From: Clostridium thermobutyricum
Lineage (GTDB): Bacteria; Bacillota; Clostridia; Ch29
NCBI GenBank assembly: GCA_016841565.1
Contig: JAENYX010000012.1
Coordinates: forward strand, 619 to 64,618
DNA length: 64,000 nucleotides
Reading direction: 5' to 3'
The notes under the pieces were generated by a model, which worked only from the letters and a program-made list of their open reading frames with translations, searched no databases and was not told the origin of the DNA. Each line of letters begins with the position of its first letter. The first letter of the stretch is position 1. This document shows, piece by piece, positions 1 to 64,000 of the stretch. A program made the position numbers and the translations under genes.

Positions 1-369
1 GTTAATCTGTATGGAAGGGTAAGAAGCCTGAAAACGGCTTAAGATATCCGGTAATGTAAATGCACCGAGATATGCGGTGGTTCCTATGGTTAACCTGCCT
101 GCCTTTAATTCGTTGAGCCTCGAAATCTGGTTCTTCATTTCTTTGTATGTCTTAAGAATAGAGTTAGCACATTTAATATAATACTCTCCGGCAACTGTGG
201 GCTTGAGCCCCTCTGGAGTCCTTTTAAAAAGCTCCACTCCTAAATCGCTCTCAAGTTTTTTTAAACAGCGGCTAAGAGAGGGCTGCGCCACAAATAGTGT
301 CTCAGCTGCTTTAGAGATGTTTCTTTCCTTTGCAATGGCGAGAAAATAAATGAGTTCCCTTTGTGTCAT
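1..369 (-). CDS. LysR-family transcriptional regulator (N-terminal HTH part; gene runs off window start)
   Basis: Reverse translation from the ATG at 367-369 gives MTQRELIYFLAIAKERNISKAAETLFVAQPSLSRCLKKLESDLGVELFKR..., a classic LysR wHTH N-terminus. It is missing from the ORF track because it is truncated by the window edge. Confidence 0.75.
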   Translation of the reverse strand, partial: MTQRELIYFLAIAKERNISKAAETLFVAQPSLSRCLKKLESDLGVELFKRTPEGLKPTVAGEYYIKCANSILKTYKEMKNQISRLNELKAGRLTIGTTAYLGAFTLPDILSRFQASYPSIQIN

Positions 370-495
370 TGTTTTCGCCTCTTTCCCCGGTTCGCTTCAT
401 CGGGTGCAAGTTATGTTGCCTCTCTCTAATTCTATATCTTACTCTGTAATACTGATATTACCACACAATACTGTCTAATGAAAGCATATAAGATT

Positions 496-1188
496 TTACT
501 CCTTTTTTATGGATATCTCCACCGCTTTTTTTGCAAGTACCAGAGTGGTATCGATATACTCGGCTCCCTTCGGATACCTGTCCATTATAAGAGGAAGCTC
601 GGTGCATCCCAGAATAATGATTTCAGCTCCCTTTGCCTGCATGCCGTTTATTACATTGTTGATACCGGTGGGGTCTGCCAAATTGATATCCTTCTTTATG
701 GTGTATATGGTCTCGCCCACCGCTTGATTTCCCTCTTCCGGCACTATTGTCTCTATGCCGTATTTGCTCAAATAGCCGTCATATATCTTCGTACTGTAAA
801 CGCCTTTGGTAGCCAGAAGACCCACCCGCTTTATTTTGCTGTTTCTTTCGTATATATGTGCAGCCACTTCCTCAATCATATTTACAAAGGGTATTTCAAT
901 AAACTTAACAATCTCATCATAAAAATAATGCGCAGTGTTGCAGGGCATGGCCAGTAAGTCGGCTCCCATCATCTGAAGTTTTACTGCAGAGTTTACAAGC
1001 TGTTTTATGGGGCTTTTGCCCTGACCCAGTAAAAATCGGGTCCTGTCGGGAATCTGCGGATTGTTGTCTATGACAAGGTGTATATGGTCCTGGTCACGAA
1101 CAGCTTTGGTATTATCCAGAACTTTTTGAAAAAAATCCAACGTTGCCTGCGGTCCCATTCCTCCAATTACTCCTATTGTCTTGTTCAA
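496..1188 (-). CDS. Asp/Glu/hydantoin racemase family protein (aspartate racemase-like)
   Basis: GVIGGMGPQAT N-terminal motif. The two catalytic Cys contexts PCNTAH and GCTE are present, at about 230 aa. Confidence 0.8.
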   Translation of the reverse strand: MNKTIGVIGGMGPQATLDFFQKVLDNTKAVRDQDHIHLVIDNNPQIPDRTRFLLGQGKSPIKQLVNSAVKLQMMGADLLAMPCNTAHYFYDEIVKFIEIPFVNMIEEVAAHIYERNSKIKRVGLLATKGVYSTKIYDGYLSKYGIETIVPEEGNQAVGETIYTIKKDINLADPTGINNVINGMQAKGAEIIILGCTELPLIMDRYPKGAEYIDTTLVLAKKAVEISIKKE

Positions 1189-1208
1189 CTAACTCCACCT
1201 CTCATATA

Positions 1209-1238
1209 TTAAAGAATCCCGAAGAGCTTCGGGATTCT
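1209..1238. terminator. Hairpin terminator after the symporter gene
   Basis: Perfect inverted repeat AAAGAATCCCGAAG/CTTCGGGATTCTTT flanked by A and T runs. It lies immediately 3' of the 1276..2502 gene. Confidence 0.5.
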
Positions 1239-1275
1239 TTAATATTTTTTATTATCTTAAGCCTTATTATACTCT

Positions 1276-2502
1276 TTAAGCCTTAACCTTTGCCTGAGGC
1301 ACCGAAAGCTCATTTTCTGTAGCAGCTATTACCACTGAACCAGCCATATCACCGGTAACGTTAACCGATGTCCTGGCCATATCCAATACCCTGTCAATAC
1401 CGGCTATCAGAGCCGAACCTTCGAGGGGAAGACCAACAGCGGTCAGCACCATAGTTAGCATTATAAAGCCTGCACCGGGAACTCCGGCAGTACCTATGGA
1501 AGCAAGGGTTGCCGTCAGAACTATGGTAGCCTGCTGGGCCAAGCCGAGTTCAAGTCCGTAAACCTGGGCTACAAACAGTGCGCAAACGCCCTGGTACAGA
1601 GCTGTTCCATCCATATTGATTGTAGCGCCCAGCGGCAATACAAAGCTGGATACGCTCTCGGATACTCCCAGGTTGTCTTGGGCGCTCTTGATTGTAACCG
1701 GCAGCGTACCTGAACTGCTGCAGGTAGTGAACGCAACGGTGGAAGCCGGAGCTGCGCCTTTAAAGAAGGTTAAAGGATTCATCTTTGCAAAAATCTTAAC
1801 TGCCGATGAATAAACCAGTATAGCATGTATGATACAACCAACATATACGGCTGCTATTACCTTTGCCAGCGGTAATAATACCGCAGGACCGTTTACAGCT
1901 ACAACAGGTGCTATCAGCGCAAAAACGCCTATGGGAGCGTAGGACATTACTATTGCTGTAATCTTATACATGACTTCGGCCATGCTGTCGAAGAAATTCA
2001 GGAAGGGCTTACCCTTTTCACCAATAAGGGTAATCCCAATTCCAAGAAACAGTGCAAAGGCAATGATTTGCAGCATGTTTGCTCCCAGCAGTGCTCCCAA
2101 TGCATTGTCAGGAATAATATTAAGAAGTGTATCGGCAATATTGGGAGCTGCCGTTGCTTCAACAGTAGCGTCTACGGGGATGCTAAGGCCTGCTCCGGGG
2201 CTTACCATATTACCTAGTATTAGTCCGATGATTACTGCCACAGCAGTGGTTGCAAGATAGTAAATAACTGTCTTGCCGCCAATTCTCCCAAGCTTTCTCA
2301 CATCTCCCATGCTGGCTGCTCCTACAACAAGTGACGACAATACAAGCGGAACAATTATCATCTTAATCATTCTGAGGAACAATGTCCCGAAGGGTTTAAT
2401 ATAAGTATTTGCTGCTTCGGGGCTGCCACCAAGCAAGAGACCTACAACAATACCAGCGATTAAACCGATGAGTATTTTGGTTGTAAGCTTTACATTTTTC
2501 AA
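1276..2502 (-). CDS. Dicarboxylate/amino acid:cation symporter (DAACS, GltP/GltT family)
   Basis: 408-aa polytopic protein with DAACS-like conserved segments (..SSSGTLPVT.., ..GVPGAG..). Confidence 0.85.
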   Translation of the reverse strand: MKNVKLTTKILIGLIAGIVVGLLLGGSPEAANTYIKPFGTLFLRMIKMIIVPLVLSSLVVGAASMGDVRKLGRIGGKTVIYYLATTAVAVIIGLILGNMVSPGAGLSIPVDATVEATAAPNIADTLLNIIPDNALGALLGANMLQIIAFALFLGIGITLIGEKGKPFLNFFDSMAEVMYKITAIVMSYAPIGVFALIAPVVAVNGPAVLLPLAKVIAAVYVGCIIHAILVYSSAVKIFAKMNPLTFFKGAAPASTVAFTTCSSSGTLPVTIKSAQDNLGVSESVSSFVLPLGATINMDGTALYQGVCALFVAQVYGLELGLAQQATIVLTATLASIGTAGVPGAGFIMLTMVLTAVGLPLEGSALIAGIDRVLDMARTSVNVTGDMAGSVVIAATENELSVPQAKVKA

Positions 2503-2673
2503 GTGATTTCCTCCTTTTTATTTTATTCTTATGCAGCCTGACAAAAGAAATATGCATATATTAACCGCAAAGAGCTGCACAGTTCATTTGCGGTTAACTT
2601 GTATTTATATTATATAACAGTTTCCAACCGAGTACTAATGTATTATTAAGTAGTTATCTGTTGGCAAAAATCC

Positions 2674-3234
2674 CTATTTCTTCTTCTGCACAGCCAGCAG
2701 GACCGGCGGCTCATTGTTCTGATTAATGGTCTGTACACAGATACACCTATAGACTGAAGCATCCAAACTGATAAGGTGTTCCTTTAAAACGCTTTCCTCT
2801 TCCTTGCCCTCACTGTGGCCACAGTACACGGCAATCGCAGCTATTCCTCCCGGCAATAGGAGTTCAACCGACTTTTTGACTGCCGTCAGCGTTGTACCCG
2901 ACAGGGTGGTTATTTCATGCCTGCCCCCCGAAAGGTATCCAAGGTTGAAAACAACTGCCTTGACCTTTTCCTTAATATAGTGCTCCATAAGCTCATGTCC
3001 CCGGCATATTAGCTTTACCCTCTTGCCCAACCCCAGGGATTTAAGGCGCTCACCGGTTTGCCGGATAGCCCGGTCCTGTACGTCAAAGCCGTAAACTTTC
3101 CCCCTTTCACCAACAAGCTCAGCCAGAAATACAGTGTCATGGCCGTTACCCACCGTTGCATCTACAACTATGTCCCCTTCCGACACCACACCCGCAACAA
3201 TGCTTCTCATAAGACTCACAACTGTTAACGCCAT
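2674..3234 (-). CDS. Class I SAM-dependent methyltransferase (YtqB-like putative rRNA/tRNA methylase)
   Basis: VDATVGNGHDT SAM-binding motif, 186 aa. Its stop overlaps the start of the downstream gene. Confidence 0.6.
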   Translation of the reverse strand: MALTVVSLMRSIVAGVVSEGDIVVDATVGNGHDTVFLAELVGERGKVYGFDVQDRAIRQTGERLKSLGLGKRVKLICRGHELMEHYIKEKVKAVVFNLGYLSGGRHEITTLSGTTLTAVKKSVELLLPGGIAAIAVYCGHSEGKEEESVLKEHLISLDASVYRCICVQTINQNNEPPVLLAVQKKK

Positions 3235-4136
3235 TACCGTTCCCCTTCTTTGCTCCCCAGAGATATGGCAATCAGAGCCTCCCTTAAAATTTTAGCAGCC
3301 AGGACTCCAGTTATACCCGCCGGATCGCCATAACCCATAACCTCAACAATATCCATCCCAATAATGCTGCGCCGGCCCAGCAGGTGTACTGCATGCAATA
3401 TTTCGGTTGAAGTACATCCTCCCGGCTCGGGGGTTCCGGTGCCTGGAGCGTAGGCTGGATCCACTACATCTATATCAAGAGTTATATATATTGGCCTTTG
3501 GCCTATTGTCTCAAGCACTCTTTCCAATGGTCCCAGCACTTTATAGGGATAGAAATTTGTCTTTCGCTCTGCCAGTACAAACTCTTCTTCCGACCCCGAC
3601 CGTATACCGAACTGGTATATGTTTTTTCCTTCAATAAAGTCCATACATCTTCTTATTACAGTGGCGTGCGATAAATCCTCACCCATATAGTTCTGCCTTA
3701 AATCGGCATGTGCATCAAAGTGAAACACAACCAGTTCCTTGCCGTACTTTTCAAAGGCAGCCTTTATAATTGGAAGGCTGATGAGGTGTTCGCCCCCCAA
3801 GAATACCGGAAACTTTTCATCCCCAAATATTTCCCTGGCCGCGCTATAAATGACTTCCAATGACTTTTTGGCATTTCCAAAGGAGAGCTCCAGATCCCCA
3901 TGATCAAAAAGAGGTATGTCTTCAATATCTCCTTTAAGATATGGACTGTATGTTTCCAACACTTTTGACATTTCACGTATTATTCCCGGACCCATCCTTG
4001 ACCCCGGACGGAAGCTTACGGTGAAGTCCATTGGAGCGCCCACCATAACAACCTGCGCCGAATGATAATCTCCCCTGCTTCCCAAAAAGCTGTTTAACAT
4101 TCCGGAACCGTCTTTTAGTTTTTGCATAACAGCCAC
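3234..4136 (-). CDS. speB: Agmatinase (arginase family)
   Basis: FDAHADLR and DIDVVDPAYAPGTGTPEPGG arginase-family Mn-binding signatures. Directly downstream of speE. Confidence 0.85.
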   Translation of the reverse strand: MAVMQKLKDGSGMLNSFLGSRGDYHSAQVVMVGAPMDFTVSFRPGSRMGPGIIREMSKVLETYSPYLKGDIEDIPLFDHGDLELSFGNAKKSLEVIYSAAREIFGDEKFPVFLGGEHLISLPIIKAAFEKYGKELVVFHFDAHADLRQNYMGEDLSHATVIRRCMDFIEGKNIYQFGIRSGSEEEFVLAERKTNFYPYKVLGPLERVLETIGQRPIYITLDIDVVDPAYAPGTGTPEPGGCTSTEILHAVHLLGRRSIIGMDIVEVMGYGDPAGITGVLAAKILREALIAISLGSKEGER

Positions 4137-4964
4137 CTACTCCACAAGTTTTTTGACAAAGGGAGGCAGTGCAAATGCCGCTTTGTGTATCTCTTTACTG
4201 TAGTATTTAAAATCAAGCTCCTCTATATTGTTCTCTTCCACTTTAAGAGGGTCGAACTTTTTCGACCCCAGCGTAAAGGTCCACATCCCGCTGGGATAGG
4301 TTGGAACACAGCAAAGGTATAATCTTGCTATCGGGAATACCTCCTGTACATCTTTGTATACAGAGGTAATCAACTCTCCGTTTAAAAAGGGCGACTCTGT
4401 CTGGGCTACAAAAACACCGTCTTCTTTAAGCGCATCATGTATAGACTGGTAAAATCCCTTTACAAACAAGCCTACGGCCGGACCCACCGGATCGGTGGAA
4501 TCTACCATTATTACATCAAATTCATTCTTGTGATTTTTTACAAATTCAATCCCGTCCTCTATACACACCTGGGCTCTGCTGTCATCAAGAGCAACGCTGA
4601 TCTCGGGCAGGTAGCGCTTGGAGACTTCCACTACCTTTTTATCTATTTCTACAAGACAAGCCTTTTCTACGCTTTTATGCTTTAGAATCTCCCTAATGGA
4701 ACCTCCGTCCCCGCCGCCAATTACGGCTACTTTCCTTGGATTGGGATGGGTAAACAACGGTACATGGGATATCATCTCATGATAAACAAATTCATCCTGA
4801 ATGGTAGTCTGTACCGTGCCGTCCAGAACCAGCATTCTTCCATACTGGTTGGTATCGATAAGAGCAATATGCTGGAATTCACTTTTCTCTACATGCAGGG
4901 TTTCTTTTATCTTGCAGGTAATTCCCAAATCCTTGGTTTGCTTTTCAGTATACCAAAGTTCCAT
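4137..4964 (-). CDS. speE: Spermidine synthase
   Basis: VIGGGDGG motif and PABS-domain architecture, 275 aa. Forms a speE-speB polyamine operon. Confidence 0.9.
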
Positions 4965-4998
4965 TACAATTCATCTCCCTATAATAATTTGTCCAATA

Positions 4999-5433
4999 CT
5001 AACAACCTTCTTTATGACACTTTCCATCTCCGCTGCAGCTGCAGCTGCAGCTTTTGAAAAAACCATCCAGGTTCAATTGCAGCGTCTTTGGGTTCCCATC
5101 GATGGATTTAAAGCCCATTCTTTTGAAGAAATGACCTGTTTCCTTTCTTTCGGGTACTTCCACCCACTCGACATTCTGCCTTTGAGCAGTAAACAAAGCG
5201 CTCCTCACCAAACCATCGCCTATCCCCTGTTTCCTCTTATCCTCCAACATAAACAATGAGTTAATTATTCCCCTGTTCCCTTGGATCTCCATACTGCAGC
5301 AGCCTATCAGACGCTGCTCCTCCAATACTACTATAATCAAATCGCCTCTGCCCTCCCGCATAGCTCCCTTCAAAATAAGTTCTCCGGGCTTGTCCTGCGG
5401 GGTAGCCCTTCTAATGTGTATCATGCCATGCAC
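4999..5433 (-). CDS. GNAT family N-acetyltransferase with Cys/Ser-rich C-terminal tail
   Basis: GNAT core (..RKQGIGDGLV..) plus a C-terminal ..SCSCSCSGDGKCHKEGC encoded by a (GCAGCT)n repeat. Confidence 0.65.
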   Translation of the reverse strand: MHGMIHIRRATPQDKPGELILKGAMREGRGDLIIVVLEEQRLIGCCSMEIQGNRGIINSLFMLEDKRKQGIGDGLVRSALFTAQRQNVEWVEVPERKETGHFFKRMGFKSIDGNPKTLQLNLDGFFKSCSCSCSGDGKCHKEGC

Positions 5434-5589
5434 TCCGTTCCCAATTCATTTTTTTGTTATATTCTCTGTAGCAATTCTTGCTCAGAATCCAACACATATG
5501 TATTTTACCAAGAATACCCCAAAGGTACAATGCAAACCTACAGGACCAATTGAAGAGTTTTATTAAAACCCTTAAACCGGTCCTGTTGT

Positions 5590-6312
5590 TCATCTCCCAT
5601 TAAATTCTTTAAACAACTCATTAACTTCCTGCTCTTTCAAATGCCTCCATTGACCCGGGGCCAGCGACCCTATCTCAAGCTTTCCGATAGCTGCTCTTTT
5701 CAACGATATGACTGTATATCCGATGGCCTCAAACATCTTCCTTACCTGTCTGTTTCTGCCCTCATGGATAATAATCCGAAACATGGTATTTTTTCGGTCT
5801 TCTTGTGTCAATTGAACCTTTGCCGGTGAAGTCATATATCCGTCAACCAGGACGCCTTTTTTTAGCCGATTTATCTGCTGTTGTGTAGGTTTACCTGCTA
5901 CAACGGCAATATAGGTCTTATCCACATTGTGCTGAGGATGCGTAAGGCCATAGGTAAAGTCTCCGTCGTTACTCAGCAGTATCAAGCCTTGGCTGTCATA
6001 GTCAAGTCTGCCGACAGGATATATCCTTTGTTTTACTTCCTTTACCAAATCCAGGACCGTTGGCCTCCCAAACTGATCGTTTGCGGTGGATACATAGCCC
6101 ACCGGTTTGTTTAACATCACATATACACGCTTTTCTACTGAGCCAACCACTTTGCCGTCCAACTCAACCTGATCTTTCCCAGGCTGTATTTTGCGCCCTG
6201 CCTCGGTAACCGTCATTCCGTTAACCATTACCCGGCCTTCAGCTATCAGTTCTTCGCACTTTCTGCGGGAGGCAACTCCGCAGGAGGCCATGAATTTCTG
6301 CAGCCTTTCCAC
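5590..6312 (-). CDS. rluB: rRNA pseudouridine synthase (RsuA/RluB family, S4 domain)
   Basis: N-terminal S4 domain, catalytic VGRLDYDSQGLILLSNDG motif. Confidence 0.85.
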   Translation of the reverse strand: MERLQKFMASCGVASRRKCEELIAEGRVMVNGMTVTEAGRKIQPGKDQVELDGKVVGSVEKRVYVMLNKPVGYVSTANDQFGRPTVLDLVKEVKQRIYPVGRLDYDSQGLILLSNDGDFTYGLTHPQHNVDKTYIAVVAGKPTQQQINRLKKGVLVDGYMTSPAKVQLTQEDRKNTMFRIIIHEGRNRQVRKMFEAIGYTVISLKRAAIGKLEIGSLAPGQWRHLKEQEVNELFKEFNGR

Positions 6313-6411
6313 CTACATTCCTCCCCTCGTCCTTTGTAAAACCGACTGCCCATAATATCTGTTAAAGTAATTAGTATTAGTAAGCTTGAAAATATTAAAG
6401 TTACTCTAATA

Positions 6412-7692
6412 TTATACCAGTTTCTCGTTGAATATATCTGTTAAATCCATACGGCTAACCCTGTGTTCTATCTCTTGTTTGTCTATGGTATACATATTTC
6501 TTTCCTTCATCCTTTCAAAATACTCTGCTCCTGCAAATGTGTATCTTTTCTTTAATCCATCCTTTGTCTTTATCCGTTCATTTGCATAGGCAATGATGTC
6601 GCCTGCTACCAGATTTCTTGGCAGCTCCAGAAGCGGCATGCCCAACGCCAGCCTCACACTGTTATGCCCCGCCAGGCTTCCTGTAACAATTGCTTCGGTG
6701 TGCCCAACGAATAGTCCTGCCTTTTCCCCTCCGCACAGCAGATTATCAAGTCCGTCAACCTTCATTGAGTTGTTCCTGGGTGCCATTGATAAATACCTGA
6801 TAGAATTTCCCTTACCGCCTGAGTAGGGGTCCTCGTACCTTGCATTCTCCATTCCGGGTATTTTTCTCAATTTTTCAAGAGGATAAAAGGGTGTCATCAG
6901 TTTAGCATGCCCAGTATCCAGAAGCACTATGTTTTCGGCGTATTCCTTAAGAGCATACTGTTGACAAACCTTAAAGGACAACTTCTCCATTTTAATATCC
7001 TCATCAGGAACCTTCAGAACAACCACCCCTTCCTTGTTGAGGGTATCCCTGATTTCCGAGCTAAGTGAATCCTTATTAAGCTTGCACGATCCGCTAAAGG
7101 CTCCGTAGCACTCGTCTTCCCTTTGTCCAAGTATATCTTCAACCCCTGCCCTTTGACTGATACTTGTTCTGGGTCCAAAGGAAGGACATCTTAGTATACA
7201 CATGGCGCAGCCATTTCCATATTTCAGGCAGTTACCCATCGGTCCGGTTGAACCTGTGGTTTCAATGAATACAGGCCCTTCAATTACAGTGTCGTCGGCC
7301 ATCAGTATGCCCTTTATTGCATTTCCTTTTTTTATCACATCTATTGCCCTTGACATAAGACGCAGCTCAACGCCCATTCCCTCCAGCATCCTTCTAACCA
7401 TAGGCTCTACCTTGGTTACATCATAAAGCGTTGCATGTTTGTGTCCTGGAAAGTCAATCATAGAATGCCGGGCAGCCCTGTCGGTAATATCAAACAGCTT
7501 GCCTACCCCCAAATTTATCATTTCCTCGGCAGCGGTATATCTGCCATTGTTTCTCATGATACCGCCGACATTGCCGAGACCCAAAAGCATATCAGTCTTT
7601 TCTATCAGCAAAACCTCGGCACCTGCCTGCCGTGCTGCCAATGCAGCTGCGCAGCCTGCCCATCCTCCGCCGATAATTATTGTTTTAACCAT
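6412..7692 (-). CDS. FAD-dependent oxidoreductase (Rossmann GGGWAGCAAAL N-terminus; internal CxxC-rich segment)
   Basis: MVKTIIIGGGWAGCAAALAARQAGAEVLLIEK dinucleotide-binding fold, 426 aa. Its start overlaps the stop of the upstream gene by 8 nt. Confidence 0.6.
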   Translation of the reverse strand: MVKTIIIGGGWAGCAAALAARQAGAEVLLIEKTDMLLGLGNVGGIMRNNGRYTAAEEMINLGVGKLFDITDRAARHSMIDFPGHKHATLYDVTKVEPMVRRMLEGMGVELRLMSRAIDVIKKGNAIKGILMADDTVIEGPVFIETTGSTGPMGNCLKYGNGCAMCILRCPSFGPRTSISQRAGVEDILGQREDECYGAFSGSCKLNKDSLSSEIRDTLNKEGVVVLKVPDEDIKMEKLSFKVCQQYALKEYAENIVLLDTGHAKLMTPFYPLEKLRKIPGMENARYEDPYSGGKGNSIRYLSMAPRNNSMKVDGLDNLLCGGEKAGLFVGHTEAIVTGSLAGHNSVRLALGMPLLELPRNLVAGDIIAYANERIKTKDGLKKRYTFAGAEYFERMKERNMYTIDKQEIEHRVSRMDLTDIFNEKLV

Positions 7693-8758
7693 TCAGTATC
7701 CTCCTTTCTATGACCTTCCGTACATCTAACTGTACTTTACAGGCTTTTACTCTGACACCATTATCAATACGGGTAGAGCAGCTGCCACATATACCTTCCC
7801 CACAGCAAATCTCGTTATTGTTGGTTACAACAATATATGGTTGTTTCTCCAACTTATCTATCTCCTGTATTACATATAAATGCTGCTTATCCGAGCCTCC
7901 GCTAAAAACCAAATCATAGCTTTCATTTTTCAGGTATCTGTTTATTACCCTGATTCCCTGTTTTGAGTTCAAATCCAATTCCTCTACTTCATAATCTAAG
8001 TCTCTTATGAACTCATTAATAAAAACCGACTGGACCTTGCCGGGGTCGACTATAACCTTTACCTTGTTATTGCTTCTGCTTAGGTAACGTATTACTTTTG
8101 CAGCGGGGGCCTGACCTATGCCCCTGGCAATAACAAGACAGCTGCCATCTTTAATGCTTTTTAAATACCTTTGGCCGAATATTCCGTTCCAATAAGGACC
8201 GCGAACAACTATTTTACTTTCCGGTCCGGTAAGGGCCTTTGTTTTTGCTCCCTGAACCTGGACTGCCACATAAATTTCTCCACTTATACTATCCACCGCC
8301 ATTACTGACATAGGAACATCAAAAAACTTTGGTTTATCATTATCTCTCATAAACACATAAGCACCCGGGTTATCAAGCTCCCTGGCCAGGGTCTTTGTAA
8401 CACGCAGCTTATAAATAAACGTGTTAGGAGAAACATTTTTCTTTTCCATGACTACTGCGGGATAGCTGCCTCTTACTCCTTTACTCTTATGGCCTGCCCA
8501 AACATATTCCTGGTAGATACAAACTCCCCGCCAGTTGCAATCGCAAAATTCTTTACCCTGTAAATGGGAGCAGGTAATACATTCGTTTGACTCAGCCAGG
8601 AAGCAGGGGCAGTATTCGCTTCCTGCATCAATACATTCCAGTTTTCTTCCCACCAAGACTCCACCTCTCAACAACAATGAGTGACTCCTATACAGCAACC
8701 ATAGGAGCCACCGCAACTCTAGTATCAGATTATTTTTGAATGAAGCGATATGTTCCAT
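7685..8758 (-). CDS. PyrK/sulfide-dehydrogenase-like FAD/NAD(P)-binding iron-sulfur protein with extra Cys-rich N-terminal segment
   Basis: C-terminal CCGEGICGSCS...C cluster motif typical of PyrK-like electron-transfer subunits. The N-terminus has 8 Cys in 40 aa (CIDAGSEYCPCF..CITC..CDCNWRGVC). The alternative internal Met at 8449 has no RBS, so the long form is kept. Confidence 0.55.
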   Translation of the reverse strand: MEHIASFKNNLILELRWLLWLLYRSHSLLLRGGVLVGRKLECIDAGSEYCPCFLAESNECITCSHLQGKEFCDCNWRGVCIYQEYVWAGHKSKGVRGSYPAVVMEKKNVSPNTFIYKLRVTKTLARELDNPGAYVFMRDNDKPKFFDVPMSVMAVDSISGEIYVAVQVQGAKTKALTGPESKIVVRGPYWNGIFGQRYLKSIKDGSCLVIARGIGQAPAAKVIRYLSRSNNKVKVIVDPGKVQSVFINEFIRDLDYEVEELDLNSKQGIRVINRYLKNESYDLVFSGGSDKQHLYVIQEIDKLEKQPYIVVTNNNEICCGEGICGSCSTRIDNGVRVKACKVQLDVRKVIERRILNG

Positions 8759-8802
8759 ATATTTAATCCGGATTTCCCCTTTTAAATGCCGACAAAAACT
8801 AA

Positions 8803-8842
8803 AAAACCTTCAAAGAGAAAAAATCTCTTTGAAGGTTTTAAT
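8803..8842. terminator. Bidirectional intrinsic terminator downstream of dacB-like gene
   Basis: Perfect 13-bp inverted repeat ACCTTCAAAGAGA/TCTCTTTGAAGGT with A-tract on one side and T-tract on the other. Confidence 0.6.
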
Positions 8843-8916
8843 CAGAAAAAGGCCTTAATTTCTGCTTTCCTGTTAAAAGGCTTGGTGATAAAGCATCTCA
8901 TACTTAAAAAGCATTA

Positions 8917-10041
8917 TCATAACAAAGCCTTTAGTATTTCGGTTATGGCACTTCCTATACTCTTCTCTTTAATCTCTTCCTGACATACAAGACTTGCCTC
9001 CATAAGAACCTGACCATCCAGCATAACTTTTATAGTCCCCGCTTTTTGGCCCTGCCTTACCGGTGCCCTGAGATAGTCTTCAGAATCCTCCGCAACTACA
9101 ATTCTCTCCTGTTCCGACCCGGTCAGAGGTATCCTAAGGGTCCTGTCGCAAACCAATCTTACCCTTTCTTCCTTTCCTTTTCGTACAGCTATAGTTTTTA
9201 TAAATTGTCCCTCTTGGAAGTACATAACCGGTTGATAATTCTCGAAACCATATTCAAGCAGAGCAGTGCATTCCTCCCACATGGGACCGCAGTTTAAAAC
9301 CACAGAAGCCAGCTGCCAGTCCTCTCTGGTGGCCGAGGCTGCCAGGCATCTGCCGGCATTATTGGTAAATCCCGTTTTTACCCCGTCTCCGCCTTCCACC
9401 CGCCATAAAATCTTGTTTTTATTGTTAAGTACCCTTAAATAATCTCTGCCCCACCACGGAATTTTTTTCTGCTTGGTGGCAACAATTTCCCGGAAAACGG
9501 GATTTCTTAGTGCATAGGCAGTAATTTTAGCCAGATCCTCTGCGGTGGTATAATGACCATCCTGGTCCAACCCGTGGGGATTAACAAAGTTCGTGTTTAA
9601 TGCTCCTATCTGCGCTGCTTTCCTGTTCATCATACCGGCAAAGCCTTCACAGCTGCCCCCAATATGCTCTGCTATGGCTACAGCTGCATCATTACCCGAT
9701 TGCAGCATAAGACCATACAGCAGTTCTTCCAGCATTAGTTTTTCCCCCGCCTGCAGGTAAATAGAAGAGCCGCCGGTATTTTGTGCTTTCAAACTGACTG
9801 TAACCAATTCCTGTAATTTGCCTGCTTCAATGGCTGTAATGGCAGTCATAATCTTTGTAGTACTGGCCATAGGAAGCTGCTGCTTCATATTTTTTTCATA
9901 AAGTATTCTACCGGACACAACATCTATCAGCACAGCAGCCCTTGAGTTTGGAGAAAGCTCTTGGGCCGCACAAACAACCGGCAGTAACAAACTTGTTATT
10001 ACAATTAGAAGTATTATTAAGATATTTAGCCTTTTCGACAT
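8917..10041 (-). CDS. dacB: D-alanyl-D-alanine carboxypeptidase (PBP5-type, S11)
   Basis: Signal peptide, then SxxK (ASTTK), SGN (SGND) and KTG active-site triad. Confidence 0.85.
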   Translation of the reverse strand: MSKRLNILIILLIVITSLLLPVVCAAQELSPNSRAAVLIDVVSGRILYEKNMKQQLPMASTTKIMTAITAIEAGKLQELVTVSLKAQNTGGSSIYLQAGEKLMLEELLYGLMLQSGNDAAVAIAEHIGGSCEGFAGMMNRKAAQIGALNTNFVNPHGLDQDGHYTTAEDLAKITAYALRNPVFREIVATKQKKIPWWGRDYLRVLNNKNKILWRVEGGDGVKTGFTNNAGRCLAASATREDWQLASVVLNCGPMWEECTALLEYGFENYQPVMYFQEGQFIKTIAVRKGKEERVRLVCDRTLRIPLTGSEQERIVVAEDSEDYLRAPVRQGQKAGTIKVMLDGQVLMEASLVCQEEIKEKSIGSAITEILKALL

Positions 10042-10101
10042 GCTACCTCCTCTTTCCGTTATAGCGCAGAAGGCATTCTGCCCTTACCTTTGCAACACAA
10101 C

Positions 10102-10545
10102 TTACTGTTCCATAGTGTCGTCATGACCCCTGCCGTGTCCCGTTCCAATCCTCATTTTCTTTACTACTCCCTGGAGCTCGTCAATTATCTGCGGAGACAT
10201 TTCTATTATTCTTTCAACCATTCCATTATTGTTTGCAGGCATTAGTTTAATATGTTCCTTGCCTACAACCATGAAAGCAACAGGCTGGACAGATACACCG
10301 GCTCCCGTCCCTCCTGCAAAGGGCATTTTCCCTCCGCCCTGGCCTTTTTCTTCCCCTTGCATCTGGTATTCTCCTCCACCCGATGCAAATCCGAAGGCAA
10401 CCCTTGAGATGGGGATTATAACCGTACCATCAACCGTCTCAACAGCATCACCCACTATTGTATTTACATCAACCATTTGCTTTATGCTTTCCATAGTGGT
10501 TTTCATCAAAGCCTCTATCGGATGCTCACTCAATTGCATCACCAT
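10102..10545 (-). CDS. ytfJ: Sporulation protein YtfJ (GerW family)
   Basis: 147 aa with the Gly-rich ..GFASGGGEYQ..GGGKMPFAGGTGAGVS.. core typical of YtfJ/GerW. Confidence 0.8.
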   Translation of the reverse strand: MVMQLSEHPIEALMKTTMESIKQMVDVNTIVGDAVETVDGTVIIPISRVAFGFASGGGEYQMQGEEKGQGGGKMPFAGGTGAGVSVQPVAFMVVGKEHIKLMPANNNGMVERIIEMSPQIIDELQGVVKKMRIGTGHGRGHDDTMEQ

Positions 10546-11164
10546 CCTTTTTCTTAGCTATTAATCCAATTGTACCCGCAGTAATAGCATGACCGATTTT
10601 TACGCTTAATATGCAGTCTGCACGGGTGCTTATAATGATACTCTCAAAGCTGGGAACTATGCTGATTTGGGGCAATGAAAGCAACTTAAACCTGGAGCTG
10701 AGCACTGAGGTAAAAAATGTCTTTACATTCCACAGCAAACCTATTGCTATTCCTGTGACAGCAGCATCTCCGGTACCCAATACCGAATTCCATTCCAGTT
10801 TTTTTATGGCAATCCTCTGTTGGATATATCTAATGGCCTTTCCATACCTGTGGATCATTAACTTATATTTTTTATAAGATTCCAGGGCATCATGGACATT
10901 TACCAGACTGCCAAACTCTTTAATAATCCTACCGCCGGCCGTTGCTTCCAACTCGCCCCTGACTTTTAGTCCGGGTCCTCCCATTGACATCAATTCCAAT
11001 AGGTTATACTCCCGTTTGAAGTTTATAAGACCAAACAAAGCGGATACTATTATTATAAGTTCATCGTCTTTATTATCCCTATAATAAGTTATCCTTATAT
11101 TAACGCTCGAAAATAGAGTTATAACAAGCAGTATTATTATCAGCGCTGCAACGGTTATGAACAT
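10526..11164 (-). CDS. ytfI: DUF2953 sporulation-associated membrane protein (YtfI-like)
   Basis: N-terminal TM segment. Sits immediately upstream of ytfJ and overlaps it by 20 nt, as in the Bacillus ytfIJ pair. Confidence 0.6.
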   Translation of the reverse strand: MFITVAALIIILLVITLFSSVNIRITYYRDNKDDELIIIVSALFGLINFKREYNLLELMSMGGPGLKVRGELEATAGGRIIKEFGSLVNVHDALESYKKYKLMIHRYGKAIRYIQQRIAIKKLEWNSVLGTGDAAVTGIAIGLLWNVKTFFTSVLSSRFKLLSLPQISIVPSFESIIISTRADCILSVKIGHAITAGTIGLIAKKKDGDAIE

Positions 11165-11227
11165 CCGGTATTACCTCCAACAATATCTTCCCAATATATC
11201 TTGCCTTGAATGTAAAAAAAATACACG

Positions 11228-11770
11228 TTACCGTGTATTTTCGTCCAGATATGTTATTTGTTCTTCCAGTATTTCAGGCAGTTCATTAACGGTGCTAAGC
11301 CCGAAGTATTTGAGAAAATCAATAGTTGTCCCATATACTATGGGCCGTCCTATGGTATCCAGTCTGTCGACCTCCTGAATTAATTTTTTTTCAATAAGGG
11401 TACTTATTGCCGTATCCGATTGTACTCCCCTTATGGAATCCACCTCGGCCCGTGTAATTGGCTGTTTGTAAGCTATTATGGCTAATGTTTCAAGGGCGGC
11501 CTGGGACAGCCCCTGTTTTCTTTGCGGAGAGTGCAGTTTTTGTATATACTCATAATGCTCAGGCCGGGTAGAAAACTGATAGTGCCCTTCTGCTTCAATC
11601 AACTGGAGCCCGCTTCTTTCAAAATTATACAAATCCTTCATTTCTTTTATTATGAGCAATACTTCCTTCTGGTCCATATCAAGTACGTTACATATGTCTC
11701 TCAGGCTGACAGGATCTCCTGCTGCAAAAAGCACGGCTTCTATTACACCCTTTATCTCTTTTTTGTCCAT
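11228..11770 (-). CDS. scpB: Segregation and condensation protein B
   Basis: MDKKEIKGVIEAVLFAAGDPVS.. ScpB N-terminus. The start ATG at 11768-11770 overlaps the scpA stop. The longer ORF-track form (MSYPGKCD..) is an in-frame upstream artifact. Confidence 0.9.
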   Translation of the reverse strand: MDKKEIKGVIEAVLFAAGDPVSLRDICNVLDMDQKEVLLIIKEMKDLYNFERSGLQLIEAEGHYQFSTRPEHYEYIQKLHSPQRKQGLSQAALETLAIIAYKQPITRAEVDSIRGVQSDTAISTLIEKKLIQEVDRLDTIGRPIVYGTTIDFLKYFGLSTVNELPEILEEQITYLDENTR

Positions 11771-11772
11771 GG

Positions 11773-12516
11773 TTATCTCCAACCTTTGTTTTGTCTTTTT
11801 CTTATAATTATATCTCCGAAATTGGACATCTGTTTTATGGTAATACTTCTTTCTTTTATTAGCTCTAATACCGCCAGAAAGGTTACAATCACATTTTCCC
11901 GGGTAGGACAATCTTCAAAAAGGTCGTTAAACATGATATGTCCTTCCCGCATTAATACTTTCCTAATATGCTTGATTCTGTCAACAACCGATATTATTTC
12001 TTTCTCCAGTCCCTTTCTAAGGTCATCATCAGTATTATAGAGGTTCTTGTACTTTTTCATAGCCTCAGAGAAGGCACGGCATAGGTCTGTAATATCTATA
12101 TCCAAAATAATAGGGTCGTGCTCAATATAAAATTCTGCCGGAGTAGGTTCACGAAAAAGTCTTTTTTGAAAATCCTCTTCCCTTTTTTTTAATTCACCGG
12201 TAACATCCTTATACTTTTTGTATTCCATTAGCCGCTCTACCAGCTGCTGCCTGGGGTCTATATCTTCTCCCTGCTCCTCAACATTCTGCTGCGGCAGCAG
12301 CATCCTGGATTTTATATGCAGCAAAGTAGCCGCCATAACCAAAAACTCGCTGGCAACTTCTATATCAAAATACCTTAGCTCATCAATATACTCCAAGTAT
12401 TGCCGGGTAATATCTGCTATGGGAATATCGTATATATCCACCTCGTTTTTTTCAATAAGGTGAAACAATAAATCAAAGGGACCTTCAAAAATCTCCAGCT
12501 TAACACTGTAGGACAT
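11773..12516 (-). CDS. scpA: Segregation and condensation protein A
   Basis: 247 aa kleisin (..EIFEGPFDLLFHLI..), followed by scpB with a 4-nt overlap. Confidence 0.9.
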   Translation of the reverse strand: MSYSVKLEIFEGPFDLLFHLIEKNEVDIYDIPIADITRQYLEYIDELRYFDIEVASEFLVMAATLLHIKSRMLLPQQNVEEQGEDIDPRQQLVERLMEYKKYKDVTGELKKREEDFQKRLFREPTPAEFYIEHDPIILDIDITDLCRAFSEAMKKYKNLYNTDDDLRKGLEKEIISVVDRIKHIRKVLMREGHIMFNDLFEDCPTRENVIVTFLAVLELIKERSITIKQMSNFGDIIIRKRQNKGWR

Positions 12517-12523
12517 TTTTCAC

Positions 12524-13519
12524 TCACTCCGCTGCTTTCAAATTCATTTTTTCCCTTACTTCCTCCAATGTTACAACTGCGGTTTCCCTTGCTTTTTTTG
12601 CTCCTTCATTAAGAATATCCCTTACAGTATCCGGGTGGGCTTCCAGTTGTTCTCTTTTGCTTCTTATGGGCTCCAGAAAGGCCGTAAGGTTTTGGGCCAT
12701 TTTTTTCTTGCAGGCAACACAGCCAATAGTACCGCTCTTACACATTTGCGCCGTATCCTCAATGTCTGCAAGTTGTGAGAATATTTTGTGGAACGAATAT
12801 ACCGAGCAGACATCCGGGCTTCCCGGATCGTCTTTTCGTATTCTCTTAGGATCGGTTATCATGTTTCCCACCTTTGACCTTATCTCCTGCGGGGTATCCG
12901 ACAGATATATTGCATTCTCGTAGCTCTTGCTCATCTTCCTGCCATCCACCCCCGGCAACACCTTGGCTTCTGTTAACAGCGCATCGGGCTCGGGAAAGGT
13001 GTCGCCGTATATTGTGTTAAATCTTCTGGCTATTTCTCTGCTCATCTCCAGATGAGGAACCTGGTCCTCGCCAACCGGTACGTATTTTGCCTTGAATACC
13101 AATATATCGGTTGCCATAAGACAGGGGTAGCCAAGAAAACCAAAATTGGCAATATTCCTGCCCTCCAACTGTTTTAGCTGGTCTTTATAAGTCGGGCACC
13201 TTTCCAGCCATGATACGGGAGTTAACATGGAAAGAAGTAAAAACAGCTCTGCAATCTCTTTTACATCCGATTGCACATAAATTGAACACTTGTCAGGGTT
13301 CAGCCCTGCGCTCAGCCAATCCAGGGCAACATCCATTATGTTATCCTGCAGCTGTGAAGTGTCTTCATAGGCGGTAGTCAGTGCATGCCAGTCCACTATA
13401 GCGTGATAGCTTTTATATTGTTCCTGAAGCTTTACCCAGTTCTCCAAAGCTCCGAAATAATTACCAAGGTGAAGTTTTCCTGTGGGTCTCATGCCGCTCA
13501 TAATAATATCTTTTGCCAT
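12524..13519 (-). CDS. trpS: Tryptophan--tRNA ligase
   Basis: HLGNY (HIGH-class) and KMSKS motifs. Start taken at MAKDIIMSG (ATG 13517-13519) with a GGGAGG RBS 7 nt upstream. Confidence 0.9.
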   Translation of the reverse strand: MAKDIIMSGMRPTGKLHLGNYFGALENWVKLQEQYKSYHAIVDWHALTTAYEDTSQLQDNIMDVALDWLSAGLNPDKCSIYVQSDVKEIAELFLLLSMLTPVSWLERCPTYKDQLKQLEGRNIANFGFLGYPCLMATDILVFKAKYVPVGEDQVPHLEMSREIARRFNTIYGDTFPEPDALLTEAKVLPGVDGRKMSKSYENAIYLSDTPQEIRSKVGNMITDPKRIRKDDPGSPDVCSVYSFHKIFSQLADIEDTAQMCKSGTIGCVACKKKMAQNLTAFLEPIRSKREQLEAHPDTVRDILNEGAKKARETAVVTLEEVREKMNLKAAE

Positions 13520-13644
13520 GTGTATTCCTCCCATCCATTTCAGATAATTATATATTTTATAATGTCAATAATCAAGCAGAGCATGCGTTCAAATGCCCCG
13601 GACGGTAACTTTGCAAAGTATCTATTCCGGTACTTCCCTGCGTG

Positions 13645-14265
13645 TCAAAAGAATATACCCACAACCTGGGTTATGGCAAAATCAAAGAATCCTATAACCG
13701 GGTTTAGTACTGCCCACAAGAAACCTCTGGCCAGAAAAACAAGCAGAATGAACACAAGCTGTATCTGGCGTTGGTACTGTATAAGTTTATAACCCATTTT
13801 GTCTGGCAGCAAGTCCTGTAGTATTGCCGAGCCATCCAGGGGATATAACGGCAGCAGATTAAATACTGATATCGCCAGGCTGTAAAAGTAGAAATAGTTA
13901 TAAAAGTTGGCCGGGATGCCCGTCAGTCTCCAAATACCCGATGCGGTAACAAACCTGGTAATAAGGGCAAGAAGTATTCCCGAAGCCGGCCCTGCCAATG
14001 AGACATAAAGGTCTCCCTTTTTTCTGTCTTTATAAAACATGGGACTGGTGTGAACCGGCTTGGCCCAGCCCAACCCGACCAGTACCAGCATTAACAGACC
14101 CAAAGGATCTATATGTGCCATGGGATTTAGGGTCAGCCTTCCCATGTTTCTGGGTGTCGGGTCCCCCAGCATATCGGCCACCTTTGCATGACTGTATTCA
14201 TGCAGTGTTAGTATTATTATAAATGCCGGCAAAGTATATATAAGTTCTCTTATGTCAATTCCCAT
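13645..14265 (-). CDS. Site-2 protease family zinc metalloprotease (M50)
   Basis: HEYSH (HExxH) inside a TM helix and an LDG motif, 206-aa polytopic protein. Confidence 0.75.
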   Translation of the reverse strand: MGIDIRELIYTLPAFIIILTLHEYSHAKVADMLGDPTPRNMGRLTLNPMAHIDPLGLLMLVLVGLGWAKPVHTSPMFYKDRKKGDLYVSLAGPASGILLALITRFVTASGIWRLTGIPANFYNYFYFYSLAISVFNLLPLYPLDGSAILQDLLPDKMGYKLIQYQRQIQLVFILLVFLARGFLWAVLNPVIGFFDFAITQVVGIFF

Positions 14266-15518
14266 ACATTATACTCCCCCTTTTGTACCATCTCTTTTAA
14301 CAGTTTCAACTGTCCATCAATGTCAGTGATCTTATCTTCTACAATTTGGGTCTTTGCGCCCTCCAATAGAACTCTGTACTGAGGCCCGGGCGCTACTCCA
14401 AAAGATTCCAGCGTGTTGCCGTCAATATAGAACATGAAATCCTTAATTTCCTGCATATAAGTCCTTACATTCTTTTTATAATGCTCTGTTGGTGCAATTG
14501 CACAAAGATACTTCAATATCTCCGGGTCAGTTTCAGCAAACATCTTATAAAGCAGTCCTCTACCCAGCGGCTTGTCTTTCATTTCGAGCCCCAGGCTTCG
14601 TTCCCTGTCACGGAATCTTTCCAGCTTTTTATAAAAGGTCTTATACCGGCTGAAAACCTCCAGAAGCTTCTCCTCCTTAATATCTTCCAACAGCGCCAGC
14701 ACCGAAAACAACAGCACATTTCTGCCGCCGTTTAAAATCCTATCAAGCTTCCGACATGTTGAAGAAGGAACTGAACTGCCGCCAAACAGCATTTGCCACA
14801 GTCCAACCTCCTGCATTCTGCTTAGCATGCTTGTCCGCTGAGGCTCGGTCAGAATTAGCTCCAACTCTGCTAAAATCCTCTCATTGCTGAGCCTCCGAGG
14901 GTATTCTTCTTTGATGCAAGCCATCATCAATCTTTCAGTCTTGATATCCATTCTGAAGTTATATCTTTTTTCAAGCCTTATTGCCCTCAATATCCGTGTA
15001 GGATCATCCACAAAGCTATTGCAGTGCAATACCTTTATCAGCCTGTTGCACAAATCTCCGTAACCGTCAAAATAATCTATCAGCTGCGGATTTTTCAGTG
15101 ATACCGCCATAGCATTAATGCTGAAATCCCTCCTGTATAAGTCGTCATAAAGGGAGGAAGGATAAACTTCAGGCAGGGCAGCAGGATAATTATAAATCTC
15201 CCTTCTTGCGGTTACTATATCTATGATGCCCAGTCCCCCGGTATCCAAAGTCACTGTCTTAAAGGAAGGATACGTTTTCACCACGCACCCATGGCAATCG
15301 TTGAAAGCCCCTGCAAGCCGTTGGGCATCTCCCACCACAGTAATATCTATATCCGAAAGCTCCACTCCCAAAAGCATGTCTCTTACTGCTCCCCCTACAA
15401 TATAGGCTTTGTACCCAAGAGAGTTGCATTTTTCCGATATTAAGGACAGCAGTTTTTGTAGTTCTTCAGATATTCGATCACCAATCCAATCTTTCTTCGG
15501 CATATTTTTCCCCACCAT
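14250..15518 (-). CDS. cca: CCA tRNA nucleotidyltransferase / poly(A) polymerase family protein
   Basis: GGAVRD nucleotidyltransferase head-domain motif, ..RDFSINAMA.. signature, 422 aa. Confidence 0.8.
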   Translation of the reverse strand: MVGKNMPKKDWIGDRISEELQKLLSLISEKCNSLGYKAYIVGGAVRDMLLGVELSDIDITVVGDAQRLAGAFNDCHGCVVKTYPSFKTVTLDTGGLGIIDIVTARREIYNYPAALPEVYPSSLYDDLYRRDFSINAMAVSLKNPQLIDYFDGYGDLCNRLIKVLHCNSFVDDPTRILRAIRLEKRYNFRMDIKTERLMMACIKEEYPRRLSNERILAELELILTEPQRTSMLSRMQEVGLWQMLFGGSSVPSSTCRKLDRILNGGRNVLLFSVLALLEDIKEEKLLEVFSRYKTFYKKLERFRDRERSLGLEMKDKPLGRGLLYKMFAETDPEILKYLCAIAPTEHYKKNVRTYMQEIKDFMFYIDGNTLESFGVAPGPQYRVLLEGAKTQIVEDKITDIDGQLKLLKEMVQKGEYNVWELT

Positions 15519-15682
15519 TTGCCATTACTCTTACTATATATAAACAACAATATTATATTACCATATATACGCCATTTTTTGCAGTAAAACCATTTAAATA
15601 CCAGATGGTTTTTCTGTCCCGGCCTCGCCGGAGGTTTTGCCCCATAGAACAGACAGTTGTTTTTCAGACACAAAAGGCAGGT

Positions 15683-15712
15683 CCCAAATAACAGAGACCT
15701 GCCCATTACTTA
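15683..15712 (-). terminator. Putative terminator of the amidohydrolase operon
   Basis: GGCAGGTC...GACCTGCC 8-bp stem followed (minus strand) by TTTTGTGTCT, 150 nt 3' of the 15864 gene end. Confidence 0.4.
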
Positions 15713-15863
15713 AAGTAAATGTCCTAAATATAAAATGTGTGTCCCCTTTCCTTAAAAGTATTCTTGCATAAGCGGATATTCATGAAGCCCATTAATGTCT
15801 TTTTTACTATGAGGAGGTCAAGAGATATCAGCGGCCTCCTCTTCTTATTTGATTTATCAATAA

Positions 15864-17030
15864 CTATTCCTGTGACAAAAAATCAACGGCAAATTGGGCA
15901 TACAGCGATGTGCCCACTGTGAGGGCATCCTCATCAATATTAAACCTTTCATGATGATGGGCAACATCTGTACCTTTTTTGCTGTCAGCTATTCCTACAA
16001 AGGCCATAACCCCGGGAGCTGCATCGCAAAGAAATGCAAAATCTTCTCCTCCCATAACCTTTTCCATATCGGCCACCGCATCCTGCCCATATAGCTTTTC
16101 AACCGCATCATGAGCTATCCTGGAAACTTCAGGATGATTTATCACCGGTGGAGTACCAACTGTGTACTCTACCTCAGCCTGGGCTCTGTAGGAAGCGGCC
16201 GTATTTTTTGCTATCCTCTCTATTATGGACGGAAGGCTGTTTACCACCTTTGGATTGAAGCACCGTGTAGTACCTTCCATTATAACCTCACTACATAAAA
16301 TATTCCACCGATCCCCTCCGTTAAACTTTCCAATGGTGACCACGACAGGGTCCAGGGGACTGACCTCTCTACTCACCACCGATTGGAGATCGTTTACTAC
16401 GGCGCAGGATGCCACAATAGCATCTATTCCCTGGTGAGGCATTGAGCCGTGTCCCCCCTTACCCTTAACGGTAATCTTTATAATATCCGTCGAAGCCATT
16501 CTGGGGCCCGGCTCTAATGAAACCTTGCCGCTTTCAAGACCCGACCAGAGGTGAATACCTAATACGGCATCCACTTTATCCATAGCCCCTTCCTCTATCA
16601 TTGTTATTGCTCCCTGGGCAATCTCTTCAGCAGGCTGGAATATGAATCTGATCGTCCCTTTAATGTCGTCCTTCATCCCGTTCAGTATTTTTGCTGCTCC
16701 AAGAAGCATGGCTACATGACCATCGTGGCCGCAGGCATGCATGACACCGGCATTTTTGGATTTATAGGGCAAATCATTTGCTTCGGTTATGGGCAGTGCA
16801 TCCATATCAGCTCTCAGGGCAACTATTTTGCCGGGTTTTTCTCCATTTATGATTCCCAGAACACCGGTTCTTGCCATTCTTTTAACCTCTACACCCATTT
16901 TCTCCAGCTCTTCCGCAACCCTGTTTCCTGTCCTTTCCTCTTGCCAGGTAAGCTCAGGATTCTCATGGAACTCCCTTCTCCATGCTATCAACTGGTCCTT
17001 TACACCTTCTGCTTTTTCTCTTATATCCAT
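15864..17030 (-). CDS. M20 family amidohydrolase (N-acyl-L-amino acid amidohydrolase / hippurate hydrolase-like)
   Basis: 388 aa with M20D motifs (..HACGHDGH.., ..GGEDFA..). Confidence 0.8.
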   Translation of the reverse strand: MDIREKAEGVKDQLIAWRREFHENPELTWQEERTGNRVAEELEKMGVEVKRMARTGVLGIINGEKPGKIVALRADMDALPITEANDLPYKSKNAGVMHACGHDGHVAMLLGAAKILNGMKDDIKGTIRFIFQPAEEIAQGAITMIEEGAMDKVDAVLGIHLWSGLESGKVSLEPGPRMASTDIIKITVKGKGGHGSMPHQGIDAIVASCAVVNDLQSVVSREVSPLDPVVVTIGKFNGGDRWNILCSEVIMEGTTRCFNPKVVNSLPSIIERIAKNTAASYRAQAEVEYTVGTPPVINHPEVSRIAHDAVEKLYGQDAVADMEKVMGGEDFAFLCDAAPGVMAFVGIADSKKGTDVAHHHERFNIDEDALTVGTSLYAQFAVDFLSQE

Positions 17031-18313
17031 TACTCAACCACCCCCGCAATATCCAGTATTGTATTATATATCAATTGTACACCTTTCTGCAATTGTTCAT
17101 AGTCGGTCCATTCTTCTGGACAGTGGCTGCGGCCTCCTCTGCTGGGTACAAATACAAGAGAGGAATCGGTAATTTCAGCCATAACCATTGCGTCATGGCC
17201 GGCACCGCTTATCATTTCCCTGTATGAAAACCCGGACTCCCGGCATTTCTCCTTCAAAATATCCACCATATAAGCGGGTACATGAACCGGGCTTACCGCA
17301 ATCTTTGTATTTACCTGGTATGAAAGTCCCTGGGCTTTGCCGCCCTCTTCCAGACATGCTTTAACTCCCTGTATAATGGCCTCAATATTATTCTCTTTTC
17401 TTGACCTTATATCTATTGTAAATACTACGCGTCCGGGTACAATATTAGTAGCCCCCGGGCTTACTCTGAGGCTGCCGATGGTGGCAACAGTACCTTCACC
17501 TGCTTCCTTTGCCAGTCTGTTTACCGCTAAAATGACCTGAGAGCTTAATACCAGTGCATCGGCCCTCATGCTCATGGGAGTTGTTCCGGCATGATCGGGT
17601 CTGCCTGTTATTTCCACCTCATAGTGCCTGATACCCACTATTGTATTTACTATACCTATATCCTTATCTTCTGCCTCAAGTACCGGTCCCTGTTCTATAT
17701 GAAGCTCAATGAAAGCCTTTATAGATCCTTCAGGCCTTTTTGCCTTCCCTATGTTTGCGGGATCAAAACCAAAGGCTTCCATTGCCCGACCGGTGGAAAT
17801 GCCGTTTTCATCCCTGTTTGTATCAAGCTCCTGCCTGGAAACCCTTCCAACCATTGCTCTGCTGCCGAAAAGCCCGGCGCCAAATCTGCCGCCCTCCTCC
17901 TCAACCAAAGCTACAAATTCAATAGGAAATTCGGTTTCAATCTTTTTTTCGTGAAGCAGCCTGGCAATTTCCAATCCGGTGACTACCCCCGCAGGTCCGT
18001 CAAAGTTACCCCCATTCTTTACAGAGTCAAAATGGGAGCCTACCATAACACATGGAAGACTATTATCCCTTCCGGCCTTCCGGCCAACTACGGTTGATGC
18101 GGCATCTTCATATACTTCAAGCCCTGCCCGTGTCATCTCATTTTTTATATATTCCCGGGCCTTCCTATCCTCCTCCGAAAATGAAAGCCGGGTCAGCCCC
18201 TGACCTGGCGATGCATTATACTTAGCCAGTTCTTCAATATCCTTCCTAATCCTATCCAACCGGGCGTCCATAAAATCCCTCCAATTATTTACAGATATTT
18301 TATCCAAACCCAA
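17030..18313 (-). CDS. M20 Zn-dependent hydrolase of the allantoate amidohydrolase / N-carbamoyl-L-amino-acid hydrolase family
   Basis: 427 aa, ..VMVGSHFDSV.. and ..HAGTTPM.. motifs of the AmaB/AllC/PucF family. Its stop overlaps the next gene's start. Confidence 0.8.
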   Translation of the reverse strand: MGLDKISVNNWRDFMDARLDRIRKDIEELAKYNASPGQGLTRLSFSEEDRKAREYIKNEMTRAGLEVYEDAASTVVGRKAGRDNSLPCVMVGSHFDSVKNGGNFDGPAGVVTGLEIARLLHEKKIETEFPIEFVALVEEEGGRFGAGLFGSRAMVGRVSRQELDTNRDENGISTGRAMEAFGFDPANIGKAKRPEGSIKAFIELHIEQGPVLEAEDKDIGIVNTIVGIRHYEVEITGRPDHAGTTPMSMRADALVLSSQVILAVNRLAKEAGEGTVATIGSLRVSPGATNIVPGRVVFTIDIRSRKENNIEAIIQGVKACLEEGGKAQGLSYQVNTKIAVSPVHVPAYMVDILKEKCRESGFSYREMISGAGHDAMVMAEITDSSLVFVPSRGGRSHCPEEWTDYEQLQKGVQLIYNTILDIAGVVE

Positions 18314-18327
18314 GGGGACATATGTAT

Positions 18328-19521
18328 CTACATCATCTTAATAAATATGCCGGCAAGGATGACCGATACAACTGTAACCGTTGTAAAACCTCCCACCAGC
18401 ATCTTGGGCAGCATCTGGTCCATCAAAAACTCTTTTTCTTCCGGAGTCTCAGCCAGAGCATTTACTGCTTCCTCCGTTAGTATATAATTTGGAGGGAATC
18501 CGTACAATGCCGTCAATGACAGAGCAAAGGCCATCTCCTTGGAATAGCCCAGGGATTTTCCCACCAGCATACACGCAGCGCCCATTCCGGTGACTCCGAT
18601 TACAATAATTATTACCAGAGGCCCGGCAATCTCCATAAGCATGGCAGGGGTTGCCTTGGCAAGCTGTGCAAAAATATAAGCCATCAGTGAAATCATCAGC
18701 CAGCCGAAGGATCCTGATTTAACAAGTGGTTTCCTTTCCAGAAAGCCTATTTCTGCTGCAATTACCCCGAAGATCAGACATAATACATAGGGTGAGATAA
18801 ATTGATTGATAAGGTTTGCAAAAGCCACCGAAGCCCAGGCTACAAGAGCAAGCTTGGTAATCAGTACAAAAACAGTCTGGTATTTTTCCGGCAAAGGCGG
18901 TATAAACTGGAGTTTGCTCTTCTCTTTTTCAAAAGCTGCCGCAGTTTGCTGAGAACTCAGTTCTGCCAAGCCCTCCTTATTGTTCCTATAGATGTCGAGA
19001 AGCCTGCTGCCTTCTTTCTTGAGAGCAAGAGCTGTCAGCGGATAACCGGCAAAGCCCTGCATTACATACATTACTATTGCAAGAACTGCCATGCTTGTCA
19101 GCCCCTTTGCAGTCGCAGCATCCGACATCATAATTGCCGCTACAATTCCGCCGGTCAGTGGAGGAGTTGCGGCAATTATTGCCTCTTTACCTACTATCAG
19201 GCGGCCAATGGTCAGCAAAAGAGCACACATTCCTGCGATACCGCTCAAGGCAATAGCTATTGTTTTCCACTGGGATGCCAGCTCTCTTACGCTCATCATT
19301 GTTCCCATGTGGACCAACAACAGGTACATGGACATCAGGGCAAGAGGCATTCCCAATCCGGGTATGTCTATAACATTGACCGGTATAAACGTCCAAAAAC
19401 CAATCATGAACAGTGTGGCGGCTACGAAAACCGATGGAATAAATGCCTTGGTCCTGGCCGACACCACATCGCCTATTGCCATGATACCTGCTACTACAAC
19501 AAAAGCAACTATTACACTCAT
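18328..19521 (-). CDS. Polytopic membrane protein, putative substrate permease of the amidohydrolase operon
   Basis: 397 aa with about 10-12 predicted TM helices. It is the first gene of the three-gene minus-strand operon, with a strong AAAGGAGG RBS 7 nt upstream. No family could be assigned by eye. Confidence 0.5.
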   Translation of the reverse strand: MSVIVAFVVVAGIMAIGDVVSARTKAFIPSVFVAATLFMIGFWTFIPVNVIDIPGLGMPLALMSMYLLLVHMGTMMSVRELASQWKTIAIALSGIAGMCALLLTIGRLIVGKEAIIAATPPLTGGIVAAIMMSDAATAKGLTSMAVLAIVMYVMQGFAGYPLTALALKKEGSRLLDIYRNNKEGLAELSSQQTAAAFEKEKSKLQFIPPLPEKYQTVFVLITKLALVAWASVAFANLINQFISPYVLCLIFGVIAAEIGFLERKPLVKSGSFGWLMISLMAYIFAQLAKATPAMLMEIAGPLVIIIVIGVTGMGAACMLVGKSLGYSKEMAFALSLTALYGFPPNYILTEEAVNALAETPEEKEFLMDQMLPKMLVGGFTTVTVVSVILAGIFIKMM

Positions 19522-19543
19522 TGTTCTACCTCCTTTTAAATGT

Positions 19544-19592
19544 AAGGGGACAGCGCTTTTGTCGGGTATTCCCTGCTGCGAAATGTCCCCTT
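19544..19592. promoter_or_regulatory. Leader hairpin plus U-tract in the divergent regulatory region (attenuator-like)
   Basis: AAGGGGACA...TGTCCCCTT 9-bp GC-rich stem followed by TTTTTATTG on the plus strand. On the minus-strand mRNA it sits 9 nt upstream of the permease RBS. Confidence 0.35.
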
Positions 19593-19823
19593 TTTATTGC
19601 CCCCAGGGTTTTGGATTGGATGATGTCAATACAATTAACTAATAAATATGCACCATTCTTAGAATTGATGTACGGCACATAAATATTTCTAATATGTTAT
19701 CAAAAACCCATTATACATTCTATGGTGTATACAACAAAAATAACTTGAAACTTTGGTGCTGTTGATGATATAGTGTTAGAAATATACCTGTAAGAAAATA
19801 CATTCAGGAGGGAGGCTACCGGA

Positions 19824-21692
19824 ATGCCGGCTTATGGAAAGGCCGCCAAAGGAAAGATAGAACGACTTGAAGCACTGTTGGATACTGCCAAACTGCTCAA
19901 TTCCACCCAGGAAACCGATCATATCCTCAATACCCTGATAGAAGAAACCCTGAGGCTGCTGGATACCGGAGATGCTGCAATTCTGTTCCTCTTAAACAGC
20001 ACCACCAACCTTCTTGAAGTGAAATCATACAAAGGGTTTGACCGGGAGATTGAGAAAGTAAAGCTAAGGCAGGGAGAATCAATGACCGGAATTACATTGG
20101 CCCGGAAAAGTCCCATGCTCTTTCAAACCGCAGCCGAAATCCGGAAAGCACAGTCAACCATGACCGGAAGCAGTCTGGAGCTAAGCAACAGAGTGCTGGG
20201 TAAAATCCCTGCAAAGCTTAAGAGTTCAATGTGCTGCCCTCTGGTATACAGGGATGAGTGTATCGGGGTATTGGTTGTGGATAATTTTAGCAAGGATGGC
20301 TTGTTTACCACCGATGACCTTGAACTGCTGCAGGTTATCTCAAATCAGGCCACCATTGCTATTATGAATGCAATCAACTATGAAAAAGACATGAATACAA
20401 TGAAAAAGATAAAGCAGTACAACAGGATAATAAAAGAACAGCACAGGCGCTACAAGCATTCCACAATAACCCATAACAGGCTTACCAATATGGTTCTTAA
20501 AGGGTGTACTATACATGATATTGTCATGGAAATTTCTTCACTTATGGGCAAACCCATTATTGTTTATGATTCCTTTCTTAATATCAAAGCTTACAGTATG
20601 CATTTAGATAATTGTGCCGGTCATTATATGTTAAACCGGAGCACAATTAGCGACAAGCTTACCCACGCCGATCCATGGGACTACACTGAGGAAAACATCG
20701 GGTCGGCCATGCTGATGAATCCAATAGTGGTAGGTCAGGATATACTGGGCTGGATGGGTATTGTCGGAGAAACGCTGCCCTACAGGGAAATGGACAAGAT
20801 AACCGCCGAAAGAGGAAGAACAATACTTGCCCTGGAATTTCTCAAGCAAAATGAAATCCAGGAAACTGAACAAAGACTGAAGGGAGACTTTTGGGAGAAT
20901 CTCCTTGCAGACCAAAACAGGGATTATGTTAAAAAATGTGCCGAAAATTATGGGTACGATTTTTCCAAGAACTATTGCATCACTGTTATGGAACTGCGGA
21001 CCAAGGAAAGTAATGTTGATATGGAACAAGCTCTTACCACCGAGTATTTCTTCAAAAGGAAAAATGCATTCTCAATAATTTCAAGAACGGTGCCCTGTCA
21101 CTTTCCCGGTTCAATCACCATAAACAAGGGCAACCGGGTGATATTTATATTGGAACTGCCTGAAAACGGGAACAGTAAATCCATTAAAGAATCAATAGGA
21201 CACGCGCTTGAGGCTGTTGTTTCCGAAGTATCGGCATATTGCAGCCATTTTGAAATCCATACGGGAGTTGGAAGAAGGTTTGCTGATTTGTTCAAGCTCA
21301 AACCATCCTATGCCGATGCAATGCATGCGTTAAGGATTCTTGGAAAGCTGGGAACAAAGAGCCGGATTTTGTTCTTTGACGAATTGGAAGTTAAAAAGTT
21401 TTTATTCAGCAATGATCCTTCCGAGTTAAGGGAATTCGCCTGTCGAACCCTTAACGGTCTTATCAATTACCAAAACAGTTCCCGGGAAGAATTCCTGGAT
21501 ACCCTCAGGCATTATATACAAAGCAATGGGAACTGGTCATTGACACGCAACAGGCTCCACATACACGGCAACACCCTTAATTACCGCTTGAACCGCATCA
21601 AGGAAATCCTTCAATTAGACCTTGACGATTATTCCGACAGGTTGAAGATTCAGATTTCATTCGAAATTATGGACCTTCTGGATGTTATTTAA
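19824..21692 (+). CDS. PucR/CdaR-family transcriptional regulator with N-terminal GAF domain
   Basis: 622 aa. N-terminal GAF-like region (..GVLVVDNFSKDGLFT..), C-terminal PucR-type HTH (..LHIHGNTLNYRLNRIKEIL..). Divergent from the hydrolase operon. Confidence 0.8.
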   Translation: MPAYGKAAKGKIERLEALLDTAKLLNSTQETDHILNTLIEETLRLLDTGDAAILFLLNSTTNLLEVKSYKGFDREIEKVKLRQGESMTGITLARKSPMLFQTAAEIRKAQSTMTGSSLELSNRVLGKIPAKLKSSMCCPLVYRDECIGVLVVDNFSKDGLFTTDDLELLQVISNQATIAIMNAINYEKDMNTMKKIKQYNRIIKEQHRRYKHSTITHNRLTNMVLKGCTIHDIVMEISSLMGKPIIVYDSFLNIKAYSMHLDNCAGHYMLNRSTISDKLTHADPWDYTEENIGSAMLMNPIVVGQDILGWMGIVGETLPYREMDKITAERGRTILALEFLKQNEIQETEQRLKGDFWENLLADQNRDYVKKCAENYGYDFSKNYCITVMELRTKESNVDMEQALTTEYFFKRKNAFSIISRTVPCHFPGSITINKGNRVIFILELPENGNSKSIKESIGHALEAVVSEVSAYCSHFEIHTGVGRRFADLFKLKPSYADAMHALRILGKLGTKSRILFFDELEVKKFLFSNDPSELREFACRTLNGLINYQNSSREEFLDTLRHYIQSNGNWSLTRNRLHIHGNTLNYRLNRIKEILQLDLDDYSDRLKIQISFEIMDLLDVI

Positions 21693-21730
21693 AACTCTAC
21701 AATGGAAAAAAACGACCGGTTAATAGTAAA

Positions 21731-21811
21731 GCCCGGGGACTCTGGCGTAGCCGGCTTACCGGTATAGTCCACGGGAAGCCGTACATCGCAGTAGGCCCCC
21801 CGGGCGTTTTT
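21731..21811. terminator. Ornate multi-stem terminator between convergent genes
   Basis: Closing stem GCCCGGGG...CCCCGGGC (8 bp) enclosing two small internal hairpins (CCGG-cuua-CCGG and ACGG-GAAG-CCGU with a GNRA loop). It is followed by TTTTT on the plus strand, and a T-rich run follows on the minus strand too. Confidence 0.5.
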
Positions 21812-21837
21812 AGGCTTATCCTATTGTTTTAACTTTG

Positions 21838-23001
21838 TTATTTTACAGAAGTTATCCAGTCCACCACAATCCGTTTTAATATAAGAAACAACCCTGCTTT
21901 TTCCACCGTCTTTTCAGCCACCAGATCAGTATTACTTAATACTTCCCCATCCTTCCTGACTATCAGTTCTCCCAGCTTATCCCCTTGTTTTACCGGTGCA
22001 GTAACAGCTGAAGGCAGTACAATCTCTTTCTGCAGATTTTCCTCCTGACCTTTTAGTACCAGTACCTTTATGTCATCCTTCGGTTTTACGTTGACCCATC
22101 TTTCCTTACCTTTGTTTAACTCCAGTTTTTCTATGATATCATCCTTTGTTGCAAGAGGGACGGAATTGTATTTTGAAAATCCGGTATTGAGCAGTTTCTC
22201 TGCTTCCCTGAACCTTATTTCGGAAGTCGGAGAGCCCATAAGTACGGCTATAAGCCTCATATTACCCCTTACGGCAGTTGCCGACAGACAATATTTAGCC
22301 GCATCGGTAGATCCGGTCTTGAGTCCGTCCACACCCTGATATCTTCTGAGCAGCTTGTTGGTATTCACCATAGTAAAGGTGGTAAACCTTCCCTCTTTGC
22401 CTACCAAAATATCCTCCATCCAAATGGTTGTCCAATCGAATATTTTGCTGTGCTTTATCAATTCCCTGGACATAAGAGCCACGTCATAGGCCGATGTGTA
22501 ATGATTTTCATCATGCAGACCATGGGGATTTACAAAGTTGGTATCATTCATTCCCAATTCCTTTGCCCTTTGATTCATAATCCCTACAAATGCTTCTTCG
22601 GTTCCTGCCACATGCTCGGCAAGAGCAACGCTTGCATCGTTACCTGAAGCTACCACAATGGCTTTCAGAAGCTGTTCCACCGTCTTGGTCTCTTCCGGTT
22701 CCATATATATCTGGCTTCCTCCCATACCGGCCGCATTTCTGCTAATAACAACCTGGTCATCCAGTGAAATTTTTCCGTTTTCCAGACTTTCCATGGCAAT
22801 CAGAGCTGTCATAATTTTTGTAACACTTGCAGGAAAGAGCTTTTTATGAGCATCCTGTTCCATAAGAAAGGTGCCGCTGCCGGCATCCATTAAGACAGCA
22901 CCCTGCGCATTTATGGTGATTTCATTGGCATAGGCCGGGTAGGAAAATGCAATCAATAATATTATCAGTAGTATTAATGTGCTAAATATCTTTGTTCTCA
23001 T
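21838..23001 (-). CDS. dacF: D-alanyl-D-alanine carboxypeptidase (PBP5-type; DacF/DacA-like)
   Basis: Signal peptide, then SVTK (SxxK), SGND and KTG motifs. Synteny with pdp, deoB and xerD matches the Bacillus dacF neighbourhood. Confidence 0.8.
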   Translation of the reverse strand: MRTKIFSTLILLIILLIAFSYPAYANEITINAQGAVLMDAGSGTFLMEQDAHKKLFPASVTKIMTALIAMESLENGKISLDDQVVISRNAAGMGGSQIYMEPEETKTVEQLLKAIVVASGNDASVALAEHVAGTEEAFVGIMNQRAKELGMNDTNFVNPHGLHDENHYTSAYDVALMSRELIKHSKIFDWTTIWMEDILVGKEGRFTTFTMVNTNKLLRRYQGVDGLKTGSTDAAKYCLSATAVRGNMRLIAVLMGSPTSEIRFREAEKLLNTGFSKYNSVPLATKDDIIEKLELNKGKERWVNVKPKDDIKVLVLKGQEENLQKEIVLPSAVTAPVKQGDKLGELIVRKDGEVLSNTDLVAEKTVEKAGLFLILKRIVVDWITSVK

Positions 23002-23101
23002 TTTTTTCCCTCCAATTTGATGAGTTCAGTATTAGGTTAACCATCATAAAATATAGTTATTCAAAAACGCATTTATAACAATTAATTCATTCAACCAAAC
23101 C

Positions 23102-23131
23102 CGGCAGAATAAAAGAGCCGCATAACGGCTC
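23102..23131 (-). terminator. Terminator after pdp
   Basis: GAGCCG-cataa-CGGCTC hairpin followed on the minus strand by TTTTATT. Confidence 0.4.
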
Positions 23132-23218
23132 CCCTTCGCATTTGTAACTTCTTTCGGCCCGCCTTTTCATAATAAAATTATTAAAATAAAATTACAACTG
23201 GCACATATCTCTACATGA

Positions 23219-24526
23219 TTATTCTATTATTCTCTTTATTATTTCCGGATTTGCTGCCTGCCTTTCTGAAACTGTAATAGAACTCCTTAACAGCTGTACC
23301 GCCTGCTCAAGGTTTTCCCTGTCATTTATATGAAGCGTTGCAATGCTCTCCCCTTTCCTTACCGGCTGGCCTAATTTTTTGTTCATTACTATTCCCACCG
23401 CCGGGTCAATTCTGTCTTCTTTCCTGCTTCTTCCTGCCCCCAGCAGCATTGCACCAATTCCAATCCTTTCAGCATCAAGCCCGGATATATACCCATGGTT
23501 TTCTGCCATTATTTCCAACTGCTCCTTTGATTTGGGCAGTATTTCGTTGTGGTTTTCAAATACCCGGGGGTCTCCACCCTGATTCTCAACAAACCGGACG
23601 AATTTTTCGCCGGCTTTGCCCGAAGATATAAGATGCCGGGCCAATTCCCTCCCCTGCTCCATATCCTTCACTTTTTCTCCAAGCACCAGCATAGCCGCTC
23701 CCAGTTCAATGCAAAGAACGGAAAAATCCTCCGGACCCTTGCCCTTTAACGTATCAATGGCCTCCCTTACCTCAAGGGCGTTTCCTACGGCATTTCCCAG
23801 TGGTTGATTCATATCGCTTATGACAGCCATAGTCTTTCTTCCCGAGGAATTCCCTATAAGAACCATGGTATTGGCAAGCTCCTCGGCGCCTTTTATATCC
23901 TTCATAAATGCACCGCTTCCCACCTTAACATCAAGCAGTATGCAGTCTGCCCCTGCCGCCAGCTTTTTACTCATTATACTGCTGGCAATAAGAGAAATGT
24001 TATCTATGGTGGCCGTTACGTCCCTTAATGCATACAGCTTTTTATCTCCCGGGGCTATATTACCCGTTTGCCCTGTTATGGCAACCCCTATTCTTTTGAC
24101 CGAGTCTATAAATTCACCGGTAGTAAGCTCGGTTCTGAAACCTGGTATTGATTCAAGCTTATCTATTGTCCCTCCGGTGTGTCCTAACCCCCTACCCGAC
24201 ATTTTTGCCACCGGTATCCCTGCCGCTGCAATAAGAGGCGCCAATACCATTGAGGTCTTGTCTCCCACGCCACCTGTACTATGCTTATCCACCTTTACCC
24301 CGGGAATGGCCGTTAAGTCAATACAGTCCCCCGATTCCATCATACACTTTGTAAGCATAACCGTCTCTTCCTTTGACAGCTGACGTATAAAAATTGCCAT
24401 TAACAATGCTGCCGCTTGATAATCGGGTACCCGCCCTGCTACGTATTCATCAATAAAAAACTTGTATTCCTTATAATCAAGGGCTCTGTTATCTCTCTTT
24501 TTCTTTATAATATCGTACATCCTCAT
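23219..24526 (-). CDS. pdp: Pyrimidine-nucleoside (thymidine) phosphorylase
   Basis: ..KHSTGGVGDKT.. and ..SGRGLGHTGGTIDKLE.. motifs, 435 aa. Confidence 0.9.
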   Translation of the reverse strand: MRMYDIIKKKRDNRALDYKEYKFFIDEYVAGRVPDYQAAALLMAIFIRQLSKEETVMLTKCMMESGDCIDLTAIPGVKVDKHSTGGVGDKTSMVLAPLIAAAGIPVAKMSGRGLGHTGGTIDKLESIPGFRTELTTGEFIDSVKRIGVAITGQTGNIAPGDKKLYALRDVTATIDNISLIASSIMSKKLAAGADCILLDVKVGSGAFMKDIKGAEELANTMVLIGNSSGRKTMAVISDMNQPLGNAVGNALEVREAIDTLKGKGPEDFSVLCIELGAAMLVLGEKVKDMEQGRELARHLISSGKAGEKFVRFVENQGGDPRVFENHNEILPKSKEQLEIMAENHGYISGLDAERIGIGAMLLGAGRSRKEDRIDPAVGIVMNKKLGQPVRKGESIATLHINDRENLEQAVQLLRSSITVSERQAANPEIIKRIIE

Positions 24527-24540
24527 TTTCTACACCCCGC

Positions 24541-25710
24541 TTATACAATCAGATCCAAAAAACTTTTGCCGGCCTTATACCCTTCTATCTTCAAAGCATC
24601 TGCAACAGTAGCTCCTATATCAGCAAAGGATTCCCTTGTTCCGATATCCACTCCGGTCCTAATCCCTTTGCCGCAAGCCAGTATAGGTACGTATTCCCGT
24701 GAATGGTCGGTACTGTCTGTTGTGGGGTCACACCCATGGTCGGCAGTCAGAATCAGCAGGTCCTTCTCTCCAAGACATTCCATTAATCCGGCAAGTCCAT
24801 TATCCAATTCCTTAAGGGCTGTGCCGTATCCTTCCACATTGTTTCTATGGCCGTACTGCATGTCAAAATCCACAAGGTTTGTAAAGATAATACCCTTTGC
24901 ATCCTCCCGGATGAATTCCTTGGTTTTTTGTATGCCGTCACTGTTGTTTTTGGTATGTACAGACCTGGATATGCCTTTTCCATTAAATATATCTGATATT
25001 TTACCCACCGCAGACACTATGTGGCCTTGATCTTTGGCATAGTCCAACAATGTTTTTTGGGGTGGGTCCACAGAGTAATCCTTTCGGTTGTGTGTTCTGC
25101 TAAACCCTCCCGGTTTTCCTGTAAACGGCCTTGCTATGACCCTTGCCACCCTGTGCTCCCCGGTAAGAAAGCTTCTTGCCGTCTCGCATATTTTGTATAG
25201 CTCCTCAACGGGAATGACCTCCTCGTGGGCAGCTATTTGAAAAACGCTGTCGGCTGACGTATACACTATGGGGTAGCCTGTTTGCATATGCTGCCGTCCC
25301 AGCTCTTCAATTATTAAAGTACCCGAGGCCACTTTATTGCCCATTACCGGCCGCCCGATAAGCTTTTCAAAGCCTTGTATCAAATCCTCCGGGAAACCCG
25401 TTGGATATGTAGGAAAGGGTCTTTCCAGAACAACACCGGTCATCTCCCAGTGGCCTGTTATTGTATCCTTTCCATTGGACTTTTCCATGGCTCTGCCATA
25501 ACACCCTATTGGCCGTGGATGTTTTGGTATATACATGTTATTTTCAATATTACCAATCCCAAGTCTCTCAAGATTTGGCAGAGAAAAGCCCTTCAGGGAA
25601 TTGTATATATGCCCTAAAGTATTGCTTCCGCCGTCCCCATATAGATGAGCATCGGGTAACTCCCCAATGCCTACGCTGTCCATTACTATTATAACAACCC
25701 TGTCAATCAA
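24541..25710 (-). CDS. deoB: Phosphopentomutase
   Basis: MDSVGIGE N-terminus and ..TADHGCDPT.. motif, 389 aa. Confidence 0.9.
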
Positions 25711-25801
25711 TACAGTTTCCCCCTTTCGGTAAGTCTCCAGTATACCAATATTATACCAAAGCTACCGGCTAAATTAACACCAAGCCTAAAAAAAAAGGGC
25801 T

Positions 25802-26689
25802 TCATGCCCTTGGATGTGCCTTGTTATATACGTCTTTTATTCTGTTCTTTGTAAGCTGGGTATAAATCTGTGTTGTAGAAATATCCGAATGGCCCAGCAT
25901 TTCCTGTACCGATTTTAAGTCGGCACCATTTTCTATTAAATGGGCGGCAAAGGAATGCCGCAAAGTATGCGGGGTAATAGCCTTGTTTATTTTTGCTTTG
26001 TTCTTATATCCCTTTATTATCTTCCAGAAACCCTGCCGTGTAAGCCTTTCACCTTTATAATTAACATACAGGGCCTCCTCTGACTTATCCCTTAACAGGC
26101 CCGGCCTTATATTTTCAACGTACTTGTTAAGTATATCCAGGGCGATTGTACCCACAGGAATAATTCTTTCTTTATCGTTGTTCTTTGAGCATTGTATGTA
26201 ACCCAGTTCAATATTTATATCCCGGATATTCAGCGAAACCAGTTCCGACACCCTTATTCCGGTGGCATATAGCAATTCAAGCATTGACTTGTCTCTGGTT
26301 CCCTTAGCATCGCTGCAATCGGGTTGGTCCAGCAGTAATTCCACTTCTTTATTGCTAAGTATGGTAGGTATTCTTTTTTCAACCCTTGGGGATTCCAAAT
26401 CCATTGTAGGATCCTTATCTATGATTCTTTCAGATGCCAGGTATTGATAGAAGGCACGGATGGACGCCAGATTTCTTGAAATGGTAGAAGTGGCTCTCCC
26501 GCTCTTCTGCAGATATAACAGATAGGTTATTATTGTAGTCTTGTTGGTATTTTTCAAACTGTGTATATTTTTGCCGGAAATATACTCTATGTACTGCCTT
26601 AAGTCTCTGCCGTAGGACTCAACAGTATTATCCGAGAGCTTCCTTACATCTCTTATGTAATTTGTGAATTGCTCCAGCAAATCGTTCAT
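25802..26689 (-). CDS. xerD: Tyrosine recombinase XerD
   Basis: SAM-like N-terminal domain plus catalytic R..HxxR..Y (..HTLRHSFA.., ..GHSDISTTQIYT..). Confidence 0.85.
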   Translation of the reverse strand: MNDLLEQFTNYIRDVRKLSDNTVESYGRDLRQYIEYISGKNIHSLKNTNKTTIITYLLYLQKSGRATSTISRNLASIRAFYQYLASERIIDKDPTMDLESPRVEKRIPTILSNKEVELLLDQPDCSDAKGTRDKSMLELLYATGIRVSELVSLNIRDINIELGYIQCSKNNDKERIIPVGTIALDILNKYVENIRPGLLRDKSEEALYVNYKGERLTRQGFWKIIKGYKNKAKINKAITPHTLRHSFAAHLIENGADLKSVQEMLGHSDISTTQIYTQLTKNRIKDVYNKAHPRA

Positions 26690-26867
26690 TTATACTGAAA
26701 ACTCCTTTACCAGCTTTATATGTATAATCTATATTTCAACAAAAATTTGAAAAGTCCTCTAATAATTCCTGCTATATCCCTACAAATTATCTATCAGTTA
26801 TTTTCTCCATCATTTGTTAAAAAATACATACCTGATTAAATAAGGTTTTATAACCGCTTTCCTATTA

Positions 26868-26897
26868 AAAAAGCTTCCCAAAAGGGAAGCTTTTTTA
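26868..26897. terminator. Bidirectional terminator after ald
   Basis: AAAAAAGCTTCCC-aaaa-GGGAAGCTTTTTT perfect palindrome abutting the ald stop. Confidence 0.6.
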
Positions 26898-26899
26898 AC

Positions 26900-28015
26900 C
26901 TATAGCACGTCGTCTGCGCAGGTATACTCAAGACCCTGATCGTCTGCAACTGCTTTGTATGTGAGTTTTCCTTTATATGTGTTAAGTCCTCTCTTCAACG
27001 CTACATCAGCCTTCATTGCAGCTTCTGCGCCCATGTTGGCCAGTTTGAGAGCATAGGGCATGGTGGCATTTGTAAGTGCAAAGGTAGAGGTCCTCGGAAC
27101 TGCGCCTGGAATATTAGGCACCGAATAATGAACTATATCATGTTTTATGAAAGTAGGATCGGCATGGCTTGTAACCTTGTCTATGGTCATAACCGTACCA
27201 CCCTGGTCTATAGCAACATCTACAATTGCTCCGCCAGGGTTCATGCTCTTAACCATTTCTTCTGTTATTAGTTTTGGCGCTTTAGCACCCGGTATCAGAA
27301 CAGCTCCTACCAAAAGGTCGGCTCCCCTGAGCGCTTGGGCGATATTGTAGCTGTTTGATATCAGGTTCTTAATCTTGTTGCCGAATATGTCATCCAGGTA
27401 TGCAAGTCTTTTTACGCTGACATCCAGAACCGTTACATCGGCGCCCAATCCAACTGCCATTTTTGCAGCGTTAGCTCCAACGTTACCGCCGCCTACAATA
27501 ACTACCTTTGCAGGAGCAACTCCCGAAACTCCGCCAAGAAGCATTCCTCTTCCGCCGGATAGTTTTTCCAGCAGCCTTGCCCCTATCTGGACAGCCATCC
27601 TGCCTGCAACTTCGCTCATAGGAGCCAGCAGCGGCAACGAACGGTCATCCGGCTGTACAGTTTCATAAGCTATACCAATTACCTTTTTGTCCAGCATAGC
27701 CTTGGTCAGCGCAGGCTCGGGTGCCAGATGCAGGTATGTAAATATAACCTGGTTTTCTCTCATCAGGTCATATTCTGCCTTAAGGGGCTCCTTTACCTTC
27801 ATAATCATGTCGGCCTGAGCAAATACATCTTTACCGGACTCCAGCATTACAGCACCGGCTGATGCATATTCCTTGTCTGTGATACTGCTTCCCAGTCCTG
27901 CCGATTTTTCTATAACTACTTTATGTCCTGCCTTAACGAAAGCTTCTACGCCGGCCGGTGTAATTGCAACCCTGTTTTCATTTGCCTTAATCTCTTTCGG
28001 TACGCCGATTATCAT
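26900..28015 (-). CDS. ald: Alanine dehydrogenase
   Basis: MIIGVPKEIK..ENRVA N-terminus and ..VIVGGGNVG.. NAD-binding motif. Start taken at the 4th Met of the ORF-track frame. Confidence 0.9.
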   Translation of the reverse strand: MIIGVPKEIKANENRVAITPAGVEAFVKAGHKVVIEKSAGLGSSITDKEYASAGAVMLESGKDVFAQADMIMKVKEPLKAEYDLMRENQVIFTYLHLAPEPALTKAMLDKKVIGIAYETVQPDDRSLPLLAPMSEVAGRMAVQIGARLLEKLSGGRGMLLGGVSGVAPAKVVIVGGGNVGANAAKMAVGLGADVTVLDVSVKRLAYLDDIFGNKIKNLISNSYNIAQALRGADLLVGAVLIPGAKAPKLITEEMVKSMNPGGAIVDVAIDQGGTVMTIDKVTSHADPTFIKHDIVHYSVPNIPGAVPRTSTFALTNATMPYALKLANMGAEAAMKADVALKRGLNTYKGKLTYKAVADDQGLEYTCADDVL

Positions 28016-28044
28016 ATAACACACTCCCCTAAAATTATTTAAAA

Positions 28045-28081
28045 AGCATAGCTAAGTATTATATAACTGCAAACAACAGTT
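28045..28081. promoter_or_regulatory. 15-bp perfect inverted repeat upstream of ald (candidate operator)
   Basis: AGTATTATATAACTG-caaacaa-CAGTTATATAATACT, 30-65 nt upstream of the ald start and 3' of spoIIM. Confidence 0.3.
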
Positions 28082-28143
28082 ATATAATACTTATTAGAAG
28101 TATTCGCTATACTTTTTAAAATCCCTTTTTTTACAATAAATTT

Positions 28144-28764
28144 TTAACGATTGGAGAATAGCTTCATGAAAACCGGAGTTATATAACCTTCTATGAGAGA
28201 TCCTGCCAGTATTATGGCCAGTACAAGCAGAATGTTCATTGTATAAACGATTAGTTCACTCGAAAAACTTTTCTTGGATTTGGTTTTTTTCCTGCCCAGC
28301 ATTGAAAGGGAAAACGAAATACCCAGCACACCGGCCATTATTATTCCGGGTACAATCAACAGGTTTTGGGGAAGAATTGCAGCCAATGCAAACAACAGAC
28401 CTTTAAAACCCATTTCCTCCACAAGAAAACTTACCGAAAAACCTATTATAAAGCCCTTTATACCGACAAGCAGCAGAATTAATGGAATACCTATTACGGT
28501 TATTCCCAAAACCCATATTATAATAATAAATTGGGAGTTATTCAACAGGGATTGCTTAAAAACAACCACCGACTGCACTGTTTCTTCACCCAGAACATTA
28601 AAAAAACTCTGAAAATAATTGACCAGCTCTTCCTTTTGCACAGAGGACAGCGCATCCATGGTAAAGGCTCCTGCAGCAATACCACCTGCAAAAAACACCA
28701 GCACAATAATATAAAGCAGAAGGTTATTCATTACTTGCTTTTCTATCGCTTTTTTAAGAAGCAT
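28144..28764 (-). CDS. spoIIM: Stage II sporulation protein M
   Basis: Polytopic DUF95/SpoIIM-family membrane protein. Start taken at MLLKKAIEKQ (GGAGGTG RBS 11 nt upstream) rather than the MPGGAF extension, which lies inside a hairpin. Confidence 0.75.
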   Translation of the reverse strand: MLLKKAIEKQVMNNLLLYIIVLVFFAGGIAAGAFTMDALSSVQKEELVNYFQSFFNVLGEETVQSVVVFKQSLLNNSQFIIIIWVLGITVIGIPLILLLVGIKGFIIGFSVSFLVEEMGFKGLLFALAAILPQNLLIVPGIIMAGVLGISFSLSMLGRKKTKSKKSFSSELIVYTMNILLVLAIILAGSLIEGYITPVFMKLFSNR

Positions 28765-28799
28765 TTCCAAAAAAGCACCTCCGGGCATAACATTTACAT

Positions 28800-28845
28800 G
28801 CGTATTGCTTTAATAAATGTTATGCCCCTTTGTCCTCCATTATGT
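28800..28845 (-). promoter_or_regulatory. 13-bp perfect inverted-repeat stem-loop in the spoIIM 5' leader
   Basis: GGGCATAACATTT-(19 nt)-AAATGTTATGCCC. On the mRNA it ends about 20 nt upstream of the spoIIM start. Confidence 0.35.
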
Positions 28846-28987
28846 CATATCATTTGTCCCGCTAAATTTCACCTAAAGACACTTGTACGGACATGTCATA
28901 AGTAATGGCTGCAAATTTTGTTCCTGCCTGCACATATTCTAAACCGGACCTATTTATAGGTTAATTTGAATATCATTGGATTTTACG

Positions 28988-29515
28988 TTAATGAGATATT
29001 CCCCGGTTAAGCATCATAATACCGATTATTGTCTTTGCATCCATGATCTCGCCCTTAATAGCCATATCCACTGCCCTTTCAAGACTAATCTCAACCGTAT
29101 CCACCAACTCGTCCTCATCGGGATTTCTTTCGCCGTCCTTAAGCCCGGTCGCAATATACATGTGCATTACTTCGTTTGAAAAACCTGGAGAAGTATAATA
29201 TCTGGATAAATACACCATTTTTTTTGCCCTGTATCCCGTCTCTTCAGCCAGTTCCCTTGCTGCGCAAACCTTTGGGTCTTCCCCTTTTTCCAATTTGCCT
29301 GCAGGAAGCTCAAGCAGTACCTGTTCAACTGCTTTTCTGTACTGCCTCACCAGCACTATGTCTCCGTTGTCCTTTATTGCAATTATTCCCACAGCCCCGG
29401 GATGCTCTACAATTTCTCTCGTAGCGCTGTTGCCGTTTTCCAACACCACATTGTCCAACCTTAAATTAATAATCTTACCCCGGTATATAATTCTACTCTC
29501 AACAGTCTTCTCCAT
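28988..29515 (-). CDS. nudF: NUDIX hydrolase (ADP-ribose pyrophosphatase-like)
   Basis: NUDIX box ..GKLEKGEDPKVCAARELAEETG... Start taken at MEKTVESR. Confidence 0.8.
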   Translation of the reverse strand: MEKTVESRIIYRGKIINLRLDNVVLENGNSATREIVEHPGAVGIIAIKDNGDIVLVRQYRKAVEQVLLELPAGKLEKGEDPKVCAARELAEETGYRAKKMVYLSRYYTSPGFSNEVMHMYIATGLKDGERNPDEDELVDTVEISLERAVDMAIKGEIMDAKTIIGIMMLNRGISH

Positions 29516-29720
29516 ACTTTCCTCTCCCTTCAACATGGAATAAACGGTACAAGTTATGAATATAATATTTAAAACTCTTAAGGAGGTCTGTTGTATGTAC
29601 AAAATCACCACATCAAAGAGGCTTTTTTTGATAGGAAATATGCAGGATATATTGTATTTCCTTGCTCAAATTAGTAAGACCAATGTTTCCCTGAAACAGT
29701 ACCTTGAAGACCAGCCAACT

Positions 29721-30827
29721 TTATTGTAAATATCCAGCCAGAGTTTCGGCGCATGCCCCAATCCCTAAAAAATAATCCCTGTCTTCCTCTATCCCTCTGC
29801 CCATGGTAGTGGTCTTAAGACAATAATCCTCCATAGCGCTTAAGACTGCTTCTCCTTTATTAAACACTACAGAATGCTTTTTATCAATGTTGTATTTCAG
29901 TATCTGACCTTTTATATATCCAAGCTTCCCCTGCTCCAATTCGGGCAGCGGCAGTATGGCTCTGGTTTTTGCAATATCCGCCAGCACCGTTATTGAATGG
30001 TGGCTTATACCCCTGTGCCTTATTCTCTTATCTGCAAAACTTATTCTGGGAAGTGCCACCGGCAGGCCTCCAAGGGTGGTAATCCCGTCTATTATATAAC
30101 CCTGCTCCACCCCTGTGAATCCATATTTGGTAGCCGTACCCGTTATTCCCGGACCCATACCTGTAACCACCAGGTCACATCCGGCCACCTGCTTTGCTGC
30201 AATTATTCCTGTATAAAAATTAACTGTTTCAAAATCTCCGCCAAAGGCATTCCCCGAGGTAACCGTTACATCCAGCAAGCCCTTTTCCTTTAACTCCGGA
30301 ATGGTTTTACTAAGAGCTATTGGCAAAGCAGCTCCATCCGTCATTACATATCCAATTTTTGTCCCCGGCTGCTTTTTTTTAACCAAAGCGCACAGAGGTC
30401 CGAGAACACTATGCAATGGTGCTACAACAACAGGGCTACCCTTAAGACTGGTGAAGCTATTAAATTTGTCATGAAACCTGCTTTGTTGTTCCTCGGCTGC
30501 AAAACATTTGACCTGCATTGGCGTATACCTTAATTTCATTATGTGTCCCTGACCCGACATGTCCAGCGCCGAGTTTTCAAGATTTGCAATCACAAATCCA
30601 TATCCCCCGGTTCCCAGCCCCAGACGCCCGGCAGTAGTGTTGAGCAACACCCTGTCACCTTCTTTGACACAACCCGTCATCGCAGTATATACCAGTGCCA
30701 GGTTAAGGCTATCCTCAACTGCAACCTGGATTTCCTGAAGCCTCTCCCTTTCCATCAGAACCTTGACAACCATTCCCTCTCTAACCCTAATCATCATATT
30801 TGCCCGCTCCCCCTGTTCCCAGTGCAT
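29721..30827 (-). CDS. DUF3866-like conserved protein
   Basis: 368 aa, soluble, Gly-rich segments (..GLGTGGYGFVIANL.., ..TGMGPGITGTATKYGFTG..). The real start may be an internal Met, since the ORF-track start overlaps the upstream gene by 41 nt. Confidence 0.5.
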   Translation of the reverse strand: MHWEQGERANMMIRVREGMVVKVLMERERLQEIQVAVEDSLNLALVYTAMTGCVKEGDRVLLNTTAGRLGLGTGGYGFVIANLENSALDMSGQGHIMKLRYTPMQVKCFAAEEQQSRFHDKFNSFTSLKGSPVVVAPLHSVLGPLCALVKKKQPGTKIGYVMTDGAALPIALSKTIPELKEKGLLDVTVTSGNAFGGDFETVNFYTGIIAAKQVAGCDLVVTGMGPGITGTATKYGFTGVEQGYIIDGITTLGGLPVALPRISFADKRIRHRGISHHSITVLADIAKTRAILPLPELEQGKLGYIKGQILKYNIDKKHSVVFNKGEAVLSAMEDYCLKTTTMGRGIEEDRDYFLGIGACAETLAGYLQ

Positions 30828-31614
30828 CCATATACCTTAAAACCCTGTTCCGGTAAATTACTTTTGTAAAGGAGTACTTTTCGGAAGCCAGCTGCAGTAA
30901 TACCAATAATAAAAGGATTACTGCTTTTTGATGCATCTGCGTTCCAAGACAGCAATATAATCCCAGGACCACTCCTAACACATTGGATCCTGCATCTCCC
31001 ATCATTCCTTTCCTCTTTATATCTACCGGAAGATAAGCTGCAAGGCTTCCGGCCAATGGAGCCAATATATACCCATAGCCTCTCACAGAAAGGAAAGTAT
31101 ATAAAATACCCCAGATAAAAAAGAAGGACTTTATGGCTCTCCCCGGCCTCAGATCCAACAGATTTAACAGATTGGTAAACATGGCAATCATAAAAGTATT
31201 TAATAAACCTTCCAACAAGTTTGATGATATGACGGCCGAAATGGCCGCAGCCGCCAGCCCTCCAACAACAGCCTTCAGCCCACCGGTGGTAAGATTGCCT
31301 TCCAGCAGACATCTTATGTGCCCTCTGAAGCCTTTGATATTTTTTTTGCCAAGCAAATCATCCACAATTCCCACAAACCCCATAACGGAAGCTGCCAGCG
31401 CGTTTATGAGTACCAACTGTGTATCTGTTTCATATATAAATAACATAATGATACTGGCCATCAAAACCACCGGTATAAATATCACTCCCATACCTGTCGG
31501 TACTGCTTCACCACGGAAATTTTTTCTCAAAGCTCCCGAGTTGGTCAACATGCCGGAAATATAGGGCATGAAAAGGTAAGTTGCAGATGCTGTTACGGCT
31601 AGTACTACTACCAT
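30787..31614 (-). CDS. Polyprenyl-phosphate N-acetylhexosamine-1-phosphate transferase (MraY/WecA-like, GT4 family)
   Basis: Polytopic, ..NLLNLLDLRPGRA.. and ..DDLLG.. motifs of the MraY/WecA superfamily. Short at 275 aa. Confidence 0.65.
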   Translation of the reverse strand: MVVVLAVTASATYLFMPYISGMLTNSGALRKNFRGEAVPTGMGVIFIPVVLMASIIMLFIYETDTQLVLINALAASVMGFVGIVDDLLGKKNIKGFRGHIRCLLEGNLTTGGLKAVVGGLAAAAISAVISSNLLEGLLNTFMIAMFTNLLNLLDLRPGRAIKSFFFIWGILYTFLSVRGYGYILAPLAGSLAAYLPVDIKRKGMMGDAGSNVLGVVLGLYCCLGTQMHQKAVILLLLVLLQLASEKYSFTKVIYRNRVLRYMDALGTGGAGKYDD

Positions 31615-32288
31615 TTGTTACTCCTCGCTTCCCGTAGGTAGAACCTGAGTATCTCAAAAAACTGCCTTCCCCTGTGTATAAATCCCTTCAAGTTTCTTTT
31701 GGTTTCACGGTGTGTCATCTTAACCGGCACCTCTATGACGGTGTATCCCATTTTCATGGCTTTAATATTCATGCCTATTTCTGCTGCAAAGCCGTCGGGC
31801 ACAGGCTCAATAGCCAGAAGTACATCCCTTCTGAACGCTCTTTGGCCGGATAAACCCGACTTCAATATTTTGCCCGTACTTGCATACACCAGCAATCGGG
31901 CCAGTTTTTTAACCAACCCGAAACCGCCTTTATTGACTGCAGGCGGGAAAATCCCAATGGTCATATCGGCCTTACCTGTCATGACGGGTTCCACCAGCTT
32001 GGTCAATTCCGAAGAGCTTTTCCCAATATCGGCATCTAGAAAAACTATAATTTCAGAACATACACTGCCTAATCCGTAGTTGATAGCATACCCCTTACCC
32101 CGGTTGCGTTTCAACCTGATCACTTCAGCTCCCAAGTCCGAAGCTACCTGTGCAGTATTATCCCGTGACCCGTCGTCCACAACCACCACTCTGTCGACAA
32201 TTCCGGATGCCTTAATGCCGTAAATAGTGCTGCCAATATATTTTTGCTCGTTAAATGCGGGTATTAATACCGTTACCTGCTGCTTCAA
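31608..32288 (-). CDS. GT2 family glycosyltransferase (Dpm1/polyprenyl-phosphate glycosyltransferase-like)
   Basis: ..VLIPAFNE.. and ..VVVVDDGSRDNT.., DAD-type motif (FLDADI), 226 aa. Confidence 0.8.
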   Translation of the reverse strand: MKQQVTVLIPAFNEQKYIGSTIYGIKASGIVDRVVVVDDGSRDNTAQVASDLGAEVIRLKRNRGKGYAINYGLGSVCSEIIVFLDADIGKSSSELTKLVEPVMTGKADMTIGIFPPAVNKGGFGLVKKLARLLVYASTGKILKSGLSGQRAFRRDVLLAIEPVPDGFAAEIGMNIKAMKMGYTVIEVPVKMTHRETKRNLKGFIHRGRQFFEILRFYLREARSNKW

Positions 32289-32315
32289 ATGCGCACCCTC
32301 CTATCCAAACCTAAC

Positions 32316-33182
32316 CTAATCGGGAATAAGAGCATCTGCCGTATCTTTAACACCGTAATGCCCTTCATTCCCCTGCAGAACTTTTATCAGAGAGTATTGC
32401 CCGATTATATTGTCTATATTGTCCACCGAGGATATTTTAAAATCCTTGTAATGCTTAATACAGGATTGTTTGCAGCCGGTTTTTTCAACTCCCACAACAG
32501 GTATATTGCAGTTTTTTATAGCATTAATAATGGGAATCTCCAGCCTTTCCATCAAATCCGGCTCTCCGGCAAAGCTGTCTCCGGCCAGTATAAAGTAATC
32601 CACCTCTCCGTTATACTCTCCCGATACGTCTATCATTCCCAAATCCTTCAACTGCCCGATAAATTTCTCGTCTCCCCCGGTAAGTATGGCGTTCACCAGT
32701 CTTCCTGACACATATGGGCATAAATCGCTGCTTTCCACAAACTCATCAAGACTATCTCTTAAAACAAGAGTCTTTTGCGGATTCTGACTCATATACTCCT
32801 TCCCGATAAATGTGGTGGATGTAACAACTGCCCCCGCTTTATTCAGCGAATTCATCATACCTGTGTATACCGATTCATTATTGCTTTGAATTATGGCTAT
32901 TTTAAGACCCGCCAGACTATCCTTAATCAAAGCAGGTAATATCCGGCCAGCCAGGTCCCTGTGCATAAGCAGTTCCTTTTCCTTTAGATCAACCATGGAT
33001 TGAAGACTGCCGTTTTCCTGTTTAAGCTCCACAAATCTTAATTCCAATTCGCTTATCAACCCCTGCTGGTGCTCTACGAATATCTCCTGGCCATCCAGAG
33101 TAAAACCAATAAATATACCCACTCCCAGGGCCAGGAAAACCGATGCCATCATAACCACATAGTATCTTATGTTTATTATCAC
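32316..33182 (-). CDS. N-terminally anchored coiled-coil protein (copper-transporter/MctB-like, SteB-like partner of SteA; tentative)
   Basis: Single N-terminal TM helix, coiled-coil, then a soluble domain. Positioned directly downstream of steA, as SteB is in Actinobacteria. Confidence 0.4.
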   Translation of the reverse strand: MIINIRYYVVMMASVFLALGVGIFIGFTLDGQEIFVEHQQGLISELELRFVELKQENGSLQSMVDLKEKELLMHRDLAGRILPALIKDSLAGLKIAIIQSNNESVYTGMMNSLNKAGAVVTSTTFIGKEYMSQNPQKTLVLRDSLDEFVESSDLCPYVSGRLVNAILTGGDEKFIGQLKDLGMIDVSGEYNGEVDYFILAGDSFAGEPDLMERLEIPIINAIKNCNIPVVGVEKTGCKQSCIKHYKDFKISSVDNIDNIIGQYSLIKVLQGNEGHYGVKDTADALIPD

Positions 33183-33194
33183 ATATCACTCTCC

Positions 33195-34373
33195 TTAAAA
33201 GCCAAGCATTAGCCTCAGACGGATTGACAAAAGCCTATATAATTGTTGAAGAGGCGGCGACATTGCTCCCACAACTACTATAGGTATCATGGCAGCCAAA
33301 ACCAGCCCGACTATATGCTTAGTCTTTACGCTTTCTCTGTAAAGCTTGTTAACGCCTTTTGCATCAACCAGCTTTTCCCCAACCTTGAGGCGCGTCAGAA
33401 AAGTACTCCCCATCCCCTTTCTCCCCTTCTCCAGAAAATCTATCATGCTTGAATGGGCGCCTACTGCTACTATAAGCTCTGCCCGGTTTTCATAGGCCAG
33501 AAGCATGGCAATATCTTCACTGGTTCCGGGACAGGACAGTATTTGGGCCTTCAGTCCCAGCCGGTTTATCCTGTCCATCCCGGGGGCCATTCCGTTCAGA
33601 TATGCATGCACAATAATTTCTCTGCAATTCCTGAGGGCTTTGTCGCTTACACTGTCCATATCGCCTATTATTATGTCCGGAACCAGCCCGAATTCCAGAA
33701 GTGCATCTCCTCCTCCGTCCACTCCTATAAGTATTGGCTTTACTTCTTCTATATATGAGCGTATGGTATTTAAATCATTTCTGTAATCCTTTCCTCTTAC
33801 CACCACCAGAGCATGTCTTCCTGCAAACACCGTTCTGACCGGAGGAAGTTTTATTTGTCCAAGTATGAACTCCTTCTCTTTCTTTGCATACTCCAGTGTA
33901 TTATCAATGAAGCCGTCCAGCTCGCTCTCCAGGTTCTGCCTTGCCAATTCCATTTTTCTTTCAACCCTTTTCATGTCCATTAAATGACCTCTTCCCACCA
34001 GGACTCCGTCCATATATATTTCATTATTTTTTATCTCCAGTATATCTCCGTCCTTTACCCTTTCCATCAGCTCGGGACCTGTGTTGTCAACCAGCGGTAT
34101 CCCTTCCCGGCAAAGCAGTTTGGGACCCAGATTGGGATATCTGCCGCTTATAGATGGCTCAATATTTATTACCGCCTTTGCCTTTGCATTTATTAGGGAT
34201 AATGCCCCCAGCTCATCAAGATCCCTGTGACATATCACTCCTATCTGTCCGGGATTTAAGCGGCGGACCAGGTTCTTTGTTCTACTGTCCACAATTGCCT
34301 TTGATTTTATATGCATAAATACACCAGCTTTCGTCATTGCCTGGTTGGTATAGTTATTATTTGTTTTTCTCAA
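33195..34373 (-). CDS. steA: Putative cytokinetic ring protein SteA (TPK-like domain)
   Basis: Thiamine-pyrophosphokinase-like core (..LIGVDGGGDALLEFGLVPDIIIGDMDSV..) plus a C-terminal TM helix, as in SteA. Confidence 0.65.
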   Translation of the reverse strand: MRKTNNNYTNQAMTKAGVFMHIKSKAIVDSRTKNLVRRLNPGQIGVICHRDLDELGALSLINAKAKAVINIEPSISGRYPNLGPKLLCREGIPLVDNTGPELMERVKDGDILEIKNNEIYMDGVLVGRGHLMDMKRVERKMELARQNLESELDGFIDNTLEYAKKEKEFILGQIKLPPVRTVFAGRHALVVVRGKDYRNDLNTIRSYIEEVKPILIGVDGGGDALLEFGLVPDIIIGDMDSVSDKALRNCREIIVHAYLNGMAPGMDRINRLGLKAQILSCPGTSEDIAMLLAYENRAELIVAVGAHSSMIDFLEKGRKGMGSTFLTRLKVGEKLVDAKGVNKLYRESVKTKHIVGLVLAAMIPIVVVGAMSPPLQQLYRLLSIRLRLMLGF

Positions 34374-34447
34374 TAAAAAATTGCCCCATAAGGGACAATT
34401 TTTGCTTTCCTACAAATTTTTTTTTAATTTCTTATTTGCCTGACCTA

Positions 34448-35692
34448 TTATTTCAAAATTGGATCCTCGATTAGAAGCTTTCTTACATTCATAATGAATA
34501 AGTCGCTCTCAGGTCCATTGTAAGCCAATCTGGCTCCATCGGTTGACAGGTAGAATTCCTTGGAAGGAAGCCCTCCTATCAGCTTCAATGTACCGTCGGT
34601 AATACTGAAACTCCATAGCGTATAATAAGTCCAGTCATTGCCATAGCTTGGTTCTGCCATCTCGGTAGCCAAATACAGGTATTTTCCTTCTTTATCCCAT
34701 TTATGAGCGACAACATAAACATTTTTGGGCATATCAACGGTAATACGTTTTCCGGAGCTCCTGTGTTCAATATATGCATTTTTTGTATATACAAACCCTA
34801 TTTCATTTGTATCGCTGGTCTGAACAAACTGGTATCCGGTCATAGAGCTTGTTTTTTGATTGTATTGCTCTATATATTTGTTGGCCTTTTCCATACTAAT
34901 TTCAGTTTTATTCTTGTCCATATCCATCAGGTAAAAATCCTCGCCGTCAATCCCACTTACAATAAGAGTGGCTTCATCCTTCCAGCCTTCGATTTTGGCT
35001 GTTTCACCATGTCTGTATACCCCCGACAGGCTGTTTCTGTTGTAAATACGATACTCTATCAACTGTCCATTCTGTGAATCCACCGCAACTACACCCTGTA
35101 TAAGTTCGTTTCCCGCCCGGTTAATATTCTCGCTATCCCCGAAGAAAAAAATATAAGCTAGTTTATATCCATATTGGTCTTCAAAAAGGGCCATGCAGTC
35201 CATTGTGCTTGTGAAATCAGTTTCCATGTGGTCCCAAGCGTATGAAAGGGCAGTCATATAATCTATCGCCGGTTTGAGGGTTTTTGATTGGATGCTGAAT
35301 AATACATTGTCCGGCTCGAAATATTCTTTGTACTTTTTTTCAACGGCCAGCACTTTGTAATAAGCCGGCGCTAAATTGTGAAAGGGGTCTGTTCTTTCCA
35401 TACCCGGTTTTGGCTTAAGGTCAATAATAATACTCCCGCTGCCTGAAAGTACTATGCTTTCAATATCGGCATTATAAGGCAGGTTTACAGCAAAATAAGC
35501 ACTGTTGTTGTCTTCTCTCAGCATTTTAACCTGCAATTCCAATGGTCCTATTTGATCCTTTATTTCCCCGAAATTGTCCTGCGGCAGACTGCTAAATTCT
35601 ATTTCTCCCTTAATAACAGGCTTTGTTAAATTCCTGCACCCCGACAAAAGGATAACAGTCAGCAAAACTACTACCAGCATTCTCTTTTTCAA
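34448..35692 (-). CDS. Lipoprotein of unknown function
   Basis: Signal peptide with lipobox LLSGC, then a 390-aa Tyr/Trp/Asp-rich repetitive beta-rich domain. Confidence 0.5.
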   Translation of the reverse strand: MKKRMLVVVLLTVILLSGCRNLTKPVIKGEIEFSSLPQDNFGEIKDQIGPLELQVKMLREDNNSAYFAVNLPYNADIESIVLSGSGSIIIDLKPKPGMERTDPFHNLAPAYYKVLAVEKKYKEYFEPDNVLFSIQSKTLKPAIDYMTALSYAWDHMETDFTSTMDCMALFEDQYGYKLAYIFFFGDSENINRAGNELIQGVVAVDSQNGQLIEYRIYNRNSLSGVYRHGETAKIEGWKDEATLIVSGIDGEDFYLMDMDKNKTEISMEKANKYIEQYNQKTSSMTGYQFVQTSDTNEIGFVYTKNAYIEHRSSGKRITVDMPKNVYVVAHKWDKEGKYLYLATEMAEPSYGNDWTYYTLWSFSITDGTLKLIGGLPSKEFYLSTDGARLAYNGPESDLFIMNVRKLLIEDPILK

Positions 35693-35726
35693 AGGAATCC
35701 CTCCCCACTGTTATGGATGCTAACCC

Positions 35727-36284
35727 CTAATCATTCATATGTATCATTTCTGGAAAATTGGCTGTTATCTCCTTTACCAACTGACAATCTCCCGTATTCT
35801 TCATAACCGACAGCATCTCCATTATAAGAACAGGATTGGTATCAGTATTGATTTTGCCTGCTTTGAACAGCCGGTCACAGCACTGCGCTGCTCCCTGGCT
35901 GTCTCTGGTTCTGTTTTTGCAGACCAGAACTGCAGGAAGCAGTGTGTCCTCCATATCAGGCCTAAGCTCGATTATAGAATTAAGTTTTTTTAATGCCTTG
36001 TCGTATCTGGCCCTATGGTAATTTTCCTGGGCTTGTTTATACAGCCAGGCCGGCCTTTCTTTGGCCTTGCCAATCATCATTAAAGTTAAGTTTATTAAAA
36101 ACACGGCCAAACAAATGGGCAATATTATTGCAAGGGGCCCTCCGGTCCCGGCAACCCCAATAAATACTCCAAAAAAGCTCAGCCAAAGAATAATCAACTT
36201 TTGAGTGTATCCCCGGGGAATCAACTCTTCCGGCGGCAATACCGGCAGTATTGGGTTGTATCGTCCTTTTCGGGCTTTGCTCAT
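35727..36284 (-). CDS. Membrane protein with TPR-like C-terminal region
   Basis: Two TM helices followed by a helical repeat region. Start taken at MSKARKG, because the longer start falls inside repeat copy A. Confidence 0.4.
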   Translation of the reverse strand: MSKARKGRYNPILPVLPPEELIPRGYTQKLIILWLSFFGVFIGVAGTGGPLAIILPICLAVFLINLTLMMIGKAKERPAWLYKQAQENYHRARYDKALKKLNSIIELRPDMEDTLLPAVLVCKNRTRDSQGAAQCCDRLFKAGKINTDTNPVLIMEMLSVMKNTGDCQLVKEITANFPEMIHMND

Positions 36285-36292
36285 AATGCTGC

Positions 36293-36413
36293 CTCCATTA
36301 CCTGTCATTTAAGAGGGCGGAGCCCGAAGAATCTGACTTGAAAATGGACATAAGATCCTTCGCCTGGCTCAGGATGACACGTTAACAGGCGTAAAACCTT
36401 AAGCACGTTATAT
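36293..36413. repeat. ~120-bp repeat element, copy A (inverted relative to copy B at 43021..43139)
   Basis: The core CCTGTCATTTAAGAGGGCGGAGCCCGAAGAATCTGACTTGAAAATGGACATAAGATCCTTCGCCTGGCTCAGGATGACACGTTA..CTTAAGCACGTTATATA matches the reverse complement of 43021..43139. Only a handful of mismatches separate the copies. Confidence 0.85.
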
Positions 36414-36462
36414 ATTTACATAATATTATTATGGTAGTCACATTAAGTCTGTTGTATACCGG

Positions 36463-38211
36463 TTAACCATTTTTCCTAACTTTAGCCCAGCTGTCCTTCA
36501 ATGAAACAATCCGGTTGAATACCGGTTTGCCGTCCTTCCATCGACCGGTATCGGCGCAAAAGTATCCAAGCCTTATAAATTGATACCTGCAACCCGGCTT
36601 TGCCTTCCCAAGCTCCGGTTCCAGCATGCAGGAAACCAGCCTTTGCAGCGAATTCTTGTCCAGCCTCGATTGAAAATCAATACCTTCTTCGCCCTCCGGG
36701 TTTTCGTCAGGGAAAAGATGCTCATAAAGACGGACTTCCGCCTGGATGGCATGGTCTGCAGACACCCAGTGGAGCGTACCTTTGACCTTCCTCCCACTGT
36801 TGGGCCCTCCACTTTTTGAATCGGGATCGTAGGTACAGTGTATTTCGGTAACAGTTCCGGAAGCTTTATCCTTTACCACATCAACACATTTAATTATGTA
36901 AGCATTTTTCAAACGCACTTCTTTACCCGGAGTGAGCCTGAAAAACTTTGGAGGCGGTACCTCAAAAAAATCGTCCCGTTCAATATACAATTCCCGCGAA
37001 AAGGGCAGCTTCCTGGTTCCCAATTCCGGACTTTCGGGATTATTTTCCGTCTCCAGGTATTCTACTTTATCTTTTGGGTAATTATCTATCACAAGCTTGA
37101 CCGGGTTTAATACTGCCATAACCCGGGGCGATTTTGCTTTCAAGTCCTCACGAATACAGTGCTCCAGCAGCGCAATATCGACAGTGCTGTTGCTCTTGGC
37201 AACACCTATTCGCTCACAAAAATCCCGTAAGGCTTCGGGTGTATATCCGCGCCTTCTTAAGCCTGATATTGTAGGCATTCGCGGATCATCCCAACCGTCC
37301 ACATAACCTTCCTCTACCAGCTTTCTGAGCTTTCTTTTGCTCATAACTGTATTTGTCAGGTTAAGCCGGGCAAACTCTATCTGCTTGGGGTGCACTTCCG
37401 GGTCCACATTTTCTATGGTCCAGTCATACAGCGGACGGTGATCTTCAAACTCCAAAGTGCATATGGAATGGGTAATCCCTTCAATTGCATCCGAAAGCGG
37501 ATGGGCATAATCGTACATCGGATATATGCACCAGTCATCGCCCGTTCTATGGTGGGTGGTCCTCATTATTCTGTACAGCACCGGGTCCCTCATATTAAGA
37601 TTTGACGATGCCATGTCTATCTTGGCCCTCAATACCCGAGAACCGTCGGGAAACTCTCCCTTCCTCATTCTCATAAAGAGGTCCAGGTTTTCTTCCGCCG
37701 GTCGGTCCCGGTAAGGGCTGTTTTTACCTGGCTCTGTAAGTGTACCCCGGTATTCTCTTATTTCATCTGCACTCAAATCGCATACGTAGGCTTTTCCTAT
37801 TTTTATAAGCTTGACAGCATATTCAAACAGCTGCTCGAAATAATCGGAGGCGTAGTATTCCCTGTTGCCCCAGTCAAAACCCAGCCACTTTACGTCATCC
37901 TTGATCGAGTCAACATATTCTACTTCCTCTTTACTGGGATTGGTATCGTCAAACCTCAGGTTGCATAACCCTCCGTTTCTTGCCGCAATACCAAAATTCA
38001 GGCATATGGACTTTGCATGACCAATATGAAGGTAGCCGTTGGGCTCGGGGGGAAAACGGGTATGTACTCGCCCGTTATAAACGTTTGTTTCCAAGTCCTG
38101 GTTAATAATGGACTGGATAAAATTAGCCGGCTGATTTGTTGATTCCTGGACTTGGGTCTTATCCCCCTGGCAGGTGTTCAACTTGTCGTCTTCCCTGGAA
38201 TTTGCCACCAT
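36463..38211 (-). CDS. glnS: Glutamine--tRNA ligase
   Basis: HIGH (..YLHIGHAKS..) and VMSKR motifs, GlnRS-type N-terminus, 582 aa. Confidence 0.9.
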
Positions 38212-38344
38212 TTTTTTGAATTTCCTCCCCTATGGTTTAGTCTTAAATATGCACCCCTATGGGTATTCACTAAATCTATATTTAACAGCCATCCCAATGT
38301 ATCCCTTTAAATATAATATACATACATCAGGCCATTTTCAATAA

Positions 38345-39232
38345 TTATTCCCCAAATCTCATCAGATGGTTCTTTTCAAATGTCCATTCGGGGGTAACCA
38401 GCGTATCCCCGAAATCCACCCGATACCATGGACTTATAGATTTGTCAGCATTATTTTTTAAGATATGAATATCCTGGGCCGGCATGTAGCTCTGGGCCAA
38501 CATAAACACTTTTTCGCCGGTTCGACTGTTGACTGCCATATCTATTATGATAACACAATGTCCCGGGCTTCCCCCCTGGATAAACACATCTCCTATCTCC
38601 ATATCCGAAACCGCAGCTTGCTGAAGCTCCTTTGACAGTGAAAGGGTGCCTGCATAAGAGAACACCATATCAAGGTATTTTCTGAAGCTGTCGTAGTCTT
38701 CCGAATACCCGGCGCCGCCAACCCAACTTACATTATTGCCGTTTACAGAAATCCTGTTCCCCTGCATCCATTTTTCATACTGCGCATTAAAACCGTTTGT
38801 AAAATTGAAATGAATATTCCGGTACTGCTTCTGCTTATACAAATACTCAGCCCGCAGCCTCATTACCGCATCGGCACACTGCTGTAAATCCCTGTCTCCA
38901 ATTTCCATATCCACTACTGCAATGTGTACGTCTCTTGCTTTTTCCCGCCCGTTGTAATGCAAAACCTTTGAACCGTGAGGTTTAAGAGGTAAGTTTCTCA
39001 GATAATGGGCAAAGGAATTGGCGTCGACGTGGAGCCTTTCGAAGCCTTCCGGTACCATTATCCGCTCCACTACAGTGTTACCCTGGGGAGTTATCATCTG
39101 GCGCTGCACTGTTCCGGCACTGTTTTTATAACCGTTTTCCTCCGTCCGGGGCATACCGCTTCCGGAGTGGTCTGGCTGCTCTGTGCATGCCGTCAGCATA
39201 ATAGCAATTAACACAATAAATATTTTTTTCAA
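38345..39232 (-). CDS. Lipoprotein of unknown function (DUF4846-like, tentative)
   Basis: Start taken at TTG (39230-39232) with a GGAGG RBS 4 nt upstream, giving LKKIFIVLIAIMLTAC (lipobox LTAC). The ORF-track extension MEVDGY.. lacks an RBS. Confidence 0.45.
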   Translation of the reverse strand: MKKIFIVLIAIMLTACTEQPDHSGSGMPRTEENGYKNSAGTVQRQMITPQGNTVVERIMVPEGFERLHVDANSFAHYLRNLPLKPHGSKVLHYNGREKARDVHIAVVDMEIGDRDLQQCADAVMRLRAEYLYKQKQYRNIHFNFTNGFNAQYEKWMQGNRISVNGNNVSWVGGAGYSEDYDSFRKYLDMVFSYAGTLSLSKELQQAAVSDMEIGDVFIQGGSPGHCVIIIDMAVNSRTGEKVFMLAQSYMPAQDIHILKNNADKSISPWYRVDFGDTLVTPEWTFEKNHLMRFGE

Positions 39233-39312
39233 TTTGCCTCCCCTTTCCCCGAACGGGCAGTTAAGAAATACCGGATACCGGCTGCACCGGTATCCATCTA
39301 CTTCCAATATGT

Positions 39313-39615
39313 CTATACGTTATAGTCCAGTACCACGCGCGAATCTGTAATGTCGGTAACAAACCCTGCAACTTCTACATGAGCGGGGTGCTTCTGGTAT
39401 ACTTCCAGTGCGTCCAGGTCCCGGAATTCCGAGTATAAACCCACATCATACGCAGCACCGCTTTGGTTAACATTTATGCCTACCTCAATATGCAGTATCT
39501 CCGGTATCTTATCCTTTAACCCTTCAATCCGCTCCTTCATTAGCTCCAAGTTTTCCTGTTTATCCTTGCCGCTGGCAGAATCCTTAGCCTTCCAAAGCAC
39601 AATGTGTTTTACCAT
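39313..39615 (-). CDS. Dabb-family stress-responsive alpha/beta-barrel protein
   Basis: 100 aa with a ferredoxin-like fold signature (..HIVLWKAKD..). Ends in a weak terminator-like hairpin. Confidence 0.65.
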   Translation of the reverse strand: MVKHIVLWKAKDSASGKDKQENLELMKERIEGLKDKIPEILHIEVGINVNQSGAAYDVGLYSEFRDLDALEVYQKHPAHVEVAGFVTDITDSRVVLDYNV

Positions 39616-39650
39616 AGAAAATTCTCCTCCCTCTCCAACAACTGGTACTA

Positions 39651-39974
39651 TTATACTACATTTTTGCTTTTAATATGAGCCTTTTCATCATTTCCGGGGG
39701 AAAGCGGTATTCGCAATAGTTTCAGTTTCTCTTGTCTCGATAGCTGTTTTATACTATACTCTCTCTGCATTGCTTCCTTCTTTGTACCAAATGCTTCCGA
39801 ATGCCTCAATACCACCGGAAGCCTGGCCCGTGTGCATTTACCTCCCTTACCTTGGTTGTGCTGGGCCAGCCGCCTTTCAACATCGGTTGTCCACCCGGTA
39901 TACAGCGACCCGTCATTGCATTCCAGTATGTATACATAATACACCTTCCGGCACTCCTTTCCACTGTCCTTCAA
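39651..39974 (-). CDS. GIY-YIG nuclease family protein (UPF0213-like)
   Basis: ..[30 protein letters not shown].. GIY-YIG motif, about 100 aa. Confidence 0.7.
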
Positions 39975-40129
39975 ACGATGCAGGGGTTAAGAAGTTGAAA
40001 AGGAAGCAAAAGGACCTTCCCCTGCTTCCATTGACATCATATTGCACCAGTATTATTATTATATTGCACCTTTTTACATATTGTCCTTTTATAATATTAT
40101 ATCATACCGAAAATTGGAGGTAAATACAC

Positions 40130-40714
40130 ATGCCGAATTTTACAGCATTTTTATCCTATGTCCTAGTCACCACCTTCACCCCCGGCCCCAATAACATCAT
40201 GTCCATGTCAAACGCCAGCCGGTACGGTTTCAAAAAAAGCATCATGTTCAATGTGGGCGTCTTTATTGGCTTTTTTGTAATCATTTCCCTGTGCAGCATG
40301 TTCAGCATGGCGCTTTTTAACCTTATACCAACCATCAGGCCGTTTATGACCTATATCGGAGCCGGCTACATACTGTGGCTGGCATGGAAAACTTACAGCA
40401 GCAAACCCCATAGCACCGACAACAGCCATAATCGTACAAACACCTTTACGGCGGGCCTTCTCCTGCAGTTCGTAAACCCCAAGGTTATTCTTTACGGAAT
40501 TACGCTTGTTTCAACCTTCATAGTACCCTATTACAAGTCCCCGCCTGCGCTTACGGGCTTTGCCGTTTTACTGGCCTTCACCGCCTTTGTATCCACCTGC
40601 TGCTGGGCACTGCTGGGCTCGGTTTTCCAGATATTCCTGGCAAGGAACAACAGAGCAGTTAACGCCATTATGGCTTTGCTGCTTGTCTACTGTGCGGCTT
40701 CGCTGCTACTTTAA
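40130..40714 (+). CDS. LysE/RhtB family amino-acid exporter
   Basis: 194 aa, 6 TM helices, N-terminal ..TPGPNN.. LysE signature. One of only two plus-strand genes. Confidence 0.8.
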   Translation: MPNFTAFLSYVLVTTFTPGPNNIMSMSNASRYGFKKSIMFNVGVFIGFFVIISLCSMFSMALFNLIPTIRPFMTYIGAGYILWLAWKTYSSKPHSTDNSHNRTNTFTAGLLLQFVNPKVILYGITLVSTFIVPYYKSPPALTGFAVLLAFTAFVSTCCWALLGSVFQIFLARNNRAVNAIMALLLVYCAASLLL

Positions 40715-40725
40715 CTGGTTCACAC

Positions 40726-40758
40726 GGAACCAGTGGAAACCAGGGGGAAACCAGGGGG
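40726..40758. repeat. Short tandem repeat GAAACCAGGGGG x2, preceded by a partial copy
   Basis: GGAACCAGTG-GAAACCAGGGGG-AAACCAGGGGG directly 3' of the LysE stop, within a convergent intergenic region. Confidence 0.6.
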
Positions 40759-40912
40759 ACGGTTCTTGTGGTTATCTTATCTCAGCAAAACTTTACTTCC
40801 TGCCTCAAAACCTAATTTTCTTTGATTCTTTAAACCAAAATAGATTGTGCATTCGGTTATCAAGTCAAAGTACCGGCATCCCACATAACACTGCCCGGAT
40901 TCCCATTAATCT

Positions 40913-41572
40913 CTATAATGAAACATCCTGAAACCAGTAGCCGTCGTGGAAGTACTGCTCTTTAAGCTGGATATTAACCGGGAAAGAAAATGTAGGGCCG
41001 TCGATTACAACGGTATGAAATTCCCCTTCCTCTCCCGAAGCATCCACCCCTGCTTTTTCAATTTCCCTGATAATATCTTCATCCAAGATTTTTCCTAAAA
41101 ACCGTTTATCCAGCACCCCGTCCTTGACGGCTATTATTACAGCCTTGAAGCCCTCATTTACAAACTCATCCAATAATTCTCTGCGTTTTTCCTTCCAAAG
41201 AGGATGAAAGGGTTTTATACCGGCATAACAACATACCCTTTCCACCCACTGCCGGTGCTGGTCAATATCTATATCGCCAAAAACCCCGGCCTCTATTCCC
41301 TCAGCCTTAAGACCGTAAAGAGCGGATATAAATTCCCTTTCGTAATCATCCCACGTTGCAGAACGGGTAATTACCGGAAGCCCCAAAGCCTGGGCCTGCT
41401 TCCCTATTAACGAAATGTGGAGGGCATGGGACCGTGACCTTTCTCCTCCCTCTGAAAACATAGTAAAAAGGAAGTGCGGACTGCCCCCTTCCCGTATTGC
41501 CCGGTATAATGCCAGGCATGAATCCTTCCCGCCGCTCCAGGAGCAAAAAAAACTGGAACTATTTATGGTCAT
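40913..41572 (-). CDS. PP-loop ATP pyrophosphatase of the Dph6/MJ0570 (DUF71) family
   Basis: SGGKDS PP-loop near the N-terminus, 219 aa. Confidence 0.7.
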   Translation of the reverse strand: MTINSSSFFCSWSGGKDSCLALYRAIREGGSPHFLFTMFSEGGERSRSHALHISLIGKQAQALGLPVITRSATWDDYEREFISALYGLKAEGIEAGVFGDIDIDQHRQWVERVCCYAGIKPFHPLWKEKRRELLDEFVNEGFKAVIIAVKDGVLDKRFLGKILDEDIIREIEKAGVDASGEEGEFHTVVIDGPTFSFPVNIQLKEQYFHDGYWFQDVSL

Positions 41573-41665
41573 AAAGCCTTTACCCCTTATATGCTAAATT
41601 TTCTTATGGCACTTCTGCCTGTCTGTTGTGTATTATCATTGTTTCTGTAATAAGGCCGGCCTTTC

Positions 41666-41794
41666 CTATTTTTTGCCTTCCAATTCCTTAACCTTCTTTT
41701 CCAGGGCTTCCACCCTGTCTTTCAGGCTGTAATCTTTGTTCAGGGCAACAATGTGAAAAACTACTGCAATTATTAGAATAATAAACCCCATCAT
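41666..41794 (-). CDS. 43-aa small membrane/coiled-coil protein (unannotated by the >=60-aa ORF track)
   Basis: MMGFIILIIAVVFHIVALNKDYSLKDRVEALEKKVKELEGKK. One TM helix plus a charged heptad-like tail. A GGCCGGCC hairpin follows the stop. Confidence 0.3.
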   Translation of the reverse strand: MMGFIILIIAVVFHIVALNKDYSLKDRVEALEKKVKELEGKK

Positions 41795-41845
41795 GCTTAC
41801 ATCCTTTCTTCCGGCAATGCTTATAATACACCTGTTATTTTGCCG

Positions 41846-42505
41846 TTATAGATTTTGCTTGAACACACCCAGCCAAGCAGCAAAGGCCAAAATGGCAATT
41901 GCTGCTGCAAATTCACTTATGCCCCTCAACCGGCTGGCCTTTGTACTCTCATTTACTCTCTCTTTCATATCCAGAACAATTTCTTCGAAATAGTATACAC
42001 TGCCAAACCTTATAAAGACCAGCTCGAAGTTTTTGCCGTTTCCCGCCCTCTGATTCATCCTGACAGAGGCATCATACTGATCCAGGAATATCTCGGTATC
42101 CATAGCATGGGGGCTTTCTTCCTTTTTTCTGTATTCCAATCCATACTTTTCCAACGTCTGAAACAGTATTGTTTCAAGGTCGGCTTTGGAAATATTGTGA
42201 ACTGTATACTTTTTACCCGTGGAAAAATTTCTGTAAAAGGCGAATATAACCAATAATAACAGTATTCCCAGTAATTTTACGGCAAGTTTTTCATCACTAT
42301 TCGTACCAAGCTCCCATATTCCAATAAAGTCATACAACAACACTGCTAAACCCGCACCTGCCGAAAAAAAGTTCAAGAGCTTGGGCTCGTGGTAAAAGTT
42401 TTTTTCCCTTCGCCTTTTGATGCCAAGGTATATACACTGTATTAGGTAGATAATGCCCATTACACGATATATAGCAAGTTTTCCGCTGTCCATTGATACA
42501 CTCAC
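41846..42505 (-). CDS. Membrane protein of unknown function
   Basis: 219 aa, 3-4 TM helices N-terminally, then a soluble C-terminal region ending in another TM helix. Confidence 0.4.
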   Translation of the reverse strand: MSVSMDSGKLAIYRVMGIIYLIQCIYLGIKRRREKNFYHEPKLLNFFSAGAGLAVLLYDFIGIWELGTNSDEKLAVKLLGILLLLVIFAFYRNFSTGKKYTVHNISKADLETILFQTLEKYGLEYRKKEESPHAMDTEIFLDQYDASVRMNQRAGNGKNFELVFIRFGSVYYFEEIVLDMKERVNESTKASRLRGISEFAAAIAILAFAAWLGVFKQNL

Positions 42506-42573
42506 TTTCTTAAATTTAGTCGTTCATATTATATATGTTTTGACGCAAATTCTCCGGTTTTTGTTGCCTGTGT

Positions 42574-42930
42574 TTAACCTCCAATCAGCTTTTCCTTTGC
42601 CTCAGATACCGAATTAACAAAAAATATTCTACCACTCTTATTAATCTCATTAATAAAAACTTTTTTCGCGATATATTTAGAAAAATCACCTATAACGGCA
42701 AGCCGAACGTCATAATCTGCAAATTTATGTATTATCTCTTCTGCCATTCCCCTATCCATATCAAAAATATCAGGACTGATGTTCTTTTCCCTAACAATTA
42801 TTTTCTTTGCACCCTGATAATAGCATTCAGACATCATATCCAAAGCATCCTGGACATTATTAATAATTATGCCGCTTGCCACCACTTCTGCTATAAAGGT
42901 CCCCTTTGTGCTTATCAAATTGATTCTCAT
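42574..42930 (-). CDS. Small conserved hypothetical protein (DUF4180-like, tentative)
   Basis: 118 aa, soluble. Repeat copy B sits in its upstream region. Confidence 0.4.
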   Translation of the reverse strand: MRINLISTKGTFIAEVVASGIIINNVQDALDMMSECYYQGAKKIIVREKNISPDIFDMDRGMAEEIIHKFADYDVRLAVIGDFSKYIAKKVFINEINKSGRIFFVNSVSEAKEKLIGG

Positions 42931-43020
42931 GCTTTACCCCCTCAATTTTGGAGTAATGCCGTGTTTATGGCCCGGCTGTCTGAGTTTACGACATTTTTCA
43001 AGTACTTCTGCGAGTACTAT

Positions 43021-43139
43021 ATATAACGTGCTTAAGACTTTACATCTCCTAACGTGACATCCTGAGCCAAGCGAAGGATCTTATGTCCATCTTCAAGTCA
43101 GATTCTTCGGGCTCCGCCCTCTTAAATGACAGGTAGAGG
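43021..43139. repeat. ~120-bp repeat element, copy B (inverted relative to copy A)
   Basis: Reverse complement matches 36293..36413. Overlaps the 3' end of the GDPD pseudogene. Confidence 0.85.
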
Positions 43140-43990
43140 AATGTAATACTATTAATGCGTTATATATAGGTAAAGAGGTGTAGTGCGTATTCTTAACCGG
43201 CTTTCCATTCGCACCTTTACCGTCATGAGCTGTTTGAATTAGTTTTTTATAGATATCACAGGCTGCCCGATTTGACATATTTTTTCAGCCAGGCCAATTC
43301 CCCTCCCCTGCTGTCAGGATAAAGAGTGAATTTGCATTTTTCATCCTTTCCACAAAGCGGTGCGGCCAGCCCCGCAACAAGCGGGCATATTTTTCAGGCA
43401 TCCGTGCCATGTTTCCAAGATATTGAGCCAGGATCTCTCCCTCCTGAGGATTATTGCTCTTAATGTGAATTAAAAATGAGCGGTCGGGGAAATGTTCCAA
43501 CACCTCATCCAATGAGGGCATCAGACACAAACCCTTGCCGCGGAATGGATATGTTTTCCCGTTATCTGCGGTATAGCCATATCCTATGTCAAATTCCTTT
43601 AATTCTCCATCCTGTAATCCCTTACACTGCCTGCACCATTGATCCGGTATTCAAGGTTTGAATCATTGAAAACAGCAAATTGCCCGTCCTTGGTCAGCCG
43701 TATATCAAATTCAACCATGTCGACTCCTGCCTGAAAAGCTGCTTCCATTGATGGTATGGTGTTTTACAGATAGGGATGCTCGGGTTGATATATACGTCTG
43801 GCCGTATTGGTCCCGCCCGTTATACCCTCCATGGGAAAGGTCTGGGCCAACCCCCTTTAGGCAAGAAGAAAAGGTTTTCCATCATACTTTTCAATAAACA
43901 ATGAGCTATTGCTCAAGTATATCAAGGCAAACAGAAGAGCCATGAGCCATATTATTCTTCTGTTTATTGAGTTTTTAGACATATTGGCTT
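43100..43990 (-). pseudogene. Glycerophosphodiester phosphodiesterase (GDPD) pseudogene, multiply frameshifted
   Basis: Minus-strand pieces in three frames. First a signal peptide MSKNSINRRIIWLMALLFALIYLS.., followed by a stop. Then ..MEAAFQAGVDMVEFDIRLTKDGQFAVFNDSNL.. (GDPD E-x-D / HD-like core). Then ..MPSLDEVLEHFPDRSFLIHIKS.. and a C-terminal ..LIQTAHDGKG... No single frame spans the region. Confidence 0.6.
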
Positions 43991-44368
43991 TTCTTCTAAC
44001 AACAAATCATCATTTGCTTTGAAGTTGTCGCTTCCCATTAATTTGATTGTAGCAGACTACGGCCTACTTTTCCATAGTACATGGTTCATTTTATTGCAGC
44101 CAACTCACAATGCCGGATGGCAGTAGAAGAACAGTCTACGTTGTTTTTTGTGATGTTTATTCCACAAATCCAGTAGTGAAAGTTATTTTTTATGGCAGCA
44201 GTCGGTCTGTTCCATTTGACTGCGATATTTAATTCATTATCGATAGATAAAATAATGTCTGCAATCCGTTTTACCATCTCCTCCTGTTTTGTATATCGGT
44301 ACCTTATGCTATGGAGCCGTCCGTCGGCGGCCGGTCAGACACAGTACCTGTTCCCCTGTCTTGGGAGC

Positions 44369-44414
44369 AGTAAAAAGCACTCCGTTCCGGCAGATGCTAC
44401 AGGTACGGAGTGCT
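44369..44414 (-). terminator. spo0A intrinsic terminator
   Basis: AGCACTCCGT-(19 nt)-ACGGAGTGCT 10-bp stem, 7 nt after the spo0A stop, followed by TTTT on the minus strand. Confidence 0.6.
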
Positions 44415-44420
44415 TCTTTA

Positions 44421-45215
44421 CTAACTTATCCTCTGTTTCAGCCTTATTTTGTCGGCCACCATTGCTATAAATTCCGAGTTGGTGGGCTTCCCTTTATCAT
44501 TATGTATGGTATACCCGAACAAATTGTTGATGGTATCCACCTTGCCTCTGCTCCATGCCACTTCAATGGCGTGCCTTATTGCTCTTTCCACCCTGCTGGA
44601 GGTTGTATTGAACTTCTTGGCTATGGAGGGGTAAAGTTCCTTTGTTACGGCGCTCAGCATTTCTATATCATTGACAACGGTTTTGATTGCCTCTCTCAGA
44701 TAGAGGTATCCCTTTATGTGGGCGGGCACCCCTATCTCGTGTATGATGTTGGTTATTTCCACATCCAGGCTCTGTCCTTCGGTAAAGTAACTTTCAGGCT
44801 GATTCTTTCTCTTTTTTTCAATGGGCACCACATTATTATCCATCATCTGTCTGATTCTTTTTATAAATATCTGCATGTCGAAGGGTTTGACAATGTAATA
44901 ATCAGCTCCCAGTGCCAATGCCCTTTGGGTTATCTTATCCTGTCCAACCGCAGACAAAACAATAATATTTGGCATATGTTCCAAATCCATGTTGTTTATT
45001 CTTTCCAATACTCCCAATCCGTCAAGATGAGGCATTATGATATCCAATACCAGAATATCCGGCTGGCAATCCTGTAGCATTTCCAGCGCCTCGAATCCAT
45101 CGTTTGCAGCACCCACCAGTTGTATGTCCTTTTCCCTGGATAGGTATTCCCCTACAATGTCGCAGAACTCTTTGTTATCGTCCGCAATCATTATCCTTAT
45201 CTTTTTTTCATTCAA
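44421..45215 (-). CDS. spo0A: Sporulation master regulator Spo0A (response regulator)
   Basis: Receiver domain (..[24 protein letters not shown]..) plus the Spo0A-specific C-terminal DNA-binding domain with the ..[15 protein letters not shown].. signature. Confidence 0.95.
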
Positions 45216-45241
45216 AAGGAACCCTCCTCTTTAATTATTTG

Positions 45242-45282
45242 GTTGACAAATAAGTATTCGACAAAGGGGAATTAATTCCTTC
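45242..45282 (-). promoter_or_regulatory. spo0A promoter region: 0A box(es) overlapping a sigma-H-like promoter
   Basis: On the transcribed strand, GAAGGAATTA (-35-like RNAGGAwWW), a 14-nt spacer, then GTCGAAT (-10-like RNNGAAT). The -10 overlaps a perfect 0A box TGTCGAA (plus coords 45257-45263). A second near-consensus box TGTCAAC sits at 45242-45248. Confidence 0.45.
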
Positions 45283-45352
45283 TATAATTCCAAATTTAAT
45301 ATAATATGGATATGTTTTCTGCATAATACATTAACATGTCGCAGCATATATG

Positions 45353-45390
45353 AAAAACTGAGCAAACCCTTTCGGGTATCACTCAGTTTT
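45353..45390 (-). terminator. spoIVB intrinsic terminator
   Basis: CTGAGTGATACCC-GAAA-GGGTTTGCTCAG hairpin with a GNRA tetraloop that overlaps the spoIVB stop codon, followed by TTTTT. Confidence 0.6.
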
Positions 45391-46707
45391 ATCAACTTTT
45401 GTAGTGCTATCACCGCTGTCGGCTTGGGCGTTTTGTATCATCCATTCTGCAAAAATCCCGTATCCCCGGGTAGGGTCGTTTACAAATACATGAGTGACAA
45501 TGCCGGCCAGCCGACCAGCCTGTATAATGGGACTCCCACTCATTCCCTGCACAATTCCACCGGTGCTTTCCAGCAGCCTGTCGTCGGTTACTTTTATTAC
45601 CATGCTTTTTGGTTCCGGATAATACTGATTTGAAACCTTCTGAATCTCTATTGAATACCTTTCTATTTTTTTATCGATGGTGGTTAATACATACGCAGGA
45701 CCTTCCTTCACCTGGTGGTGCAGCGCTACCGATATCGGCTCGGAATAGTATGCATTTTCCAGGTTCTTGCTTAGTACACCGTATATTCCGAACTCGGTGT
45801 TTTTTTCTATATAGCCCAGTTTGTTTTCCTCTTCAAAAAAAATTCCCCTTATCTCACCGGGCCTGCTCTTTTCTCCCTTTTGTATTGAAGCTATCCTCGA
45901 TTCCAGTATTTCGCCTTCCTCCACCGACAGCATAAGACCTGTATCCACATCGGTTACTGCGTGGCCTAGAGCTCCAAAGGCTCCTGTATCCGGGTAGTAG
46001 AAGCTTAGTGTTCCTACTCCGGCTGTTTTGTCCCTTACCCATGCACCTATCCGGTATTTACCGTCCTCCTGGCTTTTAACGGGCTTCACATGCCTTAAGA
46101 GGACCTTGTTATCCCTTTTTATTTCAACCGTTATTTCTTCTCCCTTGCAATTGCTCAGAAGCTCTAAAACATGATCGGCATCCCTAATCTTGATATTGTT
46201 TATCCCTATTATCGAATCCCCCACTGAAAGTCCGGCCTGGGCTGAAGGATTGTAACTCTTTCCGTCTATGGCCGTTACATCGGCCACTGCCACTATGAGC
46301 ACTCCCTGGGTGAGCAGTTTTACCCCTATAGAATGGCCGCCCGGAATAACTTTTGAGGGAGATATTACCGATACCGTCATCTTTTTTAATGGAATAATGC
46401 CAAACAGCCGGAATTCAATCTCGGTATTGCCTATTGCCGTGGTCTGTATCAAAAGGGGATGTCTGCTGCTTACGCTGGTTCCCTCTGTAGTTATGCTGGT
46501 ACCGTTCAGCTTCAGTATGCCCTCATTCTCACTTGTGGCAACTATACTAAAGGGAAGCCTGAGGTTTAGCGTTCTTTCCTCTCCTTCAACCACCAAATAC
46601 TCTCCGGGCATCGAAACAAACTGATAGATGTCATATGAAACAGCTGCACAGATTACAGCCATTATTAATATAACAATCCTTAGCGGCGCTTTATGCCTAT
46701 TCTGCAA
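45379..46707 (-). CDS. spoIVB: Stage IV sporulation protein B (S55 signal peptidase)
   Basis: N-terminal TM helix, PDZ domain, and S55 catalytic region with ..GMSGSPI.., 442 aa. Confidence 0.9.
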   Translation of the reverse strand: MQNRHKAPLRIVILIMAVICAAVSYDIYQFVSMPGEYLVVEGEERTLNLRLPFSIVATSENEGILKLNGTSITTEGTSVSSRHPLLIQTTAIGNTEIEFRLFGIIPLKKMTVSVISPSKVIPGGHSIGVKLLTQGVLIVAVADVTAIDGKSYNPSAQAGLSVGDSIIGINNIKIRDADHVLELLSNCKGEEITVEIKRDNKVLLRHVKPVKSQEDGKYRIGAWVRDKTAGVGTLSFYYPDTGAFGALGHAVTDVDTGLMLSVEEGEILESRIASIQKGEKSRPGEIRGIFFEEENKLGYIEKNTEFGIYGVLSKNLENAYYSEPISVALHHQVKEGPAYVLTTIDKKIERYSIEIQKVSNQYYPEPKSMVIKVTDDRLLESTGGIVQGMSGSPIIQAGRLAGIVTHVFVNDPTRGYGIFAEWMIQNAQADSGDSTTKVDKTE

Positions 46708-46837
46708 GCTGTATCACGCTCCCCAAGCCCAAGAGCCCGTCCTTCTCCACCTCCAAAAAAATAATTTAAATTACTAATGTTAAGTTAACCCTTTGAAAAA
46801 CTAATTATGCTACAAAAAATATGTGTTTAAAGCTGAT

Positions 46838-46868
46838 ATTTGCATAAAAAAAAAGCGCTATACAACGC
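46838..46868. terminator. Terminator after recN
   Basis: AAAAAAAAGCGC-tataca-ACGCTTTTTTT directly 3' of the recN stop. Confidence 0.5.
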
Positions 46869-48561
46869 TTTTTTTGTAGTTCTCCGCCATTTTAAGCATC
46901 TCCTCGGAATGCTTCATGGTAAGCTCTGTTACCTTTGCTCCTCCCAGCAACCTTGCAAGCTCCTTTATCTTATCGTCCCTTCCCATCAGTTCAAGTCGCG
47001 TATATGTATGGCCTTCCTCTTCTTCCTTTTTTATCAAGAAATGATTGTCGGCCATTGAAGCTATCTGAGGAAGATGCGTCACACATATTACCTGGTGCTT
47101 TCCCGACACCTGTGCAAGCTGCTGCGCAACCACCTGGGCAGTCCTTCCGCTGATTCCCGCATCAATCTCATCGAAAATCAGCGTGGGAATCCTGTCGGTA
47201 AGTGCAAGACTTACTTTTATAGCCAGCATAATCCTCGACATTTCTCCGCCCGATACTATTTTGCTCAATGGCTTCAAAGGCTCCCCGAGATTGGCGCTGA
47301 ACAGGAACTCCACCGAGTCAAGACCCCTGGAAGTAAACCCGCCTGTTGCCTCCATACTGACGCTGAATATCCCGTTATTCATTCCCAGTTTATTGATCTC
47401 GGAGGTAACGCCTGACGCCAGAAATTCCGATGCTTTTTTCCTAAGCCCGGACAAAACCACGCATTCTTTTTTCAAGTCTTCTTCAATTTGGGCTATTTCC
47501 GCCTTAATGGTGATTTGCTCCTGCTGACTGTTTTTCAGCCGTTCCAGCTCCATTGATTTATTATTGCAGTATTCCAGGATTTCTTCTATGGTTTTACCGT
47601 ATTTTCTCTTTAGTCTGCTTATAAGGTCAAGTCTTTCTTCCACGCTGTTCAGCTGTTGCCGGTCAAACTCGAAACCCTCGATATGGCTTCTTATATCCCT
47701 CGCTGCCTCCCGGAGGGAAATATATGAGGTTTCGACGGCGCTATGGTATCCGCCTATGCTGTCATCCATGGACGAAAAAGGAGCAAGTAGTGATATGACC
47801 TGGTTGAGGCCGTCAACAATGCCGGCGCCGGAATCACTATCCCCCTCGTAAAGCAGCTGATAGGCCTGTATCAGCGACTGATATATTTTTTCGGCATTAA
47901 CCATGACCTCCCGCTGACGTGCAAGCTCCTGGTCCTCTCCTTCCCTAAGGCTGGCCATTTCTATCTCCTGCACCTGATATGAATATAGGTCTATGTTTCT
48001 TTCCCTCTCCATCTCGCTTTTGTTTATCTCCTCCAGGGTCCTCCTTAGCTCCAGCAACCGGTCATACATGGACGCCACCCTTTTCCTTTGCTCAAGTACC
48101 TTTTCTCCCCCGAATTGGTCCAGAATATCGATATGGTTTTGCGTATCCAGCAGTGACTGGTGCTGATGCTGTCCGTGTATATCTATCATACGCCTGCTGA
48201 GCTCTCTTATGTTGGACAGGGACACCGGCCTGCCGTTAATCCTGCTGATACTCCTGCCGCTCTTTATCTCTCTTGCCAGCACCACGGTTTTTTCACGGTC
48301 CAGCTCTATCCCGAGGGGCAGAAGTATTTCCTCAATTCCGTCAATTTCGGCACATTTAAAAAGGGCTTCTACCACAGCCTTATCAGCGCCTGTACGAATA
48401 TTATCGGTATCTGCCCTTTCACCGAGAACCATATTTACCGCATCAATAATTATAGATTTACCTGCTCCGGTCTCTCCGGTCAATATATTCAAACCGTCTT
48501 CCAGAGTCAGACGTACATTATCTATAAGTGCAAAATTAGAAATATTGAGCTCCAGAAGCAT
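46858..48561 (-). CDS. recN: DNA repair protein RecN
   Basis: N-terminal Walker A (..GETGAGKS..), long coiled-coil, C-terminal signature/Walker B, 567 aa. Confidence 0.95.
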   Translation of the reverse strand: MLLELNISNFALIDNVRLTLEDGLNILTGETGAGKSIIIDAVNMVLGERADTDNIRTGADKAVVEALFKCAEIDGIEEILLPLGIELDREKTVVLAREIKSGRSISRINGRPVSLSNIRELSRRMIDIHGQHQHQSLLDTQNHIDILDQFGGEKVLEQRKRVASMYDRLLELRRTLEEINKSEMERERNIDLYSYQVQEIEMASLREGEDQELARQREVMVNAEKIYQSLIQAYQLLYEGDSDSGAGIVDGLNQVISLLAPFSSMDDSIGGYHSAVETSYISLREAARDIRSHIEGFEFDRQQLNSVEERLDLISRLKRKYGKTIEEILEYCNNKSMELERLKNSQQEQITIKAEIAQIEEDLKKECVVLSGLRKKASEFLASGVTSEINKLGMNNGIFSVSMEATGGFTSRGLDSVEFLFSANLGEPLKPLSKIVSGGEMSRIMLAIKVSLALTDRIPTLIFDEIDAGISGRTAQVVAQQLAQVSGKHQVICVTHLPQIASMADNHFLIKKEEEEGHTYTRLELMGRDDKIKELARLLGGAKVTELTMKHSEEMLKMAENYKKSVV

Positions 48562-48580
48562 ATATAGCTAACCCCCGTTT

Positions 48581-49030
48581 CTACATTATCAGTTTTTTCA
48601 ATTTTTCCATTGTATCTATAGCCTTTTTCTCATCCCTTGTAAGTACAAATATGGTATCGTCTCCCGCTATTGTTCCCACTACCTCTCCCCAATCCAGGGA
48701 ATCTATTGCCGCAGCTGCGCCCTGGGCAGCCCCTGGGATTGTTTTCATGACCACCATGTTTATGGCATAGTCAACCTTTAGTACTGAGTCCATGAACACC
48801 TTAACGTGCCTGTCGGCCAGTTCGCTGTCATGAGGCCTTATAGTAGCATACTTGTACTTGCCGGTATCGCTCAGGGTTTTTATCAGCCTCAGCTCTTTGA
48901 TGTCCCTTGACACCGTCGCCTGGGTAATGTTAAAACCACAAAGCTTCAATTCCTCCGCCAATTCCTCCTGGGTCTCAATCTCCTTATTCTCAATAAGTTC
49001 CAAAATCCTGGCATGCCGGGCAATCTTCAT
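48581..49030 (-). CDS. argR: Arginine repressor
   Basis: MKIARHARILELI.. wHTH and the C-terminal ..GTIAGDDTIF.. arginine-binding motif. Start taken at the internal Met, because the longer ORF overlaps the nadK C-terminus. Confidence 0.9.
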   Translation of the reverse strand: MKIARHARILELIENKEIETQEELAEELKLCGFNITQATVSRDIKELRLIKTLSDTGKYKYATIRPHDSELADRHVKVFMDSVLKVDYAINMVVMKTIPGAAQGAAAAIDSLDWGEVVGTIAGDDTIFVLTRDEKKAIDTMEKLKKLIM

Positions 49031-49058
49031 TTGGTAAGCCTCCTTTTGATACCTTATA

Positions 49059-49958
49059 TCAACCTCTCTCATTAAGCTTTGTCCTCAGCACGTCATAAAA
49101 ATTCTTATCCTTGAGCTTAATCATTATTGTATGGGATTCGGCCTTCCGCACAATAACTATATCACCTGCATTCAACCTGTAGCCCTGTTGTCCGTCAATG
49201 GTCAGCATAACATCATTTTTATCTCCCACCAGCTCTACTTTTACCTCTTCCATATCTGATATTACTATAGACCTTGAATTCATTGTGTGAGGGCTTATGG
49301 GGGTTATTACCATCCCGCCCACGTCAGGGCTTAGAATGGGGCCTCCTGCAGAGAGTGAGTAAGCGGTTGAGCCTGTCGGACTTGATATGATAAGTCCGTC
49401 GGCCGAATATGTTTCTATAAAGCTGTGGTTTATATAAGTCTTTAGCTGAATTATTCTTGAAAACGAGCCCTTGGAAATGACTATATCGTTTAATGCCGCA
49501 AAGTTATCGGTAATCATGTTGTTTTTTACTACCACAGCCTCAAGCATCAATCTCTTTTCCAATCGATAGTCGCCTTTCACTACCTTTTCCAGGCCCTCGT
49601 ACATATTGTCCAGCTCCAGTTCTGTCAAAAACCCCAAGTGTCCCAGGTTTATACCAAGTATGGGAGTCTGATGCCAGACCACCTGTCTTGCTACCGAAAG
49701 CAGGGTTCCGTCTCCGCCCAGCACTATAATAAAATCGGAGTTTTTGTATATATCCGACGGTCGCTGCGCCAAATCAGGCCTGTTGACTTCGTTGGCTGTA
49801 ATTTCATTAAGAAGAACCTTTGATGATTTGCTTTCCAGCCATTTTATCAGTTCCTCGGTTACATCAAGACTGCTGGCCTTCTGAAGGTTAGGTATAATAC
49901 CGATTGTATCGAATTTAATGCCTTTTTCCTCCATTTGCTCTATACTCCTTCCATACAA
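49059..49958 (-). CDS. nadK: NAD kinase
   Basis: GGDGT motif, ..DGLIISSPTGSTAYSLSAGGP.. signature. The true start may be the Met at 49934. Confidence 0.9.
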   Translation of the reverse strand: MYGRSIEQMEEKGIKFDTIGIIPNLQKASSLDVTEELIKWLESKSSKVLLNEITANEVNRPDLAQRPSDIYKNSDFIIVLGGDGTLLSVARQVVWHQTPILGINLGHLGFLTELELDNMYEGLEKVVKGDYRLEKRLMLEAVVVKNNMITDNFAALNDIVISKGSFSRIIQLKTYINHSFIETYSADGLIISSPTGSTAYSLSAGGPILSPDVGGMVITPISPHTMNSRSIVISDMEEVKVELVGDKNDVMLTIDGQQGYRLNAGDIVIVRKAESHTIMIKLKDKNFYDVLRTKLNERG

Positions 49959-49995
49959 GAAAACATTCTACATATATTCTTATAATCCTCCATAT

Positions 49996-50814
49996 TCATG
50001 AGTGAATACGGTGAGATTCTTCTATCACCCGGTCAATCAGCAATGTCGAATCCTTCTCCAACCGGCTTTGGCCCTTGCTCCCACCTGCATATATGAGGTA
50101 TTCTATATTTCCGTCGGTCCCTGTAATGGGAGAGTATGTTACACCCCTCACTTTAAAACCTATGGAAGTAACCAATCCATATATTTTATTCACCACTTCC
50201 CTGTGTGTATCCGCGTCACGTACAATGCCCTTTTTGCCAACCTTTTCACGACCTGCTTCAAACTGAGGTTTAATAAGGGCGATTATTTCGCCCTCCGGCT
50301 TTATCAGTGTCTTTGCAACCGGCAGCACCAGCGTCAGAGAGATAAAAGCCACGTCAATCACCGCCATGTCACATGTCTCGCCAATATCCTCTGGTTTGAC
50401 ATACCTTATATTGGTACGTTCCATTACTACAACCCTGGGGTCGTTCCGGAGCTTCCAGTCAAGCTGACCGTATCCCACATCCACTGCATAAATTTTTTTT
50501 GCTCCCCTTTTCAAAAGGCAGTCGGTAAAACCACCGGTCGAAGCTCCAATGTCAATTGCGTTTTTTCCGGATACGTCAATTCGGAACAGCTCAAGGGCTT
50601 TTTCCAGCTTGAGCCCTCCCCTTCCCACGTAGGGAATGGGGTCTTTTTTTACGGATATTTCGCAGTCCTCATCCACCATGGTGCCGGCTTTGTCTACAAC
50701 CCTGCCGCCAACCGAGACCAGACCTGCCATTATTGCACCCTTGGCCCTTTCCCTGCTGGGAAATGCACCGCTATCTGCCAGGAGTATATCCAATCTTTTC
50801 TTTTTTGATGCCAC
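49996..50814 (-). CDS. tlyA: TlyA-family rRNA (cytidine-2'-O)-methyltransferase
   Basis: S4 domain plus FtsJ-like MTase (..DIGASTGGFTD..), 272 aa. Confidence 0.9.
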   Translation of the reverse strand: MASKKKRLDILLADSGAFPSRERAKGAIMAGLVSVGGRVVDKAGTMVDEDCEISVKKDPIPYVGRGGLKLEKALELFRIDVSGKNAIDIGASTGGFTDCLLKRGAKKIYAVDVGYGQLDWKLRNDPRVVVMERTNIRYVKPEDIGETCDMAVIDVAFISLTLVLPVAKTLIKPEGEIIALIKPQFEAGREKVGKKGIVRDADTHREVVNKIYGLVTSIGFKVRGVTYSPITGTDGNIEYLIYAGGSKGQSRLEKDSTLLIDRVIEESHRIHS

Positions 50815-52699
50815 TTATTTTTCCTCCTTGTACAAACTCCAACAAGCTGTAGTATATCCCGGTATCATCCAGCCCATAAATGCGGTAGAGGTTATCGGGA
50901 TGGCCATAGGTAACAAACTCGTCGGGGAACCCTAGAAGCTTTACCTTTATATCAAGTCTGTCAAGTCCCATACTGTGAATATGTTCAAGTAAATAGCTGC
51001 CGTATCCGCCTCGGACTATATTATCCTCCAGTACTGCTATTCTGTTGCAGTTATCCAATATTTCGGTTATGATGCCTTTGTCCAGGGGCTTTATAAACCT
51101 TACATTGACCACACCGGCGTTAATTCCCTTATTTTTTAGCATCCCGGCCGCGCGGCAGGCCTTTGGCAGCATATTGCCAACCGCCATTATATAAAGGTCT
51201 TTTCCCCTGCACACAAAATCCGACTTACCCTCTGTCAGCGGGCTTGCTGTATACCCGTCCACCGGCTGCCCTTCTCCCCTGGGGTATCTTACGGCGACAG
51301 GCCCTTTGCAATCAAGGGCATATTTGAGCATGCTTCTAAGCTCGCTGCAGCAACATGGAGCAAGTACCTGCAAGTTTGGAATCTGGCTCAGAAAAGATAA
51401 GTCAAAAACTCCATGATGGGTAGGCCCGTCCTGTCCCACAATGCCGGCCCTGTCTACCGCAAACACAACCGGCAGGTTTTGCAGGCAGACGTCATGAATA
51501 ATCTGGTCATAGGCCCTCTGCAGAAAAGTTGAATACACGGCAAAAACGGGTTTATTCCCTCCCCTTGCCAGCCCTGCGGCAAAGGTTACGGCGTGCTGCT
51601 CGGCTATCGCCACATCAAAGAATCTGTCGGGAAACACCCGAGCAAACTCCGAAAGACCTGTACCGTCGGCCATGGCTGCAGTTATGGCCACTATTCTGTC
51701 ATCTTCTCTGGCCAATTCGAGCATTGCCTCACCGAAAGCACAGGAAAAGCTTTTCCCTTTTCCGTTTTTAACTATCTCACCGGTCTCCACTTGAAAACAG
51801 CCCACGCCGTGAAACCTGTCGGGGTTGTCCAGGGCAGGCCGATACCCTTTGCCCTTCTTTGTTACAACATGTATCAGCACCGGCCCTTTAAGTTTCTTGG
51901 CTCTTTTCAGCACATCCTTCAATACAACCAAATCATGTCCGTCTATAGGCCCCAGGTATGTAAAGCCCAGTTCCTCAAATAACATGCTGGGAACCAGAAA
52001 ATATTTGATGGTATCCTTAGCCTTTCCTGCAAGCCTTGCCATACTGCCGCCAACCGCAGGTATGCGTTTTAAAAGACCCTCTATATCTTCTTTTACCCTG
52101 AAGTACTTGGGATTGGTCCTCATCCTGCTTAGGTATTTTGAAAGACTCCCAACGTTCTGAGCAATGGACATTTCATTCTCATTAAGCACCACCGTCATGT
52201 CTTTCTGTAAATGTCCGGCATGGTTTAAAGCTTCAAAGGCCATCCCGCCTGTCAGGGCTCCGTCTCCTATCACAGCCACCACCGAAGACTTGCCCCTTTC
52301 CAGATCCCTTGCCGAAGCAAGTCCAAGGGCGGCGGATATGGAGGTACTGCTGTGCCCCGTTCCGAATATATCGTGGGGACTTTCATCTATTCTTGGAAAT
52401 CCTGATATCCCTCCAAATTGTCTCAGTGTATCAAACTCCTTATATCTTCCTGTCAACAGCTTATGTACATAAGACTGGTGTCCCACATCCCAGACTATCT
52501 TGTCCTGTGGACTTGAATACACGCTGTGCAGTGCAATGGTCAGCTCCACAACGCCAAGATTTGACGCCAGATGTCCTCCGGTTTTTGATACCGTATTTAC
52601 TATCACGTGTCGTATCTCTCTCGCAAGAACCTTCTGCTGTAAATCGCTTAACTGCTTTATATCCTCAGGTCCCTGCAAATCCTTCATTATTTCATACAC
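50771..52699 (-). CDS. dxs: 1-deoxy-D-xylulose-5-phosphate synthase
   Basis: 642 aa with the TPP-binding ..GDGALTGG.. motif and a transketolase-like C-terminus. Its 3' end overlaps the tlyA start. Confidence 0.95.
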   Translation of the reverse strand: MYEIMKDLQGPEDIKQLSDLQQKVLAREIRHVIVNTVSKTGGHLASNLGVVELTIALHSVYSSPQDKIVWDVGHQSYVHKLLTGRYKEFDTLRQFGGISGFPRIDESPHDIFGTGHSSTSISAALGLASARDLERGKSSVVAVIGDGALTGGMAFEALNHAGHLQKDMTVVLNENEMSIAQNVGSLSKYLSRMRTNPKYFRVKEDIEGLLKRIPAVGGSMARLAGKAKDTIKYFLVPSMLFEELGFTYLGPIDGHDLVVLKDVLKRAKKLKGPVLIHVVTKKGKGYRPALDNPDRFHGVGCFQVETGEIVKNGKGKSFSCAFGEAMLELAREDDRIVAITAAMADGTGLSEFARVFPDRFFDVAIAEQHAVTFAAGLARGGNKPVFAVYSTFLQRAYDQIIHDVCLQNLPVVFAVDRAGIVGQDGPTHHGVFDLSFLSQIPNLQVLAPCCCSELRSMLKYALDCKGPVAVRYPRGEGQPVDGYTASPLTEGKSDFVCRGKDLYIMAVGNMLPKACRAAGMLKNKGINAGVVNVRFIKPLDKGIITEILDNCNRIAVLEDNIVRGGYGSYLLEHIHSMGLDRLDIKVKLLGFPDEFVTYGHPDNLYRIYGLDDTGIYYSLLEFVQGGKISGIKKEKIGYTPGR

Positions 52700-52706
52700 C
52701 TTAAGT

Positions 52707-53330
52707 TCACCGCTTTCTGCCAGTTTTTTTGTCGCTGCCCACTACCTTGATATTGGTTCTCTTATGAAAAAGGTTAAGAAACCTTCCCGTCCTGTAGGTT
52801 ATCTGGCTGGCTTTGTTAATTGCTACATTCTTCCCTATGGCTTTTCCTCCAACCGTAAGCGCCGCTATAATACCGCTGAAGAGTATACCAATGGTAGCAC
52901 CTTTCAGACCGGGATATATGGAAATAAGCCTTGCAACTATGACAGCTCCTGCCGCGCCGCTGACAATTCCACATATATCTCCTATTACATCGTTACAAAA
53001 ATTGGACACAGCTCCAGCGTTCTTGTGCAGTTCCACCGCTTCCCTTGCTCCGGGTATCCTCTGGGCGGCCATCCCGTTGAGCGGCTTGTCGTCGGAGGCT
53101 GCTACAGCTATGCCTATTATATCAAATAATATGCCGATTATTATAATTAACACCAAAATGACCAGCGCAATCCCCAACTGAAGGTTTCTCACCACCATTT
53201 CGGATAGAAAGCTGAAGGTCAGTGCCAGCAAAAATGTCCACAGAGTAATAAAAACAACCCACCTGCTTGTCTTCCTTTTTCCATTATGTTCCTTTGATCT
53301 CAATCTGCAATCCCTCGCTTTTAATTTCAA
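52707..53330 (-). CDS. Small polytopic membrane protein in the OapA (OLE-associated protein A) position; DUF21/CNNM-TM-like
   Basis: 207 aa with 4 predicted TM helices, lying between the structured RNA and dxs. This is the position OapA occupies in published ispA-OLE-oapA-dxs loci. Confidence 0.5.
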   Translation of the reverse strand: MKLKARDCRLRSKEHNGKRKTSRWVVFITLWTFLLALTFSFLSEMVVRNLQLGIALVILVLIIIIGILFDIIGIAVAASDDKPLNGMAAQRIPGAREAVELHKNAGAVSNFCNDVIGDICGIVSGAAGAVIVARLISIYPGLKGATIGILFSGIIAALTVGGKAIGKNVAINKASQITYRTGRFLNLFHKRTNIKVVGSDKKTGRKR

Positions 53331-53390
53331 TTATGTAATTAGTATAGTTACATATACTTAAATTATAGCATTATTCCAAATAGGAAAAAA

Positions 53391-53430
53391 TAATTAAAAA
53401 GCTGATAGCGTATACTATCAGCAAGTAGTT
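53391..53430 (-). terminator. Intrinsic terminator at the 3' end of the structured RNA
   Basis: Minus strand GCTGATAG-tatacg-CTATCAGC followed by TTTTTAATTATTTTTT. Confidence 0.6.
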
Positions 53431-54010
53431 TCAGGTGGCGGCATAGTGAGTAAATTTTGCGGCTTAGGTCCAGCAGGCTTTCCCAGATGAATACCAACCT
53501 GTCGCCAGGTCAGCGGTTTCCCTTTAAATTCATCTCTATCGTGTTGCCAACGATAGGGCTGGATTACCACTTAGTCCGCACTTTAATCCCCAATATGCCT
53601 CATGCGAACAGTCTAGGAGTTTTCCTCGACATATGTCTCGCTCTATAGCCTCTTTTGCAAAATGGGTTTCGAAAGCATTGGCGTCCTCCGAAGGGCCCTT
53701 CGAATTATGCCTGACAATCATCTACCCATTTCACTCAAGGCAGGCTACGCTGCAGGTTCTATCTGCAGGTTATTACCCGGTCTTTTATACCGGGTCTCCG
53801 CAGAGGGAGGGTCAACGCCTGCATGCCATTGCAGATCGCCCCCGCCTCCTTACTCCCTGAACCAACCCCCAACTGGGCGTCAGAAGCCGATCCAAAGAAC
53901 TTCATCGATGTGCCTTTTGACGGATTTTTAGCCCCGCCTTCAAGAGCGAAACGTCTGACTAGAATACTGCACCACCAACTATGTGCATATTATAACATGA
54001 GTACATGCAG
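53396..54010 (-). ncRNA. ole: Candidate OLE (ornate, large, extremophilic) RNA
   Basis: About 600 nt with no convincing ORF and GC-enriched relative to the flanks. Many short helices with GNRA-type loops. Ends in a strong terminator. Sits precisely between the ispA-side gene and an OapA-like membrane gene upstream of dxs, which is the known OLE context. Confidence 0.55.
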
Positions 54011-54023
54011 CCTACAAATCCTT

Positions 54024-54467
54024 TTAAAGCATAATATTAGCTGTTATAATACCTAAAAGAGCTCCTGCAATAACCTCAACAGGTGTATGACCAATTAGCT
54101 CCTTCAATCTCTCTTCCTTGAGCCCTTTGTGTTCAATTACGTCCATAATGATTATATTAAGTATTTCGGCCTGCTTTCCCGCCGACCTTCTGACACCGGC
54201 AGCGTCGTACATTACCACAAAGGCATAGGAAATGGCGATGGCAAATAGTGGTGTATCCCAGCCCTGCAGCATGCCGATGCCTGTTGATAAAGCCATAACA
54301 AAAGCCGAATGGGAACTGGGCATGCCTCCCGAACCAACAAAACGTCTGAAATCAAATTTTTTGTTTATTAATAAGTCAGTGAGCACCTTGGCTACCTGAG
54401 CTATGGACCAGGATACCAGCGCTATAACCAATACCCTGTTGTCCAACACCTGTGAAAATGAATTCAA
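54024..54467 (-). CDS. Divergent PAP2 family protein (DUF212/YuiD-like)
   Basis: 147 aa, 4 TM helices, ..SGGMPSSHSA.. acid-phosphatase-like motif. Confidence 0.7.
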   Translation of the reverse strand: MNSFSQVLDNRVLVIALVSWSIAQVAKVLTDLLINKKFDFRRFVGSGGMPSSHSAFVMALSTGIGMLQGWDTPLFAIAISYAFVVMYDAAGVRRSAGKQAEILNIIIMDVIEHKGLKEERLKELIGHTPVEVIAGALLGIITANIML

Positions 54468-54484
54468 ATGTCCTCCTCCTTATG

Positions 54485-55363
54485 TTAGTATTTTCTGTCC
54501 ACAAGGTAATCGGTAAGCTGTTTCAGGAATTGTGCTCTGTCGCCGAATCCTTCGAGACAGGTCTTTGCCTCATCGGTTAGTGTTTTGACCATATCCTCCG
54601 ATGCCGGAACACCCAGCAGAGATACATAGGTGGATTTGTTCCTGGAAGCATCGCTTCCGGTGCTTTTACCCATTAATTTCCGGTCGCCCGTTACATTCAA
54701 AATGTCATCCTGTATTTGAAAAGCAAGCCCAAGCTTCTTCCCAAACTCCTGCAGCTTCAAGTATTCTTCCTGACTGCACCCTGCCGCCTGGGCGCCTGCG
54801 GTAATGGATGCACAAATCAAGGCTCCTGTTTTTCTGCAGTGCAAATCATTTAAAACCTCCATGGATACCTGCCTGCCTTCGCTTTCAAGGTCAAGCACCT
54901 GACCTCCCACCATGCCCTCCACCCCCGAAGCCCGGGCAATCTCCCGTATGGCTTTCAGTCTGCCTCCCTCAAGGGGTGTTATGCTTAACATTAGTTCAAA
55001 GGCATAGTTCAATAGGCCGTCGCCTGCAAGAATGGCAATTCCCTCTCCAAAGGCTTTGTGACTGGTGGGTTTGCCTCTTCTGTAATCGTCATCATCCATG
55101 GCCGGAAGGTCATCGTGTATCAGAGAATATGTATGTATCATTTCTACCGCACAGGCCAACGGCATGACCTGCACAGGGTCTGCTGTGCAAATTTCGCATC
55201 CCGACATAACCAGTATTGGTCTCAGCCTTTTCCCGCCGGCAAAAAGACTGTATTCCATAGCCTGGTATATTATATCGGGTACGCCATCCTTTCTTTTCAT
55301 ATATTGCTGCAGAAATCTGTCCACAAATTGTTTTTTTTCAATGAGTGTTTTTTCAAAGCCCAA
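54485..55363 (-). CDS. ispA: Farnesyl diphosphate synthase (polyprenyl synthetase)
   Basis: First DDxxD-type motif (..LIHDDLPAMDDDDYRRG..), second motif ..FQIQDDILN.., GGKRLRP. Start proposed at TTG 55361-55363, 5 nt after the xseB stop, which aligns the N-terminus with other IspA sequences. The ORF-track ATG would overlap xseB by 50 nt. Confidence 0.85.
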   Translation of the reverse strand: MGFEKTLIEKKQFVDRFLQQYMKRKDGVPDIIYQAMEYSLFAGGKRLRPILVMSGCEICTADPVQVMPLACAVEMIHTYSLIHDDLPAMDDDDYRRGKPTSHKAFGEGIAILAGDGLLNYAFELMLSITPLEGGRLKAIREIARASGVEGMVGGQVLDLESEGRQVSMEVLNDLHCRKTGALICASITAGAQAAGCSQEEYLKLQEFGKKLGLAFQIQDDILNVTGDRKLMGKSTGSDASRNKSTYVSLLGVPASEDMVKTLTDEAKTCLEGFGDRAQFLKQLTDYLVDRKY

Positions 55364-55367
55364 AGTC

Positions 55368-55601
55368 TTAGTCCCCTTCCAATTCAAGGTCGAATTTCTC
55401 CACCTTGCCTCCATCATCCTGCATTATTACCTTTACTTTGCCTTCTGCCTGATCCAGCTTTGCTGTACAGTGGCGGTACATTCTTACCCCTTCTTCAAAA
55501 ACCTCCAAACATTTGTCCAGATCCAGTTCACCATCTTCCAGCTGCTTTATAATTTCCTCCATCCTGTCCATGGCTTCTTCAAAGCTTGGTTCCCGTCCCA
55601 T
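55368..55601 (-). CDS. xseB: Exodeoxyribonuclease VII small subunit
   Basis: 77 aa helical hairpin protein, ..FEEAMDRMEEIIKQLE... Confidence 0.9.
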   Translation of the reverse strand: MGREPSFEEAMDRMEEIIKQLEDGELDLDKCLEVFEEGVRMYRHCTAKLDQAEGKVKVIMQDDGGKVEKFDLELEGD

Positions 55602-55608
55602 AAAAACG

Positions 55609-56817
55609 CTACCCCCTTTTGAGCTTCAGTACCCTGGTACTTATTATCCCGTCCTTAAGCATTAAGTCAAGATTGGAATTCTCTTTAACCTGTGTCACCG
55701 ATTTGACGGTGTGCCCGGTTTCCCGGTTCCGAACCACCGCATACCCTCTCTCAACAACCGAAAGCGGGCTGAGACTGTCCATTCTTGCCGCCATCTGTTC
55801 AAGAGTCAATCTCCTGTTACGGCAGAATACGCCCAGAGCCCTTACCAGCCTTGCATACTCTTCGTCAGTCTGCTGTTTGAACTGTACTATTCTGTCCCGG
55901 GGCTGCCTGAAGCCGTAGCTTTCTTTCATACGTTTGAGCTCCAATCTCCTCATCTGTATATATTTTTCCATGGCATTACCCATCCTGCCGTAAGCTTCCG
56001 AAAGCGACCTGCCCAGTTGCTGCAGCTCGGGAACCACCAGTTCGCCGGCTGCGGTGGGTGTAGGAGCACGCAGGTCGGCTGCAAAGTCTGCTATTGTAAA
56101 ATCCGTCTGATGCCCTACGGCAGATACAATGGGGATTTCAGATTCATGGATTGCATTGGCAACCCTCTCGTCATTAAAGGCCCAAAGCTCCTCAATGGAG
56201 CCTCCTCCCCTTCCTATTATGATTACATCCACCGGCTCCATCCGGTTGAAGTATTGTATTCCGCGGCATATCTGGTCGGGAGCCTTTTCCCCCTGCACCA
56301 GTGAGTTGTAAACCAAAATTTCCGTTTTGCCAGACCTCCGGCCGATGGTAGTGATTATGTCCCTGACCGCTGCTCCTTCGGCTGAAGTAACAACTCCAAT
56401 TTTCAATGGCATAAAGGGCAGCCGCTTCTTATTGTCGGGGTCAAAATAGCCTTTTTGTTCCAGCGACTTCTTAAGCTGTTCAAAAGCTTCATATAGTTCT
56501 CCAAGCCCGTCCTGGGACATATCCTTTACATACAATTGGTACTGGCCGTCCCTCTCATAAACCGATATGCTGCCCTTTGCCGCCACATTCATACCTTCGG
56601 TTGGTTCAAAGGCCAGCTTTTTGGCGGCCTCCCTGAACATAATGCATCGTAAACGGCTGGAATTATCCTTCAGGGAAAAGTAAAGATGTCCGGAAGTGTG
56701 CAGCTTATAGTTGGATATTTCTCCTTTAACCGTAATGCTGGACAGAATAGGATCGATACCTAAGTATTTTTTGATGTATCCGTTAACCTCACTTACCGAG
56801 AGTGCCCTTATTTCCAT
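55609..56817 (-). CDS. xseA: Exodeoxyribonuclease VII large subunit
   Basis: OB-fold N-terminus (MEIRALSVSEVNGYIKKYL..) and catalytic core. Start taken at the internal Met typical of XseA. Confidence 0.9.
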   Translation of the reverse strand: MEIRALSVSEVNGYIKKYLGIDPILSSITVKGEISNYKLHTSGHLYFSLKDNSSRLRCIMFREAAKKLAFEPTEGMNVAAKGSISVYERDGQYQLYVKDMSQDGLGELYEAFEQLKKSLEQKGYFDPDNKKRLPFMPLKIGVVTSAEGAAVRDIITTIGRRSGKTEILVYNSLVQGEKAPDQICRGIQYFNRMEPVDVIIIGRGGGSIEELWAFNDERVANAIHESEIPIVSAVGHQTDFTIADFAADLRAPTPTAAGELVVPELQQLGRSLSEAYGRMGNAMEKYIQMRRLELKRMKESYGFRQPRDRIVQFKQQTDEEYARLVRALGVFCRNRRLTLEQMAARMDSLSPLSVVERGYAVVRNRETGHTVKSVTQVKENSNLDLMLKDGIISTRVLKLKRG

Positions 56818-56833
56818 TTTTATTCCACCTTTT

Positions 56834-57790
56834 TTATTGTCCCGAATGTGCCTGCCTGTATTTTTCAAGTGCAATCAGCGCTGCACCCACCGCATTGTCG
56901 CTGCAGTATCCGGGCTCCGGAAAATACAACTTACAGCTTAAGCCGGCTTCAAGATGCTCTCTTATATATTTATTTGACGATACCCCGCCCACCATAAGCA
57001 CATGCCCTATATGCAGTCTGGCGCAGGCATCCGATACTATGCTCTCAAGACCCAGGGCAATACACTTAAACACCGCCCGGGCAATCTGCGCTTTATCCTC
57101 CCCCGCCTCCACCATCCGCTTTGTACGGGTCTCAGGACCCGAAAAGCTAAGGGTTGACCCCTCGGCAAAACAGGGAATTTTCATGGCTTTGCTGTTATCA
57201 GATTGGCCTGCCAGCCTTTCCATCTGCAGCCCGCTGGGAAAGGGCAGCCCCATAGCCACACCCACCCTGTCCACAAACTGCCCGGCGCTTATATCACCGG
57301 TGCCGCCGACTATCTTTATATCAAAGTCGGTTCCCCTTCTGACGGTCTCCAGCAGCTCGGTTGTCCCTCCCGACAGATGCACCGTTAGAAATCTGTCGCT
57401 TTTGGGTCCCCCTGCAGACCACAACCCTGCCATCAGGTGATTTTCCTGGTGGGTCGTCTCAAAGAATGGTACCCCTGCCACCCCTGCGGCCAACCTTGCC
57501 GCATTCTCCCCCACCGTAAACACCGGCATATAGGACTGGGGCAGCGGCCTGGGTTTAACCGATGCTGCCGCAGCCATAATATTGAGATGACCTGATAATT
57601 TGTATAGTTTGTCTGAAATGGCCGATATGTTTCTTATGTGCTGAAATACCCCTTCCGACTGTCTCAGACCTCTGCTTCCCTTGTTTACCTCCAGAACGGT
57701 TCTGTGGTCAAGCACCAGACACCCCTCGCCATTCACTGCCGCAAAGGAAGTGGTATAACAGCTGGTATCAAACCCGATATATGTATCCAT
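56834..57790 (-). CDS. Kae1/TsaD (YgjD) family protein, short paralog
   Basis: ASKHA fold. N-terminal ..GFDTSCYTTS.., metal-binding H-x-x-x-H (..THQENH..), and C-terminal ..GGVSSNKYIR.. and ..YCSDNAVGAALIA... 318 aa. Confidence 0.6.
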   Translation of the reverse strand: MDTYIGFDTSCYTTSFAAVNGEGCLVLDHRTVLEVNKGSRGLRQSEGVFQHIRNISAISDKLYKLSGHLNIMAAAASVKPRPLPQSYMPVFTVGENAARLAAGVAGVPFFETTHQENHLMAGLWSAGGPKSDRFLTVHLSGGTTELLETVRRGTDFDIKIVGGTGDISAGQFVDRVGVAMGLPFPSGLQMERLAGQSDNSKAMKIPCFAEGSTLSFSGPETRTKRMVEAGEDKAQIARAVFKCIALGLESIVSDACARLHIGHVLMVGGVSSNKYIREHLEAGLSCKLYFPEPGYCSDNAVGAALIALEKYRQAHSGQ

Positions 57791-57798
57791 ATTCTCAC

Positions 57799-58206
57799 CT
57801 ACTGCAGATTATGCTCCCTGACAATATTCCCCAGTACACCGTTAACAAAGACACCGGATTCAGCATCACTGTACTTCTTGGCTAAATCCACCGCTTCATT
57901 AATGGATACCTTTACCGGGATATCATCCCTGTACAATATTTCGTACAGGGCATTTCTAAGAACCGCAAGGTCCACTCCCGGAATCCTGTCCAGGGTCCAG
58001 TTCTTCAGTTTGTCGCCAATCAGCCGGTCAATCCGGTCCAGGTTGGTCACCGTCCCGTCTATATTCTCCCTGAGAAACCTTATATCCTCTTCCTGCATGG
58101 GATTGTCTTCAATAAAATCCTGTATAAGAACCGTATGCTCCTCCTGTCGTATTTCCATCTGGAAAAGGAATTGAACCACCAGCTCTCTGGCCTTTTTTCT
58201 GCTCAT
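57799..58206 (-). CDS. nusB: Transcription antitermination factor NusB
   Basis: 135 aa, MSRKKARELVVQFLFQ.. NusB N-terminus. Confidence 0.9.
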   Translation of the reverse strand: MSRKKARELVVQFLFQMEIRQEEHTVLIQDFIEDNPMQEEDIRFLRENIDGTVTNLDRIDRLIGDKLKNWTLDRIPGVDLAVLRNALYEILYRDDIPVKVSINEAVDLAKKYSDAESGVFVNGVLGNIVREHNLQ

Positions 58207-58330
58207 CCAACAAACCTCCTGTATGTATCCTGGGTATATGCAACAATAATATTATAACCAGTTAACCCGCCAAACTTCCGGCTATCGGGCAGCCGTCATA
58301 CCCAAACAGTTTGTCCAACTATATTGTATT

Positions 58331-58358
58331 AAAGAACAAACCTCCCGGAAAGGAGGTT
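58331..58358 (-). terminator. Terminator after asp23-like gene
   Basis: AACCTCC-tttccg-GGAGGTT followed by TGTTCTTT on the minus strand. Confidence 0.5.
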
Positions 58359-58370
58359 AGTAGTACCATG

Positions 58371-58787
58371 CTATCTTAACTTTTCCTGGTCCTCTCCATC
58401 GCTTGCTTTCTCCATAGTCACTCCCTGGACATGTATGTTTACTTCAATAACATTAAGCCCGGTCATGGTCTCTACCGCTTTTTTAACCTTCTCCTGTACC
58501 TCCCAGGCAACCTCGGGTATTTTAATCCCATAGTCCATCACTACATGTAAATCTATGGTAACTTCATTTTCTCCTATATTAACCTTGACACCCTTGGATT
58601 GGTTTTTCCTGCCCAGAAGCTCGGCAATACCTCCGGCTATTCCGCCGCTCATACCGGCAACTCCCTTAACTTCGGTGGCCGCCAGCCCTGAAATAATGGA
58701 TACTACATCATCCGATATCTTAACGGTGCCTATATCTTCGGAATCCTGTTTTATGTTATCCGTCATGTTTTCACCCCCACCGTTCAT
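58371..58787 (-). CDS. Asp23/Gls24 family alkaline-shock protein
   Basis: 138 aa, ..DDVVSIISGLAATEVKGVAGM.. Asp23 signature. Confidence 0.85.
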   Translation of the reverse strand: MNGGGENMTDNIKQDSEDIGTVKISDDVVSIISGLAATEVKGVAGMSGGIAGGIAELLGRKNQSKGVKVNIGENEVTIDLHVVMDYGIKIPEVAWEVQEKVKKAVETMTGLNVIEVNIHVQGVTMEKASDGEDQEKLR

Positions 58788-58838
58788 GCTAACCTTATCA
58801 CTAATTATACCAAATGGATTGTACCTTTACAAATAATT

Positions 58839-59474
58839 CTATTGCTTTTCCATAATCTTAATATTTTCTATGTCAACCTTGGCTTCACGGGTAACTATGT
58901 CTTTAATTTGTGCTACCTGCGCCTGTGTGAGCTTTTCAGAATTTACGATAATGTTTATTGACTCCTCGCCCATTATAACAAGAGCATCCTTAAATCCCTT
59001 TGCTTTTATCAGGCTTTCTATTATACTCTCGGTTTCGCTTCTCTTTATCAGTGAAAGCATCTCGGTCTGCGCCATTTCCTTAATATTATTATCAATGTTC
59101 TGGTCCTCTACTATGCCATTTAACGTTTCTATATAGAAGCTTCTGTTCTTGTTCCTGTCCAGCCGTGATTGTATGAAAAAGCTGGATGCCGCCAAGTTTG
59201 CCGCACTTGTTTCCACTCCTTCTTCGATTTCTATGTTTCCAGTATCCTCGCTGTCCATAGCCAAATCACCCTCGGGCTCTTCTATATTTCCTTCTTCGAA
59301 GTCTTCACCCTCGACAAAGGTAAGATTGTTATCACTAGCTATTTCTCTTCCGATATTGTGATTGACCACAGCAACAACAACCAGTAATAGCACCAGGAAC
59401 GACAGTACCACTGTCTTCCTTCTCAATACCATCATATCACCAATCCTCCCATTTTTGATGCGGAGACACGTCAC
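58839..59474 (-). CDS. spoIIIAH: Stage III sporulation protein AH
   Basis: N-terminal TM anchor, acidic linker, C-terminal YscJ/FliF-like domain. Last gene of the spoIIIA operon. Confidence 0.8.
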   Translation of the reverse strand: MTCLRIKNGRIGDMMVLRRKTVVLSFLVLLLVVVAVVNHNIGREIASDNNLTFVEGEDFEEGNIEEPEGDLAMDSEDTGNIEIEEGVETSAANLAASSFFIQSRLDRNKNRSFYIETLNGIVEDQNIDNNIKEMAQTEMLSLIKRSETESIIESLIKAKGFKDALVIMGEESINIIVNSEKLTQAQVAQIKDIVTREAKVDIENIKIMEKQ

Positions 59475-59512
59475 ATCGGCCTTACACTATTTTAGCCAAT
59501 GTCCCCTAATAA

Positions 59513-60100
59513 TTACTTTGGATAAACCTTCACCCTGAATGCGGATACCCCCAGGACCGTCTGTACCGCTTCGGTAAGCCGCTCAATTACCACCGGGCTC
59601 TCTGCGCCTTCTGCAACTACTATTACTCCCAACACCTCCGGCATGACCTCTTTTACTATGAATGGCTGGTCTTGTGCACTGCTGCTGTTTTTAAGAACCA
59701 CCTTTTTGTCTGTGCTGTTTTGCATAACCGTTCTTGTTCCCCCGTCTCCATCCCTTTCATCGGTCTGGCTTTCGGATTCCACTGTGTTTAGCGCCGGAAC
59801 AACCTCTTTGCCCGCCTTCAGGGTTATCATTACCGAGACCTCTCCAACTCCTGCGATTTGTTGCAGTATACTTTTAAGCTTGCTTTCCAGTTGCTCCTCG
59901 TACGTCACCTGGGAAATTGATTGTCTATTTAATTGTATGTCTGTTCCCTCAATACTATTTCTATTCTGTTTGCTATTGGTAAAAAAAGTACCCGAGGAAA
60001 TAACCAGTATGGCTGCAACCAAAGATACGATTAATAGGTTCTGAAGCAATTTTTTGGTACCCATATTGTACAGTTTTTCCTTAATTGTATTAAAATCCAT
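59513..60100 (-). CDS. spoIIIAG: Stage III sporulation protein AG
   Basis: 195 aa, N-terminal TM helix plus C-terminal ring-building motif domain. Operon position. Confidence 0.8.
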   Translation of the reverse strand: MDFNTIKEKLYNMGTKKLLQNLLIVSLVAAILVISSGTFFTNSKQNRNSIEGTDIQLNRQSISQVTYEEQLESKLKSILQQIAGVGEVSVMITLKAGKEVVPALNTVESESQTDERDGDGGTRTVMQNSTDKKVVLKNSSSAQDQPFIVKEVMPEVLGVIVVAEGAESPVVIERLTEAVQTVLGVSAFRVKVYPK

Positions 60101-60128
60101 AATGCTTAACCCCCTTTACCTGTCCTTC

Positions 60129-60758
60129 CTATTGTAAAACTATTTCTATACTTTCAACGGGCAAATTGTATGTACCGGCAAGAAACTCTGCCATTTGCTG
60201 CTGTCTTTGTTCTTTTTGCTTTGTTGGTTCTGCTGCCTGTTGCTCATCCGAATGGGTATCCACCTTTATCTCTACCTTATCCACCTTTATATCCCCACCC
60301 CGTTTATCGGTTTTTGACGCCTCCATGACAACCACCCTGATGCCGGTGATACTGCCGAAGCTGTCGGCACCGTACTCCCCGTCCACAACCACCTCGGCCT
60401 GCACCCGCTCGGCCAGCCCGGCATTTACAATATCGTCTTCTATTTGCTTTGCCAGATTGCTTTTGTAAAGTGTGACTATTCCTTCCTTGTTACCCTCCTC
60501 CAAACTTTTTACCTGCATGCTTACATCCCTTAAGGAAATAGCCCTGGATGCTTCCTGGATGCTTAGGCCCAAGTCGAATTCCCCCGCCATAATACTGACA
60601 AAGGGGCTTATTATTACAAACATCACCATCAGTCCGATAACAAGGCTGATATATTTTCTAGTACTGCCGCTTGGCATCAAAATCTCAACAATGGTAACAA
60701 ATATCATGGTTACAACTATATTTAATATCCATTCCCGCAGAAATCCCAAAGCATTCAC
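60129..60758 (-). CDS. spoIIIAF: Stage III sporulation protein AF
   Basis: 209 aa, two N-terminal TM helices. Operon position. Confidence 0.8.
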   Translation of the reverse strand: MNALGFLREWILNIVVTMIFVTIVEILMPSGSTRKYISLVIGLMVMFVIISPFVSIMAGEFDLGLSIQEASRAISLRDVSMQVKSLEEGNKEGIVTLYKSNLAKQIEDDIVNAGLAERVQAEVVVDGEYGADSFGSITGIRVVVMEASKTDKRGGDIKVDKVEIKVDTHSDEQQAAEPTKQKEQRQQQMAEFLAGTYNLPVESIEIVLQ

Positions 60759-61943
60759 CTACCTCATCATAAGAGCGGCATTTCCGGCTCCGACAATTAT
60801 GGTTACCGATATAAAGAACATAAGTGCCACCGATGCTACAGTTGCGAACAGCAGCAGAAGGCTGCCGGCCATTTCATTGAGGCACCGGACCAGCTGTCCC
60901 TCGGCCACCGGTTCAATAACGGCTGCACACACCTTATAAATAAGGACAAGTGATATAATTTTCAGTATAGGAAAAGCCACTATAACAAACAGAGATATCA
61001 ATCCAAAGGCGCCGACGGCATTCTTTATAAGCAGTGAGCACCCTACTATGGTATCCACAGCATCCGAAAAGAACCCTCCTACTATGGGCACAAAATTATC
61101 CACTGCATATTTGGCAGTCCTTATGGATACCCCGTCTATGGTGGATGCAGTCACTCCCTGTATGGTCATTATTCCTATGAATACCGTTAGCACAAGCCCT
61201 ATAAAAACTATACAGCTCTGTTTGAGCAGCGATGACAGCCGTGAAAGGTGAAATTTTTCCGACATATTGTTTACAATGGCAAGTATGGCCGAGAAAAATA
61301 TTACCGGCAGCAGAACGTTTTTGAACATGGTGCTGAAAAAGCCAATTGATACGGCAATAATAGGCTGCAGCAAAGCCATGGAGGTGATGCCCCCCATAAC
61401 TGCCAGCAAAGCCAATAGAGTTGGCAGAAATACCTGCATGAACACAACCATGCTGTCAATGGTTGAAGAGCCTACCTCCAGAGCCGCCCAGAAGCTTTGC
61501 ACCGCAATAGCTGTTAATACAAGCATACAGGTCATCCGTGCAAGCTCGCTCACCGCCCCGTTTCCGAAGGAATCCTGTATATTGCAAAGCACCGCATACA
61601 CAATAGACAGTACCACAAGCTTTACAAGCAGGTTTATGTTTGCCAGCACCTGCGCAAACAGGTACCTCCCCATACCTGACATTACATCCCCCGGTGATAT
61701 TCCCACCTCACCCCTTACAAGCCCTTTTACAAGGTCAACGGCGTTTAACCGCGGCATATACCGGTCTACTTCCTGGTTCAGGCTGTCCAGTATGCCCTGC
61801 ATGTCCTCCAGGTTGAGATTGTCTATCTGGGACTCTATCAGACCCTCCCCTGCCTGGATTTCCTGCCCGGCAGCCCATGTACAGACTGAGGGAAATATTA
61901 TGAATACCATGGTTAGCAATACAATTACAGCCCAATTCTTCAA
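60759..61943 (-). CDS. spoIIIAE: Stage III sporulation protein AE
   Basis: Polytopic permease-like protein. Start proposed at TTG 61941-61943 (GGGAGG RBS 9 nt upstream, signal-like LKNWAVIVLLTMVF..). The longer ATG form overlaps spoIIIAD by 127 nt. Confidence 0.8.
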   Translation of the reverse strand: MKNWAVIVLLTMVFIIFPSVCTWAAGQEIQAGEGLIESQIDNLNLEDMQGILDSLNQEVDRYMPRLNAVDLVKGLVRGEVGISPGDVMSGMGRYLFAQVLANINLLVKLVVLSIVYAVLCNIQDSFGNGAVSELARMTCMLVLTAIAVQSFWAALEVGSSTIDSMVVFMQVFLPTLLALLAVMGGITSMALLQPIIAVSIGFFSTMFKNVLLPVIFFSAILAIVNNMSEKFHLSRLSSLLKQSCIVFIGLVLTVFIGIMTIQGVTASTIDGVSIRTAKYAVDNFVPIVGGFFSDAVDTIVGCSLLIKNAVGAFGLISLFVIVAFPILKIISLVLIYKVCAAVIEPVAEGQLVRCLNEMAGSLLLLFATVASVALMFFISVTIIVGAGNAALMMR

Positions 61944-61957
61944 TACTATTACCTCCC

Positions 61958-62350
61958 TCAGGGGATTATCTGTATTATCAGTTCCATCAAAGCCATTAGT
62001 ATGGGTACTGCCAGAACAAGTATGATGACCTTCCCCGCCAGTTCTATTTTTGAGGCTATTGAGTTTTCCCCGGCATCCTTGCATACCTGCGCCCCAAACT
62101 CTGCTATATATGCTATGCCTACTATCCTGAATATTGTGGATATGTATGCCATATCAATATTTATTCTCTGTGTAAAGCTGCGGAGCTCTTCCAGCACCGA
62201 TGCAAGCTTGAATATTACTAGAAAAAATATCAGCAGACCCGTTGCAACACTGATCTGCAGCGCAATCTCAGGCCTGTACTGTCTTATCACCACTGCAAGA
62301 ATAACAGCTATTATACTAATGGCAACAATCTGAATAATCTCCAACTGCAT
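61958..62350 (-). CDS. spoIIIAD: Stage III sporulation protein AD
   Basis: 130 aa, 4 TM helices. Operon position. Confidence 0.85.
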   Translation of the reverse strand: MQLEIIQIVAISIIAVILAVVIRQYRPEIALQISVATGLLIFFLVIFKLASVLEELRSFTQRINIDMAYISTIFRIVGIAYIAEFGAQVCKDAGENSIASKIELAGKVIILVLAVPILMALMELIIQIIP

Positions 62351-62358
62351 CCCATCCT

Positions 62359-62562
62359 TTAGTAGAGCTGAAATATTGTTCTGACGTTTTCGAACAATTG
62401 GCTAATCATCTGTATTATCATGGTAAGCACTACAATCAACCCGCCCAGGGCTGCCATAAGAGCCAACTCTTCTCTTCCGGTATTCTTAAGTACAAGATAC
62501 AAGGCCGCCACCAGAATACCAATGGCTCCTATCCTGAATATTATGTTTACATCCATACCCAT
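62359..62562 (-). CDS. spoIIIAC: Stage III sporulation protein AC
   Basis: 67 aa, two TM helices. Operon position. Confidence 0.85.
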   Translation of the reverse strand: MGMDVNIIFRIGAIGILVAALYLVLKNTGREELALMAALGGLIVVLTMIIQMISQLFENVRTIFQLY

Positions 62563-62569
62563 TCTCCTC

Positions 62570-63088
62570 TCAGACTAGAAGTGTTACAAGCGCGGCTCCC
62601 AATAGGAACCCCAGGTTTTTGCACAACCTTTCGTTCCTGTTACGCTGCTCCTCTGCCTTTACCTGCTGTGCCTCCAGTTGAAATTTTGCCAGCCTGAAGT
62701 TCTTTTCCTGGTTCTCTTTGTCGGTGGAGCCGAGAGTTTTCCCGAAACTCCGGATTATGTCAATATCTTCCCTGTTCAAACACAAAAGGCCCTGGGTTTG
62801 GTCAATGGCCATACACCAGACCTCTCCGGCAGTGTGTCCCGTCCTCTTCTCCAGAATCTGCCCCATCGCGGTAAACACCCTGTCCATCGGCCTCTCAAGC
62901 CTTGCTGACGTTCTTTGCACTGCCTGAGGCAGCGGAGTTGACGTATACAGAATCTCGCTTTCCAATATTTGCAGAGCATGCTGAAAAGCCCTCAGCTCTC
63001 TCACCCTCCTGCCATAACCGGTAGCCACAATATATCCGCCTGAGGTCCAGCATACCAATATAACAAGACAACCAATTACTTTAATCAT
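62570..63088 (-). CDS. spoIIIAB: Stage III sporulation protein AB
   Basis: Start taken at MIKVIGCLVILV.. (ATG 63086-63088), adjacent to the spoIIIAA stop. The upstream in-frame extension overlaps spoIIIAA. Confidence 0.8.
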   Translation of the reverse strand: MIKVIGCLVILVCWTSGGYIVATGYGRRVRELRAFQHALQILESEILYTSTPLPQAVQRTSARLERPMDRVFTAMGQILEKRTGHTAGEVWCMAIDQTQGLLCLNREDIDIIRSFGKTLGSTDKENQEKNFRLAKFQLEAQQVKAEEQRNRNERLCKNLGFLLGAALVTLLV

Positions 63089-63090
63089 CC

Positions 63091-63987
63091 TTAAGCTCCT
63101 CCAAAACCCGATATTTTTTTGCCCTTTGAGGCGTCCATTACCTCCTCCACCGTCCCGGGTCCCTTCCTCCTGCTGAGAACTATTACCCTTTCGAATATGC
63201 CGTTCCGCATCAACTTGCCTATTACCTGTTTCCGAAGAACATCCTCCAAGTCCCACCCGTGTACGGTAGTTATTATGTTTACACCGGCACTTATTGCTTC
63301 CTCTATTGCAGCAAGATCCTCCGGCCTGCCCAGTTCGTCGGTCGCAATAACCTTAGGGGACATGGACCTGATAAGCATCATCATTCCCTGAGCCTTAGGG
63401 CATGCGTCCAGTACATCGGTTCTTATACCTATCCTGTTCTGGGGTATCCCCCTGTAACACCCGGCCAGTTCCGACCGTTCATCCACAACGCCCACTTTGA
63501 CGCCTTTAAAACCCAAAGACGGTATACCATCACTTAGCTGCCTGATTATATCCCTCAGCAAAGTGGTCTTTCCGCATTGCGGCGGCGAGATTATCAGGGT
63601 ATTGTACACGCTGCCTGTCCCTCTTATAAGGCTTGGCAAAAGAGCGCTGCTGCAACCTATAACCTGCCTTGAAATCCTTATGTTAAGCCCGGATATATCC
63701 TTTATGGTCTTAACCCTGCCGCCCTCGGTAACCACCTTTCCCACCACTCCGACTCTGTGACCGCCCCTTATGGTAATATATCCATTACGCAGTTCATCCT
63801 CTATGGAATATATGGAACAATCACACATAAGCTGAAGCGCCTTTGCTGTATCCTCGGCCGATATGATATAAGCCCTGGCTTTGTTGCTGCTTATTCTCCC
63901 GTCCCCTGTAATATATGCGCTGTCTCCGCTGCCGTATATGATAAACGGCGCCCCGGCTTTCAGCCTAAACTCCTCAATGCACTCCAA
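63091..63987 (-). CDS. spoIIIAA: Stage III sporulation protein AA (AAA+/secretion-ATPase-like)
   Basis: Walker A ..ISPPQCGKTTLLRD.. and Walker B ..KVIATDELG... The N-terminus may extend beyond the window end. Confidence 0.85.
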   Translation of the reverse strand: MECIEEFRLKAGAPFIIYGSGDSAYITGDGRISSNKARAYIISAEDTAKALQLMCDCSIYSIEDELRNGYITIRGGHRVGVVGKVVTEGGRVKTIKDISGLNIRISRQVIGCSSALLPSLIRGTGSVYNTLIISPPQCGKTTLLRDIIRQLSDGIPSLGFKGVKVGVVDERSELAGCYRGIPQNRIGIRTDVLDACPKAQGMMMLIRSMSPKVIATDELGRPEDLAAIEEAISAGVNIITTVHGWDLEDVLRKQVIGKLMRNGIFERVIVLSRRKGPGTVEEVMDASKGKKISGFGGA

Positions 63988-64000
63988 TTCTCCGGGAGAG

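Follow-up and report, generated by a model that had tools for sequence, protein, structure and literature searches.

Gene Organization at the Locus

The window analyzed here is a stretch of 64,000 nucleotides from Clostridium thermobutyricum. It contains five co-directional genes, with all open reading frames on the minus strand where the first-pass annotation had placed them (Table 1). Domain searches bore out the protein assignments made at that time: SteA, a SteB/MctB protein, a GT2 glycosyltransferase, a transferase of the MraY/WecA superfamily (PNPT) and a DUF3866 protein. In the window spoIVB and spo0A lie upstream, with 10 kb of other genes between the cluster and spo0A, and spoIIM lies downstream.

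Table 1. Coordinates of the cluster genes and adjoining features in the window
Feature	Coordinates	Strand	Evidence
steA	33195..34316 (longest ORF to TTG 34373)	-	NF040608, PF12555, PF04263
steB (MctB family)	32316..33182	-	PF11382, SteB profile vs PDB
GT2, DPM1/ArnC/GpgS-like	31608..32288	-	PF00535, PDB matches
PNPT (MraY/GPT-fold), minimal	30787..31614	-	PF00953, AF2 fold, motifs
DUF3866 protein	29721..30797	-	PF12982, start from homologues and GenBank call
nudF-type NUDIX hydrolase, downstream neighbor	28988..29515	-	PF00293, NDPSase_N
Terminator-like hairpin with U-run	34376..34403	-	12-bp stem, -14.9 kcal/mol

Two start codons had to be revised. The TTG at 34373, taken earlier as the start of steA, falls inside the U-tract of the hairpin at 34403-34376. 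ATG 34316 is the start used in the family model and in all homologues and is most likely the start of SteA, giving a protein of 373 aa, which equals the length reported for SteA of C. difficile. For DUF3866 the homologues and the GenBank gene call point to ATG 30797, which is preceded by the ribosome-binding site GGGGGAG and gives a protein of 358 aa. This shortens the overlap of the DUF3866 start with the PNPT stop from the about 40 nt first stated to 11 nt; the 7-nt overlap of the PNPT start with the GT2 stop stands. Gaps of 12 nt and 27 nt separate the end of steA from the start of steB and the end of steB from the start of GT2, respectively, and the five genes are translationally coupled.

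The hairpin is placed between an upstream lipoprotein-like gene and steA, and it is more stable than expected (z -3.55; none of 200 shuffles was equally stable). The transcription unit is bounded by it on the 5' side. No strict terminator was found within the operon or onwards to spoIIM; the first one appears only past spoIIM.

The Five Proteins

SteA of the window scores 511 bits with the NF040608 division_SteA model (cut-off 150 bits), carries PF12555 and TPK_catalytic (PF04263), and matches the SteA structures of Mycobacterium tuberculosis (9hmy, E 4.7e-63) and Corynebacterium glutamicum (9hmz, 2e-46), in agreement with the original SteA-like TPK-domain call. The SteA profile also matches an MptE-type HPPK (8sd5, 6.6e-7) and a TPK (3l8m, 8e-5). 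The protein has two cytoplasmic domains, a nucleotide pocket resembling that of pyrophosphokinases (TPK/MptE type), and a membrane helix at its C-terminus. The motifs DGGxD, GDMDS and GTSED are invariant in 54 of 54 clostridial relatives and align with GDFDSISD of TPK and with the MptE pyrophosphokinase. In the solved actinobacterial SteAs the GDMDS equivalent is degraded, to GDPDQ in M. tuberculosis and GNPTG in C. glutamicum; the intact GDMDS of clostridial SteA, a pyrophosphokinase motif as judged by alignment, is a new observation. SteA of C. glutamicum binds GDP and UDP but not ADP (PMC12977500).

The N-anchored coiled-coil protein described in the SteB position is MctB-like over its full length (PF11382, E 4.5e-32). 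The clostridial SteB profile matches SteB/MctB of M. tuberculosis (9m9z, 1.4e-12) and Cg1604 (8au6, 3.7e-11), and 9hle was also matched. An N-terminal membrane helix is followed by a coiled coil and an extracytoplasmic domain. SteA and SteB are genuine homologues of the SteAB transmembrane complex of actinobacteria.

The GT2 protein (PF00535, E 4e-25) has the GT-A fold with a DAD (DXD) motif. Its best matches are the GT2-family polyprenyl-phosphate glycosyltransferases (DPM1, ArnC, GtrB, AglJ, PpgS) and GpgS, with which it shares the GT-A catalytic domain, and the closest solved relatives are the Dol-P-Man synthase of Pyrococcus (5mlz, 1.9e-11), GpgS (3.5e-11) and ArnC (8e-10). The description as Dpm1-like is therefore sustained, with the provision that the score against GpgS, which uses a soluble acceptor, is as good as that against Dol-P-Man synthase. 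In contrast to DPM1/ArnC-type enzymes the protein is soluble, having no transmembrane or clear membrane-anchoring segment. The best NCBIfam models, AglJ, GpgS and PpgS, all stay under their cut-offs (72.6 against 262 for GpgS), and the protein is far below the cut-offs of all equivalog models. It may be a retaining or an inverting enzyme, with a lipid or a soluble acceptor. Some GT2 orthologues are named GpgS in UniRef.

The PNPT of 275 aa has about nine membrane helices and barely passes the PF00953 threshold (29.2 bits, cut-off 27). Among PDB entries MraY is the sole sequence-level match of its profile (E 2e-4), and with Foldseek the AF2 model (pLDDT 91.9) matches only DPAGT1 and MraY structures, with a query-normalised TM-score (TMq) of 0.55-0.67, which upholds its description as a short MraY/WecA-like transferase. 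It shares the fold and the DD and GDxGSN motifs with the initiating enzymes MraY, WecA/TagO and GPT/DPAGT1. Unlike these it carries NxxNxxDLRPGR in place of the canonical NxxNxxDGxDGL; the replacement of DGxDGL by DLRPGR in every PNPT sequence (177 of 177) is reported here for the first time. It also lacks the second Asp of the TM5 motif and the C-terminal loop-E/HHH region, and the HHH string was absent from all 120 database homologues. MraY and GPT use this Asp and the loop-E/HHH region for the nucleotide-sugar, so the substrate of the PNPT may not be a UDP-sugar, or the protein may not be such a transferase. Among members of the MraY/WecA superfamily this PNPT is minimal and atypical. Databases list it as 'MraY family'.

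The DUF3866 call was confirmed (PF12982, E 1.5e-127). The protein is soluble and has an N-terminal small beta-barrel and an alpha/beta domain with many invariant Arg, His and Asp residues. Its AF2 model (pLDDT 89.2) has no close solved structure, the best TMq being 0.34.

Conservation of the Gene Neighborhood

Conservation was counted in 63 related loci with enough flank, in which the partners were sought upstream of DUF3866. All four partners were present in 49 loci and SteA, GT2 and PNPT in 52, while none of the four was found within 9 kb upstream in 8. The spacers between the cluster genes are short (medians 15.5, 12, 5 and 20.5 nt), and the taxa include Peptostreptococcaceae, Tissierellia, Alkaliphilus, Syntrophomonadaceae, Thermincola, Desulfofundulus and Thermoanaerobacterales. 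Dozens of species share the arrangement, which puts it far beyond chance, and the genes remain together in many clostridial families. The co-occurrence looked for in related genomes is there. It should be noted that the flanks, dxs-tlyA-nadK-argR-recN-spoIVB-spo0A on one side and nudF-spoIIM-xerD-deoB on the other, are a conserved backbone common to Bacillus and partly to Actinobacteria. In such an ancient region (tlyA-nadK-recN ... nudF ... xerD) adjacency alone overstates functional linkage. The position of SteAB downstream of spo0A in Clostridia has been noted earlier (PMC12977500).

In some loci parts are missing. SteB is absent from four (L030, L044, L070, L075), where SteA is followed directly by GT2, PNPT and DUF3866; in L030, L044 and L075 SteA has also lost its membrane anchor, and in all three steA overlaps GT2. 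These three lineages, which keep SteA-GT2-PNPT-DUF3866 with an anchor-less SteA and no SteB, are new here. SteA is tied to the enzymes and not to SteB, and as some lineages have no SteB, the conserved core is SteA, GT2 and PNPT (with DUF3866). In two loci (L059, L066) a PNPT is present and SteA/SteB were not found within the 21-kb locus. The PNPT of L059 lies near a DPM1-like GT2, 33% identical to that of the window, and a PMT_2 GT-C, a classic set of lipid-linked sugar donor and user.

A nudF-type NUDIX gene (NDP-sugar/ADP-ribose type) occurs within 3 kb downstream in 53 of 68 loci and is fused to DUF3866 in one (L084); it probably lies outside the essential core. An M20 peptidase gene or larger inserts split DUF3866 from PNPT in many loci.

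Comparison with Known Systems

The cluster CDR20291_1053-1057 of C. difficile matches that of the window in the order, the domains and the sizes of its genes (373/291/230/274/355 aa against 373/288/226/275/358 aa), and is likewise followed by nudF, a membrane protein in the spoIIM position and xerD. It differs in that the 10 kb of other genes before spo0A belong to the window. Two Clostridioides loci (L007, L011) are 55-56, 27-30, 48-49, 40-42 and 51% identical to the window from steA to DUF3866. The C. difficile cluster has already been listed among essential genes of unknown function (PMC12548448); that study leaves them without a function and does not recognize SteA/SteB in 1053/1054, and we found no published function for the five-gene cluster. 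Tn-seq in C. difficile gave 0, 0, 0, 0 and 2 insertions in 130, 117, 76, 111 and 122 TA sites of 1053-1057, the two insertions being in the DUF3866 counterpart. None of the flanking genes spo0A, spoIVB, nudF (46 insertions in 57 TA sites), 1059 and xerD is essential, and the five counterparts are the sole essential genes of their neighborhood. Knockdown by CRISPRi, which is polar there, gave short, swollen, phase-bright and chaining cells, in wording that matches the knockdowns of PS-II teichoic acid, the wall teichoic acid. As CRISPRi is polar and upstream transposon insertions are possibly polar on DUF3866, the single-gene requirements are not separated.

The SteAB-RipA system of Mycobacteriales (Rv1697/Rv1698; SteA/SteB of C. 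glutamicum) has adjacent homologous steA and steB genes with the same topology, that is a C-terminal SteA anchor and a SteB with N-terminal anchor and coiled coil. They are found in the same place, with tlyA-nadK-recN on the upstream side and a NUDIX gene and xerD on the downstream side, and depletion leads to chaining, as for the C. difficile counterpart. No RipA-like partner for clostridial SteAB was identified. The clostridial system differs in having steAB in an operon with GT2, minimal PNPT and DUF3866, in being essential in C. difficile, in the full pyrophosphokinase Asp motif of its SteA, and in that some lineages can do without SteB and the SteA anchor.

The glycosyltransferase next to the PNPT recalls linkage-unit synthesis by WecA and WbbL or TagO and TagA, where a glycosyltransferase follows. 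Unlike WecA/TagO systems the cluster has no gene for a flippase, a polymerase or an (LCP) ligase.

A Model for the Cluster

With a confidence a little above even we hold that steA (from 34316) to DUF3866 (stop at 29721) form one operon which serves a single envelope pathway and is the match of C. difficile CDR20291_1053-1057. Such an operon joins the SteA/SteB cell-separation membrane complex to two sugar-transfer enzymes and a third putative enzyme, DUF3866. Our best reading is a polyprenyl-linked glycan pathway on the cytoplasmic face, tied to SteA, with a product predicted from the genes. A pathway of this kind coupled to SteAB had been suggested in the first-pass annotation, and it is supported by the domains, the conserved neighborhood and the essentiality in C. 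difficile; the functional reading is a prediction from homology, fold and synteny.

The model hypothesizes that, at the cytoplasmic membrane face, PNPT uses a nucleotide-activated donor to load polyprenyl phosphate with a phosphorylated head group, and that GT2, which is not itself anchored in the membrane, adds a sugar or supplies one. DUF3866 would make or modify a phosphorylated or nucleotide-linked precursor. The SteA pocket has its Asp motif intact in Clostridia and binds UDP/GDP in Corynebacterium. It is proposed to bind, or possibly turn over, a substrate or product of the enzymes that contains a nucleotide. Where SteB is present SteA would relay that state through SteB across the membrane to cell-wall hydrolysis for separation. 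Loss of the pathway would deprive the envelope of an essential glycolipid or glycopolymer, or trap the lipid carrier, leading to envelope and chaining defects.

Alternative Models

An unlikely alternative is that two unrelated functions share an ancient gene order, SteAB being, as in Mycobacteriales, solely the regulator of a cell-separation hydrolase and GT2/PNPT/DUF3866 a separate glycopolymer or glycolipid pathway. The shared backbone, the actinobacterial SteAB that operates without neighboring glycosyltransferases, and the PNPT of L059 and L066 without SteA/SteB speak for it. This is at variance with the retention of SteA directly upstream of GT2-PNPT despite loss of SteB and even of the anchor, with steA overlapping GT2 in three of the four SteB-less loci, and with spacers of 5-16 nt kept across distant families. 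Further, the five genes are jointly essential in C. difficile and the backbone neighbors are not, and in an orthologue listing B. subtilis keeps these neighbors and lacks orthologues of 1053-1056. We find it quite improbable that the PNPT is a specialized MraY paralogue making a variant peptidoglycan lipid intermediate, with DUF3866 and the M20 peptidase handling a peptide/nucleotide precursor. MraY is the only PDB match at sequence level and gives the family its database name, in 24 of 80 loci DUF3866 is immediately preceded by an M20 peptidase gene (in L068 by one for an L,D-transpeptidase), and the C. difficile phenotype is also akin to that of peptidoglycan-precursor knockdowns. However, the loop-E/HHH region and the second TM5 Asp are missing, the fold matches GPT as well as MraY, the cluster has no Mur-ligase genes, and GT2 is left unexplained; the M20 gene occurs neither in the window nor in Peptostreptococcaceae loci, and it may belong to the backbone.

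Very doubtful, too, is a GpgS-like GT2 acting on a soluble phosphorylated acceptor, such as a glycosyl-glycerate of the C. difficile LTA repeat, with PNPT moving the unit to lipid. That repeat, according to PMC13558421, has GlcNAc and glyceric acid. The GpgS matches are as strong as that to Dol-P-Man synthase, UniRef uses the name GpgS for some orthologues, GT2 has no membrane segment, and the altered Arg-rich PNPT motif could suit a non-UDP donor. Against this, every GpgS model scores far under its cut-off, and the cluster is conserved well outside Peptostreptococcaceae, the family from which LTA of the C. difficile type is known. A role in sporulation, e.g., in the spore envelope or cortex, has been suggested for clostridial SteAB from its position beside spo0A (PMC12977500), and spoIVB, spo0A and spoIIM do flank the cluster. 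We regard it as extremely unlikely, and largely refuted by the vegetative essentiality in C. difficile, where spo0A, spoIVB and the gene in the spoIIM position are dispensable. The distance to spo0A in the window also argues against it, as does L084, in which the cluster comes directly after recN and spoIVB, spo0A and spoIIM are absent at the locus.

The gene cluster and its conservation

The five ORFs lie co-directionally on the minus strand at exactly the positions proposed in a first-pass annotation, and its domain assignments (SteA, SteB/MctB, GT2, MraY/WecA-like and DUF3866) all hold in Pfam, NCBIfam and PDB/structure comparisons. The MraY/WecA-like product is called PNPT here. That annotation also claimed two overlaps. 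The 7 nt between GT2 and PNPT stands, but the one between PNPT and DUF3866 is 11 nt and not about 40 nt, because homologues and the GenBank gene call place the start of DUF3866 at ATG 30797, with a GGGGGAG ribosome-binding site before it. The start of SteA had to be moved as well. TTG 34373 falls within the U-tract of a hairpin (−14.9 kcal/mol, z −3.55) which looks like the terminator of the gene upstream of steA, and in the family model and all homologues the protein starts at ATG 34316, giving 373 aa, the length published for the C. difficile protein. With these corrections the first two intergenic gaps along the cluster are 12 and 27 nt, followed by the two overlaps. A simple promoter scan was uninformative (27 sites against 19 expected by chance). 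The spacer between DUF3866 and nudF is 205 nt against a median of 15 nt elsewhere and may contain an internal promoter or terminator; GenBank annotates an antisense 44-aa ORF in the DUF3866-nudF spacer (locus L081).

Conservation was analyzed with a DUF3866 profile scan using one genome per species, in which at least 600 stretches matched; the best 80 loci (the L-numbers used below) were examined. Sixty-three of these had at least 5 kb of upstream sequence, and in 49 of the 63 SteA, SteB, GT2 and PNPT are found co-directionally upstream of DUF3866, while a further 3 have SteA, GT2 and PNPT. The median intergenic distances are 15.5, 12, 5 and 20.5 nt. The cluster is found in Peptostreptococcaceae (Clostridioides, Romboutsia, Terrisporobacter), Tissierellia, Alkaliphilus/Natronincolaceae, Syntrophomonadaceae, Thermincola, Desulfofundulus and Thermoanaerobacterales. 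The cluster is usually embedded as dxs-tlyA-nadK-argR-recN-spoIVB-spo0A-[cluster]-nudF-spoIIM-xerD-deoB. The window agrees with this apart from an insert of lineage-specific genes, about 10 kb long, between steA and spo0A, whereas in most relatives spo0A is followed directly by steA.

Positions of the features discussed, in the window or in related loci (L-numbers)
Feature	Sequence	Position	Strand
steA, ORF from TTG	window	33195-34373	minus
steB	window	32316-33182	minus
GT2	window	31608-32288	minus
PNPT	window	30787-31614	minus
DUF3866, ORF as first annotated	window	29721-30827	minus
Hairpin upstream of steA	window	34403-34376	
DUF3866-nudF spacer	window	29516-29720	
414-aa lipoprotein-like protein	window	34448-35692	minus
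193-aa membrane protein	window	35727-36308	minus
Lineage-specific genes	window	36463-44400	
spo0A	window	44421-45215	
Two tandem M20-family peptidase genes	window	15864-18313	
D-Ala-D-Ala carboxypeptidase (S11) paralogue	window	8917-10041	
D-Ala-D-Ala carboxypeptidase (S11) paralogue	window	21838-23001	
Antisense 44-aa ORF	L081	3069-3203	
Anchor-less SteA	L030	7437-8519	
Anchor-less SteA	L044	1629-2678	
Anchor-less SteA	L075	7463-8482	
DUF3866-NDPSase_N-NUDIX fusion	L084	7001-8689	
M20 peptidase insert	L032	8831-9979	
M20 peptidase insert	L035	8820-9959	
M20 peptidase insert	L065	8830-9981	
M20 peptidase insert	L083	10494-11618	
L,D-transpeptidase	L068	9279-9977	
220-225-aa protein	L037	11095-11757	
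220-225-aa protein	L055	11405-12082	
PNPT-PyrG-M20-DUF3866-NUDIX-XerD	L059	404-9917	
PNPT-PyrG-M20-DUF3866-NUDIX-XerD	L066	196-10004	

The counterparts in C. difficile

The five genes, their order and their neighbours are the same as in C. difficile CDR20291_1053-1057, judged by the sizes and annotations in Table 2 and the supplement of PMC12548448. Our alignments were of two Clostridioides loci (L007 and L011), which keep this gene order and whose proteins are 27-56% identical to those of the window. In the published list 1053 is a pyrophosphokinase (373 aa), 1054 an exported protein (291 aa), 1055 a GT2 (230 aa), 1056 a glycosyltransferase (274 aa) and 1057 a DUF3866 protein (355 aa) (PMC12548448). 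All five are essential: no insertions were found in 1053, 1054, 1055 and 1056 (130, 117, 76 and 111 TA sites, respectively) and 2 in 1057 (122 TA sites), whereas nudF (1058) had 46 insertions with 57 TA sites and is non-essential, as are spoIVB, spo0A, 1059 and xerD on the flanks (PMC12548448). The borders of the essential island are thus exactly the borders of the cluster, and since nudF is dispensable the requirement for DUF3866 is not an artefact of polarity. Cells in which 1053-1056 were knocked down were "short, phase bright, swollen, chaining" (PMC12548448).

That study does not recognise 1053/1054 as SteA/SteB. A 2026 structural paper in mBio on SteAB of M. tuberculosis states that certain Clostridia, too, have steAB, immediately downstream of spo0A, and suggests a role in sporulation, but makes no mention of glycosyltransferases beside clostridial steAB (PMC12977500). 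A literature search under the C. difficile 630 locus tags (CD1215-1219, CD630_12150-12190) gave nothing relevant, and the cluster is not involved in the C. difficile glycolipid work on UgtA/UgtB/HexSDF.

SteA and SteB

SteA belongs to NCBIfam NF040608 (division_SteA, putative cytokinetic ring protein), scoring 511.3 bits over residues 22-389 of the long ORF where 150 is the cut-off. It matches the solved cores of M. tuberculosis (9hmy, E 4.7e-63) and C. glutamicum SteA (9hmz, 2e-46), and has a TPK_catalytic match and a C-terminal membrane helix (PF12555, E 4e-17). The adjacent SteB is a member of the MctB family PF11382 (112.4 bits, cut-off 25.6, E 4.5e-32), matching the model over its full length (1-306 of 306) and having the N-terminal membrane helix and coiled coil of that family. 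A single-sequence PDB search did not match SteB to that of M. tuberculosis and a profile was needed; the profile of clostridial SteB homologues matches solved M. tuberculosis SteB/MctB and Cg1604 at about 1e-12. A hydrolase domain that could make a RipA-type NlpC/P60 partner for SteB was not found in Pfam scans of part of the window ORFs.

All 54 clostridial SteA proteins carry DGGxD, GDMDS and GTSED without variation. In the SteA profile these motifs line up with TPK ("GIDRGTLILL...GDFDSISD") and the archaeal MptE-type pyrophosphokinase 8sd5 (E 6.6e-7). In the solved actinobacterial SteA proteins the motifs are degraded, that of M. tuberculosis reading GDPDQ and that of C. glutamicum GNPTG, and by this comparison clostridial SteA looks more enzyme-like than the SteA proteins characterised so far.

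SteB is dispensable in some lineages. At three loci (L030, L044, L075) SteA is an anchor-less protein of 339-360 aa in which the membrane helix at the C-terminus is missing, and even a profile HMM detected no SteB there; SteA, GT2, PNPT and DUF3866 are still adjacent and steA overlaps the start of GT2. At a fourth (L070) SteA is anchored and SteB is absent. Since the SteB-less loci retain SteA-GT2-PNPT, the conserved core is SteA, GT2 and PNPT (with DUF3866), which links the cytoplasmic SteA domain with the enzymes and not with SteB only.

The enzymes

GT2 belongs to PF00535 (89 bits, cut-off 23.3). Its DXD motif is the DAD in FLDADIG, aligned with the DAD of Pyrococcus dolichol-phosphate-mannose synthase (5mlz), and its best solved relatives are this enzyme, GpgS and ArnC. 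It scores below every equivalog cut-off (AglJ 111 against 325, PpgS 57.7 against 370, ArnC 43.7 against 529), and would by these scores fall outside all the named polyprenyl-phosphate sugar synthases. Among the best 120 homologues each of GT2 and PNPT no fusions to other parts were found. A "Solirubrobacterales" GT2 orthologue was rejected as an actinobacterial example, its contig having spo0A, spoIVB and spoIIM and being from a Firmicute or mislabelled.

PNPT matches PF00953 (Glycos_transf_4) marginally, with 29.2 bits at a threshold of 27. A single-sequence PDB search gave no match at E≤10 and a profile was needed. The AlphaFold model (pLDDT 91.9) matches only DPAGT1 and MraY in the PDB, with a query-normalised TM-score of 0.55-0.67 and probability 1.00, the next Foldseek matches all having E>0.5. 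Fold and two of the three Asp-containing motifs place it in the PNPT superfamily: D85, D86 and D207 are invariant, DD..G is found in 176 of 177 sequences and GD.G[SA]N in all 177. In the third, in TM5, all 177 have NxxNxxDLRPGR in place of the canonical two-Asp NxxNxxDGxDGL, which none of the 57 locus PNPT sequences checked contains; the segment aligns with MraY NAVNLTDGLDGL. MraY proper has a C-terminal loop E with an HHH motif and a length of about 320-360 aa. The PNPT proteins have 265-292 aa and about nine helices, the alignment to MraY stops near residue 229 of 275, and the loop-E/HHH region is absent, with no HHH motif in any of 120 homologues. From its sequence we would therefore not class PNPT as MraY proper. 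The database holds about 4,300 proteins of the DLRPGR type, named no further than "MraY family glycosyltransferase", and they make up a distinct, minimal PNPT subfamily with a length of about 275 aa.

DUF3866 matches PF12982 with 425.7 bits (E 1.5e-127, model 2-317 of 318); there are 6669 homologues in the database, forming 1899 clusters at 50% identity. The model (pLDDT 89.2) has a small N-terminal beta-barrel and an alpha/beta domain, with the most conserved motif, GHIMKLRYTPxQ, in a low-confidence loop, and structural comparison found no close solved neighbour. A large number of its residues are invariant (Arg, His, Asp and Ser), which suggests that the substrate would be anionic and phosphorylated. 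An mSLOG identity came up with E 0.0056 in one of 16 members in a weak Pfam scan and no LOG/SLOG in Foldseek, so that we keep it as a lead only. The sole fusion turned up in the fusion search was DUF3866-NUDIX, an in-frame DUF3866-NDPSase_N-NUDIX protein of 562 aa (L084), on a single contig where a sequencing error is possible. In this locus the cluster comes directly after recN.

A model for the pathway and its alternatives

Building on homology, fold, operon structure, conservation and, in C. difficile, the joint essentiality and envelope phenotype, we infer one SteA-linked pathway for a polyprenyl-linked glycan, a model which we somewhat favour. It postulates that at the inner membrane face PNPT moves a phosphorylated head group onto polyprenyl phosphate, the donor being nucleotide-activated. 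The anchor-less GT2, docked on a membrane partner, would add a sugar or make a polyprenyl-phosphate sugar, and DUF3866 would supply or alter a phosphorylated or nucleotide-linked precursor. The pocket of SteA would bind, and possibly turn over, a compound with UDP/GDP that these enzymes use or make, and where SteB is present SteA would relay the state of the pocket to extracellular wall hydrolysis as in the SteAB-RipA model. In its working the cluster would combine features of the actinobacterial SteAB system with those of a PNPT-plus-GT starter of linkage units.

The main rival, to which we give a limited chance, takes SteAB and the enzymes as neighbours with separate functions within a gene order that is ancient. 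The tlyA-nadK-recN ... NUDIX ... xerD backbone is indeed old, being found in Actinobacteria too, but the overlap of steA with GT2 in the SteB-less lineages and the joint essentiality of exactly these five genes are then left unexplained. It is improbable that PNPT is a MraY paralogue on the route to a variant peptidoglycan precursor. Still less probable is a GpgS-like GT2 with a soluble acceptor; GpgS is among its solved relatives, and GT2 reaches 72.6 against the cut-off of 262 of the GpgS model. That the cluster serves sporulation is hardly credible and was rejected, being contradicted by the vegetative essentiality in C. difficile and by L084, in which spoIVB, spo0A and spoIIM are absent at the locus.

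A far-reaching version of the favoured pathway, which is speculative and rather doubtful, takes clostridial SteA as an active pyrophosphokinase-type or nucleotide-handling enzyme which with PNPT, GT2 and DUF3866 builds an undescribed essential lipid-linked envelope molecule. The pathway would be ancestral to Firmicutes and Actinobacteria, and actinobacterial SteAB-RipA a reduced, pseudo-enzymatic remnant of it.

It was already known that the cluster is an entry in a published list and that SteAB occurs in Clostridia. What appears to be new is that the two are recognised as a single glycan operon centred on SteA, along with the finding that clostridial SteA has kept its pyrophosphokinase motif intact, the core without SteB and the DLRPGR PNPT subfamily. 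Few essential genes of C. difficile lack both an assigned pathway and a Bacillus orthologue; the counterparts of the cluster are among these, which makes them candidate narrow-spectrum drug targets, and the identity of 1053/1054 as SteA/SteB ties that pathway to a cell-separation machine of known structure. The core of SteA, GT2 and PNPT leads to the testable idea that the ligand of SteA may be a UDP/GDP-containing intermediate of the adjacent glycan pathway; what the essential C. difficile genes do and what SteA binds thereby become one directly testable question. The substrate of the DLRPGR PNPT could extend the known range of the superfamily.

Variation in the neighbourhood

A PepT/YqjE-like M20 peptidase is found between PNPT and DUF3866 in 24 of the 80 loci (examples in the table). 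We did not count it as a sixth member, since neither the window nor Peptostreptococcaceae have it there and it is possibly a backbone gene. The window has two tandem M20-family peptidase genes elsewhere which are not of the PepT-like type adjoining DUF3866 in other loci, and two D-Ala-D-Ala carboxypeptidase paralogues. A Thermoanaerobacterales MAG (L068) has an L,D-transpeptidase (YkuD and PG_binding_1) between PNPT and DUF3866. In two Firmicutes/Desulfotomaculum loci (L037, L055) a conserved protein of 220-225 aa is found directly 3' of DUF3866 in the NUDIX position; the L037 copy gave no Pfam match.

Two 21-kb loci labelled Actinomycetes (L059) and Slackia (L066), in which SteA and SteB were not found, have PyrG next to PNPT in a position that recalls the mycobacterial steAB-pyrG-nudix-xerD order. 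Upstream, L059 has a GT1-type enzyme, a GT2, a PMT_2 GT-C and a 765-aa membrane protein without Pfam match; L066 has a membrane protein of 749 aa similar in build and an MGDG-synthase-like GT. Three further loci (L006, L061, L083) carry the titles Lutibacter sp., Caulobacteraceae and (P0459) Solirubrobacterales, yet have clostridial-type sporulation contexts, with spoIIM and, in L083, also spo0A and spoIVB. These titles seem to come from wrong binning or labelling of public MAGs.

The 414-aa and 193-aa proteins directly upstream of steA in the window have no Pfam or NCBIfam match and are conserved solely in L002, the closest relative with that flank. The insert beyond them codes for GlnS, DUF4846, a LysE exporter on the plus strand, a Diphthami_syn_2 protein and a 219-aa protein without family match.

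Follow-up and report, generated by a model that had tools for sequence, protein, structure and literature searches.

Two inverted copies of a dispersed intergenic repeat, probably a nested-palindrome element, at the borders of the glnS block in Clostridium thermobutyricum

The window, that is, the whole stretch of 64 000 nt analysed here (assembly GCA_016841565.1, contig JAENYX010000012.1), contains between spo0A and steA a block of genes that includes glnS and genes for DUF4846, Dabb, GIY-YIG and LysE proteins, a 215-aa protein and a DUF4180 protein. A whole-window repeat search identified inverted repeat arms at 36294–36415 (plus strand) and 43019–43140 (minus strand), 122 nt long, 91 % complementary and with 6603 nt between them; a near-identical inverted pair of about 120 bp had been noticed before and was thus confirmed. 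The pair is the sole long inverted repeat within the 64 kb and lies far above chance, since the next-longest repeats reach only 33–34 nt with 71–79 % identity. Alignment of arm against arm gave an identical core of 43 nt and 11 differences, which are concentrated in the spacer between two hairpin units (A and B), in the loop of unit B and in the stretch TTA[AC]AG[GC]GTAAA[AC]C. Both copies were found again in the independent assembly GCA_016841135.1 (L066) and are therefore not an assembly artefact; no more than two are visible within the window.

The gene context was as described in the preliminary description. The left copy sits in the spacer that separates the glnS stop codon (36463) from the beginning of a 185-aa gene and is antisense to these two genes. 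Its end, at about 36293, is 8 nt away from the start codon of this next gene (ATG, 36284) and beside the gene's GGAGG ribosome-binding site (36292–36296). The right copy is in sense orientation, 87 nt 5′ of the start of DUF4180 (42930). The inverted arms themselves stood up to re-examination, but the right copy proved longer than had been given, its homology to other members of the family extending over 43017–43169 and including an outer-left arm, CTATATATAACGCATTAATAGTATTACATTCC. The features were assigned as follows:

43017..43169, minus strand: right copy, complete composite element of 153 nt (outer-left arm, unit A, spacer, unit B, outer-right arm)
43132..43169, minus strand: outer-left arm of the right copy, CTATATATAACGCATTAATAGTATTACATTCCTCTACC; no counterpart in the left copy, conserved in most family members
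43100..43131, minus strand: unit A of the right copy, TGTCATTTAAGAGGGCGGAGCCCGAAGAATCT; TGTC head, stem, GGGC-GGA-GCCC mini-hairpin, GAAGAATC stem
43055..43081, minus strand: unit B of the right copy, AGATCCTTCGCTTGGCTCAGGATGTCA, an inverted unit with the reverse complement TGACATCCTGAGCCAAGCGAAGGATCT
43017..43054, minus strand: outer-right arm of the right copy, CGTTAGGAGATGTAAAGTCTTAAGCACGTTATATATAG, from alignment with family members
36293..36416, plus strand: left copy, 5′-truncated composite element (unit A, spacer, unit B, outer-right arm), lacking the outer-left arm
36303..36334, plus strand: unit A of the left copy, identical to that of the right copy
36353..36379, plus strand: unit B of the left copy, AGATCCTTCGCCTGGCTCAGGATGACA
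36380..36415, plus strand: outer-right arm of the left copy, CGTTAACAGGCGTAAAACCTTAAGCACGTTATATAT, from alignment with family members

The outer arms are AT-rich, about 30–38 nt long and imperfect inverted repeats of each other (CTATATATAACG...CGTTATATATAG); in the right copy the two ends pair with each other in a DNA fold, and alignment showed the same ends in L037, L035, L039, L023 and L003. The arms enclose an inverted pair of hairpin units of about 30 nt, TGTCAT(T/C)CTGA-[mini-hairpin]-GAAG(A/G)ATC. Versions of the element without units occur (L087, L076 and, with an ATGACA remnant, L082), which places the unit pair at the apex of the outer palindrome. Each unit consists of a (C/T)GTC head, a 5 bp stem (ATYCT/AGRAT), a tandem GA/GA internal loop and a variable mini-hairpin, closed by C-G, with a GNA or GNNA loop. 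The variable stem pair was T/A in 119, C/G in 95 and non-Watson–Crick in 4 of 218 distinct units; unit A of the window copies has a weakened stem, with TCATTTAAGAG in place of TCATTCTGAG. An uninterrupted stem with a loop of at most 5 nt was formed by 47 of the 64 distinct inner segments (shuffles: mean 6.4, maximum 16), and the closing pair was C-G in 42 of these 47. Triloops had the form GNA in 20/30 cases and tetraloops the form GNNA in 11/16, only two of these 11 being GNRA. The loops thus obey the mini-hairpin DNA rule GCGNAGC/GCGNNAGC (PMC13037366), which fits DNA rather than RNA hairpins. The ends of the element are TA-rich, and for this reason no target-site duplication could be read at them.

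Related sequences were sought in other genomes by using a 19-mer from unit A, which retrieved 65 genome loci against a chance expectation that we estimate at about four; the outer arms were also present in five of these (L003, L023, L035, L037 and L039). A pattern derived from the outer-right arm of the right copy gave 42 loci in metagenomes. With nhmmer, 55 elements with both arms were found, 137–266 nt long and often two to four per contig; the right copy scored 166 bits against the family profile (profile positions 4–174) and the left copy 135 bits. All 42 non-redundant copies, from other Clostridia genomes and anaerobic-digester metagenomes, are intergenic. Thirteen are antisense and ten sense to neighbouring transcription, that is, randomly oriented, while ten lie between divergent and two between convergent genes. 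Copies favour spacers beside gene starts, many of them terminating 10–30 nt from a ribosome-binding site and ATG. The element is accordingly multi-copy, always intergenic and without preferred orientation in related Clostridia, in agreement with one of the earlier proposals, a dispersed MITE- or REP-like element. It is neither a single-copy feature nor the untranslated region of paralogous genes; the genes that flank different copies are unrelated to each other.

The gene block had been thought to interrupt synteny. This view was not upheld: the loci of six relatives (GlnS 83–85 % identical) have the same order and strand, namely spo0A, the 215-aa protein, LysE, GIY-YIG, (Dabb), DUF4846, glnS and steA, and no copy of the repeat was found between spo0A and steA in any of the six. 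Judged by this comparison, the block core, which runs from glnS to LysE and includes the 215-aa protein, consists of ancestral resident genes; the block was therefore neither inserted, as a composite transposon or otherwise, nor inverted. Each window copy is a gain of this lineage and occupies a spacer next to lineage-specific genes. In the homologous spacer between glnS and the next gene of two relatives (L070 and L071) the element is absent and the region of the ribosome-binding site and ATG is homologous; in the left copy the outer-left arm was subsequently deleted as far as the ribosome-binding site of the adjacent gene. Presence and absence against diverged relatives suggest that the element is mobile.

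The units resemble the Ssn-related motif (SRM) repeats and Neisseria NTS repeats (Chenal et al. 2025, PMC11893778) in being directional hairpins, about 30 nt in length, that have HGTC as the head, AT at the start of the stem and ...AATC as the tail, and in being multi-copy and intergenic. SRM-class repeats in other bacteria flank small Ssn-type GIY-YIG nucleases and are cut by them as single-stranded DNA (PMC11893778). Units of the present type likewise bracket a single-domain Ssn-type GIY-YIG gene of about 95 aa: in all seven loci read, in other phyla (L009, L030, L116, L117, L120, L121 and L122), unit A stands on one side of the gene and unit(s) B on the other. One such flanked protein (P0121) matches a 94-aa N. 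gonorrhoeae ORF (E=3e-19) with six canonical NTS repeats flanking it, the arrangement of ssnA (PMC11893778); through this homology the flanked proteins probably belong to cd10448. In contrast to SRM/NTS, the stem here is broken by a tandem GA/GA loop, the terminal mini-hairpin is variable, the units lie within a larger palindrome, and the window lacks an Ssn gene. As they do not match the published degenerate SRM search pattern, the units represent a variant of the CGTC/TGTC-tagged REP and SRM class. Neither the window nor about 350 kb of composite-bearing contigs yielded an Ssn or transposase gene; the GIY-YIG gene inside the block is of the YhbQ type and its position between the copies is coincidental.

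Features shared with the CGTC-tagged REP superfamily, which includes Neisseria dRS3 and Rickettsia RPE-4/6 (Di Nocera et al. 2013, PMC3733652), are the unpaired CGTC/TGTC head, A-T and T-A as the first two stem pairs, a short tail after the stem, the predominance of inverted dimers and the intergenic location. Those repeats, however, have continuous stems of 8–9 bp, loops of 4–5 nt and a CCA tail (here 5 bp, GA/GA, 2–7 bp and loops of 3–4 nt), and were reported mainly from Proteobacteria, Chlorobi, Bacteroidetes, Spirochaetes and Thermotogae, whereas the present units occur in Clostridia, Lachnospiraceae, Gastranaerophilales, Omnitrophota and CPR bacteria. REPINs (Bertels and Rainey 2011, PMC3116915) are also non-autonomous, with two inverted palindromic units and a spacer, a cognate nuclease gene (RAYT) itself flanked by units and presumed recognition of single-strand hairpins; the units described here lack the GTAG head, the associated enzymes are GIY-YIG (Ssn) proteins rather than HUH tyrosine transposases, and no RAYT gene was seen. 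Bacterial MITEs (the Neisseria Correia element; the minisatellite-containing MITE of P. gingivalis, PMC4596501) are similarly non-coding and dispersed in intergenic DNA, with terminal inverted repeats, TA-rich ends and an internal module of variable copy number, but the interior of the present 137–266 nt element is made of SRM-type hairpins; a search for a parent insertion sequence sharing its ends found none. E. coli BIMEs and Neisseria NIMEs (PMC2817692, PMC11893778) are comparable mosaics, in which hairpin units alternate in orientation, linkers are conserved and numbers vary; dRS3 units lie outside in NIMEs, the hairpin units here inside conserved outer arms.

Taken together, each arm is probably a copy in its own right of a dispersed repeat that is non-coding and built as a nested palindrome, and the pair does not form the termini of a single structure. 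A role as substrates for an inversion had been suggested before; that the 6.6 kb block inverts frequently or in a programmed manner, with the repeats as recombination substrates of an invertible segment or switch, is very improbable. The repeats are inverted, long and 91 % identical with a perfect 43 nt core, two strain differences (given below) resemble sequence exchange between them, and the Logan contig L067 breaks inside both; assemblers, however, normally break contigs at repeats. Orientation relative to spo0A and steA is the same in the window, L066 and the six relatives, the opposite-strand arrangement of glnS and its neighbours that an inversion would produce was never seen, and the block and its immediate surroundings contain no gene for an invertase or recombinase. 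Moreover, the repeats belong to a family of at least 40 unrelated loci and so did not evolve as a pair. The ends of an old composite insertion had also been proposed earlier; that the repeats terminate a composite transposon or an old horizontally acquired island carrying glnS and its neighbours can hardly be maintained. They do bracket the block, with lineage-specific genes at both junctions (a 414-aa gene; DUF4180 with a putative GDPD remnant), but these genes are confined to its edge or to the DNA outside it, the genes from the 215-aa protein to glnS occupy the same place and strand in repeat-free relatives, the repeats encode no transposase, and the left copy lacks one terminal arm.

A structured cis-regulatory RNA, small RNA or 15-aa peptide (MKMDIRSFAWLRMTR) acting on the adjacent gene would suit the position of both copies closely 5′ of a gene start, as well as the many family members that end near one, and four copy-to-copy differences, read in the small ORF, are synonymous or conservative changes or exchange one stop for another. 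An Rfam search was nevertheless negative even at E≤10, RNA folding z-scores (−0.4 to −1.7) were not significantly better than those of shuffles, the window copies are oppositely oriented to their downstream genes in a family of random orientation, and the loops follow the DNA GNA/GNNA rule and not RNA GNRA. The peptide is the usual reading of unit B (RSFA.LRMT), also seen as read-through tails on unrelated ORFs, and the substrate of Ssn enzymes is ssDNA, not RNA (PMC11893778). This explanation, which includes the repeated structured RNA considered previously, is consequently most unlikely. Somewhat less improbable, though still doubtful, is a host-domesticated BIME/NIME-like mosaic rather than a selfish mobile element, which might stabilise mRNA or mark DNA for an Ssn-type nuclease and, in the latter version, might restrict incoming single-stranded DNA or shape recombination. 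NTS repeats and SsnA modulate natural transformation in Neisseria (PMC11893778), variable unit numbers with conserved linkers recall BIME and NIME mosaics, and copies prefer spacers next to gene starts; against this stand the lack of an Ssn gene in the window and composite-bearing contigs and the recent, lineage-specific gain of both copies beside variable DNA.

As a dispersed repeat, the element would act or spread as DNA, and a nuclease or transposase provided in trans would recognise it as a cruciform or a single-strand hairpin. The two window copies would have no joint function, but, being inverted and 91 % identical, may occasionally exchange sequence by gene conversion. Between the window and L066, 28 of 21 750 positions differ; two of these (36343 and 36364) lie in the left copy, and L066 carries the right-copy base at both, which suggests gene conversion between the copies.

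The inverted pair claimed in the preliminary description was confirmed at 36294-36415 and 43019-43140 (122 nt, 91% complementary, 6603 nt apart); it is the sole long inverted repeat of the window, all other repeats in the whole 64 kb being 34 nt or shorter. When aligned, the copies share an identical core of 43 nt and differ at 11 positions. Both copies were also found on contig JAENZS010000010.1 of GCA_016841135.1 (L066), an independent assembly of the same species that is 99.87% identical across 21.7 kb, and the repeat is therefore real. Scanning of the 64 kb gave two copies and no more; they are 91% alike, and every other copy found elsewhere is at most 82% alike to them. By comparison with related sequences elsewhere, the right copy was recognised as a complete composite, in which two outer arms enclose two hairpin units of about 30 nt.

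Repeat copies in the window (parts of the right copy in their order along the element)
43169 down to 43017, minus strand: right copy, complete element, 153 nt
Right copy, first part, minus strand: outer-left arm CTATATATAACGCATTAATAGTATTACATTCCTCTACC
Right copy, second part, minus strand: unit A TGTCATTTAAGAGGGCGGAGCCCGAAGAATCT
Right copy, third part, minus strand: spacer of 18 nt
Right copy, fourth part, minus strand: unit B AGATCCTTCGCTTGGCTCAGGATGTCA
Right copy, fifth part, minus strand: outer-right arm with the terminus CACGTTATATATAG
36293-36416, plus strand: left copy, with unit A, spacer, unit B and outer-right arm, and without an outer-left arm

The termini of the element (CTATATATAACG and CGTTATATATAG) are perfect 12-mer inverted repeats, the outer arms are complementary at about 21 of 28 positions, and in a DNA fold the ends of the complete copy pair with each other. 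In the DNA fold of the consensus unit, a stem of 5 bp is followed by a 2x2 internal loop, a second stem of 4 bp and a triloop. Unit B is unit A inverted, the general form being (C/T)GTC-AT(T/C)CT-GA-[inner]-GA-AG(A/G)AT-C. A stretch of unit B that follows GATCC, CTGGCTCAGGATGA (36365-36378 and 43056-43069), resembles the 5' end of bacterial 16S rRNA and the 27F primer site, AGAGTTTGATCMTGGCTCAG; this likeness is probably a coincidence and could cause off-target priming.

The pair belongs to an ordinary dispersed repeat, which is an unnamed member of the REP/SRM (Ssn-related motif) and MITE-like kinds and not a new system. Four explanations had been offered for the pair beforehand, and the one that proved right was a dispersed MITE/REP-like element, present at many unrelated intergenic loci. 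The 19-mer of unit A was matched exactly in 65 stretches among species-representative genomes (about 4 expected by chance, by our own estimate), mainly several per metagenome-assembled genome in Lachnospiraceae and Gastranaerophilales, the rest being in Omnitrophota, CPR and further phyla. Five of these 65 loci, from Clostridiales bacterium AS10tlH2TH_240 and an uncultured Clostridium, also have the outer arms and therefore represent the same composite element. The outer-right-arm pattern was found in 42 metagenome stretches, all from anaerobic-digester or fermentation samples. A profile search gave 55 two-armed elements of 137-266 nt, often two to four per contig, each with one to three A-type units and one to four B-type units, whole or partial. 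Versions devoid of units exist (L087, ca. 57 nt; L076, ca. 62 nt), and another, L082, has an ATGACA remnant only; the unit pair is thus the apex of a simpler outer palindrome. Neither the unit 19-mer nor the outer-arm pattern had an exact match in viral contigs (0 for each), and blastn of the right copy against a plasmid collection gave none. A literature search by sequence string and by general GIY-YIG, MITE and REP subjects returned no description of this repeat.

All 42 non-redundant copies are intergenic, at unrelated loci with neighbours that differ from copy to copy; from the genome of the window, of which 64 kb were covered, two copies are seen. Where the neighbouring genes run in one direction, 13 copies are antisense to them and 10 sense; a further 10 lie between divergent and 2 between convergent genes. 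The element is multi-copy, non-coding and nested palindromic, its units covary and follow DNA-hairpin rules, and its size is that of a MITE (below about 300 bp), the single ORF being a spurious unit-B frame. Terminal inverted repeats are present, one arm being absent from the left window copy. No duplication longer than 2 bp was seen in the flanks, and the termini themselves are TA-rich; the C-TA-TATA...TATA-TA-G ends are compatible with TA duplication at CTAG-like sites, which is inseparable from the element's own ends. No parent insertion sequence with the same ends was found, and no arm pair at any of the loci encloses a transposase ORF. At L105 and L106, two loci that carry the arms, the arm map suggested a transposase between outer arms, yet what lies there is a pair of partial copies on either side of an unrelated 125-aa gene (L105, 5966-6975).

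The remaining explanations concern the block between the copies and the repeat itself. The proposed old composite insertion, like a genomic island, is contradicted by six loci from relatives (L068-L073; GlnS 83-85% identical to that of the window), in which the core genes occupy the same place on the same strand. Their order is spo0A, a variable region, the 215-aa membrane protein, LysE (opposite strand), GIY-YIG, Dabb (absent from L072 and L073), DUF4846, glnS, an optional small gene and a steA-like gene; the window has this order and these strands, and no copies of the element were found in the six loci. The block is therefore ancestral and uninverted, with glnS and the genes around it being ordinary residents. 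Particular to the lineage of the window are a 414-aa gene, DUF4180, the Dph6-like gene and the stretch described beforehand as a GDPD remnant. L070 and L071 have, directly after glnS, a counterpart of the 185-aa gene with 44% identity. The proposed inversion fared no better: one orientation was seen in the window, in L066 and in the six loci from relatives, and no site-specific recombinase gene was found within or beside the block. A contig that ends inside both repeats (L067, Logan ERR14940443, 6717 nt, equal to window 36350-43044) reflects the usual behaviour of short-read assemblers at a repeat and is not evidence of inversion; composite repeats fragment short-read assemblies in this way. 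A repeated structured RNA was likewise not supported, given the lack of an Rfam match or folding signal and the random orientation. Rfam gave nothing relevant at the gathering threshold in the window or at E<=10 for 36200-36500 around the left copy, for neither strand of either copy was the RNA fold significantly better than those of shuffles, and a promoter and terminator scan of 35.5-44 kb gave no site tied to the repeats and no T-run after the hairpins. A small ORF (MKMDIRSFAWLRMT/SR), in which the differences between the copies seemed synonymous, was rejected as a gene: this is how unit B generally translates, and the ORF has random orientation relative to genes and is preceded by no Shine-Dalgarno sequence. 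For the window the outcome is mainly a clarification, in that the inverted repeat marks no island, switch or RNA gene. The sole Rfam match in the window is a full-length OLE (ornate large extremophilic) RNA, RF01071, at 53419-53991 on the minus strand (495.5 bits, E=2.3e-142, model positions 1-616).

The two copies in the window are gains of this lineage. In an alignment of the glnS spacer with L070 and L071, homology was found at CATAATAATATTATG and at the ribosome-binding site and ATG, and the sequence in between is filled by the element only in the window; the left copy was therefore gained, and its outer arm was later lost up to the ribosome-binding site. Homology of the left copy ends 8 nt short of the ATG (36284) of the 185-aa gene, beside its GGAGG ribosome-binding site. 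The AT-rich palindrome CATAATAATATTATG (36419-36433) lies directly downstream of glnS and abuts the end of the left copy; it is kept in L070 and L071 (ca. 11790-11805), where GlnS is just 84% identical and the remaining spacer is not alignable. In L070 (661-5746; GCA_900198705.1), a DDE transposase and a DpnII-type restriction-modification cluster lie in the spacer after spo0A, and the Spo0A call there covers a 184-aa C-terminal part only; the spo0A-proximal junction is an insertion hot spot in this group. Between the window and L066, 28 of 21,750 positions are different. Two of the differences (36343 and 36364) fall in the 122 nt of the left copy, where about 0.16 would be expected by our own estimate, and L066 has the base of the right copy at both, a pattern that suggests either gene conversion on occasion between the inverted copies or cross-talk of reads in assembly.

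Pairing is conserved within each unit and not between A and B, since the variable stem pair is nearly always Watson-Crick (T/A in 119, C/G in 95 and non-Watson-Crick in 4 of 218 distinct units); in other phyla a third stem variant, ATTGC/GCAAT, occurs. The inner segment is diverse (GGGC-GGA-GCCC, GC-GAA-GC, GCCC-GTA-GGGC, TCCCGCC-GAA-GGCGGGA), and 47 of 64 distinct sequences have an uninterrupted inner stem (shuffles: mean 6.4, maximum 16), closed by a C-G pair in 42 of the 47. Triloops were GNA in 20 of 30 cases; tetraloops were GNNA in 11 of 16, only two of these being GNRA. Very stable DNA mini-hairpins follow the rule GCGNAGC/GCGNNAGC (PMC13037366), and the inner loops obey this rule and not the GNRA rule of RNA. 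These loops, the random orientation and the absence of an Rfam match and of a folding signal jointly point to a DNA-level element; the C-GNA-G and C-GNNA-G loops are also independent support, at the sequence level, for recognition in single-stranded form. Unit heads with a few flanking bases, such as GCTCAGGATGACA or GCTCGCAATGAC, are present in staggered tandem partial duplication (2-6x, 5-12-nt spacers) at L019 (4200-4400), L120 and L121 (downstream of 1791), L007 and L025, and inside composite copies such as L088, L100 and L102. They both adjoin Ssn-like genes and occur inside composites, and may mark places where the hairpin head was cut and repaired.

The units were also compared with known systems. 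In CGTC-tagged REPs (Di Nocera et al. 2013), an unpaired head (CGTC, or TGTC or CCTC) is followed by a stem whose first pairs are A-T and T-A, and by a short tail; they are mostly inverted dimers without a dedicated transposase, Neisseria dRS3 included (PMC3733652). The head and stem start are common to the present units, (C/T)GTC-AT(T/C)CT...AG(A/G)AT, whereas the continuous 8-9-bp stem, 4-5-nt loop and CCA-like tail are replaced here by a 5-bp stem, a GA/GA loop, a further 2-7 bp, loops mostly of 3-4 nt, and a CT or CC tail. REPINs are GTAG-headed doublets that flank a RAYT gene; here there is no GTAG head, and the flanked gene encodes a GIY-YIG protein. The Neisseria form of the SRM, NTS (CGTCATTCCCGCGMAVGCGGGAATCYRG), is a longer form of dRS3 (Chenal et al. 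2025, PMC11893778); NTS and related SRMs flank genes for the ca. 94-aa single-domain GIY-YIG nuclease SsnA (cd10448), which cuts the motif solely as single-stranded DNA, on one strand only, and modulates transformation in N. meningitidis (PMC11893778). The published degenerate SRM sequence, HGTCWYN(0-2)YYVSBRHN(0-5)WNVSBRGN(0-2)RNCYNB, matched the NTS control and matched neither the window units, the consensus units nor the rest of the window. The units share head, stem start, tail and gene association with the SRMs and differ in their interrupted stem, and so appear to be a variant class.

The gene association was seen in other genomes and not in the window: in 7 of 7 loci read, units of this type bracket a ca. 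95-aa GIY-YIG gene on both sides.

Loci with bracketed GIY-YIG genes
L009: Omnitrophota
L030: Saccharibacteria
L116: Clostridia
L122: Dehalococcoidia
L117, L120 and L121: Elusimicrobiales

For the bracketed protein family, 3586 homologues were found at E<=1e-10; it matches a 94-aa N. gonorrhoeae ORF (E=3e-19) that has six canonical NTS copies within 400 nt; because of this match the bracketed proteins are predicted, by homology, to be of the Ssn type. The GIY-YIG proteins had no informative match among NCBIfam families. Predicted homologues longer than ca. 97 aa have extra N- or C-terminal residues that result from read-through into flanking units (P0137, P0146, P0151, P0161, P0229 and P0239, with ...RHSEG..RRI... 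or ...RDSS..LRMT); these longer tails are annotation artefacts, and such repeats create spurious peptide tails, e.g., ...SFASLRMT, on predicted proteins. The GIY-YIG gene of the enclosed block (39651-39941) was rejected as the cognate nuclease, being of the YhbQ/UPF0213 type (67 bits to E. coli YhbQ versus 34 bits to the Ssn-like protein P0200) and syntenic in relatives without the repeat; its position between the copies is therefore a coincidence.

Single-stranded DNA is the form in which related motifs are bound and cut by Ssn enzymes (PMC11893778). The units here would be read as single-strand hairpins by an enzyme of the Ssn type, either encoded at another site in the genome or present there in the past, the composite would have spread by a trans-acting, possibly TA-duplicating activity, and the two window copies would be functionally independent. 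We consider it rather unlikely that a broader scheme holds, in which the units are an uncatalogued SRM class (GA/GA-interrupted stem and DNA mini-hairpin; Clostridia, Lachnospiraceae, Gastranaerophilales, Omnitrophota and CPR) propagated by an Ssn-type single-stranded DNA nuclease, the GCTCAGGATGACA repeats (2-4x) are its footprints, and the composite is a second, unrelated palindromic MITE with a captured pair at its apex; if true, the Ssn-type nuclease would be the dedicated enzyme that CGTC-type REPs have so far lacked. The published SRM pattern overlooks a large hairpin class that crosses these same groups, which suggests that Ssn/SRM-type systems are under-counted in them. Two N. gonorrhoeae records of 2.17 Mb, NZ_CP119140.1 and NZ_CP119142.1 (H16/H18), are filed as plasmids and are evidently chromosomes; they contain the ssnA locus with NTS repeats.

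Follow-up and report, generated by a model that had tools for sequence, protein, structure and literature searches.

A full-length OLE RNA gene with an adjacent OapA gene in the isoprenoid, DNA-repair and sporulation cluster of a Clostridia-like genome

The stretch of DNA analyzed here (64 kb, hereafter the window) carries, on its minus strand, a full-length ole gene in a region free of credible open reading frames (ORFs), with the gene of the membrane protein OapA directly downstream and a cluster typical of OLE carriers around them; we assign this reading a probability of about 97%. Few non-coding RNAs of bacteria are as large and as well conserved as OLE (ornate, large, extremophilic) RNA. 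The gene is an ordinary member of this known RNA class, found where ole genes normally lie, and not a new type of element, nothing found at the locus changes existing knowledge of the class, and no result ran contrary to the identification as OLE and OapA. Two outcomes had been set beforehand as refuting this reading, a missing match to the OLE covariance model and a lack of OapA similarity in the neighboring protein; both were checked, and the OLE/OapA reading survived.

A covariance-model search of the window matched Rfam model RF01071 at 53419..53991 (-) with 495.5 bits (E 2.6e-143), where the gathering threshold is 50. The match is not truncated and extends over model positions 1-616 of 616, which bears out the OLE call that a sequence-only reading had made from the letters of the DNA. 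OLE is the sole Rfam family in the 64 kb, everything else being weaker than E 0.1, and the score falls inside the range of 471-558 bits given by the OLE RNAs of named species (all 11 of the 11 related loci that were scored). More than 2,800 representatives of the family have been reported (PMC11332333). Between the stop codon of the upstream DUF212 gene (54024) and the membrane-protein ORF lie ~690 nt in which the ORFs of either strand are short and overlap one another, the longest having 89 aa, and the GC content is 0.50 in the Rfam match versus 0.445 in the whole window; the absence of credible ORFs and the GC enrichment had both been recognized correctly in the earlier reading.

The structured core of the RNA spans 543 nt from the 5′ GGUGG to the 3′ CCACC of a closing helix (53434..53976 (-)). 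Two features define the class, an ornate secondary structure of ~20 or more helices kept by compensatory changes, and near-invariant nucleotide blocks amounting to ~25% of positions, and both were found here. When the structure is projected onto 69 OLE sequences, pairing reaches 87.4% compared with 40-46% in slid controls, changes on both sides of a pair occur at 112 of 145 pairs in 20 helices, and the covariation score of 0.421 (controls 0.10-0.13) was reached by none of 500 shuffles. The closing helix is 95.7% paired in the same sequences, with four of its five pairs covarying; a GCA/UGC extension of this helix was rejected, as it clashes with the Rfam P12 stem. The invariant or near-invariant columns of the alignment are likewise present, e.g. 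GCAGUAUUCUAGUCAG, CUAAAAAU, GUAGCCUGCCUUGAG, UUAAAGGGAAAC and GACCUAAGCCGCAAAAUUUAC, while at model positions 424-435 a small hairpin has shrunk to 2 base pairs.

The experimentally studied representative, the OLE RNA of Halalkalibacterium (Bacillus) halodurans C-125, belongs to the same Rfam family and has the same conserved blocks, and all mapped partner sites (OapB at P13, OapC at J4a/5 and J5/6, bS21 at P6) are present here at the sequence level. In H. halodurans, the OapC k-turn is formed by the strands flanking P5 (PMC9723947). The window RNA has a P5 region with conserved sequence blocks (53848..53912 (-)), whose strands J4a/5 (CACAUCGAUGAAG, 53900..53912 (-)) and J5/6 (GGGAGUAAGG, 53848..53857 (-)) make up a predicted OapC k-turn site, the J4a/5 strand being shared with H. 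halodurans. J5/6 contains one U (GUAAGG), whereas a two-U form is seen in Bacilli; an anomaly was considered for the single U and dismissed, since this is the usual form in the clostridial loci examined. P6 (53803..53851 (-)) pairs an SD-like AAGGAGG (53845..53851 (-)) with an ASD-like CCCUCCCUC (53803..53811 (-)), and compensatory changes accompany a pairing of 90.6% in helix 4 and 99.4% in helix 5; the same SD/ASD mimic occurs in H. halodurans OLE, where the bS21 site was mapped to P6 (PMC12054373). The P13 hairpin, CUAUCG-U-UG-GCAA-CA-CGAUAG (53536..53556 (-)), is closed by a GNRA tetraloop with a lone bulged U two pairs beneath it, and its stem (helix 17) shows both-side changes at seven of eight pairs. 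This layout matches that of H. halodurans P13, in which a bulged U498 is followed by U499 and G500 and then by a GUGA loop (PMC7936274), and P13 is accordingly laid out as a predicted OapB-binding site. A GCGA tetraloop closes P14.1 (53493..53514 (-); helix 20, 89.7% paired), and such a loop on P14.1 has been described as a weak secondary OapB site (PMC7936274); GNRA-like loops, as remarked on in the earlier reading, are present in the GCAA of P13 and the GCGA of P14.1. Neither oapB (KOW) nor oapC (L7Ae) was found among the small ORFs scanned within the window.

Dimer contacts of OLE have been described in cryo-EM structures (PMC12265935), which include partial structures of the C. acetobutylicum and C. 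botulinum RNA dimers, and the elements of these dimers can be matched in the window by the published description. They comprise a hairpin with the A-rich loop CUAAAAAU (53919..53938 (-)), the P5.1 loop GACGCCCAGU (53872..53881 (-)), the P6.1 loop CAAUGGCAUG (53822..53831 (-)) and a palindromic P9 loop. The A-rich loop is invariant in the 69 sequences, with helix 2 being 99.8% paired, and by our own assignment the hairpin corresponds to the P4 dimerization loop. P9 is a long arm (53646..53748 (-)) with a GGGCCC loop (53690..53701 including flanks), and its span of 75 nt compares with a median of 79; the palindrome reads GAGCUC in three other loci (L026, L045 and L075), which keeps its self-complementarity. 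The P9-P9 kissing loop is a dimer contact in the cryo-EM work (PMC12265935), and by analogy the GGGCCC loop is a predicted kissing-loop contact here.

In the window RNA, P7 and P8 are compact (together 53750..53794 (-)), and their model positions are mostly deleted in the cmscan alignment. P7 consists of CCCGGU-AUAAAAG-ACCGGG (53776..53794 (-)) and P8 of CUGCAG-AUAGAAC-CUGCAG (53750..53768 (-)). Together they span 46 nt, close to the family minimum (45-173 nt, median 68, in 66 loci), and the base of P7 covaries in the clade as CCCGG/CCGGG, CCUGG/CCAGG and CCCCG/CGGGG. Both helices are much shorter than in H. halodurans and compact relative to the C. acetobutylicum and C. botulinum RNAs, in which P7 and P8 make no dimer contacts. 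Shortened P7 and P8 also occur in OLE 'variant 1' (TANB77), described together with 'variant 2' (RF39) by Fernando and Breaker 2024. In contrast to these reduced variants, P9 has normal length here, the OapB site of P13 is intact, and P7 and P8 both exist. Assignment to 'variant 1' was therefore rejected, and these features, together with a score equal to those of full-length OLEs from cultured species, place the RNA in the full-length class.

At the 3′ end, the terminator scan returned an intrinsic-terminator-like hairpin, GCUGAUAGU-AUAC-GCUAUCAGC (53422..53401 (-); 9 pairs, 4-nt loop), directly followed on its 3′ side by the U tract UUUUUAAUUAUUUUUU (53400..53385 (-)). The stem contains four G-C pairs among the nine, the fold energy is -11.7 kcal/mol, and the whole (53385..53422 (-)) fits the description of an intrinsic (factor-independent) terminator; it is the predicted terminator, at which transcription of ole would stop. 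A terminal minus-strand hairpin with a U tract had already been pointed out at 53391..53430; the element is real, and its limits shift to 53422..53385. In H. halodurans, by comparison, 3′ processing has been reported (PMC11332333), whereas here the 3′ end would be set by a terminator with a conserved stem.

The stem sequence (GCUGAUAG/CUAUCAGC) recurs in many clostridial OLE loci. A motif-anchored scan of 75 loci located GCTGATAG, with at most one mismatch, within 70 nt past the OLE 3′ anchor in 45 of them, a cruder scan that required at least 4 Ts having given 19 of 54. Stem identity is 96-98%, as against 41% in the 12 nt upstream, and the OapA proteins of the loci sharing the hairpin are only ~45-50% identical, while loop and flanks drift. 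Changes within the stem are confined to A-U, G.U or G-C replacements, with pairing kept on the ole strand. The hairpin is absent from the Bacilli loci sampled. That it is exclusive to OLE was rejected: among the metagenome matches listed, 20 of 120 exact ones follow OLE, and the others are terminators at scattered sites. We found no mention of the hairpin in the OLE literature covered, which did not extend to the original accounts of OLE 3′ ends. We tentatively raise the possibility, doubtful as it is, that GCUGAUAG-loop-CUAUCAGC plus Us is more than a generic terminator, namely a 3′ module with a specific sequence, shared by the OLE genes of clostridial and tissierellial bacteria and missing from the Rfam model. 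As such, it might be a deliberately leaky terminator or, alternatively, a processing or stability element, either of which could fix a high ratio of OLE to oapA mRNA; it might also be a protein-binding site.

The same inverted repeat, GCTGATAGT...GCTATCAGC, could instead be a DNA operator at which a dimeric regulator controls the oapA promoter, given that the repeat is almost perfectly palindromic, that it precedes the -10 element of oapA by ~30 nt and that its sequence is conserved across families. The half-site spacing, however, varies from 5 to 10 nt, which a hairpin loop tolerates and a dimeric DNA binder does not. Stem positions outside Watson-Crick pairing are G.U on the OLE strand and A/C mismatches on the opposite one, the A-U and G-C replacements are compensatory, a T-run follows most copies, and most loci that carry the repeat have no downstream promoter. 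We regard the operator as unlikely and retain the RNA hairpin.

Upstream, a predicted ole promoter was read from the sequence at 53989..54017 (-). It combines a weak -35-like TTGTAG (54017..54012; three of six positions match), a 17-nt spacer that contains the TG of an extended -10 (53997..53996), and a -10 TATAAT (53994..53989), and it would place the start near 53984..53982, 6-8 nt ahead of the GGUGG block. In an alignment of seven clade sequences, CATGTTATAAT and TTTG are invariant and the spacer is variable, and TGnTAnAAT precedes the GGUGGUGCAG block by 15-49 nt (mostly ~20 nt) in 38 of 54 OLE loci. In H. halodurans, a proximal ole promoter, just before the first helix, has been shown experimentally (PMC3413148). 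We infer from these patterns that ole has an extended -10 promoter of its own. A second predicted promoter, the extended -10 TGCTATAAT (53362..53370 (-)), precedes oapA; its -10 element is invariant as ATGnTATAAT in the seven-sequence alignment, and it occurs in 8 of 8 clade members and in 5 of 67 other loci, which points to a clade-specific oapA promoter. The promoter scan listed neither of the two because of its rule of a 4-of-6 match.

Under the proposed arrangement, transcription of ole would begin at a sigma-A-type promoter of its own, with an extended -10, just past the DUF212 stop codon, and the transcript would end at the hairpin and U tract, yielding an RNA of roughly 585-600 nt. Expression of oapA, and probably of dxs too, would start from the second, clade-specific extended -10 promoter, with a weak TTG start codon for OapA; the separate promoter and the weak codon would together permit far more RNA than protein. 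Since it immediately precedes oapA in the same orientation, the RNA might also be read as a cis-acting, riboswitch-like leader of an oapA-dxs mRNA, all the more as many related loci leave too little room between ole and oapA for a separate promoter and some co-transcription has been reported in H. halodurans (PMC3413148). In the clade, however, ole is closed by the hairpin and U tract and a conserved extended -10 precedes oapA; in H. halodurans the RNA is discrete, very stable and abundant, and made from its own promoter (PMC3413148); and ~600 nt with ~20 helices goes far past any known leader. A leader is thus very improbable, and the RNA is better viewed as an independent, stable OLE RNA.

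The gene directly downstream, across a gap of ~130 nt, encodes a protein of 198 aa (52707..53303 (-)), with a TTG start (53303..53301) preceded by the ribosome-binding site GAGGG (53316..53312). It had been delimited as a 207-aa ORF starting at 53330, a start that is probably wrong, because the homologues have 198 aa and their aligned start is the TTG with GAGGG ahead of it. A DxxxD motif, which CNNM domains lack, is among the published OapA criteria (PMC11332333); here, D105-V-I-G-D109 lies inside the invariant NFCNDVIGDIxGIxSG, and both aspartates are invariant in alignments of 18 and 34 sequences. There are four hydrophobic segments (16-34, 45-63, 106-124 and 138-156), the AF2 model has long helices at 8-39, 43-69, 96-129 and 135-163, and the termini are rich in K/R. 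A conserved proline is characteristic of CNNM domains and absent from OapA proteins; the prolines of this protein stand at positions 74, 84 and 131. Of 77 homologue loci with sufficient upstream sequence, all 77 have an ole gene directly ahead of oapA. NCBIfam has no model naming the protein (198 or 207 aa), and a PDB sequence search returned no OapA relative (lone chance match, E 0.7). Judged by its sequence, the protein agrees with the published OapA criteria tested, as the candidate OapA of the earlier reading.

The same reading had also seen a DUF21/CNNM-like look in this protein. The similarity is present and sub-threshold (20.7 bits versus a Pfam cut-off of 28.4; E 3.6e-4), a published property of OapA proteins (PMC11332333). 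It might suggest an ordinary CNNM/DUF21 Mg2+ exporter of the MpfA/CorC type that neighbors OLE by chance, for which the titles of some database homologues ('CBS domain containing-hemolysin-like' or 'CorB') and the best structural matches, CorB and CorC, could also be cited. Unlike the CNNM Mg2+ transporters MpfA, CorB and CorC, however, the protein ends after the transmembrane region at 198 aa, with the CBS pair and the CorC_HlyC domain both absent from the Pfam search; it has the DxxxD motif and four long hydrophobic helices, not three; and it is obligately paired with OLE. We consider a chance CNNM neighbor most unlikely and favor OapA. A published anticorrelation would predict that MpfA is lacking in this OLE carrier. 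The two readings may overlap in mechanism, though not in family, as the literature speculates that OapA moves metal ions. Finally, that the region is a decayed protein-coding gene with incidental helices, as its ORFs of 44-89 aa on both strands could suggest, is practically negligible in view of the full-length covariance match and the compensatory changes, the conserved blocks without a codon-like pattern, the overlap of the short ORFs with one another on both strands, and the lack of any in-frame protein homologue seen over the region.

Pfam and NCBIfam assignments confirm the previously proposed order spoIVB-recN-argR-nadK-tlyA-dxs-oapA-ole-DUF212-ispA-xseB-xseA, and further members and domains assigned in the cluster are Spo0A and a TlyA-type FtsJ/S4 methyltransferase. 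Directly downstream of oapA lies dxs (1-deoxy-D-xylulose-5-phosphate synthase; 50771..52699 (-); TIGR00204, 794.7 bits); in 56 of 81 loci, no more than 300 nt separate the two genes. The upstream flank is formed by ispA (farnesyl diphosphate synthase; 54485..55417 (-); NF045485 FPPsyn, 362.5 bits, cut-off 275; Pfam polyprenyl_synt, E 2e-59). Between ispA and ole stands a gene for a DUF212/divergent PAP2 membrane protein (54024..54467 (-)), matched by PF02681 at 177.1 bits versus 26.5 (E 2e-52; profile positions 2-125 of 126) and named by no NCBIfam model. H. halodurans shares oapA directly downstream of ole in an ispA...dxs cluster and differs from the window in this DUF212 gene, whose placement between ispA and ole is a common arrangement (35 of 61 related loci). 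A literature search on DUF212, divergent PAP2 and yuiD returned nothing relevant to OLE, and the terms are absent from Fernando and Breaker 2024 and its supplement. The synteny xseA-xseB-ispA-(DUF212)-ole-oapA-dxs-tlyA-...-recN is conserved across related loci, and the neighborhood is the isoprenoid, DNA-repair and sporulation cluster typical of OLE carriers. Hosts of OLE are Bacillota, typically anaerobic or extremophilic ones. The window also contains spo0A, spoIVB and spoIIIA genes, and the closest loci are labeled Bacillota or Clostridia MAGs, which together indicate a spore-forming Bacillota host.

OLE is characterized as an abundant and stable RNA of ~600 nt that resides at the membrane in an RNP, and OapA as a cooperative binder that brings the RNA there. 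By analogy with published studies of the H. halodurans and Clostridium RNAs (PMC12265935, PMC7936274, PMC9723947, PMC12054373, PMC3413148), the RNA would dimerize. It would be tethered to the membrane, and may span it, via the four-helix, CNNM-like OapA, and would recruit the small RNA-binding proteins OapB, OapC and bS21, helping the cell through stresses that include cold, alcohols, excess Mg2+ and poor carbon sources. The locus represents an uncultured, spore-forming, Clostridia-like lineage with a complete OLE system, in which very short P7 and P8 stand beside intact dimerization loops and predicted OapB, OapC and bS21 sites. Current models picture OLE as an RNA dimer that spans the membrane, and any natural variant with well-defined limits therefore helps to tell which of its parts can be spared. 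The locus also illustrates cleanly how ole can form a unit of its own from predicted promoter to predicted terminator, while oapA has a second predicted promoter, a layout that would make it a convenient template for expression constructs.

The locus considered here (window 52707..54467) carries two ORFs on its minus strand, of 147 aa (54024..54467) and 207 aa (52707..53330). In the roughly 690 nt between them, the ORFs on either strand overlap one another and do not exceed 89 aa; this stretch reaches 50% G+C against 44.5% for the window, in line with the ORF-free, GC-enriched stretch described by the sequence-only reading. A cmscan search against Rfam 15 returned a single match, the OLE RNA family RF01071, at 53419..53991 on the minus strand, with 495.5 bits (gathering score 50; E 2.6e-143) and an untruncated alignment to model positions 1-616 of 616. 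This score is typical of the family: Rfam scores of 471-558 bits were obtained for 11 related loci, among them those of Alkaliphilus transvaalensis, Geosporobacter ferrireducens, Acetobacterium paludosum and Fictibacillus solisalsi. Elsewhere in the 64-kb window, no other Rfam family was found at its gathering score or at E 0.1 with relaxed filters, and no tRNAs were found. With a probability of about 0.97, we regard the locus as an OLE RNA gene (ole) accompanied by oapA, the gene for its membrane partner OapA. The full-length covariance match and the OapA criteria detailed below thereby support the identity proposed from sequence inspection.

When the Rfam consensus structure was projected on the window, 131 of 142 pairs were canonical. 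To this structure a 5′-GGUGG/CCACC-3′ closing helix was added before pairs were counted across 69 OLE sequences aligned with MAFFT (the window and 68 genome loci). Standard pairs occupied 87.4% of cells, compared with 40-46% when the 3′ partners were slid by 1-3 columns, and both sides changed at 112 of 145 pairs, giving a covariation score of 0.421 versus 0.10-0.13 in the slid versions; none of 500 shuffles reached the observed pairing or covariation values. Only P7 and distal P9 paired weakly, both being length-variable helices where the MAFFT alignment is unreliable. A decayed protein gene, for which the short ORFs might speak, is excluded by the covariance-model match and by covariation across the 69 sequences.

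The structured core of the RNA extends on the minus strand from GGUGG (53976..53972) to CCACC (53438..53434). Cryo-EM of OLE dimers has defined four contacts (PMC12265935), and the sequence elements for all four occur on this strand: the hairpin with the A-rich loop CUAAAAAU (within 53919..53938), the P5.1 loop GACGCCCAGU (53872..53881), the P6.1 loop CAAUGGCAUG (53822..53831) and the palindromic P9 loop GGGCCC (within 53690..53701). Comparison of the P9 loop (alignment A4, columns about 415-425) showed that GAGCUC replaces GGGCCC, with self-complementarity kept, in three loci (L026:1538-2135, L045:5388-5986 and L075:5380-5983), and that several further loci retain a GGCC core with altered flanks (for example UAGGCCUA in L023; UUGGCCAA in L058, L068 and L078). 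At the level of sequence, these changes match what a P9-P9 kissing-loop homodimer would predict. The GNRA-like loops noted on first inspection are GCAA on P13 and GCGA, which caps P14.1. P13 (CUAUCG-U-UG-GCAA-CA-CGAUAG, 53536..53556, minus strand) has a GNRA tetraloop and, two pairs beneath it, one bulged U, the same layout as U498/U499-G500/GUGA of B. halodurans, which is the binding site of OapB there (PMC7936274). In sequence, J4a/5 (CACAUCGAUGAAG) and J5/6 (GGGAGUAAGG) correspond to the k-turn strands described for OapC (PMC9723947). In P6, an SD-like AAGGAGG paired to CCCUCCCUC forms the SD/ASD mimic, the element that binds bS21 in H. halodurans (PMC12054373).

The window OLE departs from the Rfam consensus at three points. 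P7 and P8 both exist as hairpins and are very short, each with a 6-bp stem and a 7-nt loop, spanning together 46 nt (range 45-173, median 68, in 66 loci); the base of P7 covaries inside the clade of the window's closest relatives. J5/6 contains one U instead of two, the one-U form being the usual one among the sampled clostridial loci and the UU form occurring mainly in Bacilli. Only two pairs remain of the small hairpin at model positions 424-435. Fernando and Breaker (PMC11332333) describe reduced variants 1 and 2; a P9 of normal length (75 nt, median 79) and an intact OapB site separate this RNA from both and place it in the "full-length" class.

To characterize the downstream membrane protein, OapA criteria were taken from PMC11332333 and PMC12265935 and each was checked separately. 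The DxxxD motif is represented by D105 and D109 inside the invariant block NFCNDVIGDIxGIxSG, and a second invariant block, TVGGKAxGK, is also present. Hydrophobic segments span residues 16-34, 45-63, 106-124 and 138-156, both termini are K/R-rich, and AF2 predicts four long helices (pLDDT 79, pTM 0.69). The CNNM family PF01595 matches at 20.7 bits, under the 28.4 cut-off, and Pfam detected no CBS or CorC domains; the DUF21/CNNM-like appearance remarked on earlier is a known property of OapA and offers no rival reading. A homologue search retrieved 6,574 relatives, most of them unnamed or called CNNM or DUF21. The closest ones have a length of 198 aa, and the nearest of all, at 99% identity, is from the public NCBI MAG GCA_016841135.1. 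Position agrees as well, with oapA directly downstream of ole in 11/11 loci by Rfam and 77/81 by nhmmer; the four exceptions are contigs cut about 100 nt or less from oapA, leaving 77/77 with enough sequence. Motif, four predicted transmembrane helices, weak CNNM match and position thus all agree with the proposed OapA identity. The longest-ORF start, TTG 53330 (207 aa), is probably not used. The clade alignment indicates a start at TTG 53303..53301, preceded by GAGGG at 53316..53312, and the 27 nt upstream in the longest-ORF call are not conserved as coding sequence, so that oapA is taken as 52707..53303; this non-ATG start is common to the clade.

Pfam and NCBIfam confirmed the proposed gene order on one flank (Spo0A, SpoIVB, RecN, ArgR, NAD kinase, TlyA-type S4/FtsJ methyltransferase and Dxs) and on the other (DUF212, a divergent PAP2 family, then FPP synthase IspA, XseB and XseA); NusB, Asp23 and the spoIIIA operon lie farther upstream. 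A tblastn comparison of window proteins with 81 loci recovered the conserved order xseA-xseB-ispA-(DUF212)-ole-oapA-dxs-tlyA-(nadK)-argR-recN. DUF212 occurs between ispA and ole in 35 of the 61 loci with both flanks, in Alkaliphilus, Natronincola, Geosporobacter, Thermotalea, Marinisporobacter and the window's clade, and is missing from this position in the Bacilli and Tissierellaceae loci. Given this frequency and spread of genera, its placement is a common arrangement and no insertion peculiar to this genome. In related loci, the DUF212 stop typically falls 45-50 nt ahead of the OLE GGUGG block. A membrane PAP2-like phosphatase beside FPP synthase suggests that its substrate may be an isoprenoid diphosphate; the OLE literature examined yielded no link between DUF212 and OLE, nor mention of DUF212 as a neighbour of ole. 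OLE-oapA pairs also appeared on contigs labelled as Actinomycetota MAGs (L026, L045, L056, L075 and L076) or Desulfovibrionaceae (L043), and the five Actinomycetota-labelled loci all lack the usual neighbours ispA, dxs, tlyA and recN. In the literature, such non-Bacillota occurrences are ascribed to transfer or binning errors.

A promoter for ole is predicted 7 nt after the DUF212 stop (54017..53989), with TTGTAG and TATAAT separated by 17 nt and a TG extension. Across seven clade members TTTG and CATGTTATAAT do not vary, in contrast to the drifting spacer. Of 54 OLE loci, 38 have TGnTAnAAT upstream of the GGUGGUGCAG block, at a distance of 15-49 nt (about 20 nt in most). The prediction agrees with the proximal promoter verified by experiment for ole in B. 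halodurans, where 5′ ends map near the first helix (PMC3413148).

At the other end, ole finishes in a terminator-like hairpin of nine pairs with a 4-nt loop (53422..53401, minus strand) followed by UUUUUAAUUAUUUUUU, close to the hairpin and U-tract first placed at 53391..53430; the whole feature (53385..53422) has the stem GCUGAUAG/CUAUCAGC and a loop that differs between loci. Of 75 loci, 45 have GCTGATAG, with no more than one mismatch, in the 70 nt that follow the OLE 3′ anchor, usually at 20-28 nt; these 45 loci span Clostridia and Tissierellia, and the Bacilli loci sampled lack the hairpin. In 31 loci the exact hairpin occurs a single time, at this position only. Among 43 loci retrieved with a relaxed pattern, arm identity is 96-98%, a value conditional on that search pattern, versus 41% for the 12 nt upstream, and loop length ranges from 5 to 10 nt. 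Stem changes are few and leave pairing on the OLE strand intact (pair 1: G-C in 38 loci, A-U in 4, G.U in 1; pair 7: A-U in 37, G.U in 4, G-C in 2). Both the varying distance between the arms and the G.U-type substitutions favour an RNA hairpin over a DNA operator. In metagenomes, the exact hairpin plus TTT occurs in at least 120 stretches; 20 of the 120 matches listed lie directly after OLE, and the other 100 in scattered unrelated contexts, where no upstream ORF cluster is shared by more than four. The sequence is therefore strongly enriched at OLE 3′ ends, not exclusive to them. It is absent from the Rfam model and we found no mention of it in the part of the OLE literature covered, so no priority is claimed. 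Within the window, the 8-mer GCTGATAG occurs eight times (1911, 7602, 9924, 15077, 34576, 47856, 53401 and 53415) versus 1.5 expected from shuffles, 0 of 100 reaching eight; two copies are the ole hairpin arms and the rest lie in coding regions, where codon usage may account for them.

Downstream of this hairpin and before oapA, all eight clade members carry an extended -10 element, TGCTATAAT (53370..53362, minus strand), and a conserved AT-rich leader, UAUAUGUAAnnAUACUAAU, with a short AGUAUA/UAUACU inverted repeat (53304..53370, minus strand). Both are rare elsewhere (the element in 5 of 67 other loci), and in many other loci the ole-oapA spacer is too short for a promoter. Within the clade, ole would thus form a self-contained promoter-to-terminator unit and oapA would have its own promoter and TTG start; outside it, expression of oapA probably relies on read-through past the hairpin. 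Either layout would leave the RNA in large excess over the protein, which matches the modest oapA mRNA response reported for B. halodurans (PMC3413148).

Some other window features were recorded. A 318-aa ORF between xseA and nusB (56834..57790, minus strand) has a modest TsaD/Kae1-family match (84 bits) and weak FGGY_C and HypF_C_2 matches; within the conserved cluster it could represent a divergent paralogue of the Kae1 type. ORFs 59513..60100, 41846..42505, 35727..36308, 39770..40123 and 43285..43530 had no Pfam match at E limits of 0.001 or 0.01; the 195-aa ORF flanked by spoIIIAH and spoIIIAF is, from its position, presumably spoIIIAG. Just downstream of the stop of spo0A (44421..45215, minus strand), the 661-nt stretch 43531..44191 contains no ORF of at least 70 aa and no Rfam match even at E 0.1.

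OLE has been on record since 2006, and the curated Rfam model detects this copy at once. More than 2,800 representatives have been reported in GTDB species (PMC11332333). As an ordinary full-length member in its expected context, the locus belongs to an already known class, and this instance alone does not make the open question of OLE more testable. Its additions are minor: a corrected oapA start, limits for the promoter and terminator, a count of how often DUF212 lies between ispA and ole, and a conserved 3′ hairpin.
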